A stretch of DNA of 62,787 nt, the filler included, from Corallochytrium limacisporum Hawaii (Eukaryota > Protista > Pluriformea): assembly GCA_002811645.1 (NCBI GenBank). It is 4 parts of 4 records of this genome, joined end to end, with 100 filler letters (N's around TTAATTAATTAA, not from the genome) between each part and the next. Parts side by side here need not be neighbours in the genome. Positions count along the whole stretch, not along the records: positions 1 to 29,124 come from PDIP01000075.1; 3 more parts are not named here. One strand, given 5' to 3'. Shown here one piece after another: positions 1-62,787 of this stretch. Under the pieces are notes generated by a model. It made no database searches, was not told the DNA's origin, and saw only the letters and a program-made list of their open reading frames with translations. Numbering within the stretch: the first letter of the stretch is position 1; every line of letters starts with the position of its first letter. The position numbers and the translations under genes were made by a program.

Positions 1-3000
1 GGGATTCGAATGAATGTGATTTGAATAGATTCGGCCTAATATTATGAGACAGAGGGTGGTACGTGCGGTGTGTGGTGTCCCATGTGTCGCCAATTGGACC
101 CACAGCCCTCCTCCCTTTCCTCCCTCCTGGCCCCTTCCGCCCTGCTCGTTCAGCTGGTGCTTGTATTTCTCTGGTTCTGTACTCCCTTCCTCCCCCCGCC
201 CCCCCCCCTGGCCTTGATCAGGAGTCTATTTATTTTGCTTAGTTGGTGTTTCCTTTGGGAGCTCTTGGGACACTTCGAGAAAATGCTTTGGCCCGGCCCG
301 CCCTCTTTATGGTACGATCAAGTCCCGCAAACAGATTGATTGCAAGATCATTATGATTTTTTGATTATTTTTTGATTACTGTACATGGTTGGCATTTGTT
401 TGTACCTTCATTTGCTGTTGGGTCCCTGCTGGTTGCGCTGCCGTTCAGGACGAGCAAGAGCTGCGACACATCCAAGGGGACAGTAATGTTGATCGGATAT
501 CTAGACATGGGTGGAACATGAAACATGGAATACAGATGTTGGGATCTGCACTGATATGGCATGGTAATGATATTCTGATGACCACCGACAGAGTAGTTCA
601 TATGGCGGTGTCCGTGAGATCTAATGGGAGCTGGACCATTGATAGAGATAGCACCTTGCACGCATGATTGGAGACCGCCGTTCAAAGTCAAGAAGATGCC
701 CATCATCATCATCCCAGCTCTCAACCGCCATCAGATCAGTCCACTTTGGTGCACAAGGACTAATGTCCCGCCATGCTCATAGCCGGGGAGTTCCGTATCA
801 GAGCAAACCGTTCAGCGTGATCCTTGGTAGTACGTTTGTGGTGGTGCACGCAGCGGGCAGATAACCCCAACGGTTGCTAAAGATCAGGCCAAACCCGGTC
901 CCCGGACCCTGTTTCAGAATTCCATTACCTGGCTATCGTCAGATAAGTTGGCCATCTGACGAGACAAACAAACAGCACGCTTTCTTAATCCAGCCCCGTT
1001 GGGATTTATGGGCAGTGAGTCGTACGAGGGTCGCTTTGATGAGGTGGCAAATGTCTCGTAGTGAATGTACGACAACCCATACCGGCCTGGGGAAGGAAAT
1101 AGTTGAAAATTGGACTCCTGATGTGGGCCCAGTGACCAGAGGTCAATTGCCACATCCCAGAGAAATCTATTCCACAAACCCTGGGTTTTACCTCGAAAGG
1201 CTCCAAACCTGGAATTTCTAATCGATATGGCTCGACTGGCAGATTATATACCGTACTTTTTATACTACAGTGAAATACATAATGAAACTAAGTACCTATC
1301 GATTCGTTCTCTTTTTTTCCAGCCCCTCCCAAGATGACCCGCTTTGGTCATGCCAACGAGAACACTGCGCCGGGGGGGTGGCGGGGGGAAAGGTTGTGGT
1401 TCTCGAGCCACAGACCACCGTATATTCATCATAGGCTGGCAAAAATAGGGTGCCCTACGACGTATGTCGTGCGCAGGCCGCAGGTCCGTACCCCACGTTT
1501 GTCCGGGCTTCTTCGGTACTCAATGAATGAGAGGCTCCTACAGAACACTTCAAAGGTGACGGTGAGGCCATAGACGGAAACTGTCACTCATTAAAAAAAT
1601 TCCATAGTAAATGTACCAAACTCCGAGATTTTTGGACCACAGCATTAACGAAGAACGACATTGTGGGTTAGAAAGGACGATACACCCACATGAAATGCAC
1701 AATACTCGCATTTACTGCGGTACAAATCGTATAGAGAGTACTACCAAGCACTGTTGAACTCCGACTAAGCGTTTCTAAAATCATATGACTCTGAATTCAC
1801 CTTCCTTGGCCCGTGCCAAGTGTCAGGAGTGGATGGGACAAGACTCATTGTCGGGTTCGTCGATTGAGTGATGGGACACCCTGTGAAGCTGAACGGGATG
1901 TTGTTCACCATGTTCAGTTTACTCACGAGTTTTCTGTGTCCTCTTCAGCTTGCCGGGGCCATTAGTTTTAAACGATTTGGCCCGTTCCTTGGGAGGAGGT
2001 GTGCCTGCATCCCATTCTCCTCCTCGTTCGCTCGGCAGTATCTGCTTGATGTTTTCAGTGCAACTCACGCAGGCAAATCAAGGGGCTGACGCATGGGCGC
2101 GAGGATCTCGGAGAGCGGGGCGTATTTTTTTGGGCTCGCTGGCCTGCTCGACCCTTACTACCGAAATTGTATGCGCCTTGGAACACCTATGAAGGCGTAC
2201 GGAACCGCCTTGGAGCTTTTGGCATTTGCAAGACACGGCTGAAATCTGTCAATTGGCAAAGATTGCCTCATGTCACAAAATGCAAAGTCAGTCGCTATAT
2301 AAATTGTATGGTAGCTTGGGGTAATGAGGAGTGGGCAATTAATAAGCGATGATGACTTGACAATTTGACAAGGCAACAGAAATGAAACGGGAAGGAGAAC
2401 CCTAAGCACCCGTTTAATACAGAATGTACTGCAACAATTAGCCTAGATCTGATTGTTGTGGAATAAATGCGCGGATGGGTTCTCCCAACGCGGACACCCA
2501 ATCCTTGCTGAGTATTGGCGAAGACGTGAACGAGCTATGGTGCGTCGAGAAAGTTGACAGCACGGTTTTCACGTTCTGTCATCAAAATTGATCGCAGTGG
2601 AAATACCATCGAAAAAGTAACTCGCTCTCGCCACCAAAATGAGATCTCAACCGTGTCACACACTGTGTCGAATGTAAACCCCCCCCCTTCCCGCAACGTC
2701 ACTCGTCTCCTCGGGCGGACCTGCTTGGCGATGGTATATTCAGTATGCAACTGGTGGATGGGTAGGAACGGGCGAAGAGCAAGAAGACAGTGGGTACACC
2801 AATCCGACGAACAGGCGGCCTACGTCAACCTGAATTGTGCAAAAACAAAGAATTTTCTCAAATGCAACCGGAGCCGAGTAGGTTAGATCTGAATTTTTTG
2901 CGGGCGAATGTGCCGAAATTGTGTCTCCTTCACCATTCGAAGCCAAAACGTCACCCGCCCCGGGGTCCTGTTTTGGTTGGTGGTGAGGACCGGGTACTGA

Positions 3001-6000
3001 ACGCTGCCTTGGTCGATGCACTCCCCCAACCCCGCCGTGGGGACTTGCCCTCCTCCAATAGGCCAGCCAAATTCTTTCCTTCTGACGAAGACCGGAGAGA
3101 AAAAAAAAATACATGAGAAAGGGACCCGGAATAAAGTGGAAAGTGGAATGGTTGCTCGGATTGTGAAAGCGCGAGACCAGTGTTTGTAGTGACCAACTGG
3201 GATCTCAGCTACCGTGCCCAAGGTGTGCATCATAGTATTTAAGCAGTCAAATATAAACCCTGGCGGCACTGCCAAAATGATTTCCAAAATTAAAAAGGAA
3301 TCGGCCAGACGATTCACCAGTCCGCCCAGAGACGGGGACGTTACCGTCACGTTCGGTATATAAAGTACTGCTATTTTGCAGTAAACGGTCAAAAGGGGCA
3401 AGTCTTAAGTCTGTGGGGGAGGCGAAGTGGTATTCTTTCGATGGACCCATCAGCAATGGTCACAGACTATCCCCACCCACTACTGCTGCGCAACACGAAT
3501 AGAGTGGCCTGAGCGGTTGGAGACCATACAATTTATATAGAGAAGCACACATGAGACTGAGAAAAGATTAACGATAAGAAAATGGCGTGGGTTTGGAGTG
3601 GGTGTCTGTATTTTTTAACTCTTTTTACCGGGTCCCATTGCCGTGCGACTCTTGACCACTCGAAATTTGCCATTATTTTTGTATTGGATCGCAGTGGTGA
3701 CACTGCCAACACAGCGACATTGTCGTTCGGGTGGGGTAGAGCGTAACTGGACAACCGTACAATGACATGACTAGGTTGACCGGTTTCCACGACTGCGTCA
3801 TGTGCCACTGTCGTTTTGGCCATGCTGAAAGGAACAGTAGAGAAACAATAGTTCATATCTGGTCCTACGACTTTTCCTATGGATGGCAATGGATGCTTGT
3901 ACATAGTGTATGTGCTTTAGTATCCGCGCTGTTCCTCAGAGGTAGGTTGATTGTCCGTTTCGTGACATGTCGCCCCTGGCCTTATTTGCTCCATTCCGCA
4001 TTCTTTGCTGGATCTGTCGCTTTGGTCTCTTGTGTGTGTATGACAGTGTCTTCGAGTGTATGTGCTCAGCCCATTCATTTCGAAAGGAAACCAACAGATC
4101 TGCAGAGCTCCCGAGAAAATGAAAGCCACCACAGCCCGCTACAGTCACACAGTGTTGTAAAAGTATTTGGGTACCGAACATGGAGAAAGCCAAGGTTTGG
4201 AATGTCAGAACACCCCCCCTTTTTCCTGACTGTCAAAAATGTGTCTCCTTCCCAAATTATTCTGCAGTTGGTGCACTCGTTCCGAGGAATGAAGAGAGTA
4301 GGAATTGCGCAATGATGGGGGTGCTGGTGTGTATGGCATTCCAGCGTTCAGTCTGTCCCAGTTCAACCAGGAAACAGCCCGCTTTGTGACTCCGCGCTCG
4401 GTTTTGTTCTTGATCTTATCCAACTTTTTTTTTTGTCCACTGTTGGGGGAGGGCGTTCGTGTACCCAAAATTCGTGTCCCGCCCCACACCACCACACCCC
4501 CCCCCCAATCCCGCCTCGGTCGAACTGTCCAACCAGAGAGCGGGTACTGGGCCGTGTGGGATTTACCAGGTCTTGCAGCCTTACTAAATTTGCCGGTTCT
4601 CAACTTTTCGCGCTTGTGCATGTTGCATAAGGTCCATGTTTGGAGCTTACTCTGACTTGGAGAGCGGTGGGTGGGTAGCCCTTTAAACTCTTGGCCACAA
4701 CAAACCTGCTGTTGCTCTGCAATTTAGCAGCGGGTTGGATACTGAAATGTATCTGCTTACTCGGTTCTCCACCACCACTGGTATTCCTCCCACTCTATCG
4801 CGTGTGTTCATCGTCCCCTCCCGCTCGTTTGGTCTTAGTTTCTTGTGCTCCGGTCACACAACACAAGGAAACACACCCCTTCGGCTGGTTGGCAGGTTGA
4901 AGAAAATCTCTCATTATAGGTAATATATGACTGTTCTTTAAAGAACCCATTCTAGATGTTCAACGGCAGATAAAGAGATAGTAAGGATAAGGAGAAAGTG
5001 AGATGTGACAGTTACGCCTCCCCTGCTGCGCGCACGAGCCAAGGCTCCTCCTCCCTTTTTTCCTTTGTGGTATCTCGCGGCCTGGTTGTTTCTGTCGCAC
5101 TGGCGCTTCCCCAGATTTTTAATTTTGTCATTTTCACTTCTGCCACTTCCCCCCTCCCCCTTCCCCTTGCTCTGGCCGATTGGAATTCCTCTCCTGTCTC
5201 TATCTCTCTTTTTTCTTGCCGTCCTTCAGTGGAAAGTGTTTGGCAGCAGTGGCAGTATGAAAACGTCACAATGGAGAATTCATTATTTGCGACGAATTTA
5301 AGAAATACAAAAATAAATACAAGAACCCGCGACCTTCCGAAATACCTTCACTGCTGCCATTTCTTGCATATATTTGCTATAGATAATACGGAAGAATCTA
5401 CCAGGCCCCTGTGAACACAATCACTTCTCAGACCTGCAACCATACGCCACCCGTTTGGTTTCTTCTCGTGCTTCCTCCCCCCTCCCCAACTTCCTCGCTC
5501 TACACTCTTCCTTCTTTGCCTCTCGCTCGGCTTACCTTCCACCACTCCAATCCCTGTCCTCATTCCCCCCCCCCACACCCGTGCGGGGTTTGTTCCAATG
5601 GCCCATTGCTCACAGTTGTCTCAGGAGGACAACAGGCAGCAGGCTACTCATGTGTCGCTGCTGAGCGCAGTACGGGAGCCGCCCGGGAAAAGGGGGGGGG
5701 GGTTTGGGGCTTCGAAAACCCATTCTACAGCGTTGACTACCGCGGTCCCTGATGATCATCTCCGCCCACTGTGCACGAAAGCAAGAACACTGATACACGA
5801 GACAGTGCGGGGGTTGGAGAGGACAGGAGGCAATTGGATATACCTTCTGGGGGTTGGGGAGGGACCCCCAGCACCTTTGAAACCGCCGTCCCCGCTCTGT
5901 ATGTCCAACGCAGTGTGTGTACCTGACGAGGGGTCTTGCCTGTCCCTGCGGGCCACTTCTTCCGATTTGTTCCTTCCTTTCGGGCCGACGAACAAGACGT

Positions 6001-7055
6001 TCCTTCCTTTTCCCTGTCCTCCCCCCCACCACCACCACCACCAAAAAAGAAGTAGAAAAATCGTGCCGGACCTTTTGCCTCGTCCTTTGATCTGACCGCC
6101 GTCCCCCTTTTCCCAATTTCTTTTTTCTGTGTCAGTTCTTTTTGTTCCGGCTAACCCCCACCCCTTTCCTCTCTCCTCCCTTTTACAGGCATTGTCCACC
6201 TTTCTTTGTTTCCTTCGTTTCGAAAAGGATTTTTTTTGTGCCACTCTTCTCGCTTCTTCCCCCCTCCCCCCGTCTCCATTTCGGGGCCTCCTTTTTCCTA
6301 ATACCCCGGCCCGGGAAAAAAAAAGGATGGAAGGGAAGGTGGCGAGAGTTGGGGAAGGGAGGGGAAGAAAGTAGGGAGAGGGGGAGAGGGAAGGGGGGGG
6401 GTGTCACTTCTCGCTATTATCGCCCTGTCGCAGTGAGGGAGCAAGCGCGCCCCCGCGCTAGGTTCGGCACCACACGGCTCGGACCATGGTGCATAGGTCT
6501 ACCAAAGGTGCTGCATTGGCAAACATTGTTTTCAAATGGTAGGTGTTCCTGATTTTTTTCTTCCCGAGAAATCCTGGAGGCTTCTGGGTTTATCTGTGCT
6601 CTGAAGATGCCAGTGTTGTGAGTACGTTCCGTCGGGACCTTTCATTTTTTGTGCGAGGAAGGACGATCGTACATTTTTTGCTTTGTTGGCCAGGAAAAGA
6701 AGAACCGTGACAAAAAAAGAGGAACGACTGCAACGAGGTGCGTTCTGTTTCAAGGTGTCTTGTTGCTGAAAGTTGAAACACTCCCAAGTACGACGACTTG
6801 TAACAGTTTTCACCCTTGTCGTGGCATCCAAGGTGAAAGTGTGGTACTTGGAACGTGTCTAGGGAGAAGATGAGGTTTTCACCTTTTGCGGCATAGTAAG
6901 TAATGATCAACTGTCGTGTACAAACGGGCCAAACTACAGTCTGTCACCTGTGAATCGTTCAGCTGAAGACATTTCTTCCTTTGAAAGATAAGACTCATTT
7001 GCAGAGTACCCACCGTTACAAATTGGGCTTTACGCAGATATTTACATAGTTGGCA

Positions 7056-8126
7056 ATGAGTCCAAACGTCCACACCAAGCGACCCACTCCTGTCGAAGCC
7101 ATGGATGTAGACAACAACAAGATGCCTGAGCCTCAGGCTGACGAGGCATTCACCGGTGGAAACATCTACGAAGAGGGCAACATGCGCCACTACAACGAGT
7201 ATGTCGTTGACATGACCCAGCCTCCAGTCGGCAACGGACGTCATGGTGATGTCTACATGGGTATGCACTCCAAGACCGGCAAGAAGGTAGCAGTCAAGAC
7301 CGTCGTCCGCAAGCAGCGCACAGAAGACCGCCAACGTATGGAGATCCTACTTATGCGTCGTTTGAAGCACCCTAACATTGTCCGCCTGGTTGATGTCATT
7401 GAGACGGACCGGGAGTTCATCCTGATCACAGAGTTTGTTGAGGGTGGCGAACTCTTTAGTCGCATTCGCGATAGTGGCCCGGGATACCTTGAAGAGAAGG
7501 AAATGCGCCACTACTTTGCACAGCTGATTAGTGCTGTGGAGTACTGCCATAAGCACGGAATCAGCCATCGGGACTTGAAGCCGGAGAACATTCTTCTTGA
7601 CGCTGAAGCTGACCGGGTAAAGATTATTGATTTCGGTTTCGGAAACATCATGCAGCCAAACAAGCAGCTCAAGACTCGCTGCGGCTCTCCTCACTACATG
7701 CCTCCTGAGATTGTTCAGGGCAAGCAGTACCAGGGACATGCCGTCGACGTATGGTGTCTCGGCGTGACCCTGTACGTGTCTCTGTGCGGTCGCTATCCGT
7801 TCGACGGTGGCAACATTCAGGAGCTGTATGCTGAGATCCTGACGGCTCCCTTGCACTTCCCTAAGGAACGTCACCTTAGCCTGCAGTGTCAGCAGCTGGT
7901 CTACATGATGTTGGAGCGGAATCCTGCCACGCGCATTACCATTGAGGCTATCAAGGAGCACCCCTGGCTAGTTGCTGAGGAAAAGCAAGCTGTAAGGCTG
8001 ACTCCTTCCAGTACGCGCATGGATCGCAAGTCTGAACCGACCACAAATGGTAAGGCCAACGGCAAGTCAAAACGCCCTGTTGGCAAGGACAAACTGGACG
8101 ATGACAAGAAGTGTGTGATTTGCTAG
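7056..8126 (+). CDS. CAMK-group (AMPK/SNF1/MARK-like) Ser/Thr protein kinase with C-terminal CaaX motif
   Basis: Uninterrupted ORF; first ATG at 7056 (track start 7050 is TTG). Gly loop GNGRHG, VAVK, HPNIVRL, HRDLKPEN, DFG, activation loop TRCGSPHYMPPE, DVWCLGV. Ends KKCVIC-stop. Confidence 0.93.
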   Translation: MSPNVHTKRPTPVEAMDVDNNKMPEPQADEAFTGGNIYEEGNMRHYNEYVVDMTQPPVGNGRHGDVYMGMHSKTGKKVAVKTVVRKQRTEDRQRMEILLMRRLKHPNIVRLVDVIETDREFILITEFVEGGELFSRIRDSGPGYLEEKEMRHYFAQLISAVEYCHKHGISHRDLKPENILLDAEADRVKIIDFGFGNIMQPNKQLKTRCGSPHYMPPEIVQGKQYQGHAVDVWCLGVTLYVSLCGRYPFDGGNIQELYAEILTAPLHFPKERHLSLQCQQLVYMMLERNPATRITIEAIKEHPWLVAEEKQAVRLTPSSTRMDRKSEPTTNGKANGKSKRPVGKDKLDDDKKCVIC

Positions 8127-8779
8127 ATCTGTTGCTTCCCTGGTGGAACCCCCGGAGGGAATATTTGAAAAATACTGAACACCATTTGGCATTTGGCATG
8201 CATCAACAAGCATGTGACGCACGCACACACATACTTGACATACTTTAACTTCTCATGATATCAATGCATTCACACGACTTTCGAATCGATCCAGACACAA
8301 ACTGGACAGCTTACACTCCCTAGACAGGAGTCTACGAAACAGCGGGCGGGTACACTTTGAACTTTGCAAAGGGCATGACTGCATCATTCCCAAAAAATTT
8401 CTGTTCAACATCATATTCTGCAATTTTGCAAAGGGAAAGAGGTATATTGTAATAATCGAGAACAAGTTCAAACTCTGAAGGAAACGTAGTAAGCAGTACC
8501 TAGTGGGAAAAAGGGAAAGCGAACACAAGCTCCAATAGCGAACCCCTATGCGCTTTCTTTCAGACATTGTTTTAGATGCGGAACCGCTACAAACCAAGTA
8601 CATTATAACACCTATTCAAACAGTAAACATGAAAGAACCAAGTCATCTCATTGACATCATAGTCGGTAATATAGTGTGTGACCCTCTAACCTATGCAACG
8701 GTTAGAATTCTATCCTCGCTAATTCAATGCATGTATCAATGTCGGGGCATGGAAACAATGACGAAAGAAGAGACCATAC

Positions 8780-9850
8780 TCATGAGCTTGCCTTCTCCTG
8801 AGCACCGATCTGTCTGGTCAGTTCAATGTACTTCTGTACAGTAGCCTTGGCTGCACCGGAGAGCAATGCGTTCTTTGCCTCCTTGAAGCCATCCTTGAGC
8901 GTCTCCACTCGTCCTGCGACGTACAGAAGCGCGGCTGCCTGAATGCATACGAAATCTGCCTCGGCTCGCTCCTTGCCGTCCAGGATATCGTTGAAGATGG
9001 CTCGGTTATACTGTGCATCGCCACCCTGCATGTCGGTGAGTTTGTGGATCTGGGCGCCAAAATCGTCCACTGGGTGGACCTCATATTGACAAATCGCACC
9101 GTTCTTGATTTCCCAGATGCTCGTCTTGCCCTCCGGGGAGATCTCATCCAGTCCACATTGGCCCCAGCACACGATGGCCCGGTCGACGCCGCGCATCTTT
9201 AGAACTTCGGCCATGACCGGTCCTAAGCCTTCCTGGTAGACGCCAAAGACACCTACTTTGGGACTTGTGGGGTTCATTAGTGGTCCCAAGATGTTGAAGA
9301 TAGTTCGTGTCCCGATTTGCTTTCGCGCCTTAGCTACGTTAGCCATGGACGGGTGGAATACTTGGGCAAAGAGGAAGGCATAGTTGGCCTGCTCGATTAC
9401 CTCCTTCAATCCCCTAGGACTCACGCTCAGGTCCGCACCCATCGCTTCCAGTAGATCCGCAGATCCGCACTTGCTGCTGGCTGCACGATTCCCGTGTTTA
9501 GCGACGCGTAATCCAAAGCTAGCAACAACCAATCCAGCAGCGGTGCTGACGTTGAAAGTGTCCACACCATCACCTCCCGTGCCAACAATGTCCAGTGTTG
9601 TACCCCAGTCCTCGCACAGATTCGCGTGGGCTAGCATTTCCTCCACCGCGCCATTCACGACTATCGGATCATGACCGCGCTTGAGTTTCAGGGCTATGAG
9701 CAGTGCACCCTTTTGTGACTCTGTGGCGATGCCTTCAGCCATTTCCTTGAATGCACCGCGGACCTTGGTGTGCAGGCCCTCAATCTCATTAGGACCATCG
9801 CAGAGGTCCTTGATCAAAGTCCTAGTTACCGGTCCTCCCTCGTTCGCCAT
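8780..9850 (-). CDS. TRP4: Anthranilate phosphoribosyltransferase
   Basis: DIVGTGGDG, TFNVST, AKHGNRAASSKCGSADLLE, FLFAQVFHP, RTIFNILGPL and GLDEIS are TrpD signature motifs; 356 aa monofunctional enzyme. Confidence 0.97.
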   Translation of the reverse strand: MANEGGPVTRTLIKDLCDGPNEIEGLHTKVRGAFKEMAEGIATESQKGALLIALKLKRGHDPIVVNGAVEEMLAHANLCEDWGTTLDIVGTGGDGVDTFNVSTAAGLVVASFGLRVAKHGNRAASSKCGSADLLEAMGADLSVSPRGLKEVIEQANYAFLFAQVFHPSMANVAKARKQIGTRTIFNILGPLMNPTSPKVGVFGVYQEGLGPVMAEVLKMRGVDRAIVCWGQCGLDEISPEGKTSIWEIKNGAICQYEVHPVDDFGAQIHKLTDMQGGDAQYNRAIFNDILDGKERAEADFVCIQAAALLYVAGRVETLKDGFKEAKNALLSGAAKATVQKYIELTRQIGAQEKASS

Positions 9851-10033
9851 TGTATTCGATTCTTGTGTGGTTATTCTGGGGCGTTCCCCGTGACTTCAAG
9901 AACACTAAGTTTTTCAAATATCTTCCTGTTTTCTAAGGTTGTGTCGCAGCTTATGTTGTTATAAAATAATGGTGCGCTGCCGTGTCCACTGACAACAAGT
10001 ATCCATTCAATGAGTTCCTATGTACCTGCGATG

Positions 10034-10480
10034 TTATGTTACATCTCTGCAGATCTTCGTAGTGGTAATGATGGTCCTCCTACCACGACCACCATCATTG
10101 TCGCTAATGCAGCAAAGACCAGGAACGAGAGTGAAGCTATCAGACACTAGGAAAGATAGGTGTGAGGATCGCGCAGAGTATACAGGGATCCCGACCGCCG
10201 GGCGAACTTGGGTCAACAACCAGAATGTGTGGCCGTTGCCCTTTAGCTGGAGAGCACAACCGGGTCTCCATTTGTGAGCGAGCGCCACGTGAAATGCCCT
10301 TTGCCATACTGAAAGTACGGCAGCCAATTCGTACCCACTGCGGGAGAGATATCGAAATTCTCCTGAAAGGTCCCCATTAAAGAAAGAAACCACAATGGAG
10401 GCTCTCTGCTGTCACTTCATATGTTCACTACCGAAACCGCGGAAGGAACCTTGAGTCCAGACGGCTCCATCGCTCCAGGT
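10034..10480 (-). mobile_element. Degenerate non-LTR (L1/Tx1-like) reverse transcriptase relic
   Basis: Minus-strand translation gives GFGSEHMK* (cf. GFG..FI.W), then NGDLSGEF..SRSG...LS (cf. NG.LS..F...RG.RQG.PLS), then GIPV....SHLSFLVSD (cf. GI....SHLLFADD), in the right order but disrupted. Confidence 0.45.
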
Positions 10481-10981
10481 TGCGCAAGCGCGGCCCGAGG
10501 AACAAGGGGGAGAGAGTTCTTCGGATGGCGGTTGATTATTTGATTTTTTGATTTTTAATCAAATGTTCTCTGAATCGTTTCACCCGAGAAGAGGCGGGTG
10601 ATCAGGGCGACCAACCTCAGGAAGAAAATCCCTACGCCCGTGGTCTCGCCACAGGGCAAGCCCGACCACGTCGTTTATAGGTGCCTCGGATTGTCTGGAA
10701 CTTGGGCTCTCTTTCTCTACTCGCCCTTGGAAAAGGTACTTGGTTCAGACTTCTGAACATGGCTTGATATAATGTCAACGACACCTGGGTGACCAAAGAA
10801 GACCGTCTCAACCGGACCAACTACGAAGCCAGGCATCGATAGTTGACGAATGGGCGGAAACTTCAGAACGATCAATTTGATCAGTTAGACATGGATCGGC
10901 TTGGATGAAGGGCTTAGCGACCCCAAAGTGGGCGCATTATATAAACTCAATTCGGTCACCTAGTGAAAGCAAACTTAAACA

Positions 10982-13900
10982 ATGGCACTGCACAGCGTTG
11001 TACAAATCGTGTCCACCCGACAGGCCTCCTTAGCAGAGACCTACCCGGAGGACGCATTAGTGATCCCTGCCAAGGGGCAGTCTGCTTTGCGTGACCCAGT
11101 CGCTTCGGGTATGTACGAATCCTATGAAACAGTCTGCAGCAGCAATGCGAAGGATTCGGCAAACGACACCCAGAGCACCGACGATCTGCCCGGCCACGGT
11201 GACGGGGGGAGGGGCGACACTGCTCGCTTTGAATGGGTGTCCAAGTGGCGGTTCGACAATGTAGATCGACAAAGTGTGGCCTCGAGCGCGGGTATAGAAG
11301 GCATTGGTGGCGATGCCACCGCTGACGATGAATTGCAGAAATTGGACAGCGGTGAATCACTGAACCAATTCCCGGTGGCCGTGCCGACCGCCTCCGACAC
11401 GGGTAGTATAGGTGCTCGGTCGCAACCATCGGATCGAAAGGGTAAGGAAAGAGCTAGGGCCAGCAGCACCAGTACCAATCTGCGCCGTCAAAAGACTGAG
11501 GACCGAGATAAGCGCGTCGTAGTGTACAACATTTCCCTTGGCGGGACATATTGCTGTAGTCGACGGTACAGAGAGTTTGCTGCCTTGGCACGGCATCTGA
11601 AGGACATGTACGGCTACAGTGCGTCGTTGCCGGCGCGGTGGCCTATGGTCTTGAACACAGAGCAGGTACGTGCGCGGAAACTACGGCTAGAGAAAATGAT
11701 GAACGAAATCCTTGGGGAGAAACTTGTGGCCAATGACCCGATGGTGCACCACTTCCTGGAACCTCACGCGATTGTCAACCGCGCGGACTTTGCGGAGAAG
11801 CTGCTTTCATGGATGGCGGATGAGGCGAACACGGACGCAGACAACAGCGTGCTCTTCGATCTACGCGGTTACGCTATCCTGCTGTTAGGCAATCCGTACG
11901 CAGATATGGAGTCGCAACAGGGTCACGTTGACATGTCCAAGAATCATCGACATCACCAGCATTCGGCCCACCAACAGAAACAAGATGACCACGATCAGAA
12001 TGAGCCACTATCACTCCCGCGGGCTTTTAGTGACGGTGTTCAGAACAGCGCGCCGCAGCAGGAACCCAGTCCGCCTACGTCAGGTCGAGTGTCACCGATA
12101 AAGAAAGTGGCGACGTTGCCAAAGCTGGCGATTGAGGAAGCAAAGACTATTGACCGGAATGTGAAGCACATGGGTCCGCTAGTGATCCAGCGTGGTATCC
12201 ACAATTTGGTCAGCAATATGGCGGACACCGTCACAAAGCTCACTCCTCGGGCGCTGCAGTCGCGTAGCAAGTCCGTAAACAGCGATAGATCGGGAGAGGT
12301 GCAATTTTTCACTGAAACACAAGATGAAGTCATGTCCGTTGAGAGCGATTCGACTGCCTCTGAACATTCGTTCGCATCACCGATGTTGAAGAGCGAAACT
12401 GCGCCACTGTTTGGCGACGGTGTGCGGCTAACAAAGTATGACTTCATGTTGCAAGAGGACGTGGAGTCATTTAGCTCTTCACTTAACTCGTCTTTGCGAC
12501 AGAGCCCTCCACGGAATCATGAAGTTGCCACATCTTCCACACCGCGAGGGCTTGGGCCCAGTGCTCGCAATGACTACAAGGACGAACTGGTCACCATCAA
12601 GGCCCTGCCGCAAATGAAGCTGGCACCAGCCATTCCTGCCAGTCACGCAGTCATGATTGATGCTATATTGGATCATGTGCGACGTATTAATAAGGACACG
12701 TCAACGAGCGAGACAAAGACTCAGATCCGACAGGGCGCGGCAGACGACAGACAAGCAATGCGAGAACGGCAGAGGGAGGACCGCATTCGGCGTGCCAAAT
12801 TGCAGAAAGAGCGCAAGGCGGAAAAGAAGAGAGACCATGGGAGCAGTCGACAGACACCTGCCTCGCCGGATATGGAGGAGAAGGACCAGTCTGTGCTAGA
12901 CAAACTACGGGACGCTCTGGCGGGCAGAGAAGGCCGCAAGGAAGCCCGACAGAAGGAACAGGCAATTATTGATAACCGCAAGCGCTCACTGGATGCAGTG
13001 GGTCGAGACATGAGCATCGATCTGGTTGATGACGAACTAATGGATCTTGCCAGTGCGGTCAGTGGTCCGCGCTTCTCTTCAAACCCAAACGTCTTGACTA
13101 TGCAGCGGTCGCTTTTGAAGTCAAACAGCATGGCTGTCGATGAAAAGGAACCGGTCACACAGGACAAAGGGAATCGATGTCGGAGCGACGAGCCCCCTAC
13201 CACTGCGCTTAATTCCCTTTCGTCAAGGATGCGCAAGATCTCTGAAACTAGCGCAGCATCCGGGACAGAGTCGCAGTATGGCAGCACGTCGCAACACGTG
13301 CGGACCGGTGCTGCCGAGGGGGAAACTGTCAGTATCAAGTCCGGAAGTGCTTCGAGGGCAGCGGAAAGTGCTGTGGCGGCACCAGTGGAGAACCCTCTGT
13401 CAATGTCCATACCAACCATCTTCTCGGAGAGTCCGCTTCAAAAAGCTTTCCGCGCGGTGGATCGGGAGTCGTTGAAACCGAATATTAAGCTTCAACCGAC
13501 GGAATGGCAACTGATGGACGCCAATTCGGGCATACGGGTTTTCATGCGGTCGCCCATTACGGTGACTGTCACTGGTGATGACACACCAGTTCCAATCTTA
13601 CCCAACGCACTTTCGGTGATGAGCATGGACGATAAGCACCAGCCTCTCCCCTCTAAGATGCGTGAGCGGAATGCCTCGGAGTCCGCGGAACCTGAGGTCC
13701 GCCTGCACCGCCTATCAATGTCCCTTGAACGGCTGCCCTCCGCTGCTGTCGTGGATGAAGCAACCCTCTCAAACCGACTGCCGCAAGTGGACGGCGTGCA
13801 GCTGACGAAGGCTGAACGGACTGTCATCGAAAGATACGCCCGCGACGCAGACTACCGGTACCATTTGCGCGAGGTCAAGGCGGAGTCACTCATGTTTAGC

Positions 13901-16900
13901 CCACCCCAAGCGGTCTTTGAACAGCTATATTCGCTAACGCATCGCCGAGACATTGACCCGGCTATGGCTACTTGTGCGGTGGTAAACCGCATTAACGAAC
14001 AGACTAGGGTTGAGCGGTGGCGTTTTCACAAAATTTGGCCCATCAGCTACCGGGAATTCAGGGTGCTGAGCCATTTCCAGATCCAAAGGGACGGTACTAT
14101 TGTTCTTCTGTACTTTTCCTTGCCCTCTCATGACCCGCTTGCAGAAGAAGAAGAAGCAGGCGCCGGGACGGCTACAAAGAAAGCAACGAGTGGACGCCCT
14201 GAAGACTCCGATGGCGACCCTCTGGAGCGTATCGACTCCAGAAGCAAGAGGAAGGAAATTCAGGATACCATTGCAGACGACCAGGAGGAAGGTACCATAT
14301 TCTATTCTGCATTTTGGATTCGACCATTGGGCACGGATCTCGGTGCGTCGTATGTCATGTACGCTGGTTGTGTGCATATGGGCTATGGCGCACCATCCTT
14401 TGTCGATCATTACATCAATGTCCAGCGGCCCCTGGCCATGCTCAGTCGCGTCGCGGAGCGCCTACGTACCTTGGACAAGGAGACTCTCGGTCTCATCAGC
14501 CTGCCGCGCAACGCCGTGCCACAGGTGGATGACTGTATTGGCGTCAATTATTTTGGCCAGACCGGGACGTTTGTGGGTGCCGGCAGTGTGATGGAGACGA
14601 ATCTGTCGTTCCTCTTTTTGGATCGCAACATGCATGCCTTCCTCTACAGGGGCCAAGCAAAAGGCTTACGGCAGCAACAACAGCAGCAGCAGCGGCAGCA
14701 GCAGCAGATGGTGTCTGGAGGAGATTCCACGGAGGAGGCTCCAACATCAGGCTTGCTGGCACCGGCCACCCAAACAGAAGACCTGCCATCCAAGCTTGGA
14801 TCGCCCCGGCGGACTGCGGACCAAAGCGGCCGTGACGATATGCTCAATTTCATCGACAACGCCAGTACGGATGTAATCGAAGATGCCCGTCCAGAAGCTG
14901 TGTCCTTACTAAGCCGAATCCGCCCGATCCTTGACACACGTGAACGCACTGATATTGCTATGGCCCTTAGTCAAGCGTACTATCGCATGCAGTACATGCT
15001 TAACGCACCGGTGGGCAGCGAAGGCTGGATTAGCGCTGGCGTCGCTGACGGTGGTGTCCGACTAGGTATGAACCCATCCCAGACTCAGTTTCAACTCATA
15101 CGTGCCGAGTTCTTTACCAAGGATCTGAACCCACGCCAGGTCTTGAAAGTCCTTACGACGCCGGCCTTACGGACAATTCTGATGCCGGGTTTAAGGCAAT
15201 GCCGAGTACGGCCCCACTGCCGCCTGCACACCGAGACTAGTGGATTTGATGTTGACATAGAGGACAACAACCAGCAAAATACGGACTTCCTGGCCGAGAC
15301 CAGTCCAGTGCGTCTGGAGCAGTGGGTCTACGGCAATTATCTTCTGCTGTCCCCACGCCACTTCAATGTCGCAACCTACGCGCAGGAAGATGATACAGGT
15401 GCAATTTTCATGGTAAGCACCACAACATCATCTACTGGAGATGACAGCGACTCTGCGCCAGCGTTTGGCAGCGTTGAAGGAACCATTGACTACTTGGGCT
15501 TCATTCTTGAACCAGTGGCAGACACAGTGGCTGACAACGCGCGCCCCAGCAGTACACTATTCCGTTCTACGCCGACCCCTTCAGGCAGAGCTGCTGCTGG
15601 CACGACCTCTGGCAAAGCCCGTGCAGCAGCATCGGCAACTGGGGAGAGCAAGAAACAGCGCAAGGGCAAGGGTCCTGCCATAGATGTGGGCAGCGGTGGC
15701 ACCATCGTGCATATGGTCTTGGCCATCGATCTAGATACTTCTTTGCCGCCGTTCATGTGGCGGGGCTTTGCGGAGGCGCACGCATTTGCTCTGAAAGAGA
15801 TCCCTGTGGTTCACCGGAGGCACGCTGCTAAACTGTCAGAGGCAAAGGTGAGTACCAGTGGAAGTAGCCCTGGTCCTCCCATAGATGCTATCAATCGACC
15901 GCTGCACCCGTTCGAAGCACAGGACCCAATTCGGTCCGGCGATGCCCAAAGCGAGGTGCTGGCTACCATCTACAGCAGCCTCTGTGGCCGTCACCCGGGG
16001 CTCACGGCCCGAGAACTCCCATCACCGGAGCGTGGTCGCAACCCTGCTGTATCCCCATTGCCAGGCGACGAGGCGGCAACGTCAGTTACATCCAATGTGC
16101 GCACGCTACTTCAGGAGAATCAGCGACGTACAGTGGCCTTCGTCCACCAGGGTGGCCTGGTCCTCAGCCGGCTTGTGATAGCTGCTCTCTACCTAAGCTT
16201 GCGCCTTGCGTATACACTTGTCTGGCTCTTCCTGTACGGCACTGTCGGCCTGACCGCCGGTATGATGCTATTGGTTCTCGCGCGGCCCCTGTTTCAACCT
16301 TTGCTGTTGACGGCCGAAGTTCGTGGCGACGGAGCGTTTGGGTGGACTGCAACTCCTGTGCAGCTGTCTTTCGGAATATCCGCCAGTTCGATATCATTTC
16401 AAGAAAGCACACGCATTGCGGCTGAGGGACTGCTACGCGAGATGACTGCTGTGACCGCAGGTGATCACACTGCGTTCGTGCGCATAGCAATGGAGGGCGG
16501 GCGCGGCATGTTCATCGCAGTGATGCGCGGCTTGGAATTGGTGCCAGGGTTTGAGCGTACGTCGGAACACATCCTTGGGGTGACTGGGCTGGTTCGCGAC
16601 CTCGCAGTACCCCGTGAGGTCTTAAAGCTGCCGTCCACAGCCGTCGGCGTTGTTGCAGTGCTCTGTGTTTCATCCGTTGCGGCCTATTTCAGTTTTGTCG
16701 TTTGTCTGGCAGCTCTAAGGCATTTGATTCTCATTGCGCACAACACCTTGCGACATCTGCGGTTTGATGGCACTTGGAGTTTTCGTCGGAGTGTCGCAGA
16801 TCGCGAGAAGAGCGACCATGAGCTGCTCAGAGCAAACAACCAAGTCTCACCGAAGCTTCCGTCTTGGCTGGAACGCGCGTCGGATATTCCCGTGCGGACG

Positions 16901-18673
16901 CTATATATTGACGTACACGAGGCCGTTGCAGCCCTACGTAAACGCCGCGAGCAGCGCGGCCTGAGCGCGGCCGTGAGTCATTTGCTCGCAAAGGCCGTCG
17001 GGGAGGTGCTGGCACCAGAGCTATCGAAACTGGGCCTGTCTCCGAACAGGGCCTTTGGTGGTGGCCTTGGCTCTCAGGATTTGTCTGTCCCGGAAGCGTC
17101 GACACGCACTCAGAACAGCGCGGGTGGAATGAGCGAGGCGGATTTTGATCTCTGTGTGACGCAATGTCCGTCTGTAACCGGTGCTGTCTACGGCCAAAAC
17201 TATGGCCTACCTGACCCGGACTCTGGAGAGTCCAGGTCGTACGACCAGGAGTTTGACGGGGACGACTCCTCGGACAACGAAGATGATGACACAATCCTCC
17301 ATGAAGGTGTCGACATTGACGAGCAGGACATGGACCCGACGGTCACGTCTGCATTCTTTGGCAATATTGTTGGCTGTCGGCACGTCGTGCTTACGCGAAT
17401 CCGGGCCATGACTCTGCGCCAAGTCAGCCACGCGCTAGCTATGCGCTGGGCCTATGCGCGACCGACGGGTGAGCTGGCAGCACCGTCCCTGCTGCCAGCT
17501 ACTTTCTTGCGGGCCACGACGTGGCTGCTCGGACTCACTGTGGAGACGCAACGTCATATTCTGCACCGCGCGCATTGTGGAGAGGCCGGTATGCTGGTCA
17601 ATATCAGGCCGCCGCCCCCCTCGTCGTCAGCCTCGGTGGCGAGAACGAAAGGTTCAAAAAAGGACAGCAGCGGCACGCCGTCCGTGGACATGGACAGCAG
17701 TGTAGCCCTGCCACTCTCTCTCCTTGACCCGGCTCAACACGGTGGCACGCTGCGAAGTGGCCTCGTCGCCGACTTGCGTGCGTTGCGGTGGTACTTCGGA
17801 CGGTTGATGGCCGAGGTTTGGTACCGATATGTAGTCAATGACCCAAAGACGCCCGCTTCAGTCTGGCACCAATTTCATCATCACCGACAGCCCTCGATGC
17901 CAGTAGCGCCCGCAAAGGAATTGACAACGCGCGTGATGCTACGGACTCTACTCTTTGGTCTTGGTCTCTGTTTCTACCTCATCATTTGGTGGCCACTGCG
18001 GGAGCTTTTACGAACTGTCTTTGCGGAGGAAGTAGCCGCAGTGCGTGATACTGCGGACTCCATCTCTTCGTCCCAGCATTACCATCGACACCGCCACACG
18101 CACCGCGGCGTGGGAGCGAGAGTTGGTGGGGTTCAAGGGTCTCTTTCGTCGCAGCAGCGTCCCTCAGCTCTGGTTGCTCTGCTTGGCTATGGGCAGCGTA
18201 CCCTCAATCGCCGCCTGGTCCACGACCTCGCTGCATACATTACCGCAAGCAAGCCAAAAGCGCATTATACACCCGTACCGGCTCTGGCCCCATCCGTCAG
18301 TGGCGGCGGCGGTAGCAGCGCCAATGATAACGAGGAGGATGCGATCGAGCAGCATGGACCGCTCTGTCTGGATGATCTGCGAGTCATGATCCTAGCTGGT
18401 CGAATCCAGCTCATGCAGACACCGTCAGACATGCTGCAGACGGTCGCAGCCCCTACACAATGTCTACCTGGTGGTATTGGAGGTGCACTGGCCACATTGG
18501 GCAAGGAGGCGCTGTTCAAGCACTCGAAGTCTGGATCGAAGACTCAGGCCGGGCAGGGCCTACCGAGGCTTCACCTCGTGCTCACTGTCGCCTTCGATGG
18601 CAGCGTCTTGCCACACAACTTTGCGAGCACTTTTGGACGTGCTCTGAATGAGGCGATGCAGCTGCCCGCGTAA
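10982..18673 (+). CDS. 2563-aa multidomain protein: SNX27-like PX domain, two START/SRPBCC lipid-binding domains, transmembrane helices, C-terminal degenerate 2-oxoacid dehydrogenase E2-like domain
   Basis: 7.7-kb stop-free ORF with A at -3 of the ATG. PX at about 11510-11762 (VVYNI..CSRRYREFAAL..LPARWP..RARKLRLEK..HFL). START-like regions at about 13500-14470 (W....GIRVF, IWPISYREF, DGT, GTIFYSAFWIRP) and 15020-15800 (LLSPRHF, VEGTIDYLGFILEP, IDLDTSLP). Hydrophobic helices at about 16150-16290, 16640-16740 and 17935-18000. E2-like termini at about 16880-17035 and 18570-18670. Confidence 0.85.
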   Translation: MALHSVVQIVSTRQASLAETYPEDALVIPAKGQSALRDPVASGMYESYETVCSSNAKDSANDTQSTDDLPGHGDGGRGDTARFEWVSKWRFDNVDRQSVASSAGIEGIGGDATADDELQKLDSGESLNQFPVAVPTASDTGSIGARSQPSDRKGKERARASSTSTNLRRQKTEDRDKRVVVYNISLGGTYCCSRRYREFAALARHLKDMYGYSASLPARWPMVLNTEQVRARKLRLEKMMNEILGEKLVANDPMVHHFLEPHAIVNRADFAEKLLSWMADEANTDADNSVLFDLRGYAILLLGNPYADMESQQGHVDMSKNHRHHQHSAHQQKQDDHDQNEPLSLPRAFSDGVQNSAPQQEPSPPTSGRVSPIKKVATLPKLAIEEAKTIDRNVKHMGPLVIQRGIHNLVSNMADTVTKLTPRALQSRSKSVNSDRSGEVQFFTETQDEVMSVESDSTASEHSFASPMLKSETAPLFGDGVRLTKYDFMLQEDVESFSSSLNSSLRQSPPRNHEVATSSTPRGLGPSARNDYKDELVTIKALPQMKLAPAIPASHAVMIDAILDHVRRINKDTSTSETKTQIRQGAADDRQAMRERQREDRIRRAKLQKERKAEKKRDHGSSRQTPASPDMEEKDQSVLDKLRDALAGREGRKEARQKEQAIIDNRKRSLDAVGRDMSIDLVDDELMDLASAVSGPRFSSNPNVLTMQRSLLKSNSMAVDEKEPVTQDKGNRCRSDEPPTTALNSLSSRMRKISETSAASGTESQYGSTSQHVRTGAAEGETVSIKSGSASRAAESAVAAPVENPLSMSIPTIFSESPLQKAFRAVDRESLKPNIKLQPTEWQLMDANSGIRVFMRSPITVTVTGDDTPVPILPNALSVMSMDDKHQPLPSKMRERNASESAEPEVRLHRLSMSLERLPSAAVVDEATLSNRLPQVDGVQLTKAERTVIERYARDADYRYHLREVKAESLMFSPPQAVFEQLYSLTHRRDIDPAMATCAVVNRINEQTRVERWRFHKIWPISYREFRVLSHFQIQRDGTIVLLYFSLPSHDPLAEEEEAGAGTATKKATSGRPEDSDGDPLERIDSRSKRKEIQDTIADDQEEGTIFYSAFWIRPLGTDLGASYVMYAGCVHMGYGAPSFVDHYINVQRPLAMLSRVAERLRTLDKETLGLISLPRNAVPQVDDCIGVNYFGQTGTFVGAGSVMETNLSFLFLDRNMHAFLYRGQAKGLRQQQQQQQRQQQQMVSGGDSTEEAPTSGLLAPATQTEDLPSKLGSPRRTADQSGRDDMLNFIDNASTDVIEDARPEAVSLLSRIRPILDTRERTDIAMALSQAYYRMQYMLNAPVGSEGWISAGVADGGVRLGMNPSQTQFQLIRAEFFTKDLNPRQVLKVLTTPALRTILMPGLRQCRVRPHCRLHTETSGFDVDIEDNNQQNTDFLAETSPVRLEQWVYGNYLLLSPRHFNVATYAQEDDTGAIFMVSTTTSSTGDDSDSAPAFGSVEGTIDYLGFILEPVADTVADNARPSSTLFRSTPTPSGRAAAGTTSGKARAAASATGESKKQRKGKGPAIDVGSGGTIVHMVLAIDLDTSLPPFMWRGFAEAHAFALKEIPVVHRRHAAKLSEAKVSTSGSSPGPPIDAINRPLHPFEAQDPIRSGDAQSEVLATIYSSLCGRHPGLTARELPSPERGRNPAVSPLPGDEAATSVTSNVRTLLQENQRRTVAFVHQGGLVLSRLVIAALYLSLRLAYTLVWLFLYGTVGLTAGMMLLVLARPLFQPLLLTAEVRGDGAFGWTATPVQLSFGISASSISFQESTRIAAEGLLREMTAVTAGDHTAFVRIAMEGGRGMFIAVMRGLELVPGFERTSEHILGVTGLVRDLAVPREVLKLPSTAVGVVAVLCVSSVAAYFSFVVCLAALRHLILIAHNTLRHLRFDGTWSFRRSVADREKSDHELLRANNQVSPKLPSWLERASDIPVRTLYIDVHEAVAALRKRREQRGLSAAVSHLLAKAVGEVLAPELSKLGLSPNRAFGGGLGSQDLSVPEASTRTQNSAGGMSEADFDLCVTQCPSVTGAVYGQNYGLPDPDSGESRSYDQEFDGDDSSDNEDDDTILHEGVDIDEQDMDPTVTSAFFGNIVGCRHVVLTRIRAMTLRQVSHALAMRWAYARPTGELAAPSLLPATFLRATTWLLGLTVETQRHILHRAHCGEAGMLVNIRPPPPSSSASVARTKGSKKDSSGTPSVDMDSSVALPLSLLDPAQHGGTLRSGLVADLRALRWYFGRLMAEVWYRYVVNDPKTPASVWHQFHHHRQPSMPVAPAKELTTRVMLRTLLFGLGLCFYLIIWWPLRELLRTVFAEEVAAVRDTADSISSSQHYHRHRHTHRGVGARVGGVQGSLSSQQRPSALVALLGYGQRTLNRRLVHDLAAYITASKPKAHYTPVPALAPSVSGGGGSSANDNEEDAIEQHGPLCLDDLRVMILAGRIQLMQTPSDMLQTVAAPTQCLPGGIGGALATLGKEALFKHSKSGSKTQAGQGLPRLHLVLTVAFDGSVLPHNFASTFGRALNEAMQLPA
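14672..14707 (+). repeat. Coding CAG/CAA repeat (polyQ tract QQQQQQQRQQQQ)
   Basis: cagcaacaacagcagcagcagcggcagcagcagcag in the linker between the two START-like domains. Confidence 0.9.
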
Positions 18674-18743
18674 CTGGGCACCATGGCCCTGGGGTAGACA
18701 ATCAATTTCTTCTTTATGACTAGATTAGATTACTTGTACATTT

Positions 18744-21212
18744 TTAGCAATTCAAGTCTTTTGTGCCATGGCTCTGTTGTTTCTTGTTGGACACATTAAG
18801 AAAGACTGCTGCTTTGGCTGCCAGACGCACCTCGTTCGAGGCAGCTCCAATTTTCGTGTGGTTCCTGCGTCGTTTACACTGATGTCTGGTCTGTAGCCTC
18901 CTCTCCTGCCTCCGTGTCTGTGGTGAGGAGCGATTGGTGCTTTCGAAACAGGTCTCTGCTACCGAAGGGACAGTGGAGGTGACGCCGCAAAGCGCTGTAC
19001 CAGTGCCGCATTGCGGTGGTTCCACAATGTGAATTGGATGTATCGTCGGTCGGCCGTGGGCACATTGGAAAGGCAACTTGCACAGATTCAGCTTGAACAC
19101 TACGTCCTTGGCCTGTTCCGAATCCAAGACTTGTCCAAATCTCAATGCCGAGTGGCATGCACGGCTGGCTAGGGCTCTGTGGAGGGGTGCTGGCGGTGAG
19201 TGCAGTGGAAGATGGGCAAGGCTACCTTCTTCTACGCACTCGCAGACCATCTCTTGTACCCTCCGGCGGATCACATCTGCATCAAATTGTGGAACAGATG
19301 CGTCGAGTGATTCCGCGTCCTGGACAGGGCAGATGTTTTTGTTTGTGGTGACTGGCATACGGGCAAATCTGCCGGATGCATTCCTCAGTACTACGTCGGG
19401 TGCCTCATAGACGCGTAACGCAAACGATGAACACTCGCTATCGGCCCTAGTGGCTTCGGACACCTTTTCGACATCGCAACCAAAGCCCCAACGATTCAAA
19501 CGGCTAGCAAACTTTTCAGCAACGACTTGGTGTCGGACAGTGGGTGGCAAGATGATCCGAGCATGCATTGGCAAAGCAATGGGTTTAGTTAGGGATATCT
19601 CGTGACAGGGAGCTCCCGCGGTTGAGCGCCGACTTGCTTCACTTGTGGCCATGTGCAGCAATTTTTCAAAGATGATGCGTTCGTCTGCTGCATGCTGGTC
19701 CACAAATGCCAGGACCTCAATGACCTTACCAGTATCCCCATCTTCTGCCATGCCGACCACGGGAATGTATTTTCGATCGATCTGAGCAAGGACGCGGCAA
19801 TCTTTGAAGAAGCTAACGTCGAATCTCAGATCACCGGATGCCAATGACATGTTCTTCGTATCCAGGTTGGGCAAAGGGCGGATGGACTTGCGTCCGCTGC
19901 CTTTTTGCGTCAATGTAAGAACCGATTTCAATGAAGTGGACTTGATGTTCTGATCCTGGCATTTAGAAAGAATCAGTGGCGTAGACAATTGTACAGTATT
20001 GGGCCCCGACGAAGAGCCCAGGTTCATCGATTTCTTTGCAATTGTTCGAGCGATTCTCTTGGCTGATGTCAACGTACTGTGTCTGGCAGCCTTGATGTTG
20101 GCTTGGTCCGCGTATCCATATTGCTGAAAGACGGTGTGCGCGATCTGGGATGCCAGTGACTCCAAAACGTAGTCCAATTCATTTGCTAGATGAAATTGCG
20201 ATAGCGTTCCAACGCGAGAGAACTCAGGATCATAGTTGTCGGAAAGTGTCACAATATCCAAATAGAAGGGGCCATGTCGATCGACGTACCGATTAGGGTC
20301 TGTTTGGTGTACTCGGCGGCCATTTTGACCAGACTCTCGGAGGAGAGTTGTGATCCGGTTGCGAAGCTTTCGATGGACCACATCCATGACTTCTTCAGGG
20401 GGAAAGGGAACAGAATTGATCATCAAAATGTTGGTGAATAAGCAAGACATAGGTGTAGTGCAGAGGACTGCATCACCTGTCACCGATGATGAATCATCTC
20501 GACATCGAATGCGTTTCAACCTTAAATTTTCGAAACCAGTCTGTTTTTCAACAATCTTCGTAAATCGCTCCAATCGAGTTTGGACCCTGTCCCATGAGAA
20601 AGGATGAGAATGACCACTCTGTGCATCATACAATTGGAATCGTATGCGAGGTCGCGCTACTGCAAATTGCCCAACCATCTCAACTATAGATTGTACCGTC
20701 TTTTTGTAATCTCCAAACATCTTCCGCACAGCCATATTGTGGAAAAGATTCTCGATGACGACCCGTGTGCCATGGCCCGGTAGCTGGACTGCAGCATCTC
20801 CCTGCACCTTCACTTTGCCGTCGAGCCACTGTTTCTCCCTACTCCATTCTTCGGTCTCTGTTCTGGTGTAAACGACAACAGTTGAGCAGAGTTGTATTAA
20901 GGCACTAAGCGCAAATCCTTGAGATCCAATTAGAACATTGTGAAGCTTAGATGCTGGTGACTGATCAATCACTTTTGAGGTAGCTCCGTTCGTACCCAAG
21001 AGGGTGAATGACTCACCGTATGGAATCCCTTCGCCGTCATCTTCTACAGTGACTTTTCCTTTGGTACCATCTATCGTGATGCATACTTCAGTGGATCCTG
21101 CATCGATAGAGTTTGTGATCAGGTCGCGTACAGCAACGACAACATCATTTATGCGATACGCCGCAGCGACATCTCGCTGGACTCCAATTGGCAGAAGTCT
21201 GATCGATGCCAT
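18744..21212 (-). CDS. MLH3: DNA mismatch repair / meiotic crossover MutL homolog MLH3
   Basis: N-terminal GHKL ATPase (NSIDAG, DDGEGI, TSK, GTRVVIENLFHNMAVR). C-terminal QIDRKYI, endonuclease motif DQHAADERIIFE, ACHSALRFG and CKLPFQCAHGRPT; FQCAHGRP is typical of MLH3 rather than PMS2. First ATG at 21212 (track start 21236 is TTG). Confidence 0.93.
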   Translation of the reverse strand: MASIRLLPIGVQRDVAAAYRINDVVVAVRDLITNSIDAGSTEVCITIDGTKGKVTVEDDGEGIPYGESFTLLGTNGATSKVIDQSPASKLHNVLIGSQGFALSALIQLCSTVVVYTRTETEEWSREKQWLDGKVKVQGDAAVQLPGHGTRVVIENLFHNMAVRKMFGDYKKTVQSIVEMVGQFAVARPRIRFQLYDAQSGHSHPFSWDRVQTRLERFTKIVEKQTGFENLRLKRIRCRDDSSSVTGDAVLCTTPMSCLFTNILMINSVPFPPEEVMDVVHRKLRNRITTLLRESGQNGRRVHQTDPNRYVDRHGPFYLDIVTLSDNYDPEFSRVGTLSQFHLANELDYVLESLASQIAHTVFQQYGYADQANIKAARHSTLTSAKRIARTIAKKSMNLGSSSGPNTVQLSTPLILSKCQDQNIKSTSLKSVLTLTQKGSGRKSIRPLPNLDTKNMSLASGDLRFDVSFFKDCRVLAQIDRKYIPVVGMAEDGDTGKVIEVLAFVDQHAADERIIFEKLLHMATSEASRRSTAGAPCHEISLTKPIALPMHARIILPPTVRHQVVAEKFASRLNRWGFGCDVEKVSEATRADSECSSFALRVYEAPDVVLRNASGRFARMPVTTNKNICPVQDAESLDASVPQFDADVIRRRVQEMVCECVEEGSLAHLPLHSPPAPLHRALASRACHSALRFGQVLDSEQAKDVVFKLNLCKLPFQCAHGRPTIHPIHIVEPPQCGTGTALCGVTSTVPSVAETCFESTNRSSPQTRRQERRLQTRHQCKRRRNHTKIGAASNEVRLAAKAAVFLNVSNKKQQSHGTKDLNC

Positions 21213-21363
21213 ACGGCTATCGTGTGCCCATAACAACTAAATTTTCTTTCATGCCCTCTTTTTGTTTATGTAGCAGACGCTTAGCTGCAGAGCCAGATCC
21301 ATTGATCACCCATTGTGCACATAGATTGCCTGAAATACTCAAGTAGCTGGCAAGTGTTAGGAG

Positions 21364-21388
21364 ACGGGTCTCAAACTCTGAGACCCGT
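21364..21388. promoter_or_regulatory. Perfect inverted repeat ACGGGTCTCA-N5-TGAGACCCGT in the MLH3/F-box divergent promoter
   Basis: 10-bp perfect arms read directly; about 150 bp upstream of the MLH3 ATG; related motifs at 38723-38741 and 41518-41538. Regulatory function is inferred. Confidence 0.55.
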
Positions 21389-21392
21389 ATAT

Positions 21393-21401
21393 GGCGCGAA
21401 A
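21393..21401 (-). promoter_or_regulatory. Candidate E2F site (TTTCGCGCC)
   Basis: GGCGCGAAA on + matches the E2F consensus TTTSSCGC upstream of a DNA-repair gene. TTTCGCGC also occurs elsewhere in the window, so specificity is limited. Confidence 0.35.
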
Positions 21402-22295
21402 ATTGCCGGCGTCCGCAGCCAATTGACTACTGGAATGAGTTAGGGGAAGTCACTGTGTGTGGTACCGACAGTACTGCCGAGCAGTGCGGACAGCCCGGGG
21501 TCTATTTTGTGGAGGCGATTACGAAAAAGTTCTGGCTGGCGGGTGAGCGTTTGATCCGGATTCACGGGCTCCGTCAAACAGAGTGACCCGGCCCAATCTA
21601 GGCCCGGCGGGAATACCCTGAGGAAGAATGACAGCGTGGCTTCGTAACCAAAACCATTACCCTTTGATGAGTACGGTGTTACCACTAATTCAATCGTCAT
21701 CTATGAATGTGCAGCTCTTTAGACATCCGAAATATGTCCTTTGACGAACTTTTTTGCATGTCCCTTGGATGCTTGAGCAAGCGGAGTGCAATTTGTGCAC
21801 AGCCTTCAGTTTTTGTGCGTACGCGCGCAGCCCGCGGCTCCCTCCCCTGCGGGGGGGCCGGGAGGGGAGGCCTAAGGCCGGGGTGTGCGGGAGGCCGGGG
21901 CAACCCCCTCTTGGGCTGCCCTCTGTTAGTGAAAGTACCGGAATTCGTTCCCCCCGGAAACGGTACGGACAGCCAGCGATGGGGAGGAGAAAAAAAAGGC
22001 GGGTCTCTGGCGTCATTTTCTTATTCGCGGTCGCAATATAGGCGGCCGCACACAGGCTGGGTATTGGTCACCGGGGACAGTCACAGAACACCTGGCCCTG
22101 TGCGAATTCTTTTCGATTTGCTTAAAGAAATGTGCAGGACACGTCCTAAGTATAAAACATACCAATAAAGCATTTGCTGATGCTATTTGCAGTGTACCAT
22201 TAGCACAAATACACGGCCGATTGGGCCAAGAATGATAGTTGAATGATAAATAACAGGAATCTGCGGAAAGCCCTGATCAGGAACCCCAAAGCAAC

Positions 22296-24287
22296 ATGGG
22301 AGATATAGACCACGGCATGGTGCCGGGAACGGTTCCGACGTTGTTGAAATTGGATGAGACCGATGGTCTACATGTCCCGGATGGCTCGATCGAACAGCTT
22401 GAATGTGACGTCGACATTGAGCACCGGTTGAGCATCAAACCGACAGACACTCGTGCAACTACGGCCTTCAAGGCCTTACCTGAGGAAATTATGGAGAAAA
22501 TCATTTATTTTTGCTTTCATGACCGGACATGTAAAGACAACCGGCCAATGACGGGAGTAGCCTACTCTGCGGCGGCAGAAACAGGGCCACAGTCGCGGCG
22601 AAAGATCACAATCACGCGACCGGAACATGTTGCTCAACTTCTACAACTCGCGGGGATTAGTCGACGGTGGCGAAGCTTGATTTTCATCATGCTGGACGGT
22701 ATCAATCTGCGGCGTACAGAAGGTCGCATGGGACCGGAGATGCTTCAGAGTATTCTCACAGCGATGGGCCGGAAGCCCTGGAAGGAATGTTTGCGATCCG
22801 TAACGCTAGCACACTGTCACGCGGTTGATGACTACGCGGTTATGCTCGTCGCCCGTCTGTCCGAGCTAAGGGAGGTAGACTTGTCTGGTAGTTATGCATT
22901 AACCGACGAGGCCTGCACGTACCTCACACGGCTGAAGAAACTGCAAAGCCTAGGCTTGAGCTGCTGCCGCCATCTCACTGACCGATCGCTTGATATCATC
23001 GCAAAGGGCTGCGGCCAGAGTCTGCGGAGGATAGACGTAAGCCGATGCATGGGCTTGACACCAGAGGGCATGATCAGCTTTGCAAAACAATGCCCGGATT
23101 TGGAGTCGGTGGATGTCGGCAACGTCTCTGGTATCGACGCGGAGACCCTGCCAGCGCTAGCGCAGGCATTGGGCCCGAAACTGCAGTCACTCGTGCTCGC
23201 AGGCAACCGGCGCATCAATGGGCACGCTTTAGCTACCATGGCCTCCCTCTGTCCACAGTTGGAGAGCTTGGATGTAACAGGTTGTGGCATGCTGACCGAC
23301 ATGGGCATCGTCAGTCTCGTGCAGAGCTGTCCAGGGCTACGCAGTTTGAATTTAAGTCTACTGGGACGCGTCTCCGATGGCGGGTGCGAGGCGATTGCCC
23401 TCCACTGCCGCAACTTGGAGGAATTGAATATCCGTGGGTGTGGGGGAATCACGATCAATGGCTTCCGCGCTCTGGTTCACTCCACGCACCTCGGCCATAC
23501 GCTGCGCAGGGTAGTGATCCAGGGCGGTGACTGTCTGAGTGATGAGCTGCTGGCAGCATTAGCGGAAAACTGGCACTTGCTCGAAAGTTTACGGATTGAG
23601 GACTGTACAAGGATCTCTGATGCTGGTTTGGCGTCCTTGTACCCGGTGCTGAGCCGCGGTCTCCTTACGCAGATAGTCCTCGATTCGGGTTTGGGAATTA
23701 CGGACGCAGGCATCTGCGCAATGCTTGGGGGTCGCAACACAGACTCTATGTCTTTATCAAGCAGTCCACCGTCGCATAGCGTATCATCGACGCTAACGCG
23801 GACACATAGCGAAGTGAGTGCTACAGACTCTGAAGATAATCTCCGCTTCAAACTCACCCGTCTCTCTCTGACGGCGATGCCGAATCTCAGTGACCGATCT
23901 GTACGCTTTATTGGCGAGCGCTGTCCAGATCTGCAGGTTTTGGCCCTGTCGTCATGTTGTGGTGTCAGCGATGCGAGTGGTGAGTACATCGCTTCCCTTG
24001 GACGGCTCCGGGTACTGTCATTGCGTGCATGCACACGCATCATAGGGAGTTTTGGCTACCTCTTACTGCGGTCTTGTCGATTCCTGGAGTACCTGGACGT
24101 TTCTCACTGTCCGTTCCTCACTAGCGAACTCACTATCAGCGCCGCCCAACTTCCACGCCTGCGCGCTTTGGAAATGGTTGGCTGTGGAGACGTGGATGCG
24201 GCTGTGGTCCACAGGTGTGCGGCCAAAGGTATTGAAGTTAACACTGGCCGATACGTATGGGTCCCGTTGCCTGGGTGGTCAATGTGA
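22296..24287 (+). CDS. F-box / leucine-rich repeat (FBXL-type, cysteine-containing LRR) protein
   Basis: F-box FKALPEEIMEKIIYF...LAGISRRWRSL followed by more than 12 LRR-CC repeats of the form L..L.L..C..lTD.g. Confidence 0.92.
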   Translation: MGDIDHGMVPGTVPTLLKLDETDGLHVPDGSIEQLECDVDIEHRLSIKPTDTRATTAFKALPEEIMEKIIYFCFHDRTCKDNRPMTGVAYSAAAETGPQSRRKITITRPEHVAQLLQLAGISRRWRSLIFIMLDGINLRRTEGRMGPEMLQSILTAMGRKPWKECLRSVTLAHCHAVDDYAVMLVARLSELREVDLSGSYALTDEACTYLTRLKKLQSLGLSCCRHLTDRSLDIIAKGCGQSLRRIDVSRCMGLTPEGMISFAKQCPDLESVDVGNVSGIDAETLPALAQALGPKLQSLVLAGNRRINGHALATMASLCPQLESLDVTGCGMLTDMGIVSLVQSCPGLRSLNLSLLGRVSDGGCEAIALHCRNLEELNIRGCGGITINGFRALVHSTHLGHTLRRVVIQGGDCLSDELLAALAENWHLLESLRIEDCTRISDAGLASLYPVLSRGLLTQIVLDSGLGITDAGICAMLGGRNTDSMSLSSSPPSHSVSSTLTRTHSEVSATDSEDNLRFKLTRLSLTAMPNLSDRSVRFIGERCPDLQVLALSSCCGVSDASGEYIASLGRLRVLSLRACTRIIGSFGYLLLRSCRFLEYLDVSHCPFLTSELTISAAQLPRLRALEMVGCGDVDAAVVHRCAAKGIEVNTGRYVWVPLPGWSM

Positions 24288-24415
24288 CTCGCTCTTGGGC
24301 TTTTCTACCCCTCGAAAGACCCTAATAGAGAAACAAAGGAACATCATGATCTTTAAATTGGTAGGAGTCCGTTGTAATAGATTTTATGCACGCCATGTTC
24401 TGCTTTTGCCTAAGG

Positions 24416-25939
24416 TCATCCAACGGTGGTCCATGCTCCACCCTCATCATCGTCATCGTCCGCGTGCTCCGTGACCTTGCCCTTCGCAGACAACCCGCCA
24501 TCCTTGTCTTCCACGACATCCAGCGCCGCCCTCGGCTGCATCATTTGCGTCGGCTGAAAAACCGCATCCGGATCGTGTTGGAGATAGCCAAACTCCCCGG
24601 TGTACGACACATGAGCACTGGCAGCATTCTCATCAATGCATACCGCAGAGCAAGACCAAACAGTAAACGTTCCGAGATCCAGATCGACTGTTGAGTTTAG
24701 CAACTCGGCGTCAGCATCCTCGTCCATGGATGACGTGCTCATCGTCAATTGCGGCACCAACGTGCTGAGTAACTGGAATTCGCAGGCTCTGGCTGCTCCA
24801 CACCGGTCACAGTTTGGCACTAAGTTCGAGCCAGAGCGTGGCATGGGGGTTGCAGTTTTGCTGGAGATGGATAGGGCAAACGCATCGCTCGAATCCAAGG
24901 GCCAGTCCGGACTATAGCGCAGAATCTGTTCCGGACTGCGGTTAAGGGTGCGCTGGTACTCGTAGAATTCGGGGTCCTCAGCCAACGCCTTTGGCAGACT
25001 AATTTCATACGACTCGCCTTGCCATTCTTCACTATTACCGTCCTTATTTTCTTTACTCCGCGCTTTAGCCTGGCCTTGAGCTTTTAGAGAAGTGTCTTGT
25101 GCCTGCGCCCCTGCTGCGTTCGAAGATGTTGCCGTGTTGCTGGCATGCTCGTCTTCCTCGTCATCATCATCATCGTCATCAATCATTCCGGTTGCTTTCG
25201 ACCGCCCCTCTTCGGGCTCCATATCAGTAGCCAGGTAGTAAGGATCAATAAGAAAGGCCACCGACGTGTCAATGGCCCGACAAGGTACTGCTTCCACTGT
25301 TTTCGTACTCGCTGCCTTTGGTTCTATTTTACCAGAGGACGGCTGCTGGCCCTGCTGCTCGTCTCGCTTCTGCAACGACGCCGCCAAATCGCTGAAATCA
25401 ATGCCTCCGCAAGATGGCTCTCCAAAATTATCGTTCTCACCACCTCCCATTCCCCAATCATCGTCTGCGTTGGGTACAGCAAAGGGATCTGTGGTTTGCT
25501 TTGGCTGTTCCTCATCAGTTGCATTGCTCATTTCTTCTGCATTCTCGTTTATCCGTGTCATGACACGTACTACGGCCCAAGCATTTTGGTGAATACTCGC
25601 ACAGTTTGCAGTCACGGACAGGGGGCTGCTCTCGCTGTTGCTAATGTCTGCTGATTCCTTTCCCTTTCTTGACTCTCTACCCTCGGTCTTTCTTTGAATA
25701 CAGGCAAAGACATAGACCGTGCGATCGAATCCCGTCCTACTATGCGGAGTGTACAGTTGGGTGACAAGAGCTAGCGGCCGGTTACAATTTCCACATTTCG
25801 GCCAGAAACTGTTGGGGATGCCTTCAGGAACAATGGGTCTACCACCAATCTTCGAAGTCCAATATCCTCCCTTCAGATCCTCCTTTTCCGATTGAATATA
25901 AGCATCTGGATATCCCAGTAGGCACGGAGGCCGTTTCAT
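24416..25939 (-). CDS. PDCD2L: PDCD2-like / TSR4 uS5 chaperone
   Basis: LLGYPD, SKIGGRP, CGNC..L.LVTQLYTP, DRTVYVFAC, acidic linker, E.YE, PEQILRY, VPNCDRCGAARACEFQL, GTFTVWSC..C. Probable start MKRPP at 25939; an in-frame upstream ATG exists at 26023. Confidence 0.9.
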   Translation of the reverse strand: MKRPPCLLGYPDAYIQSEKEDLKGGYWTSKIGGRPIVPEGIPNSFWPKCGNCNRPLALVTQLYTPHSRTGFDRTVYVFACIQRKTEGRESRKGKESADISNSESSPLSVTANCASIHQNAWAVVRVMTRINENAEEMSNATDEEQPKQTTDPFAVPNADDDWGMGGGENDNFGEPSCGGIDFSDLAASLQKRDEQQGQQPSSGKIEPKAASTKTVEAVPCRAIDTSVAFLIDPYYLATDMEPEEGRSKATGMIDDDDDDDEEDEHASNTATSSNAAGAQAQDTSLKAQGQAKARSKENKDGNSEEWQGESYEISLPKALAEDPEFYEYQRTLNRSPEQILRYSPDWPLDSSDAFALSISSKTATPMPRSGSNLVPNCDRCGAARACEFQLLSTLVPQLTMSTSSMDEDADAELLNSTVDLDLGTFTVWSCSAVCIDENAASAHVSYTGEFGYLQHDPDAVFQPTQMMQPRAALDVVEDKDGGLSAKGKVTEHADDDDDEGGAWTTVG

Positions 25940-26599
25940 GATAGTTTGTATTTCAAAATTCTTTAAAAGTCTTGTACAGCGTCGCGAGTGTGGGTAAACG
26001 GTAAGATGCACTGGACTACCCATTCTAAATAGAATTTCGCTGCTAGAAGTAGTCCATTATCACCTGTTCCACGCGGTACTCCACGTACTTCGCGCAGAGA
26101 CCCGCCCAGTGGTCTGAATCGCGCGCCCGTGGTCTTTCCCCACCCGCTGGAGGGCCGCCTCCCCCCCCTTTCTTCACAGCTGGGGGAAGCGAGCGGTACC
26201 GGAGGAGCCCGTTGATTCCAAACGCTGGAGGAGGCCGACATGGACCGTCAGGAGCAGGAGCGAGACGCAGCACGGCAGAGGGCTCAGGAACAGGAGGACG
26301 CCAAGAGAAACGGTCGACTTACCACGAGGTCTCCAAGCTGTCTGCAAGCAGTGGGTCATGACTAAGTCTACATCCAGGGAACACGTCTGGTGTTCGGATG
26401 GCAGGTACCAAGACCAAGGTGGACTCCAGCTCACCACTGGTTGGGAAACCTTGGCGATAGCCTCACCTCCCATTGCAGAAATACAGTTACGTACATTAAT
26501 CGTTCGTCGTCTCTGACCAGGTGTTGCTACAATACGACTCATTTCATAACTCATTTCATAAGTCATAGTCGGCTTTGTATTACTTGTGGACCACTGTGT

Positions 26600-27200
26600 T
26601 GGTCGTATTCTTTGTTTCCAGATGCTTAGTTGTGAGACCCGTAGTGACCCACTCGGTTTGGTGACAGAACGGGGATCTCGTAACTCTTGCATTCTTCACC
26701 GCTATGGACCAGGAGCGTGTCTTGGCTCGTCCTTAAGGGGCAACTGGCGGGGATAATTGCGGACTCTATGTGTGAATCTCTTTCTCAATCAGGTCACGTG
26801 AGGGTGGCCATGTTGCAGACAGGAGTACCAATCCTAAATCTTGCTTGTCATCCCCGCTCATGGTTACCTACGGTCCAGTGTATCCAAGGTGTTGGTTCTG
26901 TGGTGTAATCATCTTAGCCGATCATGTCCCGCCGTTGACAAGTAGTGTCATTGCTGCCATTTGCCGTAACATCTCATGGAACAGAAGCTGTACTGACGAC
27001 CTGCCTTTTGCACACCAATGGGAGCACAAAGCACCTCCTTCTCACAGCGTGTGCAGACATGAATTGGTGGAGACGTGCTCTTGTCACTGCCTGCACCACT
27101 GAACAGACCACCCACCGACTCCGCCGAGGTGGCCTGCGGCTTGCTGATGTCCGCAGCCGCGACTTGGCGACCCCTGTAGATGGCCTTGGGAGCCATGACA
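26600..27200 (+). mobile_element. Degenerate non-LTR (L1/Tx1-like) RT relic
   Basis: VTERGSRNSCIL/SPLW across a 1-nt frameshift (cf. RG.RQGC.LSPLLF), LAGIIADS (cf. GI...FADD), and RRGGLRLADVRSRDLA at 27122-27170 (cf. the post-RT GGLGL.D motif). Confidence 0.5.
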
Positions 27201-27806
27201 GGGGCGTTGGGAGTATGGATGCTCATGATGGTAAGTGCTTATGGAGATGTTGAGTTTCTGTGAATATTTTTGATAACTTAGATCATTTCAAGGATCTTAC
27301 TTCCCCAAAGCGTTCTAAGTGACGTCGTCAGTTCCGTCAACAAACTCAGTGACAATAGGTCCGAAGATGGTGTGGCAGGCACGGCAGTCAAAAAATGCGA
27401 AAGTTTCAGCCATAACTGGAAGTTGTAACCCAGTAAATCAAAAGGTTTCTATAACCCGAAATTTATGTGTAGAAGCCTGTAAAGTAAATCCCGAAGTCGA
27501 CACCAAACAGTGGATGTCAACTCTTAAATAGTGAATTGAAAATGGATTAGTAATACCGTGCCATTAATATCATATATGTAAATAGCCATACCGTTCAAGT
27601 ACCAGGGCGACAATGGTACCCATTCGAATGCATTTGCCTGCCTGTTTGGTTCAGGTCTCCATTCTACTTCCAGTGAAATTCATTGTCCGTCCCCTAAAAG
27701 CAACGTTGCACCAAAAAACAAAAGAGAGGCGGCCGTGGTGTAAACCGCCGCCCTCCGTGCAGGATTGGGGGACCACCCGCACTTCGGTGGAGAGTGTGTG
27801 CGTGTG

Positions 27807-27946
27807 CCTCTCTCTCTCTCTCTCTCTCTCTCCCTCTCTCTCTCNNNNNNNNNNNNNNNNNNNNNNNNNNNNNNNNNNNNNNNNNNNNNNNNNNNNNNNN
27901 NNNNNNNNNNNNNNNNNNNNNTGTGCCTCTCTCTCTCTCTCTCTCT

Positions 27947-27977
<31 letters not shown>
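27807..27977. repeat. (CT)n microsatellite spanning an N gap
   Basis: CT dinucleotide arrays on both sides of the gap 27845-27921. Confidence 0.9.
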
Positions 27978-27978
<1 letters not shown>

Positions 27979-28859
27979 GCGTGTGTGTGAGTCGTGGCTG
28001 CTCGGTCTGACCGCCAACTTCCCTCACTGGGGGGGGGGCCTCCTCTGTCCCACTGCGGGCCCCCATCCCCAGCCCTCGATTCTCCCTTATCAGGCCCGTC
28101 CCGACTTCGGAGAACAGCGCTAAACCCGCCAGAGGGAAAATCGGGGAAAGCGACAGGACCCGACAAGGGAGAAAAAACGAGAGAGAATAATGGTATAAAA
28201 TGTACGAATTTCAATGCCCCACGCTCGGCGGGCTGTTCAGGACCCATTTTGCTGAATGAGAAACCGACAAAGGACCGGAAAATTTAAACCAGAGACCGAG
28301 AGAGACCTCTCTCGCACCAAATTTTCACACTCAAAATGGCCCGCGCACAACTCTCGCTCCCAGACTTTTTCTATTTTTTTTCCCGTTTGGATGTGTGCGT
28401 GTCTGAGGCTCTTCTTCCCCTTTTCCCCGCCGGGGGGAGGGGGGGGGGACCGGGGGCTTCGGCCGAGTCACCGGTACGCAGCGGACGAAGACTTTCCTGT
28501 CAGTATTCTTACTATGAAAGCCGGATTTAACACGACCGACGGAACACACACACACAGAGGAAAACCTGAAAACGCTGCTGCTGTCGGAGAGAGAAGGTTT
28601 TGTCACCGGGCGGCCGGTTCAACCGTGCGGTGGTGGGTACAAGAGCGTTTCGAAAGAACAAAAAAAAATGAAAGAAGAAATAGTGTAAGAAAAGCAAATG
28701 GAAAATTAATTGAAACTGAAATCCCTTTGCCGAACGTGTGTCCCCAGCGAATCAAAGATAGAACCGGTGATGAACTAGACCGGTTATGAACTAGAACCTG
28801 GGGAGAGTTGAGGAAGGAGAGGAAAGGGGGACGGGGAGATACCTCTCACTTTCCTTCCA

Positions 28860-28931
28860 AGTACCAACCTCTGTTCAATAAAAAAGTGCAGAATTTCGAA
28901 AAACCGGTGTTCAACAAAAAATTGCACAATT
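28860..28931 (+). mobile_element. Putative Tc1/mariner-type terminal repeat (MITE/transposon end) with an internal direct repeat
   Basis: AGTACCAACCTCTGTTCAATAAAAAAGTGCA is identical (31 nt) to 52134-52164. It contains a candidate TA target site; an inner imperfect copy TGTTCAACAAAAAATTGCACAATT lies at 28908-28931; a scaffold join follows shortly. Confidence 0.55.
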
Positions 28932-29124
28932 CGTGATTGTTAGCCCAAGCGTGTAACGCCATCATATTTCGATATGTTAAGGAAAACAAATAAATCATAA
29001 ACCTTGAATATATTTGATTATATGATTCAAAATATAAATATCTCAGCCAAAATCAAGCCGTTTGACATGGTTTGTGCTGTCCGTTCGCGGCGGTTGGTGG
29101 CCTTCGAGATCACTTAATCTCTTT

Positions 29125-29224
29125 NNNNNNNNNNNNNNNNNNNNNNNNNNNNNNNNNNNNNNNNNNNNTTAATTAATTAANNNNNNNNNNNNNNNNNNNN
29201 NNNNNNNNNNNNNNNNNNNNNNNN
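29125..29224. other. Artificial 100-nt scaffold join (N44-TTAATTAATTAA-N44)
   Basis: Six-frame-stop 12-mer at 29169-29180 centred in Ns; the same construct occurs at 38583-38682 and 52207-52306. Confidence 0.95.
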
Positions 29225-29290
29225 ACCCTAGCCCTAGCACTAGCACTAGCACTATCCACTACCACTACCACTACCATTACCACTACCACT
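29225..29290 (+). repeat. Drifting hexamer array ACCCTA-GCCCTA-(GCACTA)3-(CCACTA)n, telomere-like at its start
   Basis: Read directly immediately after the join; about 11 units changing one base at a time. Confidence 0.8.
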
Positions 29291-29947
29291 GGACAGAGAC
29301 GTTGCAATCAGAATGCAATTGGGTGGGCAAGGAAATGTAGTCTTTAATGACGGAGCCGTTATAAGTCCAAATGAAACACTCTTTACGGAGCGTGGAAAAT
29401 TTGTTTCTGTACAGCCAGTGTAGAATCTCTCAGAATTCGCAGAAGGAGACCATATGCAATGCGAGGTTACAATGACCGCTTGTACTGAATACATTCGCTT
29501 GGGCCACACGTTCGCATAAGCAATACGTTCGCATGGGCCCTGTCCAGCAAACCTTCGACCATGTGCAGATGGCTATTGGCGGCCGCATTCCACATAGGAC
29601 TGTTGCAGCTGGGATTCATCAATGGATTTGAGAACAGTCACCGCGCGCCCATACCAAAAGGGTCGGTCACACCAAATTCAGGAGAAAGGTCCAGATCCCT
29701 GTTACGATGGGACGGATTGGATATTCAACTGGACACCATTGAGCAGATCACCAGGATGTGGACTGGCATTCAACCATCTTCCACGACTCGCCTTCTCCCA
29801 CGTCCGTATTCCCGGGGCGAGTTCGAAAGACTTATCGGGTTTGAATCTGAACAACGGATAAAAAGGTTGCCTTTCTTTTTTCGCTTTGAATATTTACTCT
29901 CATGCTGGCAAATAGTTCCAATATTCCCGCCGTTTCCAGTCCTTCAT

Positions 29948-31474
29948 TCACAAGAGGTGGACTATTAAGAGAGTGACAGCAACCGTAGTCATCGCGGGGA
30001 TCCCAGCAGCGCTTGCTGCCCCAGATCCTTGTGAGTCTGACTCAGTCTCAGTCAGCAGAGTTTCCTGTGTATCAGTCGTTGGGGACTCTTCAAGGGTTTC
30101 CGTCTCAGTGAATTGCTCACCTGGGCATACTGCAAATTCATCATCTGTGGCGTCCAGGGGCCGATTCGCTACCCAGTTTGTAGCCTGGGCCTTTTCAAAC
30201 GGACCCGTTGGCCCGAACGACTCTCCTGTATAGTCACTAAGAACTTCCTGCAACAATCCTTTCAAGGCAGGATTGCAGTTTTGCTTCCCTTCCAAGCCGA
30301 TGCAATCTCGAAGAGTTTCCCAGTTGTCATCAGTCGGGCAGTCGATTTGATTCGTAACGGTGTCATCATAGCAGGTGATGCTCGTAACTGCGGCATCAAA
30401 ACGGCCACCAAAGCTGTATCGCCATCCCCTCCAAAGCAGGGGATCTGTTGGGTCAAGTTGTTCGCCATCTGGGTTCGACAGGAAGATGACATTTTCCGGA
30501 GAGGGCCTAAACACGTCACCATCGGTGGTGCTGTAATCTGAGACAATTACATCTACTAAGGGGTAGGCGATGAAAGGGGGGATTACATGTATAGGCAGAA
30601 AATGATAATACTGGGCACCGGGTTCAAAATAGCTAGCATGGCCTCCCATGGCGACATAAATCGGGGTATGGAACTCCCCATTACTACCTTCAAAGCGACA
30701 GTCATCAGTTCGACAGTCCTTAAATTGTGTGTGGCCGTGCGCTACAGCGCTCACCCCCACAGGCCGCTCCCCTCCGCGACAGACAGCCACTTGCATGTAC
30801 TCAACGTCACCATGGTGGACACCCAATTGATCGATGCTGGCGTAAACCACTCTTTCTTCATCTCCATCGTCTGTAGCAGAATTGTAGACGATAGTCTGCC
30901 CTGTACGCGAGTTAAACTCGTAGAAATAGAAGTAGGCAAAAACCGTAAATCCATCCTCATCCTTGAACACAGTACCATAAATCGGCGCCTCGTCAGCACC
31001 ATCTCCAGACTCCTTCGGTTCTGATGTGTACCGGACCAACTGATAAGCATCAAACGAACCAGCGTATGGAAGATTGCTGATCCTCAATATTTCTTTCAAA
31101 GAGGCTTCCCATGGCTCCTCGTCACTGTCCTTCTCGTAAATTTTTGCCTCGTCTATGAAGTTGTTGATACTGGTGAGTTTGTGTCTCTCGTGAGCATGAT
31201 GATACAAAGTCGGAGCGTACATCCACAGTCTCTCTCGAGCTTCTTCTGGAGACATTGGTTCGTCACATTCAAACGGATCTACATCATCGTACAATAATCC
31301 CGATGGAATCCATCCGTAGCCCGCACCGCGGTCGTTTGGAGTGCATTGTGTAGCTCCGAAAAGGTTCAAGGGAGTTGATTGAGATGCTTGCATGATTTCA
31401 TGCGGACGTCCTTTACTACTGCAGATTTGCGCAAAGGAAATAAATGCTGTACCTTGTGTTAATTGGAGTAACAT
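29948..31474 (-). CDS. Vps62-like domain protein, probably secreted and GPI-anchored
   Basis: YAPTLYHHAHE, AYFYFYEFN, GVHHGDVEYMQV, AHG, PIYVAMGGHASY and GPTGP match the Vps62-related motif series. Cys-rich body, Thr/Glu-rich stalk, then SQGSGAASAAG plus a hydrophobic C-terminus (GPI signal pattern); the N-terminal signal is only weak. Confidence 0.78.
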   Translation of the reverse strand: MLLQLTQGTAFISFAQICSSKGRPHEIMQASQSTPLNLFGATQCTPNDRGAGYGWIPSGLLYDDVDPFECDEPMSPEEARERLWMYAPTLYHHAHERHKLTSINNFIDEAKIYEKDSDEEPWEASLKEILRISNLPYAGSFDAYQLVRYTSEPKESGDGADEAPIYGTVFKDEDGFTVFAYFYFYEFNSRTGQTIVYNSATDDGDEERVVYASIDQLGVHHGDVEYMQVAVCRGGERPVGVSAVAHGHTQFKDCRTDDCRFEGSNGEFHTPIYVAMGGHASYFEPGAQYYHFLPIHVIPPFIAYPLVDVIVSDYSTTDGDVFRPSPENVIFLSNPDGEQLDPTDPLLWRGWRYSFGGRFDAAVTSITCYDDTVTNQIDCPTDDNWETLRDCIGLEGKQNCNPALKGLLQEVLSDYTGESFGPTGPFEKAQATNWVANRPLDATDDEFAVCPGEQFTETETLEESPTTDTQETLLTETESDSQGSGAASAAGIPAMTTVAVTLLIVHLL

Positions 31475-32850
31475 GAGAGATCTCGTGAGTGCAGGGCTTC
31501 AAATATGTTTTGTGCCGTCACCCCAGAGCGTCACCGTCAACTTGAATGTATTACTTGGTTTGTTCGTGCTTTCCCCCCTCCCTTATAAAGTCCTCGTGCC
31601 CAAATGTCAATCCATTGACTATCGAAAGCAATTAATGCGGGATAGCAGATGCAAAAACACTGCCACCCCCGGGTGCCTACGAAAAGAGAGTGCGCACAAC
31701 CGAGGGCCAAGGAAAGGACTACTATTTCAGTATTGTACTACATTCTCTTCGTCGCATTCTTTTCTCACATGAATCCCTGACCACTAGATCTGAAATTTAG
31801 ATATGCCCACCTCTTCTTGGCGATATTTATGTGATAAGCTCAAACCAATTCAGTGTTTCTGGATCTCTCCTCGTACTCAGTCTTTGCCGTCGCTCACCAA
31901 CAACACCGTCCGCAAGATAATCGAGTATGCGAGATTTGCGAGATGCATAGGTGATCAGAACCTGCAATAGCGCCAGGGGGGGTTGTCCACGTACGTCCAG
32001 CTATGAACCGCAATACGCATCTCATCCAAACAGAGATTTCGCGGTTAGATTTTTCATGATTGCAAGTGCAACCTAAACAGATAGGCTTGTACACTAGAGC
32101 ATGGGACCGAATGGGGAGGTTATGATTTCTTCAGTGTTATCACTGCCAGATGTGGCAAAGGGGTAAAACTTTAATGCAGATTGATAAAGTGGGATAGCGA
32201 GGGAAAAATCTACTGGCTTAAATAAGCTACGTCCCAACATTGGCTATCAAAAGGCCAAAGTGGCCCAAATAACGGTGGTCGCTCACAGGCAAGACGGAAT
32301 TCTCTTGGGCATATAATTCTGCTGAAAGATGTCCTTCGGACACACCTCCCATTTTTGCTTTATCACCCTGGGCACCCATGCGCATACTACATTGAATTGT
32401 CCCTGGGGGATATAATCTACTATCCCATTGCGGGGAGGAAATTTGGACAGTTGGACCCCTATATATGTCCGCAGTTCAGGGCGAATCGCCCTCACGGATC
32501 CGTGGCACTGCCAGCCAAGGTCACGGCATAAGTCAGGAGACGATTGAATGCATCTGCACAAGGCCAATATAATTGTATCCGCCTGAAGGGCGTACTAGGC
32601 TTGTGTGCCTGAGTTTCGGACGTCCTTCCATTGTCCAACGACAACAACATGGAGGACGACCGGGAAACGCCAGGTCTTCGGGTTTCCTGTTCTCAGATAA
32701 ATTGGAGAGTTCAGGGCCAAACCGTGACAAACCACGATTCGAATACGGTCTCAATCAGTTGCCCTTCAGCCCATTCTAAGAACCAAAACTAAACACCGAT
32801 AGTTTCGCATCTGGAGTCCCTCTATCTTACATTAATGTATACTAGTCCAC

Positions 32851-33879
32851 TTATTGCTTGACAGACCAGTTGAGAGTCTCACCAGCTCGGTACGGAACAA
32901 CTGCGTCACCTCCATTGCCATAGGGGTACTCCTCAGGGACCCTGCATGGCTGCCGTACAAGAGTCACTGTACCTTCAAGGGGCTTCACATCATAGAAAGT
33001 CGAACCGAAAGTGCTCGTGAAGTCCTGGAGTTTGTCAAGGCATCCCAATCGCTCAAAAGTATCGGCCAAGTAACAGAGTAGGTGCGGTGTGGTAAACACC
33101 CCAGCACATGCAATCTTGGCCTCCTTGTCGCTCTTAGGATGGGGTGCGGAGTCACTGCCGAGGAAGAACTTAGGATTACCTGATTTCACAGCCTCCTGAA
33201 GGGCCTTGCGATCATGTGGATGCTTCGCAACTGGTTTGCAAAAATTGTGATTCCTACCGGCCCACATATCAATGAAAAGGTCAAGATGATGCGCGGTGAT
33301 TGTACAGGCCACATTCGGGCCCAGTCTCTTCACACACTCGACAGAGTCTGCAGTTGTGGCGTGCTCAAGGACCATCTTGAGATTGGGGAAGTCCCGATGC
33401 AATTGCTCCAAATGTGGCAGAAAGGCCGCTTCCGCCGATAAAACGCAGATATCCTGGTCGGCATCAGTTGGAATCTCTCCATGGAGGTTCAGAATCATGT
33501 TGCATTCCTCCATAGCCTTAAATACTGGGTAATATGTCTTGTAGTCTTCAATGCCCTGCTCACTTCCTGTGGTAACTCCACGGGGGTACGATTTGACGCA
33601 CTTGATACCCTTGTCAGCTGCATCCTTGATCACTTCTGGAGACAGTTCTGGCCCAAGGTATAGACTCATGATATATTCGACATTTGAATCGATAGCCTTG
33701 AGCTGATTACGATAATTTACACACGCAGCAACCGAAGTTATCGGTGGCTTAAGGTTGGGCATGACTTGAACGCGTCCCATTCCACTTCGGGCCAGCATTG
33801 GGACGACCAACTCTGTGAGGTCTCCCTGTCTGAGGTGAGTGTGGAAGTCTGAAGGTGTTGGGATTGTAAGCTCTTGCAT
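32851..33879 (-). CDS. URA4: Dihydroorotase, homodimeric (PyrC/URA4 type)
   Basis: DFHTHLR, MPNLKPPIT, KSYPRGVTTGS, LNLHGE, LEHATT, TITAHHL, FCKPVAK, FFLGSDSAPH. Probable start MQELTI at 33879 (342 aa); the upstream extension to 34098 looks non-conserved. Confidence 0.96.
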   Translation of the reverse strand: MQELTIPTPSDFHTHLRQGDLTELVVPMLARSGMGRVQVMPNLKPPITSVAACVNYRNQLKAIDSNVEYIMSLYLGPELSPEVIKDAADKGIKCVKSYPRGVTTGSEQGIEDYKTYYPVFKAMEECNMILNLHGEIPTDADQDICVLSAEAAFLPHLEQLHRDFPNLKMVLEHATTADSVECVKRLGPNVACTITAHHLDLFIDMWAGRNHNFCKPVAKHPHDRKALQEAVKSGNPKFFLGSDSAPHPKSDKEAKIACAGVFTTPHLLCYLADTFERLGCLDKLQDFTSTFGSTFYDVKPLEGTVTLVRQPCRVPEEYPYGNGGDAVVPYRAGETLNWSVKQ

Positions 33880-34846
33880 GATGGCTGTAGTACTTTGTCT
33901 ATATGCTTGTCTACCAATTGCAAGACTTATGGATCTTCGCCAAGTTTGCGCTAGTTGCATAACATAATGTAGTGGAGTTTCCGAGAGCGTAGCACGGAAA
34001 CCAGCATATCTTGCTTTTTCATTGCTTCTGAAAAGCATGTTTGTAAATAGTTGGTATGCGCATTGCTTACCGAAACTGGTTTTGCGGTTCCTAGACATTC
34101 CCGTTGGGTTTAACCACTACCACCCAAACTCCTCTCAATGGAGCCCACGTTTCCAGATTTCGCATATCCGCCTCATTGCAGCAGGGCGACTTGACACCTG
34201 ATTACAACACTGTACCCCTTTAAATATGTAATTAAATTGAATTGAATAGTAGCGTTGTCCCCGTCGAAAACCACACACATTGTATACGCGTTGCAAAAAA
34301 CACACACAATATTTTCACTCATATTCCTTCGTCGACATTCCTGCCAGGAAGCAAACTTCAAACGAAAACATATCAATTTATTCAGTTTCCAATGGTTCGG
34401 TTTTTAGTACTTACAATATATACTTTTTGGGTATCGTCCTGGATACGTAGAAAATATACTAGAATGCAATCTTTTCCGTAGAGAATGAACTGCCGTTGGC
34501 CGGTCGCATGGCCAGCCCGGTATCGGAAAGGTCTATGTGAGAGCTCTCAATACAAGAGTGAACAAAAGGGGGGGCAGTAGATTGACTACCACAAGGGATA
34601 CCTTGCCGATGTGAAAAGCTGTGAGTTTTAACTACCACACCATTATGAGAATGGTGGGTGAGTGTTTCAGCATGGGCTCATCCAACGAGCTAGTCTACTC
34701 GTCTGAACAACTATGATCCATTATCCAACCAATAGAGCATCGAAACTATTTCAGGGAGGACTGTAAAGATATTTGACGGTTATTTGCGAGAATCATTAGT
34801 ATTGTCATTACGGGTACTCAAGGCTAAGTTTATATAATCTACAAAA

Positions 34847-35578
34847 ATGGCACCCGCTAAGGTCCCCACTGTGCCCGAGTCGGTTCTGAAGAAGCGCAAG
34901 GCCGTCGAGAAAGCACGCGCTCAAAAGGCTGCCGAGCTGGCTGAGACTAAGAAGGCTAACAAAGCCAAGCGTCGTGAAATTTTCAAGCGGGCTGAAAAGT
35001 ACGTGAAGGAGTACCGCAACCAGGAGAAGGATGAGATCCGTCTTCGCCGCGAGGCCAAGAAGGTCGGTAACTTCTACGTCCCTGCTGAGCCTAAGCTTGC
35101 TCTGGTTGTCCGTATTCGCGGTATCAACGGTATGGCTCCCCGCACTCGCAAGATTCTGCGCCTGCTCCGCCTGACCCAGATCAACAATGCCGTCTTCGTG
35201 AAGATGAACAAGCCCATGGCTAACATGCTCCGTCTGGTTGAGCCCTACATTGCTTTCGGATACCCTTCTCTGAAGACTGTCCGCGAGCTTATCTACAAGC
35301 GTGGTTACGGAAAGTCTGAGGGCAAGCGCACTGCTATCCAGGACAACAAGATCATTGAGCAGGCTCTGGGTGAGAAGGACATTATCTGCGTCGAGGACCT
35401 TGTCCACGAGATTTACACTGTGGGACCAAACTTCAAGCAGGCCAACAACTTCCTATGGCCTTTCCAGCTGAATTCTTCCCGCAAGGGTCTGCGCCTTAAG
35501 CGCCGTCACTTCATTGAAGGTGGTGACTACGGTAACCGCGAGCACCTGATTAACGAGCTGGTTGCCCGCATGAACTAA
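34847..35578 (+). CDS. RPL7: 60S ribosomal protein L7 (uL30)
   Basis: [62 protein letters not shown]; strong codon bias; AAAATG start. Confidence 0.99.
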
Positions 35579-35970
35579 GCTGTTTCATCTTGTCTTTTTT
35601 CACACTACCATAGCATATCATTCAACATCTCTTTTCAAACTTAGATTGCTCAACATCCATCGATGGTCCATCGCACAAAGTCATGCTACCTGCGGGTATT
35701 GTTTGGTATTTGAAACTCTTCCTTTTTCGTATTTGGTTGTAGTTCAAAGACGAATGGGAAGGTCACACATTGTACCGCATTCCGGGGATCACGGCTTGTG
35801 AATGCCATCAACACCTTTACATGCATGTTCAGATCGTTCCACCTACTTACCTGGAAGATCTAGTATTAAATAATAAAACGAATCATTTAAGGTTTCATAC
35901 TTCTATGTCATGAACTCTGTATGGTCTGTGTTGAAACTTGGCTTTAACCTGGCTGCCTATGAAAAGATAC

Positions 35971-37059
35971 TCAGGATGGGGGTGCACAATGTCCTACTTC
36001 GCCACTGATGGATCCATAGAAGACATGGTTGTACACAGATGACGCGGTAGCAACAGAGAGACCGACCGAACTTGCTGCGATCTGACGGAACTGCAAAACT
36101 TCAGCTTTGCCCAGGGACGGGACTCCAATGCACTGCAGCACCAAGCCGCTGTTGCAAGCAAGAACGGCACAATCTTCGACTTCCTGGTCAATGGTAATAT
36201 CACACACAGTTTCCTCGCAGAAAGAGACTAAGCGTTCCACAGGGTTGCCGTTGACGATTTCGTAGACTGCTAGGCACCCTCGTCCAGCGAGCTCTCCTGC
36301 TACCAAAACGATGGAACTGTTGGTGTTTAGCTGAACAAAGGAGGTGATCTGCAACAGTTGTCCGTCCTTAGTTCGCTGATCAAACCACGTAACACTGGTG
36401 GAAACTGGTGATTTTTCGCTCGTCGATGTTAAGGACCCCGAAGATAGTATTCCCAATTTTCCCAGGCTGCTCAGAATAAGAATCACTCCATTGCTGCCAA
36501 CCTTGGCATCAAGCAAAGAACAACTCAGGTGGACAGACTGCGATTCCCAGACGGAGTTCGGAGTGCGATTAGACCACTGCTTCAGACTTAGCGATACGAC
36601 GCGACCGTTTTGGCAACCAACTAGGAGTGCCGTACCATTACATGATACAGATACAACTTGCTCACCCTGGAGATGAGTCAGGGTATCTACACACTCCCAT
36701 GTGTAGTTCTCTCCTACCACAATGTCGTATATGCTGAGTACCCCGTTGCCATCAGCTGCAACGAAAGCATGGCCCTGCTTCAGGGCACAAACCGCAACAA
36801 TACTGTCTGTCGACCGCCATTCCTGTGAGACACCCAAGGTGTCACTACGTGTGTCGTAATATGCAATGAATAATGCTACGGGTTGCACGTGAAGATTGTC
36901 TGCCACAATATCGCGGTGATCAATAGCACTTCTTGTGCCGTACACGGTGAAGCGCAGAGTTTCTTCTCTCCGCGAAGGAAATGCATCGGAACACGTTACA
37001 GCACTGTCCATCCATAAGGTGGCAGTCCCAGTGTTTGGATGAGATGCGGTAGCCAGCAT
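35971..37059 (-). CDS. Divergent WD40 beta-propeller protein, possibly nucleoporin Nup43-like
   Basis: 362-aa ORF with repeated blade patterns: FVAADGNGVLSIY, LLVGCQNGRV, ILSSLGKLGI, GCLAVYEI, VFYGSISGEV. Order and length resemble Nup43 as recalled; unverified. Confidence 0.65.
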   Translation of the reverse strand: MLATASHPNTGTATLWMDSAVTCSDAFPSRREETLRFTVYGTRSAIDHRDIVADNLHVQPVALFIAYYDTRSDTLGVSQEWRSTDSIVAVCALKQGHAFVAADGNGVLSIYDIVVGENYTWECVDTLTHLQGEQVVSVSCNGTALLVGCQNGRVVSLSLKQWSNRTPNSVWESQSVHLSCSLLDAKVGSNGVILILSSLGKLGILSSGSLTSTSEKSPVSTSVTWFDQRTKDGQLLQITSFVQLNTNSSIVLVAGELAGRGCLAVYEIVNGNPVERLVSFCEETVCDITIDQEVEDCAVLACNSGLVLQCIGVPSLGKAEVLQFRQIAASSVGLSVATASSVYNHVFYGSISGEVGHCAPPS

Positions 37060-37656
37060 GAGTTTGGTTTACAGTCAATGGTCTTCGCTTGACGTCTCTG
37101 ATCTATTTCAATGACACAACAGCAGGATCCTTCCCTCCGTTGGACATTCTATTGTCTGTATATTTACACTTTAGGTCCAAGTTCTCCTATCCCAAGGTCT
37201 CATCGGTAAGGACTTGAGTACTCAAACTTTAAATATGTTGTACTCCGTGACACAGGAGTCTTTGAATGTTTTCGGCCCTTTAACACTCCTTCCACAGACC
37301 GACCGAGAGGAGGCCCATATGAAAACACCGTGCCCGCGCGCAATGGCATGCACCGCACCCAACCCCCCCCCCCGGGGGGGGGGGGGGGNNNNNNNNNNNN
37401 NNNNNNNNNNNNNNNNNNNNNNNNNNNNCCCCCCCCCCGGGGGGGGGGGGGCGGGAGGGAAGCCGGTCTGAAGGGCGACGAGTTGCGGGCATCTTGAGCC
37501 TTATGACCGTGATCGAGGTGGGTGACTACACCAGTGTTCTCACCAAGTTCTGACCTTGGTGCTATACTCGGACGGGCCAAGCGCACCTCTCGTTTTGTAG
37601 CATTTATCGATAACACATTTATCCAAAGGCTGTTCTAATTCTACAGCATCGATGGT

Positions 37657-38301
37657 TCATGCACCTTCCGTAAACAGGCTCTCGTCAATATCACCGTCCT
37701 GAGCATACGCCGCTGCCTCGGATTCTTCCATCTTCTCTTTGTTGGTCAGCCACATATCCTTTCCAGTAACACGCTTGGGGTCCTGTTCAGCTTTCAGGCC
37801 CCTCTTTTCTCTCATTTCACTTGTGAATTTCCTCAGCCATTCTCTGAATGTCTCCGCCGTGACCGGTGTGCCTACGAAGCGCTTATTCTCTTCTGCTTCC
37901 CTGCGCTCAAACTCTTCCTGAACTCTGCGTTCGTGGTCCTCCTGGAGCCTTTGCAGTTCAGCATCAAACAGCTCTTTTGCGTGGGCACACAATTGGAACA
38001 CCATGGCCATGCCGATCAGTCCGGTGCCTTCGTTTTCTATCCCAGCCATGATGGTGGTATGCCCTCCATCGAGCAGCTCACAGCCCTGTACAGCAGCTTC
38101 AATTTCAGGAAGGACGTTTGGATACTCGCTTGGGAACTTGAAGGTCAGCAACAGGGTTCCTTGAATGTCATCATCGGTCTTCTCTCCTTGAAGATGGACT
38201 TCAAAGCTGATGGGCTCTTCTTTAGACACATTATGCAGCTCTTCTGGGTAGATTGACTCGAGAGCTTCCAGTTCCATGAGCTGTTCTTCCAATGGATCCA
38301 T
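37657..38301 (-). CDS. RWDD1: RWD-domain protein RWDD1/GIR2 (DRG2 partner)
   Basis: EEQLMELEALESIYPEE, YPNVLP, GMAMVF, coiled coil, GTPVTAETFREW, TGK, IDESLF. Start MDPLEE at 38301. Confidence 0.93.
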   Translation of the reverse strand: MDPLEEQLMELEALESIYPEELHNVSKEEPISFEVHLQGEKTDDDIQGTLLLTFKFPSEYPNVLPEIEAAVQGCELLDGGHTTIMAGIENEGTGLIGMAMVFQLCAHAKELFDAELQRLQEDHERRVQEEFERREAEENKRFVGTPVTAETFREWLRKFTSEMREKRGLKAEQDPKRVTGKDMWLTNKEKMEESEAAAYAQDGDIDESLFTEGA

Positions 38302-38582
38302 CCTTACAGTTTTCCGTGTACGCAGCCAGCCCAGCCAAACATGGTATGACCAAGCATTAGAATGGACAGTCAAAGTCTTCAAGGAAGGACACAAAAGATA
38401 CCCATACAAGGATAAATGCAGCTTCTTCTAGTACCAAATACAAACAGCACTGAAAACAGCTGTAGGGAAGATCCATGCGACGGCCGGGGGATTCAGGGAA
38501 GGAAACCGGCCCCGGGTCCCTGTTAGAGTCCTCGGTCTCCCAAGCTGTGAAGCCCCCCCCCCCCCACTTTGCACTCCCTTCA

Positions 38583-38682
38583 NNNNNNNNNNNNNNNNNN
38601 NNNNNNNNNNNNNNNNNNNNNNNNNNTTAATTAATTAANNNNNNNNNNNNNNNNNNNNNNNNNNNNNNNNNNNNNNNNNNNN
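38583..38682. other. Artificial scaffold join (N44-TTAATTAATTAA-N44)
   Basis: Linker at 38627-38638 within Ns. Confidence 0.95.
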
Positions 38683-39204
38683 GGGGGGGGGGATGGAGCA
38701 TTTGGGAAGGGTGGGCGGGAAACGGGTCTCGCATTGAGACCTCTCCCCTTCCTCTGCCAGCTACTGCGGCACATTCACTGCTACTGAACCCCATGCCCCG
38801 ATCCGCATCCCAAACGCAGTTTTTAAATATTTCGGTATAACTTTTCTAGCAGGCCCGGTAATTGATATACGGACTATTCTGCGAACGGCCACGGTGTTTG
38901 CTTGAAATGCACTTCGGTTCATTCACTATTGAATCCGACACCGGAGCCAATCACCGATCTTGGTTCCTCAGCTCTGTCCATAGAGAGGGCGGTCGGGGAA
39001 AATACATGGATGTCCTGGTACTGACAGTACTGGCACTGCCTGTTTTCAAATTTTCGGGCCCGTTAGGGCGAGTAAAAAGCCATAGGGCGAAGCCACGGGA
39101 GGGAAAGTTGTCAAGCCAATCCTCGTTGCGATTGACTGGTCCGCTTGGTCTATGGAGGCTACCACAACTATACTGAGTATATCGATTTTTACGCAGTTGG
39201 GATG

Positions 39205-39296
39205 GTGAGTTTGTGTTTTCCACTTTGTTTTCTGAATTGGTGGAGGCGCTCTGACATCATGGGACGCGTTCATGTGTCCTTGTTTTGCTGTCGCAG
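39205..39296 (+). other. Candidate spliceosomal intron in the WDR1 5' leader
   Basis: Donor G|GTGAGT at 39205, branch-like CTGAC at 39251, pyrimidine-rich tract, CAG at 39294-39296 (tandem CAGTAG); 92 nt, ending about 125 nt upstream of the WDR1 ATG. Confidence 0.45.
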
Positions 39297-39422
39297 TAGT
39301 GTGGGTCTGCGGAACCGGGTCTATCTTGGTATATCAGACAGCTTTGTGGTCCACATTCTCGATGGAGACGTGTTGCTCTCAAGTAGACTATATAGTATCG
39401 TAGGGATTACAGCGTGAGAACT

Positions 39423-41222
39423 ATGTCCGCAGAACCTGGCGTCATCTATTCGGCCCTGCCGCATACCGTGCGTGGTGAACCCGCTTTCATCAGTGCTCAC
39501 CCCAAGGGTGAGACAATCATCTACCCGGTGGCACAGACGGTTGTCATACGCAAGATCGATGACACCACAGATACTGATGTGTATCTAGGTCATGCACACC
39601 AGGTAACAGCTTGCAAGTACGCGCCCTCGGGATTCTACATCTGTTCCGGTGATGCTGCTGGTAATGTTCGCATCTGGGACACTACTCAGAAGGAGCATAT
39701 CCTCAAGGCTGAGTTCCGTCCCATCACTGGTTGCGTGCGTGATATTGCCTGGAGCCCGGACAACCAACGCATCATTGTTGCTGGCGAGGGCAAGGAGAGC
39801 TTCGCCACTGTGTTCATCTGGGATACCGGTAGTACTGTGGGTACCATCGAGGGCCATCAGAAGCAAATCCTGAGCTGTGACTTCAAGCAGACACGACCTT
39901 TCCGCATCGTTACGGGTGGTGAAGACAACTTTGTAAACTTCCACGAGGGTCCCCCGTTCAAGACAACCAAGGTCAACAAGGAACACACTCGCTTCGTTAA
40001 CGCTGTCCGCTTCAGCCCCGATGGAGCGGTAATGGTCAGTGGTTCCTCTGACGGCAAGATTCTGAAATACGACGGCAAGACCGGTGAGAAGACTGGCGAG
40101 ATCGGCTCTCCTGCCCATAAGGGTAGTGTCATGGGACTCTCTTTCAGCGCAGATGGTAAGCAGCTGCTCAGTGGCTCCGCCGATAAGACCGCTAAGATCT
40201 GGGACGTTGAGAGCGGTGAGTGCAAAACCACCTTCGAATTTGGTACCACTGTGGACGATATGCAACTGGCTGCCCTGTGGACTGGCGACAATGTCATCAC
40301 CGTAGGTTTGAATGGGTCGGTCTTCTATCTTGATCCCTCCAACCCTGGTACCCCCAAGAAGGAGCTCAATGGACACAACAAGACTATCACCGCCCTGTGC
40401 AGTGACGGCACCAAGATCTGGAGCGGCTCTTACGATGGCAGATCTTGCGTATGGAACGCCGAGGGTGCCACCGCACAGAAAATTGCTGGCAAAGGACATG
40501 GCTCCCAAGTCAGTGCCATGGCACGGAGCGCCGGTGGCATCGTGACCGTAGGATTCGACGATTCCTGCCGTTTGGTAGGAAGCAACGATGAATTCATTGG
40601 CGATGGAATGAAGCTGGACTCCCAACCTAAGGATGTGAGCTCCTTCCCGGAGCTTGACGTTGCTGCCATTGCTTGTACGGATCGCATTATGGTCGTCAAG
40701 GTCGATGGCAGTGGTGTTGTTGCTGAGCTGAAGGTGGACTGGGATCCCGAATGCTGTGCCATTAAGCCTGGTGGTAAGGTTGTTGCTGCCGGTGGTCGGG
40801 ACCAGAAGATTTATCTGTACAACATTGAGGGCTCCACTCTGACCCAGGTGAAAACCTATGCAACCAAGAGCGGTGTGGCTTGCATGGCCTTCAGCCCCGA
40901 TGGTCGCTACCTGGCTGCTGGTGACGGCGCCCGCAACGTCTACTGCCTCAACGGTGAGTCACTAGAGGTTGAGAAGAGCGGATGGGTGTTCCACTCTGCC
41001 AAGGTTGCCACCCTTGCCTGGGCTTCAGACTCCACTCAACTTGCCACTGGTGGTCTGGACCGCAATATTTTTGTCTGGAATACTGAGAAACCGACCAAGC
41101 GCGTGCAAATCAAGAACGCCCACGCTGGTAACGTCAAGAGAGTCACCTGGCTCAATGACGGTACTATTCTGTCCACTGGTGAGGATTGCTGCATTCGCTC
41201 CTGGAAGATCACACCTCCTTGA
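39423..41222 (+). CDS. WDR1: Actin-interacting protein 1 / WD repeat protein 1
   Basis: P.TVRG, KYAPSGFYICSGD..GNVRIWDTTQKEHILK.E, DTGSTVG.I.GH.K, RPFRIVTG, GPPFK, HTRFVN.VRFSPDG, W.FHSAKV, IKNAH. ATG at 39423 (track start is GTG). Confidence 0.98.
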   Translation: MSAEPGVIYSALPHTVRGEPAFISAHPKGETIIYPVAQTVVIRKIDDTTDTDVYLGHAHQVTACKYAPSGFYICSGDAAGNVRIWDTTQKEHILKAEFRPITGCVRDIAWSPDNQRIIVAGEGKESFATVFIWDTGSTVGTIEGHQKQILSCDFKQTRPFRIVTGGEDNFVNFHEGPPFKTTKVNKEHTRFVNAVRFSPDGAVMVSGSSDGKILKYDGKTGEKTGEIGSPAHKGSVMGLSFSADGKQLLSGSADKTAKIWDVESGECKTTFEFGTTVDDMQLAALWTGDNVITVGLNGSVFYLDPSNPGTPKKELNGHNKTITALCSDGTKIWSGSYDGRSCVWNAEGATAQKIAGKGHGSQVSAMARSAGGIVTVGFDDSCRLVGSNDEFIGDGMKLDSQPKDVSSFPELDVAAIACTDRIMVVKVDGSGVVAELKVDWDPECCAIKPGGKVVAAGGRDQKIYLYNIEGSTLTQVKTYATKSGVACMAFSPDGRYLAAGDGARNVYCLNGESLEVEKSGWVFHSAKVATLAWASDSTQLATGGLDRNIFVWNTEKPTKRVQIKNAHAGNVKRVTWLNDGTILSTGEDCCIRSWKITPP

Positions 41223-41517
41223 ACCGAATGCGTAACGACAAACTTCCCCTTGCCATGGTGTGTAGGTATCATGAAGAGATAACGAATTAAAACCTCAAAT
41301 AGAAGGATGTGTTTTTTTTGTAGCAACCAATTCGCTATGACCAGTTTGGCTTTCCCTGTTATCAGTGCCGCTGGTCAGCCCCCCCCCTTTTAACACTGTC
41401 GGCGTGCCTCAAGCGCCAAAGATTTAGATTTCCTTTATCCAGACCCCCTGCCTCGTCCTTGCCCCACCAAAGGAAAAACGAGGGGGGAGGAGGGGGGCGG
41501 GGGTCCCTCGTTACATT

Positions 41518-41575
41518 GGGTCTCACAATTCGAGTCCCAGGCAAATTACGTAAATCCCGCAGACCGCGGCGGTCT
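41518..41575. promoter_or_regulatory. GGGTCTC-N7-GAGTCCC palindrome plus everted AGACCGC-G-GCGGTCT palindrome upstream of the SQ/TQ gene
   Basis: Read directly; same half-site and 7-nt spacer as the MLH3 promoter element (21366-21386). Confidence 0.4.
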
Positions 41576-41751
41576 CATCTGCCACTGGACATGAACGACA
41601 GGTATTTTGGGGCGAGCGCACTGAGATAGCCTTCTATGACCTGTACTTGGTGATGCTAATTAGGAGGCTCTGTTGAGGATACTTTGTAGAACCGATGAAA
41701 GTGCTAACCCGTGATTTGGAGATCGAGAACATGAATCAGACGTCCTAGACC

Positions 41752-42627
41752 ATGTCACAGTGTGACCAAAGCCAATTCACAGCATGGGGACACATATTGG
41801 AGGAAGACCCTCAGAGGAACAACCCCTGGCGCGATGCCTTCGACACGCAGGCAGATACACAACTTACTGCGATGTCACAGCAGTCATTTGCAACGCAGGA
41901 AGGATCCCATGTCCAGAGCCAATCTCAGCGACTCGATGGTACCTATAATCAATACTCCAACCCCAATTCGACTGCGACAATGCGGAGTATCCCGGACCGC
42001 AGCAGAAAGCAACCAGTCGTTCTGAAGCATCGTCCTGTGCGATCACTAAACAACACTGTGAGCAGTGCTCAGAATGAGACACAGTACGTCTCCTTGCTCA
42101 GCACCATCCTTGCAAAGATCCGTGAGATCAATGAGACAATGCTATCTATTCGCAATGGTGTTGCTAGAGAATTGGGTACTGTATCCAGGGCGGCCGATGA
42201 GTTTCAGAATCGACAAACTTCCATGGAGCAGATCAACACTGTCTTACGTGACATTAAAGGATCCGTCGAGTTGATGTTACAAAAATCCACAACGACCAAT
42301 CTGGAGCAAGAAGATCACTTTCTTACCCTGGACCGCAAAATTGATTCGAACTACAACTCTGTAATGGGTGGGTTACAATGCGTCATGGAGGGCATGGCGA
42401 CGCTAACATCTGCAATGAATGCCGTCAAGTTAGACCTCGAGAGCATTGACCGAAAATACAGGAACTTGGTCACTACCAGAGCTCTAACCGCTGCCACCTC
42501 GGCTCCAATTGCACAGCAGCCGCAGGGAGGCATGGATTCAGTAGTTCCAGGAATCGCGTCGAATGGACAATGTGCGACCGTCGGGCGCCGCCTTCTGAAC
42601 CCCGGCAAAGGGTTGGCAAACCGCTGA
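41752..42627 (+). CDS. SQ/TQ-cluster plus coiled-coil protein, candidate Mer2/Rec15/IHO1/PRD3-like meiotic DSB factor
   Basis: 291-aa ORF in ACCATG context; 8 SQ/TQ dipeptides in the first about 60 aa; heptad-like helical region about aa 110-240; disordered tail. The family assignment is inference. Confidence 0.7.
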   Translation: MSQCDQSQFTAWGHILEEDPQRNNPWRDAFDTQADTQLTAMSQQSFATQEGSHVQSQSQRLDGTYNQYSNPNSTATMRSIPDRSRKQPVVLKHRPVRSLNNTVSSAQNETQYVSLLSTILAKIREINETMLSIRNGVARELGTVSRAADEFQNRQTSMEQINTVLRDIKGSVELMLQKSTTTNLEQEDHFLTLDRKIDSNYNSVMGGLQCVMEGMATLTSAMNAVKLDLESIDRKYRNLVTTRALTAATSAPIAQQPQGGMDSVVPGIASNGQCATVGRRLLNPGKGLANR

Positions 42628-42772
42628 TCCCGGCGCACGATATATGTCTTTGACTATGGGCTTCATTACATTTGAAGAGTGATATGTATATGTATTATGG
42701 ATATGGATATGTTACGTAAAGGAATTTTGATACAAGGGGTTGCAGTCTCCGCTGCAGCCCCATCCTTGCCCC

Positions 42773-44590
42773 TCAGTCTTCGCAGGTCGGCGGGTTGACG
42801 TCGCCGAACACATTGTACTCCAGCAAAATAGAGAAGGTCAAGAAGATAGCATACAGACCCATTGTGCACACACCAAGACGGCGGTCCAGCTTCCATCCGA
42901 AGAATCGGATAAAGAACACTGTCATCGCCACCATAACCAGCAGCAGCAGAATTGAGTAGAAGAGACCGTCAGAGTATATGGTCACAGTGCTACCAGGGTC
43001 AACCATGCCGGTCTGGATCAGCCAAGGGATGGGCAGCCCGACCAGAATGTCAAAAATATTGGAACCGATGGAACTGCTCACAGCCATGTCACCGAAGCCC
43101 TGCTTGGCAACCGCAACGGAACTGAGCAAATCGGGGATAGAAGTACCAGCGGCCAGGAACGTCAGACCCATGACTGAGTCCGGAATTCCCAGGGTTTCGC
43201 CAATGATGCTGACCATCCAGACCAGGATATAAGTCAGGATCGCAATCCAGAGGATGGAAATAAAGAAGGTGAACCAGAAATATTTGGCATACTTCTCCTC
43301 AGCACAGTTGGGGATTGTGTAACGGAAAACCATGCGCCACGGCCAGGAAACAACGAACAGGAACCTGGACAGGCATCCTGCGTGTGGTTCCTCATTTTCT
43401 TCGTGTTCGGCATGCACTCCCTTTTCAGTGGGCTTTTGGCCTGCCTCTGCGTTGTCCAGTTCGTGCAGAGACCAATGCGCGTGCTGATTCTGCGTGGCAA
43501 GGTCCACGGGAGGAGCGAGGCCACAGTCCACCTCGCGGATCTCATCCTCGACACCAGAGAAGCGCTGACCACCGCCCTCGGAACTCACAACGCTGGGCCG
43601 GGGGTACTCTTGGGAATGAATGGCCGATACCAGCATGTGATGCATGCAGCGCCAGCGCACTCGGGCATCCTTGGTTTCCCGGAAGAGGGCCTGGTACGCC
43701 ACATGGCGGAAGCCTAGGGGAGACATGTACTGCCGACTTTGCTTCTCCGCAGCCTGGGCTTCTTCTGCATTCTGTCCTCTAATCTTGGCCAGAAGGCCAA
43801 CGACCTTGTTGTGACATGTCTCATCGAACTTCATGATCACTACGTATCCAAGGTACATGGTAAAGAGTATAAGTGCCTCCCACCACTCCACATCTCCGTC
43901 ATGGATGAGGGCAGCGAGGACCAGCAGACCGATGACGTAGACAATGCAGTCACGGAACAGAGGCCACCAGGTCAAATCAAGAGCTCCCCGTGCAAAGAAT
44001 GCACATGCACCAATGACAAATAGCACATTGAAGGTGGCACTGCCAACGATCGTACCCACACCCGTATCACTTTCGCTCACAATGACAGAGAACAGAGCGG
44101 TGAAGAACTCGGGCGCAGAACCACCGGCAGCCATGAATGTTGCACCCGCAACGTCATTGGAGAGATTAAGTTGCTCTGTGATGTGTTCCAGACTGGCAAC
44201 AAAGTAGTCGTCGACGACAATGGCGAGCGCAATAAACATGAGGAAGGCTACCACAATGTGAATAATGATCGCACCCTTGTCCTTTGCTTCCTGAGAGATC
44301 AGGTCATCTGGGAAACCTGACGCGCTAGAGGGGACACAGTCTTCTTCATCCTCGTTCTGTCTACTATATACATGATGATAGACACTAAAGTCATCATTCT
44401 TCAAGGTGTTGTCGGCCTCCGCCACAGCATGGCTGCTTGCGGGACTTGTCACGGCCAGAACACAATACCACACGAAGGCAACGGTCAGAAAGATTAGGAA
44501 AGGCATGCGACCGGCCTTGAGCTTTCGCGCGACCCGCTCACGCTGCTGTGCAGCAGTGGGCAGCGGATCCTGCCCGTAAGTACTGTTCAT
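42773..44590 (-). CDS. K+-dependent Na+/Ca2+ exchanger (NCKX/SLC24 family)
   Basis: Alpha-1 repeat DVAGATFMAAGGSAPEFFT..GVGTIVGSATFN and alpha-2 repeat MGLTFLAAGTSIPDLLSSV.VAKQGFGDMAVSSSIGSNIFDIL.GLP.PW; the Asp in NIFD is the NCKX K+-dependence residue. ATG at 44590 (track start is GTG). Confidence 0.97.
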   Translation of the reverse strand: MNSTYGQDPLPTAAQQRERVARKLKAGRMPFLIFLTVAFVWYCVLAVTSPASSHAVAEADNTLKNDDFSVYHHVYSRQNEDEEDCVPSSASGFPDDLISQEAKDKGAIIIHIVVAFLMFIALAIVVDDYFVASLEHITEQLNLSNDVAGATFMAAGGSAPEFFTALFSVIVSESDTGVGTIVGSATFNVLFVIGACAFFARGALDLTWWPLFRDCIVYVIGLLVLAALIHDGDVEWWEALILFTMYLGYVVIMKFDETCHNKVVGLLAKIRGQNAEEAQAAEKQSRQYMSPLGFRHVAYQALFRETKDARVRWRCMHHMLVSAIHSQEYPRPSVVSSEGGGQRFSGVEDEIREVDCGLAPPVDLATQNQHAHWSLHELDNAEAGQKPTEKGVHAEHEENEEPHAGCLSRFLFVVSWPWRMVFRYTIPNCAEEKYAKYFWFTFFISILWIAILTYILVWMVSIIGETLGIPDSVMGLTFLAAGTSIPDLLSSVAVAKQGFGDMAVSSSIGSNIFDILVGLPIPWLIQTGMVDPGSTVTIYSDGLFYSILLLLVMVAMTVFFIRFFGWKLDRRLGVCTMGLYAIFLTFSILLEYNVFGDVNPPTCED

Positions 44591-47500
44591 AGTTTGAGGG
44601 CCTATGGACCACCCAGTTAAAAAAAATAGTCGTTCTCTATCCACCGTTATCTGTCTATGACAGAGTTACTGGATCCTTCATAATGTCACTAGTATTCGCA
44701 CACCGTTTCTTGTTTCTCTTTCCCTGATCAAAGACCTTCGTTTGTAGAAGCTATATTTGATCACAGCTATTCCGATTTCTGTACGTTCGTAAATAGTGTC
44801 AATGCGATTAAGATTCTTATATAGCCTCAATTCCACACGTTTCGTCACACGTTAAAACTTTTTTATGTCACCGTTAATAACAAAAAGACGTAATACCGAT
44901 TATTGAATGACTACGCTTTCGTTCTATCTTCCATTTTGTTGGCTTTTTGGCTTAGTTGCGTGGCATAACACCATAGAACACAAAAACATTGTGCGAAGGG
45001 TTCGCCTTGACACACACACACACACACGCACGGCACTCCGGATCCCCACAGACCCCGCCCGTTGGCCCTTCCCCCTTCCCCAATCGCGGTAAGAGATTAT
45101 AGGTTGCCATACCCCCGTCACTGAGACCAGGACACATATCATATACTAAAACAATAATGAGTAGGAAGTAGACAAGTGTATCTTCCCCCAGGTTTTTCTT
45201 TCCCTGTGCTCTTCGGTGCTGCTGCGTATTGGAATGAGCGGAATGGGAAGACCCCCCGGGGGGGGGGGTCCACCACCACCGCNNNNNNNNNNNNNNNNNN
45301 NNNNNNNNNNNNNNNNNNNNNNNNNNNNNNNNNNNNNNNNNNNNNNNNNNNNNNNCCCCCCCCCCCCCCCCCCCCCGTCTCTCTCTCTCTCTTCCCTCGG
45401 TGCCAGTGGGAAGCCGGAAGAGTTTAGGGAACGCGATCGAATCCCGGGCCCACTGAAAAAAAAATGTATAGCTACTTTCCCGCACCGGTCAACATACAAT
45501 CGCAACACAGGCCCACGGGTGGGGTAGAGTGGGGAGCAAAAAGAAGGGGGGGAGAGAGAGTTGGGAGACTTGCTGTGCAAAACCCCAAACTCCCCAAAAA
45601 AAGAAAAAAAGAAAAAAAAGGGGAGAAAGGCAGCAAAGGACTTGCTTCCTTCCTTTCTTAAAAAGAATATCTCCGGCTTACCCTTCCCCCCCCTCCCCTC
45701 TCTCCCCATTTTGCTTTTTGTTCCTTTTAGTCTCTGCCGTCGACCATCGTAACTTTTTTTTCATTTTTTCTTTCGTTCCTTTTGTCTCCACGCTCTCTTT
45801 CTTTTGACTCGTCGCGGGAAGAGCGGGGGGAGAGTGAGTGCCTGGTGGATGAGCGTGTGTTTTTTTGTGATTTATGCTCGTACGGCACCGTTTTTTCTCT
45901 CTTTTCCTCGGTGACTTTCTATTTATTGTTCTTTTCGCGCATCTTTCGGGAGGTGTCCCGTGGGGCCTTCCTCGACGCTACTTCACGCCGTTCCGTGTCT
46001 CTCTCTCTCTCTCTCTCCCCCCCCCCCCGGGGGGGGGGGGCCATTCTCAACTCNNNNNNNNNNNNNNNNNNNNNNNNNNNNNNNNNNNNNNNNNNNNNNN
46101 NNNNNNCGTTCCGTGTCTCTCTCTCTCTCTCTCTCCCCCCCCCCCGGGGGGAGGGGGCCATTCTCAACTCCGCGGTTTTGGTTCGAACTCTTCCTGTGCC
46201 CGCGAGATTCTCTGTCGCATTTCATTCTCCATCCCAACCCAACCCCACTCCCTCCCTCCCTCTTGCCTTCTCTCTCTTGCCCAGGATCGCCGACGGGAAC
46301 ACCACGGATCGGCTAGTATTCATTGGTACTTTAAATTCCACACTTGCTAAACCAGCAGTGAAGAAGATCGCTAACGATTTGCTCTCTGTCGCAACATCTT
46401 TGAATTTTTTCTCTCTCCATCGGCGTGAACCTGTTTAACGGTGACCTCAAAGCGTCGTGGTCGTTGCCCAGCGTACTTCGGTTAAGCAGCGAGTAGATGT
46501 CAATACTCAATGAATAGGGAAACTGGCCACGGCAATGGGAATTATAGTTAACCTAGGCGGAACTCTCGCCTCGCTAGCGAAACGGCCTACCACGCGGGAT
46601 GGATGCTGCCTAACCGGGAATTTCCGGACTCGCCTCTCTACCGTTACGGATACCCATGGCGCCCTTCACACCCATAATACGCTACCATTTGTCCATTGTG
46701 TTATTACCAAATAGCGTACATTATGCGCACAATAATCTGCTCATGAGCTATCTGTCTCTAGCACAGCCTTCGCATGGGGCAGGTGCGAGAGGCTCACGAG
46801 TGTGCGGAACCCACCCCGGTTCTGGCAGAATTCCAGCGCACCAAAAAGCACCAGTACACACCCCCGCCCCGGGGCGGAGGCGAACGGAGGCGGTTGCTCG
46901 CGCTATAGTGGGGGAAGGCCGGTGCTTATTGTGTCGGGATCGACCTGCCGCAAACCGAAAACCCGCGGGAGCCACACCGACCGGAGCAGTGGCGCTGCAT
47001 CGGACGGAACACTGTGATCGCGTAGGGAGCAACCAAAGGGGGGGGGGACCATCGTAAAACAAAGGGAGGGCCAGGCCAAGTCAATACGAGAACTGGGGGC
47101 AATTGGCCTCAGTTGGGGGATCTCTCTTTCAGAACGAACCAGCCAATCTTTAAATTTTCCGACGCTTTTGAGGACACTGCAGTGTGTGTGTTATAGAGAA
47201 TGTATGAACAAGGCAAAAGAAGGAGGGGGAGGATTCCACAGCGAGGAAGTTTTCGCGCGTCTCGCTCTGCGGTGGATACTTCTGCCACAGGCACAGGGGG
47301 TGGTAGAGCAAGGAGGCGGCGGGGGGGGGGCGGGGGAGAGCGAGAATTGAAAACCCCTGCTTAGGTGCGCAAGGTGCGTGTGTATTTCAATAGATTGATA
47401 GTAACGAAATTGGAGTGGGAGATGAACACTTCAACTGGTTACTCGGTTGACCCGCCGGGCTAGGTCAGAGGGGAGGTGCTGTGCGTGTTCAGTTCATCGA

Positions 47501-47805
47501 GGCCTGGGGTAAAAAAAAAGTTGACGTTACTAACAACAATCCTATAAAACAAGTACTGCCAGAAAATCTCTCAACAACAAAGAGGAAGGAGGCACGACTC
47601 AACAAAACAACAAAAATCCAGGCGACAACGCGGAATGTGCCAACGGAAAGTATTTAAAAAAAGGCTTGTGACACGGCTTGGCAGGGAGACTCTATATGGT
47701 GTTTTAGGCTTGTCATCCCGAAAGGGTTCAAGTGCCTACCGGAGATCTAATAAAGGAAAGGTGTGGATGGGGGGGGAATGATTGGACAACGGGCCCCTAC
47801 CCTCC

Positions 47806-47808
<3 letters not shown>

Positions 47809-47844
<36 letters not shown>

Positions 47845-47858
47845 CCCTCCCTCTCTCT
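47809..47858. repeat. (CT)n microsatellite
   Basis: About 16 CT units followed by a degenerate CT-rich tail. Confidence 0.9.
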
Positions 47859-48612
47859 CGCGCGCAGTCTCTCTCCCGCGTTAAAAAAGGTGACGTCCCG
47901 ACGCGGTTACGACAGCCCGCTCGAAAGACCCGCCACAGGGGCAGTAGAAAAGATACCGGGTCCGGGTACCACCCACATCGCATCCTAAATTTGGACGGGC
48001 CTACATCAAAGTGTTACAACACAAAGCTCTGAGTCGCCAATCACTCCCAAACATCAGCGTCAAAGAAAAAAATCTTCTACTCCTTCCCCGTGAACATATA
48101 CTGAAACTATGGACAAATTGTCAGAGTTGGTAGCGATACCAATGGTGATGCGGTCGGGTCCCCTCTGACCCCTCCGCGGGCTCTCCCTAAAGTGCGTAAA
48201 TTCGGGTGGCCGAGACGGCGGGGGTGTGAGAGAGATTCTGAGCCTAGAGAACAATCGATATGCCGACGGCGGTGTGTCAAATAGTGCAGTAGGGGATATA
48301 CTGCGTACGACCTTTGACCAAAGAACAAAAAATTTCTTCACATTTTCGCGGCAGCGGGCAATGCGAAACGCATCCACGACGTAATGTGGACCTTGATGTA
48401 AAGATATCCGGAAACTTTAATTTTTACTCTATAACGTTGTTTTGTAGTATATAAGAAGTTATATTGTATACCTATTACTTAAATTGATTCTTTCGCCCTT
48501 CTGTTCGCTCAAAAAATCACCGACTTTTGGTCCGTGTTCCGTATGCCGGCCCGTTACGCGCACCACCGTCGGGTTACGATCCTTTGTGGCCGTCCGCTCT
48601 CGCTCTCCTCCA

Positions 48613-48646
48613 ACACACACACACACACACACTCTCTCTCTCTCTC
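48613..48646. repeat. Compound (AC)n(TC)n microsatellite
   Basis: acacacac... directly followed by tctctc... Confidence 0.9.
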
Positions 48647-50049
48647 TTACACCTTCCTCACCGGGAAATTGCAAAGTTCGCACACACCGCCGACACGCTG
48701 GCAGCTGCACCATCTCACTGCCTCCTTCCTTTTTGATTTTTTTTTTTGCTTTCTGATCACACAGCCTATCAAGCTCAAATTGCTGATCAACAAGATTTTT
48801 ACTTGATATTGTTTTTTCCCTGATTTCGAGAGTTGCATTCACGGCCAGTTCTGCACGTCCATAGAATGGTGCCGCTTACTATCCAACCATCAATATATTT
48901 CTCGAAATGGAATTTCCAGAATGTGGTAGATATGTTTGCTATCGCATATGGGTGCACAACTGTGCGATAAGTGTGCGCATCTCCCTTCTCGGGACACACA
49001 CTAGCACATTCTGCACAAAGCCAGCTTGAGCGGGATCACACTGATCTATCGCCTGTGACTTGTTGCACACTCGTTGTTTTACAATTTTCTACTGACGGGC
49101 ATGCTGCGTTAGCTGTTCCATGCTGCGGGTGATAGCGTATATGGCCCCGCCATCTCATCTCATCTCTTTGCTAGTTGATGGATGGAAAAAAGGGACGACT
49201 TGAAACCTCAAGCAGGTTTGCGCCGGCCAAGGCACCGTCCGCGGAACAGAACACTGAAGAAAATTGGTTTGCCAAGATTCCCCAAGTTTTGCTTTGGGGC
49301 GGTATGGAATCTATAGAGCACATACTGGAAATGGGCGAGCCAGGGGTTCAACCTATTCTCTCGTTACCCAGGTGCTCGCCTACGGATCCTGTTCACACCA
49401 CCCGAACTGAAGAGAGATACGGAGTGATCATGGATAGCGGGGTGCGATGCCAATGTAAGGAACGAATGGATCGATGCGTACGAAATGGACGCGAACGAGA
49501 AGAGATGTCGCCTCGACAACAAAACGAATGCCGAGTACAGTTCTCTGTGTACTGAACTAACCACTATCTACCACAACAACGTTGGTGTTTTACGAATGTG
49601 GTGGCACAGCAACACTTTGTTCACATGCCAGTGTCCAATATGTGCTGAGGCCAGTTTGTCATCTATAGCTCAGTACCCACACACTGGTATGTACAAGAAA
49701 CTCGCAAACTTGTCCGTTGTATATGAAACGCCAGCTCCGTAAGCAAAAATTCCATTCGCAAAACTGAAGTAAGGAACACCGACCAATCGCACGAGAGATA
49801 GGCGGTGACAGATTAACCAGGAGGGATAAATGAATGGATACGCTGGTAAGGGAACCCAGCCAACTTGTGACGTTCCCGATTCTCGATCAGCAGAATTGTT
49901 ATTGGCACACAGGGCTTGCCTTTTTGTCATTCGCCACGGTCATGCTTGACAGGCTGTATGCTTTGTTCACCATCGGTTGGCTGTTGACACTGCGTCCGAA
50001 TTTCGTCTCTAAATGGCGCATATTCTTTTCTTGGTATGCATATCACATC

Positions 50050-51260
50050 CATTACATCAGTTACTAAAGTGCCTTGTGACTGCGAAGGGCATCAGATCTA
50101 CGTTCTCACTCATCCACTCCAACAGTGTATCGTCATAATCCTTCATCTGTTTAACTCCAAACGTCATACCAAGCATCCATCTCGATGCCCACCCGAGACC
50201 ACACCTCATCGTCTTGCCGAAGAGCATCATCCTTGTCCCCAGCATCATGTTTTGCTGGCACCATGTCCAAGAAATCTGTAATCTGCTGCTGTTATTGTTC
50301 TAAGTTTAGATGTGTACCCGTCTGAGTAGATGAGATAGAGCACCACTGCCGGGGACTCCGTACTCGATCCCACCCGGCCGAAATCGAGGACCGCATGCTC
50401 CGTGGGGAGCTGTGCATGAGCCCAATGGACTCAGTATGCAGACTAACCCCCCAATTTGGCTCGACTGCTTGCAGTGCGTGTCTTGAGAGAGGTATGGGTG
50501 CGCACCAGTGTCCCGTAACCTGTGGGGGACCCCAATCTCTCCCATGGAAAAAGTATTGAGCACGATCATTCACATCTCTTGGGACGCAGAACAATTACTA
50601 TTGAATTCGATATTGTAAATCTCAAGTGAGCACATCGGAGTTATTATTTCTGTCTGTCATGAAAAGAATTTCTTCATGGGACAGCTGAGGTCGTGGTTCC
50701 CACCGGGTTCACACACTGCACCAGCATCCCATTGGTTCGACTGGCATCCTGTGGCTACCAGACAGACATCGATGTGGTGAGTCTCTTGGCATGTACGGCG
50801 ACGTCATCTGGCTCGGTTTGGGATGTCTTGTTGCTGAGCAGCCCGGCGGATAGTTGGATTCGGGACATGGATCGAGATCGAACACAACGGTGTGATGCTC
50901 TTGATTGAGACAAGGAGAGTGCTAATCTGTTATCGGACACTGCAGACTCTCCTCATCCAATGAATACGTTGGATCTGTCTGCTATGCTCCGTACCACGTT
51001 TGTGTGATGTGAATGGTACATGTTGAGGGTTTCAGGATGGTCGGGTTCGGCGGTTTTGCAATCATGGAGAGCTGGTTGAGCCCTGGAGGACACCCACTAG
51101 CCCATGTTCGGAAGCATCATGAAGTCCGCCCAGAGAGCCGTACCTCATGGTGGTAGTCATTGCCTTAAGTCTAGCTTTCCAAGCCGAAGTACGCTTGTGT
51201 TGACGTCAGGTTCACTGTGCTCCTGATCCCCATATGCTCGCGGCTGTACGAGCTCAACAT
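50050..51260 (-). mobile_element. Degenerate L1/Tx1-like LINE ORF2 relic (APE endonuclease plus RT)
   Basis: On the minus strand, in order: LG(G)DF about 51125, HPETL..Y and SIADR about 51040-50970, VSDNRL 50940 (cf. APE motifs GDFN, HP..YT, SRIDR, SDH); then MGEIGVP, CILSPL, GI......SHLL (RT); then WMLGMTFG (cf. KYLG). Confidence 0.55.
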
Positions 51261-52133
51261 TCGGCTAAGTTTCTTCTGAGCATCCAACTGATAATTTATC
51301 CAAATGTGCTTCTAGCTGTGCTTTAACACCCATCGACTTGTTTCCATCCAGGGGGTATCCAGAAATGGCATGTGCTCCACTACAGCACTTGAGGATCCAT
51401 CCCGCGCAAGTCATTGCCGGCGATTGGCGCAGCATCCCACCCTGGTTGTGTCCCGCACAGTGCTCAATCCATCCAATTTAAGAAATGTCAGTATATAAAA
51501 TGTAACCTATATAGGAGTCTATTTATTAACCGTCCCCGCTACCCCCCATGTGCGGGATGGGAGTGCCAGTGGGCTTAGCAAATGTAAAGCGAGGGAGCCA
51601 TAAGCCAATCAAGGGCTTTGCTAGTGATGGCGTATCTGCCCATACTGAGGCCATAGAGAAACGCACCCACCCACCCCGACACCAACCCCTCACCCTCGGG
51701 CGGTGAGATTCTAAATCCCGAAGGAAAGAAAAAAAAAAACCTGGGGTACCAACAAAGGCCCGCCGTCCTCCTTGGGGGAGGGGGGGTTACCGAAGGGTCA
51801 GCGCGGAAAGGAAGGAGGGGGAAGAGAGGGGGGGGGGACACACATTCTTACAACTCAGGAGCTACAGATATCATTCACTTGTGGGGCGGGACGGAATGCC
51901 CCACATTCACTACGGCAGGGCATGTCAACACCGGGGAGTCGTGAGGTGAAATTCGCAGTTCCCGCTGCAAACGCTCGGCGGACCGCCAGATGACAATCAT
52001 TTTCCGACCCAGTCTCTTGAGTACTAAAAGAGGGGCCTCGTTCCGAATAAAACTCAAATTTCCTGGGGCACGGGACGGTGTGGGGAACCGCAGGTGCGGC
52101 ACATGTCCGATCTTCCGCTATGAACGGGTACGC

Positions 52134-52170
52134 AGTACCAACCTCTGTTCAATAAAAAAGTGCACAATTT
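52134..52170 (+). mobile_element. Second copy of the putative Tc1/mariner-type terminal repeat
   Basis: 36 of 37 nt identical to 28860-28896; the contig ends about 36 nt later. Confidence 0.55.
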
Positions 52171-52206
52171 ACATTATGGTTTGAAAGCTTCGTTTGAATC
52201 GTATAA

Positions 52207-52306
52207 NNNNNNNNNNNNNNNNNNNNNNNNNNNNNNNNNNNNNNNNNNNNTTAATTAATTAANNNNNNNNNNNNNNNNNNNNNNNNNNNNNNNNNNNNNN
52301 NNNNNN
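52207..52306. other. Artificial scaffold join (N44-TTAATTAATTAA-N44)
   Basis: Linker at 52251-52262 within Ns. Confidence 0.95.
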
Positions 52307-55300
52307 CCCCCTTCTCCCCCCCCCCCCCCCCCTTCCCCCCCCCCTCCGCCGTTCTCGCTTGTCTGCCTTTCTCTTTGAGCCTTATCGCTGTTAGTTCTGA
52401 GTTCGGTGTACATGTACGAATTCCAGACAGCGTCTCAATCCCATGTAGTATACAATTGTATGGATATCCACTGTTTCCTTTTTCTTTTATTAAGGTTCTT
52501 GGCTGCGTGCGTTGGAAACAATCTCGGCACGCACACCACGATCGTCTCGGTGTTCATTCGGTTCAGCACTTTTTTTTCCGCGCAGACAACTTGGTGTCTC
52601 TCAGTAGGTATTCTCTCCCATTCCACATTTTGTATTTTTCTGTCCGAGTGTCTTGATATTTCCCTTCTTTACCCCTTTTGGGTGCATCCCCGCCCACCGC
52701 CGTGTTGCCGACCCATTGACACAAATGTATCACGGCACCTCTCACTATACAGCGTCTATGGCAGACACAGAACACAAGTACAACATCGTCATGCATGCCA
52801 CTCATCACACCCAACCTGAGAGTAAAATTTTTGTTTCCCACCAGCCAATGCATGAGCTGTGGGTGGTCTGGGATCAGCTGAAGGGTGTTGGTCCCCGATT
52901 CTTTGTACATCATGTTGCTCTTTCCGCCTAGTCTTGTGCTCAATGCCTCCCATCACATGGAGAGCGCATCATCACCTTCTGGTGCTTCTGGATGGTTCTA
53001 AGACCGTAGTCAAGTTCAGCAATCTCAGCCTTTCCCCCTTGTGTTCCACATATCTTGGATCAATATATTTTATATAGAAACCGATCACTGTTCCCTCAAC
53101 CGCTGTGCTATGGCGTCCACCGTGCCCGCTCGCAAAGTGGTATGAAAACAGTGCCGAACCCCGTCTCCGACCAAACACGGTCTTTTCGGATTTCTTCTCT
53201 TCATTGTTCAATGCACGTCGCTGTGGCGCAGGCATGCCAGAAGAGCGAAGATATTTCTTTTCGCTTCTCTATCACACTTTCCGGTGCTTATTTCAAAGTC
53301 TTCACTTTTTGGGAAGCGAGCTGCTTTTGGTCAGTCTTCTGCACCAACGTAGGTGGTGATTGTATTGTTACAGCTGCGTGATGTGGCATGGTCTATGTAT
53401 GGAAAGCAGACCAAGGTTTATGCTGTGTTATTGGTGTTGTCTTTAAAAAAAAAATTTGGCTCGTCCGTTGTGCCCTCGCTGGAGGCAGGAAGTGATGAAT
53501 GAACTCCTACTGGCACAACTGTGGATTTGGTTTTTGACTCAGCTGCACTTCTCGCAGAGGGACCCAACACGATGGGCTGACCATATTTCCCTCTTTCAAG
53601 CCGCTCTCAATCGGTTGGCCATTCCGCTATAGCATTGCCCAATTTCGCATGTTTGACTGTTTGCGGTATACTTTGCACTGTTTCGCCTTGAGCTAAGGGT
53701 CACAGTATCGAACAGTATGCGATTTGGAAAACCATGCGTCAGGAATCGAGTCTCTGGCAATACTCTGACTACTGCCTTTAAAGTCCGAGGGGGTAAAATC
53801 TGAGGCGGTCAGCCGATGACCAACCAACAGATATATGGAGCCAAGCCGGTATCGTATGTATGTGGTGTACCTCCCCTTGGGTGAAGGGGAGGGAGAAGGG
53901 GGTTTGCGCCTAACCCTAACCCAAAGTTTCTTCCACTTCCACTGGACTCAGGTAGAGCGACTGCTCAAATAGTCAATTGCTCAACCAGAAAAGGAGGGCA
54001 GGGAGGTAGCTGCAGTATATGAGTGAAGAGGAAACTGCAATGAATTCACTATAAATTCTGGCCAACTGACCGCGTTCATTCTGGGCCACCGCTACTGCAA
54101 TTTATCGAACCTTTTGCCAGGAATTATGGGACTGGGTTTTCCCCGGCTATTTCCCAATACTTTGCGTATTGATGCGTGCTAACACTGCCGATCGCACTAA
54201 GCTGTGAGCTTTGGTCGCACTTTCGCTGCCCTGTTCGCCACTATTGCCTTGGAAAATTTGGGTGACACAGCAAAACTGGGATCGGATTCATAGATGCCGA
54301 CTCAGTTCTTTGATCGAAGCCTTCTACCAAAGCATACATTTAGTATTACAGTTCCCCCTCCCCCCTCGGGGTGTCTTCGATGCCTTTGCAAAGTGCCTGT
54401 CGGGATCAGGCCACAAATGGCGACAATTAGTGGAGCCTAGCATTGCCCAAACTTCCCCTTCCCGGGGAGCCAATTTGTGCAATGCGAAGCATATTTGATA
54501 TACAAATCTGGTTCGAGGGAGAATCGCTGAGAGTGAGGGACGGGAGCAGGACACCATTCAACCGTGGACAAAAAATACTGGTGTATATAGCCTATACATT
54601 TTTTGTGTTCATAATCAATGGCAAATTTGAAGAAACACAAGTGCGAACTCTAAAGTCGCGCGTCCTTAGGACAGTGACCAAACAATTACGTCCTAGCAGT
54701 TGCACGGCTGGAAAGGTTAATTTTCTTGCGAGTCTTCGGTGGACCCAGTGTGTTATACTATACAAATCAACTGCCTAAAGGAGAACCTTTTGAGATCAGA
54801 CACCGAGCCCCAATGTCAAGAAATGCGAGCAGTCATCTCTTTTCGATTACTTTGGAACACGCCTGTGCTGTATTGAGGCTAACGGCTTCTTGTAGAGGCT
54901 TCCTACCCTCACCGGGCACTCAGACACCTCGCGCTCGCTTCTGCCTTTAGAGTAGAACCCTGTGACAAATACGTTTTCATCGTTTCCCTTTTCTCGAGAC
55001 TTCCATAGGAAGATTACTGTGGCACTAACTGCAACACGAGTCCCTTCATTCCGGGTTTCCGCGTCTTCTGCACCCTATTACTATGGACCAGAGTCGGAGT
55101 GTCTCTCTCTCTCTCTCCTCAAGCAGCTATGGGGCATGTCGTTGGCAGTTCGTGTCTTCTGGATGAAATGGACTATCCATGGTCGAAACTCTCTGGTGGG
55201 TTCGGAGACGGATGGAGACTTGATTGGATGAGTTTGCATGGGAAAATGGATGTTCCCTGCATTTCCGGCAACGTTCGGCGGTGCGCCATCCTTCCTCACT

Positions 55301-58300
55301 TCACGGTGCAGTTGACCAAACTGTTATATGGAGAAGGGAAAAGACGACACTTGTAGAACCGGTCATTTGGTCCATCCTCCCCGCGACATTCCTCCATTCC
55401 TTCCCCGTTTCCTCATCCGCCCCGGTGCTAGATAAACGCACGCATACTGTACCTGATGCCAACAGGAAGCAGATGTTATGTGCGCCTGGGGTCTCCTCGT
55501 TATCGTTCTTACATGGCGTCCACACTTTTCATCATTCATTCGCCTCCCTCTCTCGTCTGCTCAGTGGATGCTGGATGTTCTGTATTTCGAACACGCGCGC
55601 CCCGTTCCCGTCCAGGATGTCGGGGAGTCCAGCCTCCCCGGGTGAAACGGCATTATGGAATGAATGAGTGGGGTTGCTTCCTCAATGTGCTGTTGTCGGC
55701 ATCGTGTTGGTACTGCAGCAGAGTGTCCTCTTCATGCGTCCTGCCCTGGTCAATTGATTCCCTCCGGATGCTACGGAAGGAGCCAGCCGATGTGAATTTG
55801 TGAGTGTGCACGCAACGTTAGACCGCGGGCAATGCTCTCCATACAGCACATTATATCATTCAACTCCCCCTCCTTCTTTCCCCCCTCTCCAGCAGGAGCA
55901 TTGCCTTAGGAGGTCGACTTTTAGTATCATATGCTCTATTCACTCTTCGCTAATCTCTAACCGCCATCATGACCCGCCATCCGAAAAAAGTTTGCCAACA
56001 CTTCGAGGAGAGAGTTGGTCGCGCACGATATGCTGTTATGTGTCCAGGCACCCCCCCACTGGGGCCTCGCGTACACGGATAAACCCACATGCAGCGATTT
56101 TTTGAGTGCTGCCCTCCGTGGCAGCACTATGACACGAGAAGGGACTCACTTTGCGGCATTTTGAAAAGAAAAAAAAACTTGCAGGGCCCCTTCTAATTCG
56201 TCTTCTTTTCTCCTCCCACCCTGCATCGCTCCTCCTTCTTCTTCATTGCATTATTACGACGCCACCCGCTCGTCTCCGGCTTTACCCAATCCGTGCTCAG
56301 TCCCTGGCATTCTTGACCATAGCGTATCTGTTTTATCGGGGTACTTCATAAGGTTCCAATATGCTATTTTTTTTTGTTCAAATGATATGCGACCATTGCC
56401 CTGGCCGATATTTGTAAACTATGCTGAATACACGTCCAACGAGCAACTGCCGGTCTCGCGTATGATGTTCTAGAGCGGCACTCTTGATTTTTTGACAGCA
56501 AGGTACATGGTAGTGCCGATAGGGTACCGGTGCTAGGGCATTCAGTATCATATCCAACCTAGTCGGGAGCTCGATGGGGACATGGGTTCCCTTGTGGACC
56601 ACAACATTCTTGCTCTCTTTATGGGTTTGTTTTTTCACTTTTTTCATACTCTTCTTCCGCTGGGTATCCGCGAGACGCCGGCGAACCGGTACCTGTACGG
56701 GAAATGACCCTCACGAGGGAATTATATTGGGCAAAAGATGAATGAAAAAGGCAAGAAGAGACTTTAATGCCAACACATAGCCGGCTTTCCGTTGAATCAC
56801 GTATAGAAAATGTTTCGAAAATGAAATTGGTAGTGCTGGCTGAGATCACAGCAACTTGCGGCGAACCATTTAACGCTGCGCTCGGTTACACAGCAGCAGC
56901 CGAGCGATTGGCGGGGTGGGGCCTTCATCAGCAGCAGATTTATAGATAACCGTACCACCACTTCTATTCATCATGAGGGTCAACACCCAGCTAAATCGTT
57001 TTACCAAACCTGCCGGCCCAACATCGTCGGAAACGTCGATCGTTTCTGCCTCACGCTGCTCCAGCCGCAAGTTTTTTTTTTCAAATTTCGATAACGTCCA
57101 TTTTGAATCTATCGCCTGTCCTATAAATTGCATATACCCGCCACTGGTTACAGGGTATGTATTCTGAGATCCTGGGAGGGTGTGGGGCCGGGTGTGCCGT
57201 AGCTATTTCACCCTTAGGTCCGGGAAAGCCGGGCCGGAAGAAATTGTCTCCCCAGGACAGTGTTTACCCCGTTTCTCTCTGTATTTGTTCTGTCCGGAAC
57301 CAGGTCGCGTTCTGTGTGCTCAAGTAATTCTTTCCGCGATCCCATAATATTACAATATTCTACTTCTCGCCTGGGCGCTCGCTCGTTTGTTGTCCACTGC
57401 TTCATAGTCAAAGCGCCTAGAAATTTCATGTTCTTACGGAACCGCTGCAGGTGCTCTATAATCCTTCCATCTCTCCCAAAAAGGACCGAATTCTTAGCAG
57501 AGTGAGCACGGACAGACATCCTCTTTGAACCATTTATGGGCAAAGGCCGCAGGGGTAGAATAGCATAGAAAAGTAAGGGAAAATAGCGGCAGGGGAGAGA
57601 ACGGAGAGCTCCTAAGCCGGTGACAAAAGATTTGCAATGCAACATGTACTGGTACTCGCTGCATACACAATAACAGACTCTTGGGTGCCGCGCGGCATGA
57701 TGATTTACGAAGTTAGTGCCTTTGGAACTTCCCCGAGAACTCATTGAGACGATCTTTTCGTGATCTGTATCGTTCTCGTGTGTTCTCTGACCAAGGTTCG
57801 CAGGGAACGGCTGGAAGTATAATTCTACGCTGGCCAATCTTTCGTTTGGGATACAGTAGTTCGCCGAATTGTGATCTCGTCAAGATAGTTGAACTGTCGT
57901 CCCAAAGTATATGTATAGATCAGCGAACACTCGTTGTCAACCGATGACTCAACAGTCCCCTACTTTATGGCCATGGCCATTGTGAACGTTTTCGAACATG
58001 ACGGTTACTGAGTGATAACTGAGTCCACCGGGGCTTGTGACACTGTTCCGGCTTCCCGAAATGAATGATTACAAAAAAATCCCCGGAAATCATGCCCCTT
58101 CCGCGTAGAAGGTGACTACCAAACTATTCCAAAGGAACATCAAACCATACATAAGAACCCCAAGAAAACATCGATCGCCGAGTCATTCAGTTGGGGCCGC
58201 AAGCTATCAGCCACCTAGCTACGCTGTCAACTCCACATGGGCGGGATTCTGTACATCAAAGTCCTGAAAATTGGTGAGAATTAGGTGTTGAGGGAAGGAA

Positions 58301-59329
58301 TATTAGTGTAGACTTCGATTTGATGGAAACTTCCTCATGTTTTAGGTGGTGTTGGTCGAAACGCGTCCCTTCCGTTTCCTTCATCCTTCTCGTGCACCAG
58401 AATTTTGAGAGAATCTGAGTGAGCACGGCCCTGCCGTCACTCCTTCTGAGTGTGACGGAGCAATGCTGACGGGCGTGGATGAGAACTGGTGATTGGTTTC
58501 GGTCGTGTGCATTCCAAAGAGCTGACCGCCTGGTTGTTTTGCATTTGTCTAGCCGTTGAACACATGACAGCGGTGGCATTTACAGGATCCTCCCCCTCTG
58601 TTTTCTTGTGGTGTCGTCAATTTCAGACCGGCGTGTAGTCAATGCCCAGCCTTTCAAGCCCTTCTCTGCTGCAGTGGGTTTACGGAAACATATCTTTGTT
58701 GTCCTACTGGGTACAGCGCATACAAGAACCCGCCTCACTCTTGACAAAGCAGGAGACCACAGACATCAGACCCAAAAAACCCCCCCCCCCCCAAAGGGAT
58801 TGGTATTTGATCTATTCCATGGGCCTTGTCTTCCGTTTTTGTGCCTAGTCTTGTGTCTGTTCTGTTTTACTGTGTCAACCAGTTTTTTGTTCTGTATGGA
58901 TTCACATTGCGAGCAGCCGTTGGAATCGGAGAACTTCCGCTGCACTCGCCCTGTGACGTCAAGATCCGCATTCAGGTCCTGTTAGGTTGAGCCTGCCTTT
59001 CCCTCAGTTTCATGTCCGCATTTCGAACCACCAAGAAATGGTTTCAAACTTGTTGTCAGCATTTTGAATGGTCGTGGAACAAAGCATAAGAATACAGACA
59101 CAGTCTATGACTACGAGCTTGCGGAGACGAACCAGTACACACGAATGCTAAAGCCACGAACTGGGTCGTCTACGAAACATCGCATCCTTTTTGACAGGGG
59201 CCATATTGGGGAGTGAACACGGAGACAATAGCCGACGTGACAAAACGTAGGTTCGCATCGGAACAAAATCGTAAAATGGAAGCAATCCGACATGAATGAC
59301 CGGGCCAAAGGGTGTCTCGATTAACAGTG

Positions 59330-60030
59330 CTTCTCTCACTCTCCCCAGTGCTGTGGATGCAACCTCGGCCGAATGGAGGGAGGAACTAGAGCTCGATCTT
59401 GTTGCATACTTTAAAGAAAACAGCAACGGGTGTTATGCTCTGACAGGATGTGTTGGATTCAGTTATCTGCTGACTGTGTGCTCTGGTACACTGGAAATGG
59501 TGGGGGACTGTGGTTGTGGGTACAGTTTTCTGCATGCTTTCTTTTGTTTACGAGATCTTCCCCACCAGTGCGTGTCTACCATGGCTCGATATGTGCACGG
59601 ATCTGTTGGAATGTGTCATATTCCTGTGTGACGATGATAGTGGTGGTGATGTTGATGGATAGTTGCCCTGTGATCCTAATGGTTAGCTGAAGCTGATACA
59701 GCTTCCTCCCCCTGTCGTGCTTTCTTCAATTGTTTTGCAAAAAAAGTCACTGCGTCGAAGGATCCGTCAGAGTGGCACACCATTGGTGATGCACCTGTCC
59801 ATCATTCCCAGAGTCCAGCTCTACCACTTCCTCGCACTCCCCAATGCAACTGCCCTACACATCCACTGTCATTCACCGATTGAAATTCTCAAGTATTAAC
59901 TTTCAGAGAACTCTGTTTGTGCTCCATGTATTTTCCACTATGGTGGCTACTTGGGCCAGTGATTGGAACGCTTGGTCGCGCAATGCAACAGACACAACTC
60001 TAGCTCTCGCAGGACATCCTGCAGCCAATT
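59330..60030 (+). mobile_element. Degenerate L1/Tx1-like RT relic
   Basis: Ordered motifs across frames: PSAVDATSAEWREELELDLVAYF (cf. PG.DG...EFY..FW..L..DL...F), YSFLHAFF..RDLP (cf. W.FL..L..GFP), VDG*L (cf. VNG.L), SLRRRIRQSG..MHL, INFQRT (cf. IN..KS), W......TLALAGH (cf. W....LS..GR). Confidence 0.5.
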
Positions 60031-62787
60031 GCCTATTTCACGTTACGGCCATCGTTGAGCATAGCCGTCAGTGAGAAAGCGGAGCTGAGAGAAGAAGGTC
60101 ATGCTCGAATCATGCTCGATCACACTGCTCTCATCGCCCGTCCGTCGGAGGGACAGTTTTTCTCCTCTGATTTGAGAAAATTCCGAGCCGCTCAAGTGGG
60201 CATATAATACTTGAACTGAAGGAGATTTGCCCGGCCCTTAAACCGGAGTCAAGATTCACAAACCGGCCGATACGGGGAGGAGCAATTGAAGGCTTTTCCA
60301 CTGTGGAGTGGAAACGTGTCATTCTCAAGAAAGATATGGTAGACAATTCGTGATCAACCGAGCGGCAGCCATTGCACCTGGAATGGGGTGTACTTATCCT
60401 GTCCCCTTTGTAGAGAACAGTATGAAGAAGAAACAGGAACGACCACGGCACCAAGAACGAAAGTGTGACGAAAGAAACAAGAGGACACATTGCTCGATCG
60501 GAAGTATATACATATTTTTCTGAGCGTTCAAACTCAGCTCTCCTCCGTCGGCTACATAATATATCAGTGATAAAAGCCTACGCATATCACTGGACATTTT
60601 GGGAAGATTGCTGGGTTTGCTGTTGGAATCAATCAATGACAGCGAGAAATGATACAGCTCTTCAGTCATTAACGACAGACTGTTGCACATCCCGTGATTT
60701 ATTGGAAGGGCGTCATGTGCTAAGTGTTTATACTTCGGGCGCGCTCTCAGCCAGAATCCTCCAAGGAAGTGTGCTGTGTTAATATTGTCCCCCTGCTTGG
60801 ACGACAATGGCAAGAAGCGCTGGTGACGGTCATCTTGTCACCACTGCCAAATGTAATCCCATGATGTGGTGGTCTGTAAAATCAGTTTTCTTTTTACCTG
60901 CGGTAACAAATGGGCGCATTTCAACTATTGTTTCGCCCGCTCCTCACGAGCTCGGTAAGACCTCGTCCTCCTTTGACACAGTGAGTAGACAAGTTTTTAC
61001 CCACCACCACTTTTCACCTCAGAGGCACAGCTTACGCGGATCGGTCGCCATGTAAATTGCATGGCTTTTCTGATCGACCAAAGTTTGTTGCTGGCTTTCT
61101 TGTGATATCACCGATGTATCAGCGGGGCCAAAGTTACGTCCATGTCGCAGTCACAAACGCCTGGGCAAAACGACTCGCCCCATGCGGTCACTGCTGTGTG
61201 AAATGTTCCGGGAGAGAGAAACAGAGCGACTGCTGGAGAGGGGACCGGGTGAGCTGGTTCAGAAAGTAAGCTCCGGATTTGGCTCGGTTTGTGTGAGGGT
61301 CTGGACAGGGACGACATATTGTCTGACAAAAAGTGGAGCCCTGCGCCAAATTTTGAAGGGGGGAGGGGGACACATTTCAGTTAACAGTCAATGTTCATCG
61401 AGAGAACTGGCCCTGTCTAACTCCCACGGGCTTTGTTCAATGAGCGAATTACAGATAGTAAAGCTATTGCCCCTGACACAACTCTGCAGACAATACATGT
61501 GTTTTTTTGCTCACACGGCAAGGGGACAACCAAGGAAGTCATGAAAAGTCGGATTCTTGTTGTTCGCTTGTCTTTGCTTGTTTCCGCCCCCCTCCCCCCC
61601 CGCCTCGTTTCGTTTCGTTTCGTCTCCCCTGACTTTCGCGCTTCCCCAGCTCTCTCCCACTCTCGTGCAATGAGTCTTTAAACCCCATCTCCTTTGTTAT
61701 GTTTCACACTCTACCAACTTTTTTATCTTCATCGATGTCTTATGTGTGCCCCGTATTTTCATTGCTTCACGAGCGGCGTTCTTTATGGAGAGATCTATGA
61801 AACCTTACCGGACGCAATATCTGGTCACAAGGCAACAAATTCATCATCCGTCTGGGGAGGCCTGCTGCATTGGTGGTGGTCTCCATGTTCCCTCGCAGTT
61901 GATTCGAAAAGTGTTCACGACTGCTCGTGGCTTTCATGCGGGTGTTGTGGCTTTGCTTCACTTCTTTGTCCACGAGTTCCAACGATTCACGCGAAGTTAT
62001 TCACAATGCCCAAAAAGCATGTCTTCCTCCAATGTCTACGTGTGCCGTCTCCTAGGACAAATGTCCTTTTTGAGCCTTTCGATTGTTACAAAATTTGAGA
62101 CCAAAAAAAAAAAAGAGGATTTCCCGCCCCACACAGAGAGGCCACGGCGGCGGTCCACCGCTTAAGTGTTTATTTTCAATACGGACTACCATTGGACAAT
62201 CAATAAGCATATTATAAGGATCTTGTCTGGTAAGCCATGGTTGGGGCACGGTCCCAACCGGCCATACACACGTTAATGAGCATACGCGTGTTTCGGCTCT
62301 CCCTTCGGGTCGTTCTCCAGCAATGACTGTCCGTGTGTGTGAAGGAGTGTTCCAGCACGAACAACATCCACGCACAGCATGGTAGCCTACGATTGCACAA
62401 ATTCAGAGTAACTCCCAACCGATATCAAATTGCTGTGGATTCAATGGAAATCTCTGTGCCGGTTTTTGGCTTCCGTGAGCACGGATCATCTAAATGACCC
62501 AACCCTGCGTGGGGGGGGGGGGCTGGCCGAATGGATTTGGACTTTGTCGTCAATTTCCGGATGGAATGCTGCAATATCCCAGAATAGGTGGGGTCTCTGT
62601 TACTGAACATGGTGTGTGCTGTTACTGCAAGACAACATCCGCTGTCGTCAATTGTAGCTTGGGAACGCATACTGCACCAACCTCCCATGTTATTTTCAAG
62701 CCAACTTGGACACATGAAAGTGGTTACCAACCTCTGCCCCATAAGTTAAGGAGGAATCTGCCTAAAAACATGCACCGTAATATAAGG

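What the first reader, a model, noticed from the sequence alone, without database searches (positions are those of the whole stretch)
10982..18673. Giant PX-START-START-TM protein fused to an apparently inactive 2-oxoacid dehydrogenase E2-like domain: candidate new membrane-contact lipid-transfer scaffold
Seen: one 2563-aa ORF with a PX domain, two START-like domains, several membrane helices and a C-terminal region. That region begins W...SDIPVRTLYIDVHEAVAALRKRREQRGLSAAVSHLLAKAVGEVL, includes HVVLTRIRAMTLRQVSHAL and MILAGRI, and ends LVLTVAFDGSVLPHNFASTFGRALNEAMQLP. Established: the E2 acyltransferase core runs ..vD.t.l..lR......s...l.KAva.aL ... pVi..a....l.eI ... aIL.vGrI ... lTls.DHRv.DG..aa.Fl..l...le.P. 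It trimerises and can build cages, and its His in DHR is catalytic; here DHR aligns to DGS, recalling the inactive E3BP paralog. Inference: a membrane-anchored, PI3P-binding lipid shuttle that uses a co-opted metabolic fold for oligomerisation or acyl-CoA sensing. I know of no described protein with this architecture.
Basis: partly seen in the sequence, partly recalled or inferred. Interest (0 to 1): 0.85.

Follow-up and report, generated by a model that had tools for sequence, protein, structure and literature searches.

The report
Lipid-shuttle protein with dead acyltransferase tail
A single-celled relative of animals appears to make one giant protein that joins a membrane-targeting domain, two lipid-carrying domains and membrane anchors to a disabled copy of a little-studied acyltransferase; no search here found this combination elsewhere, and it may move or sense lipids where two organelles touch.

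Summary
The 2563-aa ORF is real: one open frame, no joints in contigs of two probable RNA runs, and purifying selection between isolates (17 synonymous, 7 non-synonymous changes). PX is solid (SNX27-like). START1 is well supported; START2 is weak but resembles START1. Pfam and canonical E2 profiles miss the C-terminus. It does match an apparently unstudied family of stand-alone, lipoyl-less, catalytic-domain-only E2-like proteins (bacteria; protists, often with an N-terminal membrane anchor). Nine family blocks chain in order over aa 1933-2562 (Z 8.8 against genome decoys; Z 4.7 without the best block), split by inserts of about 100 and 250 aa. A cage is unlikely, because the C-terminal helix that links trimers is absent. 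No homologue of the fusion was found. Best reading (about 45%): a membrane-anchored, phosphoinositide-targeted lipid-transfer tether with a pseudo-acyltransferase that trimerises or binds lipid. Function is inferred only. The organism is probably Corallochytrium limacisporum.

The parts
10982..18673 (+). Single-frame gene, 2563 aa (P0001); transcript probably about 10780-18700
11513..11767 (+). PX domain (aa 178-262), SNX27/SNX17-like; Arg195, Tyr196 and Arg232 kept, PPK-loop Lys replaced by Arg219
   Evidence: Pfam E 3e-11; SNX27 PX E 2e-13
11940..13453 (+). Long low-complexity, probably disordered linker (about aa 320-824) with a charged helical stretch
   Evidence: composition; inference
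13454..14497 (+). START domain 1 (about aa 825-1172, with inserts); closest in-genome START is the CERT-like one
14954..15847 (+). Probable START domain 2 (about aa 1325-1622, with inserts)
   Evidence: Pfam E 0.15; E 3e-3 after removing inserts, and similarity to START1 at E 3e-7
16154..16285 (+). Hydrophobic segment A (aa 1725-1768), one or two membrane helices
   Evidence: hydropathy
16286..16642 (+). Loop of about 120 aa between the membrane segments; no family match; lumenal or cytosolic depending on topology
   Evidence: inference
16643..16750 (+). Hydrophobic segment B (aa 1888-1923), placed like the N-terminal membrane anchor of protist members of the lipoyl-less E2-like family
16778..17014 (+). 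E2-like domain, first part: SxRR block (aa 1933) and Trp-strand-helix-helix block (aa 1959-2011)
   Evidence: rank 1 of all positions, z 7.7; HMM E 1.6e-5; genome-wide E 0.134
17336..17596 (+). E2-like domain, middle (aa 2119-2205): strand, helix with the invariant Arg2160, Leu-Pro hydrophobic helix typical of the family
17597..18361 (+). Insert of about 250 aa inside the E2-like domain, with a hydrophobic helix (aa 2318-2340) that cannot be a single membrane pass; possible second, re-entrant anchor
   Evidence: topology is inference
18380..18667 (+). E2-like domain, last part: ILAG strand (aa 2467-2476) and final strand-helix (aa 2530-2562); D-H-R replaced by D-G-S at 18596-18604; no trimer-linking helix after Pro2562
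   Evidence: rank 1 with three profiles

Best explanation
A lineage-restricted fusion protein that works like a membrane-contact lipid-transfer tether. Steps: (1, shown) one gene makes PX, START1, probable START2, membrane segments and a C-terminal domain descended from the stand-alone, lipoyl-less E2-like acyltransferase family. (2, shown in sequence) that domain has lost the catalytic His and Arg and the helix that links trimers into cages. (3, inferred) segments A and B, perhaps with the hydrophobic helix in the large insert, fix the protein in one membrane (ER or lipid droplet); the PX domain on a 500-aa flexible linker reaches PI3P or another acidic lipid on an endosome or vacuole. (4, inferred) the START domains carry or sense lipid between the two membranes. 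(5, inferred, weakest) the dead acyltransferase still forms the obligate E2/CAT trimer, giving three PX heads and six START pockets per unit, and may bind an acyl-CoA or lipid in its old substrate channel. The likely origin is fusion of a PX-START-START gene to this lineage's membrane-anchored lipoyl-less E2-like gene, of which no free copy was found in the genome.
For: One frame and unjoined contigs; pN/pS 0.14, p 3e-6, with 4 synonymous and 1 conservative change in the E2-like part. PX closest to SNX27 and SNX17, which bind PI3P. START evidence. Family chain score 93.6 vs decoy mean 17.6, max 46.2, 0 of 136 genome windows and 0 of 500 shuffles; without the best block 60.8, again 0 of 136 and 0 of 500. 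Only non-E2 hit of the family profile in the whole genome. 23 of 96 family members have an N-terminal hydrophobic segment at the same place. PX plus membrane anchor tethers ER to endolysosomes in SNX19 (PMC8316374). E2 cores are obligate trimers and need the C-terminal helix for cages (10.1101/2020.07.24.212647).
Against: No orthologue to test conservation. Nothing on localisation or lipid binding. PX Lys is Arg, and Chandra et al. state that all four side chains are required. START2 is weak. Only 17 of 43 strongly conserved family columns are kept (the middle of that alignment is uncertain), and two large inserts could hinder trimer packing. No convincing FFAT motif. Membrane topology is unresolved. 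The function of the parent family is itself unknown.
Confidence: 0.45

Rival explanations
1. A lipid or acyl-CoA sensor and scaffold on a single membrane (endosome, vacuole or lipid droplet): PX and membrane segments bind the same bilayer, START domains sense rather than shuttle, and the dead acyltransferase is the ligand-regulated or partner-binding output.
For: START domains fused to other modules often act as sensors (own knowledge: DLC RhoGAPs, ACOT11/12, HD-ZIP; titles). Long disordered regions suit a scaffold.
Against: A 500-aa linker between PX and START and two tandem START domains fit reaching across a gap better; no signalling domain was found.
Confidence: 0.22
2. The C-terminal domain is still an enzyme, a membrane lipid acyltransferase or transacylase fed by the START domains, using another base or a partner subunit.
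For: 93% of family members keep the His, so the parent is probably active; ciliate-like members vary the His but keep Asp and Arg; the CAT fold includes lipid acyltransferases such as wax ester synthase.
Against: His, Arg and the downstream Asp-Gly are all changed; no free family copy was found to act as partner.
Confidence: 0.1
3. The E2-like part is a decaying relic of a gene fusion that no longer folds as E2; only PX, START and the membrane segments matter.
For: Very long branch (4.0), large inserts, single-sequence model without fold, no significant Pfam match.
Against: All core blocks are kept in order with native spacing in the middle, and the chain ends where the family ends; isolate differences there are 4 synonymous to 1 (small numbers).
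Confidence: 0.12
4. An E3BP-like or cage-forming subunit linked to a 2-oxoacid dehydrogenase core.
For: Loss of the His, as in E3BP; E2 fold in the guided model.
Against: No lipoyl or E3-binding domain, no mitochondrial import signal apparent (PX-bearing N-terminus), separate E3BP and three E2 genes in the genome, no trimer-linking helix, groups with the other family.
Confidence: 0.03
5. An artefact: two or more genes or a mis-assembly read as one frame.
Against: 7.7 kb without a stop; contigs of two independent runs follow it without joints; contig ends match the gene ends in both runs.
Confidence: 0.03

Closest known systems
Stand-alone lipoyl-less ('catalytic-domain-only') E2-like proteins, annotated PF00198 / '2-oxo acid dehydrogenase subunit E2' (e.g. 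Acanthamoeba XP_004353739, Persicimonas, Sappina, Stygamoeba)
   Same: SxRR and Trp start, HLxxKA helix, long hydrophobic Leu-Pro insert after helix 2, terminal strand-helix-Pro; membrane segment just upstream as in protist members.
   Different: Family members are 260-330 aa free proteins, nearly all with DHR; here the domain is fused behind PX-START-START, has inserts of about 100 and 250 aa, and reads DGS. I found no paper that characterises the family.
Canonical E2 (dihydrolipoamide acyltransferase) cores and E3BP/PDHX
   Same: CAT/E2 fold; loss of the catalytic His as in E3BP.
   Different: No lipoyl or peripheral-subunit-binding domain, no trimer-linking helix, membrane-bound, near-zero score on canonical profiles; the genome encodes its own four such proteins.
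START-domain lipid-transfer proteins at contact sites (CERT/STARD11, STARD3, EDR2-like PH-START)
   Same: Lipid-targeting module plus START; STARD3 also has membrane helices (own knowledge). START1 is closest to the genome's CERT-like START.
   Different: PX instead of PH, two START domains, no clear FFAT motif, and a C-terminal pseudo-acyltransferase.
SNX-RGS / Mdm1 tethers (SNX13, 14, 19, 25)
   Same: PX domain plus membrane anchor able to bridge ER and endolysosome (PMC8316374).
   Different: No PXA, RGS or PXC match; different domain order; PX is SNX27-like.

Membership tests
PX domain (PF00787) | Score above the Pfam cut-off | tested here: met
   44.1 bits vs 21.6
PI3P-binding PX (groups II/IV of Chandra et al., PMC6449406) | Arg-Tyr pair, PPK-loop Lys and helix-2 Arg all kept | tested here: inconclusive
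   Arg195, Tyr196, Arg232 kept; Lys is Arg219
START (PF01852), domain 1 | Profile match | tested here: met
   Below Pfam cut-off (18.6 vs 22 bits) but E 2.8e-10 with an in-genome START profile and reciprocal hit to CERT-like START
START (PF01852), domain 2 | Profile match | tested here: inconclusive
   Pfam E 0.15; 3e-3 after hand removal of inserts; similar to START1 at E 3e-7
START | Helix-grip fold with a lipid cavity; lipid binding | not tested
Canonical E2 / PF00198 | Score above the Pfam cut-off | tested here: not met
   No hit at E up to 10
Canonical E2 | Catalytic His in DHR | tested here: not met
   DGS at aa 2539-2541
Canonical E2 / E3BP | Lipoyl and peripheral-subunit-binding domains | tested here: not met
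   No Pfam match anywhere in the protein
Cage-forming E2 cores | Hydrophobic C-terminal trimer-linking helix after the terminal Pro | tested here: not met
   Chain ends one residue after Pro2562; the genome's own E2s carry 4-8 mostly hydrophobic residues there
Lipoyl-less E2-like family | Core blocks present in order, above chance | tested here: met
   Z 8.8 and 11.4; without the seed block Z 4.7 and 6.0
Lipoyl-less E2-like family | Long hydrophobic insert between the helix-2 Arg and the next strand (50 aa vs 12 in canonical E2) | tested here: met
   About 40 aa with Leu-Pro kept at 2167-2168 or 2171-2172
Lipoyl-less E2-like family | Placement in a tree | tested here: inconclusive
   Inside the family (SH-aLRT 97) near protist members, but quick tree, hand-cut core, branch length 4.0
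Lipoyl-less E2-like family | DHR motif and FGSxxxT strand (113 of 120 members have DHR) | tested here: not met
   DGS; FGS block not recovered at its expected place. Hence a degenerate descendant, not a typical member
CAT/E2 fold | Fold from an independent prediction | tested here: inconclusive
   Single-sequence model failed (pLDDT 40); model guided by the family alignment gave Z 15.7, 162 aa, rmsd 3.2 to human E2, which is partly circular
CAT/E2 fold | Homotrimer | not testable with these tools
   No multimer prediction available

The most novel reading that the evidence does not exclude
The lipoyl-less E2-like proteins of bacteria and protists are an unrecognised family of membrane-associated lipid acyltransferases, and this holozoan gene shows the family recruited, as a dead trimeric lipid- or acyl-CoA-binding module, into a new class of contact-site lipid-transfer protein in which the old substrate channel gates START-mediated transfer.
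Probability: 0.2. Interest if true: 0.8.

Novelty: new variant of a known kind. Interest (0 to 1): 0.55.

Why it matters
It would add a new architecture to the lipid-transfer proteins of membrane contact sites, in a close relative of animals, and a new use of the CAT/E2 fold as a pseudoenzyme. The fusion also gives a first hint about a widespread but apparently unstudied family, routinely annotated as dehydrogenase E2 although its members lack lipoyl domains and, in five of six loci checked, lie away from dehydrogenase genes: being fused to lipid-handling domains points to a role in membrane lipids. The limit is that the fusion is so far a singleton with no functional data.

Tried and rejected
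Pfam, NCBIfam and PDB sequence searches of the C-terminus: nothing. phmmer of aa 1947-2563 over 1.84 billion representatives: self only. Word-index search of the START region among long proteins: self only. Alignment search for longer fusions: one ordinary E2; weak evidence, as the words probably came mostly from the first row. ESM Atlas by features: no usable hit, then nucleotidyltransferase clusters at 0.82 or less, treated as chance. Single-sequence AlphaFold: useless. Foldseek of the guided model: no E below 0.001, though E2 chains fill the list. Canonical E2 profiles: near zero. A second candidate for the DHR site (ADLR, aa 2255-2287) was rejected: 1-2 bits vs 10, and it leaves the terminal blocks unexplained. 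Gene neighbourhoods of six bacterial members showed no shared context. Paper searches found no description of the architecture or the family. Rfam: nothing. The family was first fetched with a short DNA pattern written from memory that overlaps the query's best block; this is why the test without that block was run.

Full report
Setting. The window lies on contig C259 of a 24.1-Mb, 286-contig eukaryotic genome whose genes here are mostly single long frames. The size matches Corallochytrium limacisporum, 24.1 Mb (PMC5560861); the identification is an inference. The protein is in EukProt as a singleton cluster.

The gene is real. The frame 10982-18673 encodes 2563 aa with a stop just upstream. 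Two public runs hold it. Both are only guessed to be RNA, but each has about 13 Mb of contigs, and the contig ends fall at the gene's ends. In run X1 one 7921-nt contig is identical over 12760-18699 with no joint, and by its length would start near 10779, about 200 nt before the ATG. In run X2 contigs end at 18692 and would start at 10796. X2 is another isolate: 24 differences, 17 synonymous and 7 not, pN/pS 0.14, p 3e-6. The inserts inside the domains are therefore coding, not introns.

PX and START. PX (aa 188-261) passes Pfam at E 3e-11 and is closest to SNX27 and SNX17, which bind PI3P selectively (PMC6449406). Of the four key side chains, Arg195, Tyr196 and Arg232 are kept; the loop Lys is Arg219. 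START1 is below the Pfam cut-off but scores E 2.8e-10 with a profile of the genome's seven other START domains and finds the CERT-like START at E 1.4e-5. START2 is weak by profile but resembles START1 (E 3e-7 after removing inserts by hand). Hydrophobic segments lie at aa 1725-1768, 1888-1923 and 2318-2340.

The C-terminus is not a canonical E2. Pfam, NCBIfam and PDB searches miss it, as do canonical E2 profiles. The genome has four ordinary proteins of this kind elsewhere: BCKDH, OGDH and PDH E2, and a true E3BP-like protein with DSR.

It descends from a different family. I recalled a family of free E2-like proteins without lipoyl domains and fetched it by a short pattern, then by profile search: 260-300 aa in bacteria, about 300-330 aa in protists such as Acanthamoeba, Sappina, Stygamoeba and Soliformovum. 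23 of 96 have an N-terminal hydrophobic segment and 113 of 120 keep DHR. Its profile hits aa 1972-2012 at E 1.6e-5 (hhalign probability 66%), and this locus is its only hit in the genome apart from the four real E2s (E 0.134 genome-wide). One block alone is marginal, and it overlaps my seed pattern. So I scored nine fixed family blocks in order with free gaps. The best chain runs 1933, 1959, 2060, 2119, 2133, 2167, 2391, 2467, 2530 and scores 93.6 bits, against 17.6 +/- 8.6 for 136 windows of this genome's long frames and 16.8 +/- 6.8 for 500 local shuffles; none reaches it. Without the seed block it scores 60.8, and again none reaches it (Z 4.7 and 6.0). Scanned singly over all positions, four blocks rank first and one second at these places. 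The FGS block is not recovered where expected. The best block scores 32 bits against the family and under 1 against canonical E2, and the domain has the family's long hydrophobic insert after helix 2. A quick tree puts it inside the family near the protist members, on a very long branch, so its place is unsure. Hydrophobic segment B sits where protist members have their anchor.

Structure. A single-sequence model failed. With a family alignment steered by anchor fragments, the core blocks reach pLDDT 75-91 and the inserts stay outside. The model matches human E2 at Z 15.7, 162 residues, rmsd 3.2, and in the Atlas first a catalytic-domain-only cluster. This shows compatibility only, since the alignment itself encodes the fold.

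What is lost. D-H-R reads D-G-S, and the following D-G is also changed; 17 of 43 strongly conserved columns are kept. The chain ends one residue after the terminal Pro. E2 cores are obligate trimers, and cages need a hydrophobic helix after this point (10.1101/2020.07.24.212647). A trimer is therefore possible and a cage unlikely. The third hydrophobic helix lies in an insert between two strands of one domain, so it cannot be a single membrane pass; a re-entrant anchor is the simplest reading (inference).

Mechanism. Most likely (about 45%) the protein is fixed in one membrane by its hydrophobic segments, reaches a PI3P-rich organelle with its PX domain on a long linker, as SNX19 does (PMC8316374), and moves or senses lipid with its START domains, while the dead acyltransferase trimerises the unit or binds an acyl-CoA or lipid. 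Architecture and loss of catalytic residues are shown; localisation, lipid transfer and trimerisation are inferred. Rivals: a sensor on one membrane (22%), a decaying relic (12%), an atypical active enzyme (10%), an E3BP-like subunit or an artefact (3% each).

Distribution and novelty. No relative of the C-terminal region was found among 1.84 billion representatives, none of the START region among long proteins, and no long fusion by alignment search (weak). These searches are limited by divergence, inserts and length windows, so the blank does not prove uniqueness. Paper searches found neither the architecture nor the parent family. Six bacterial members are free genes with no shared neighbours; one lies next to an OdhA-type gene. 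Verdict: a real, new domain architecture, a new variant of contact-site lipid-transfer proteins, so far from one species, with an untested mechanism. Interest 0.55.

Noticed in passing
P0003-P0122, L086-L205: A widespread family of stand-alone, lipoyl-less E2-like proteins (bacteria; amoebozoans and other protists with an N-terminal membrane segment), mostly with intact DHR and a long hydrophobic insert, annotated as dehydrogenase E2; no paper on it was found. Worth a study of its own.
   Followed up: partly
P0004, P0022, P0039 (L152:101-1042): A protist subgroup of that family has DIR, DMR or DLR instead of DHR: a separate loss of the catalytic His in free members.
   Followed up: partly
L004:1489-3048 (-), G000:C268: The genome has a bona fide E3BP/PDHX-like protein (DSR motif), sister to its PDH E2 in the tree.
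   Followed up: partly
window 18744-21236 (-): MLH3-like MutL gene (endonuclease motifs present), tail to tail with the giant gene across 70 bp; contig ends suggest the 3' ends touch or overlap near 18687-18699.
   Followed up: partly
window 8780-9850 (-): Anthranilate phosphoribosyltransferase (TrpD), divergent from the giant gene across about 1.1 kb.
   Followed up: no
window 7050-8126 (+), 22296-24287 (+), 24416-26023 (-): Ser/Thr kinase, leucine-rich-repeat protein and PDCD2_C protein; ordinary housekeeping neighbours.
   Followed up: no
L207, L208, L213 (G000:C39, C143, C54): Other START fusions in this genome, read by eye from the translations: CERT-like PH-START, an EDR2-like PH-TM-START protein, and a protein kinase fused to START.
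   Followed up: no
window 1-7000 and 26100-29124: Long stretches without a long frame or Rfam match; CT repeats around a run of N at about 27845-27926.
   Followed up: no
L259:2060-6792: One actinobacterial-type member of the lipoyl-less family lies head to head with an OdhA-type 2-oxoglutarate dehydrogenase gene; not seen in five other loci.
   Followed up: no
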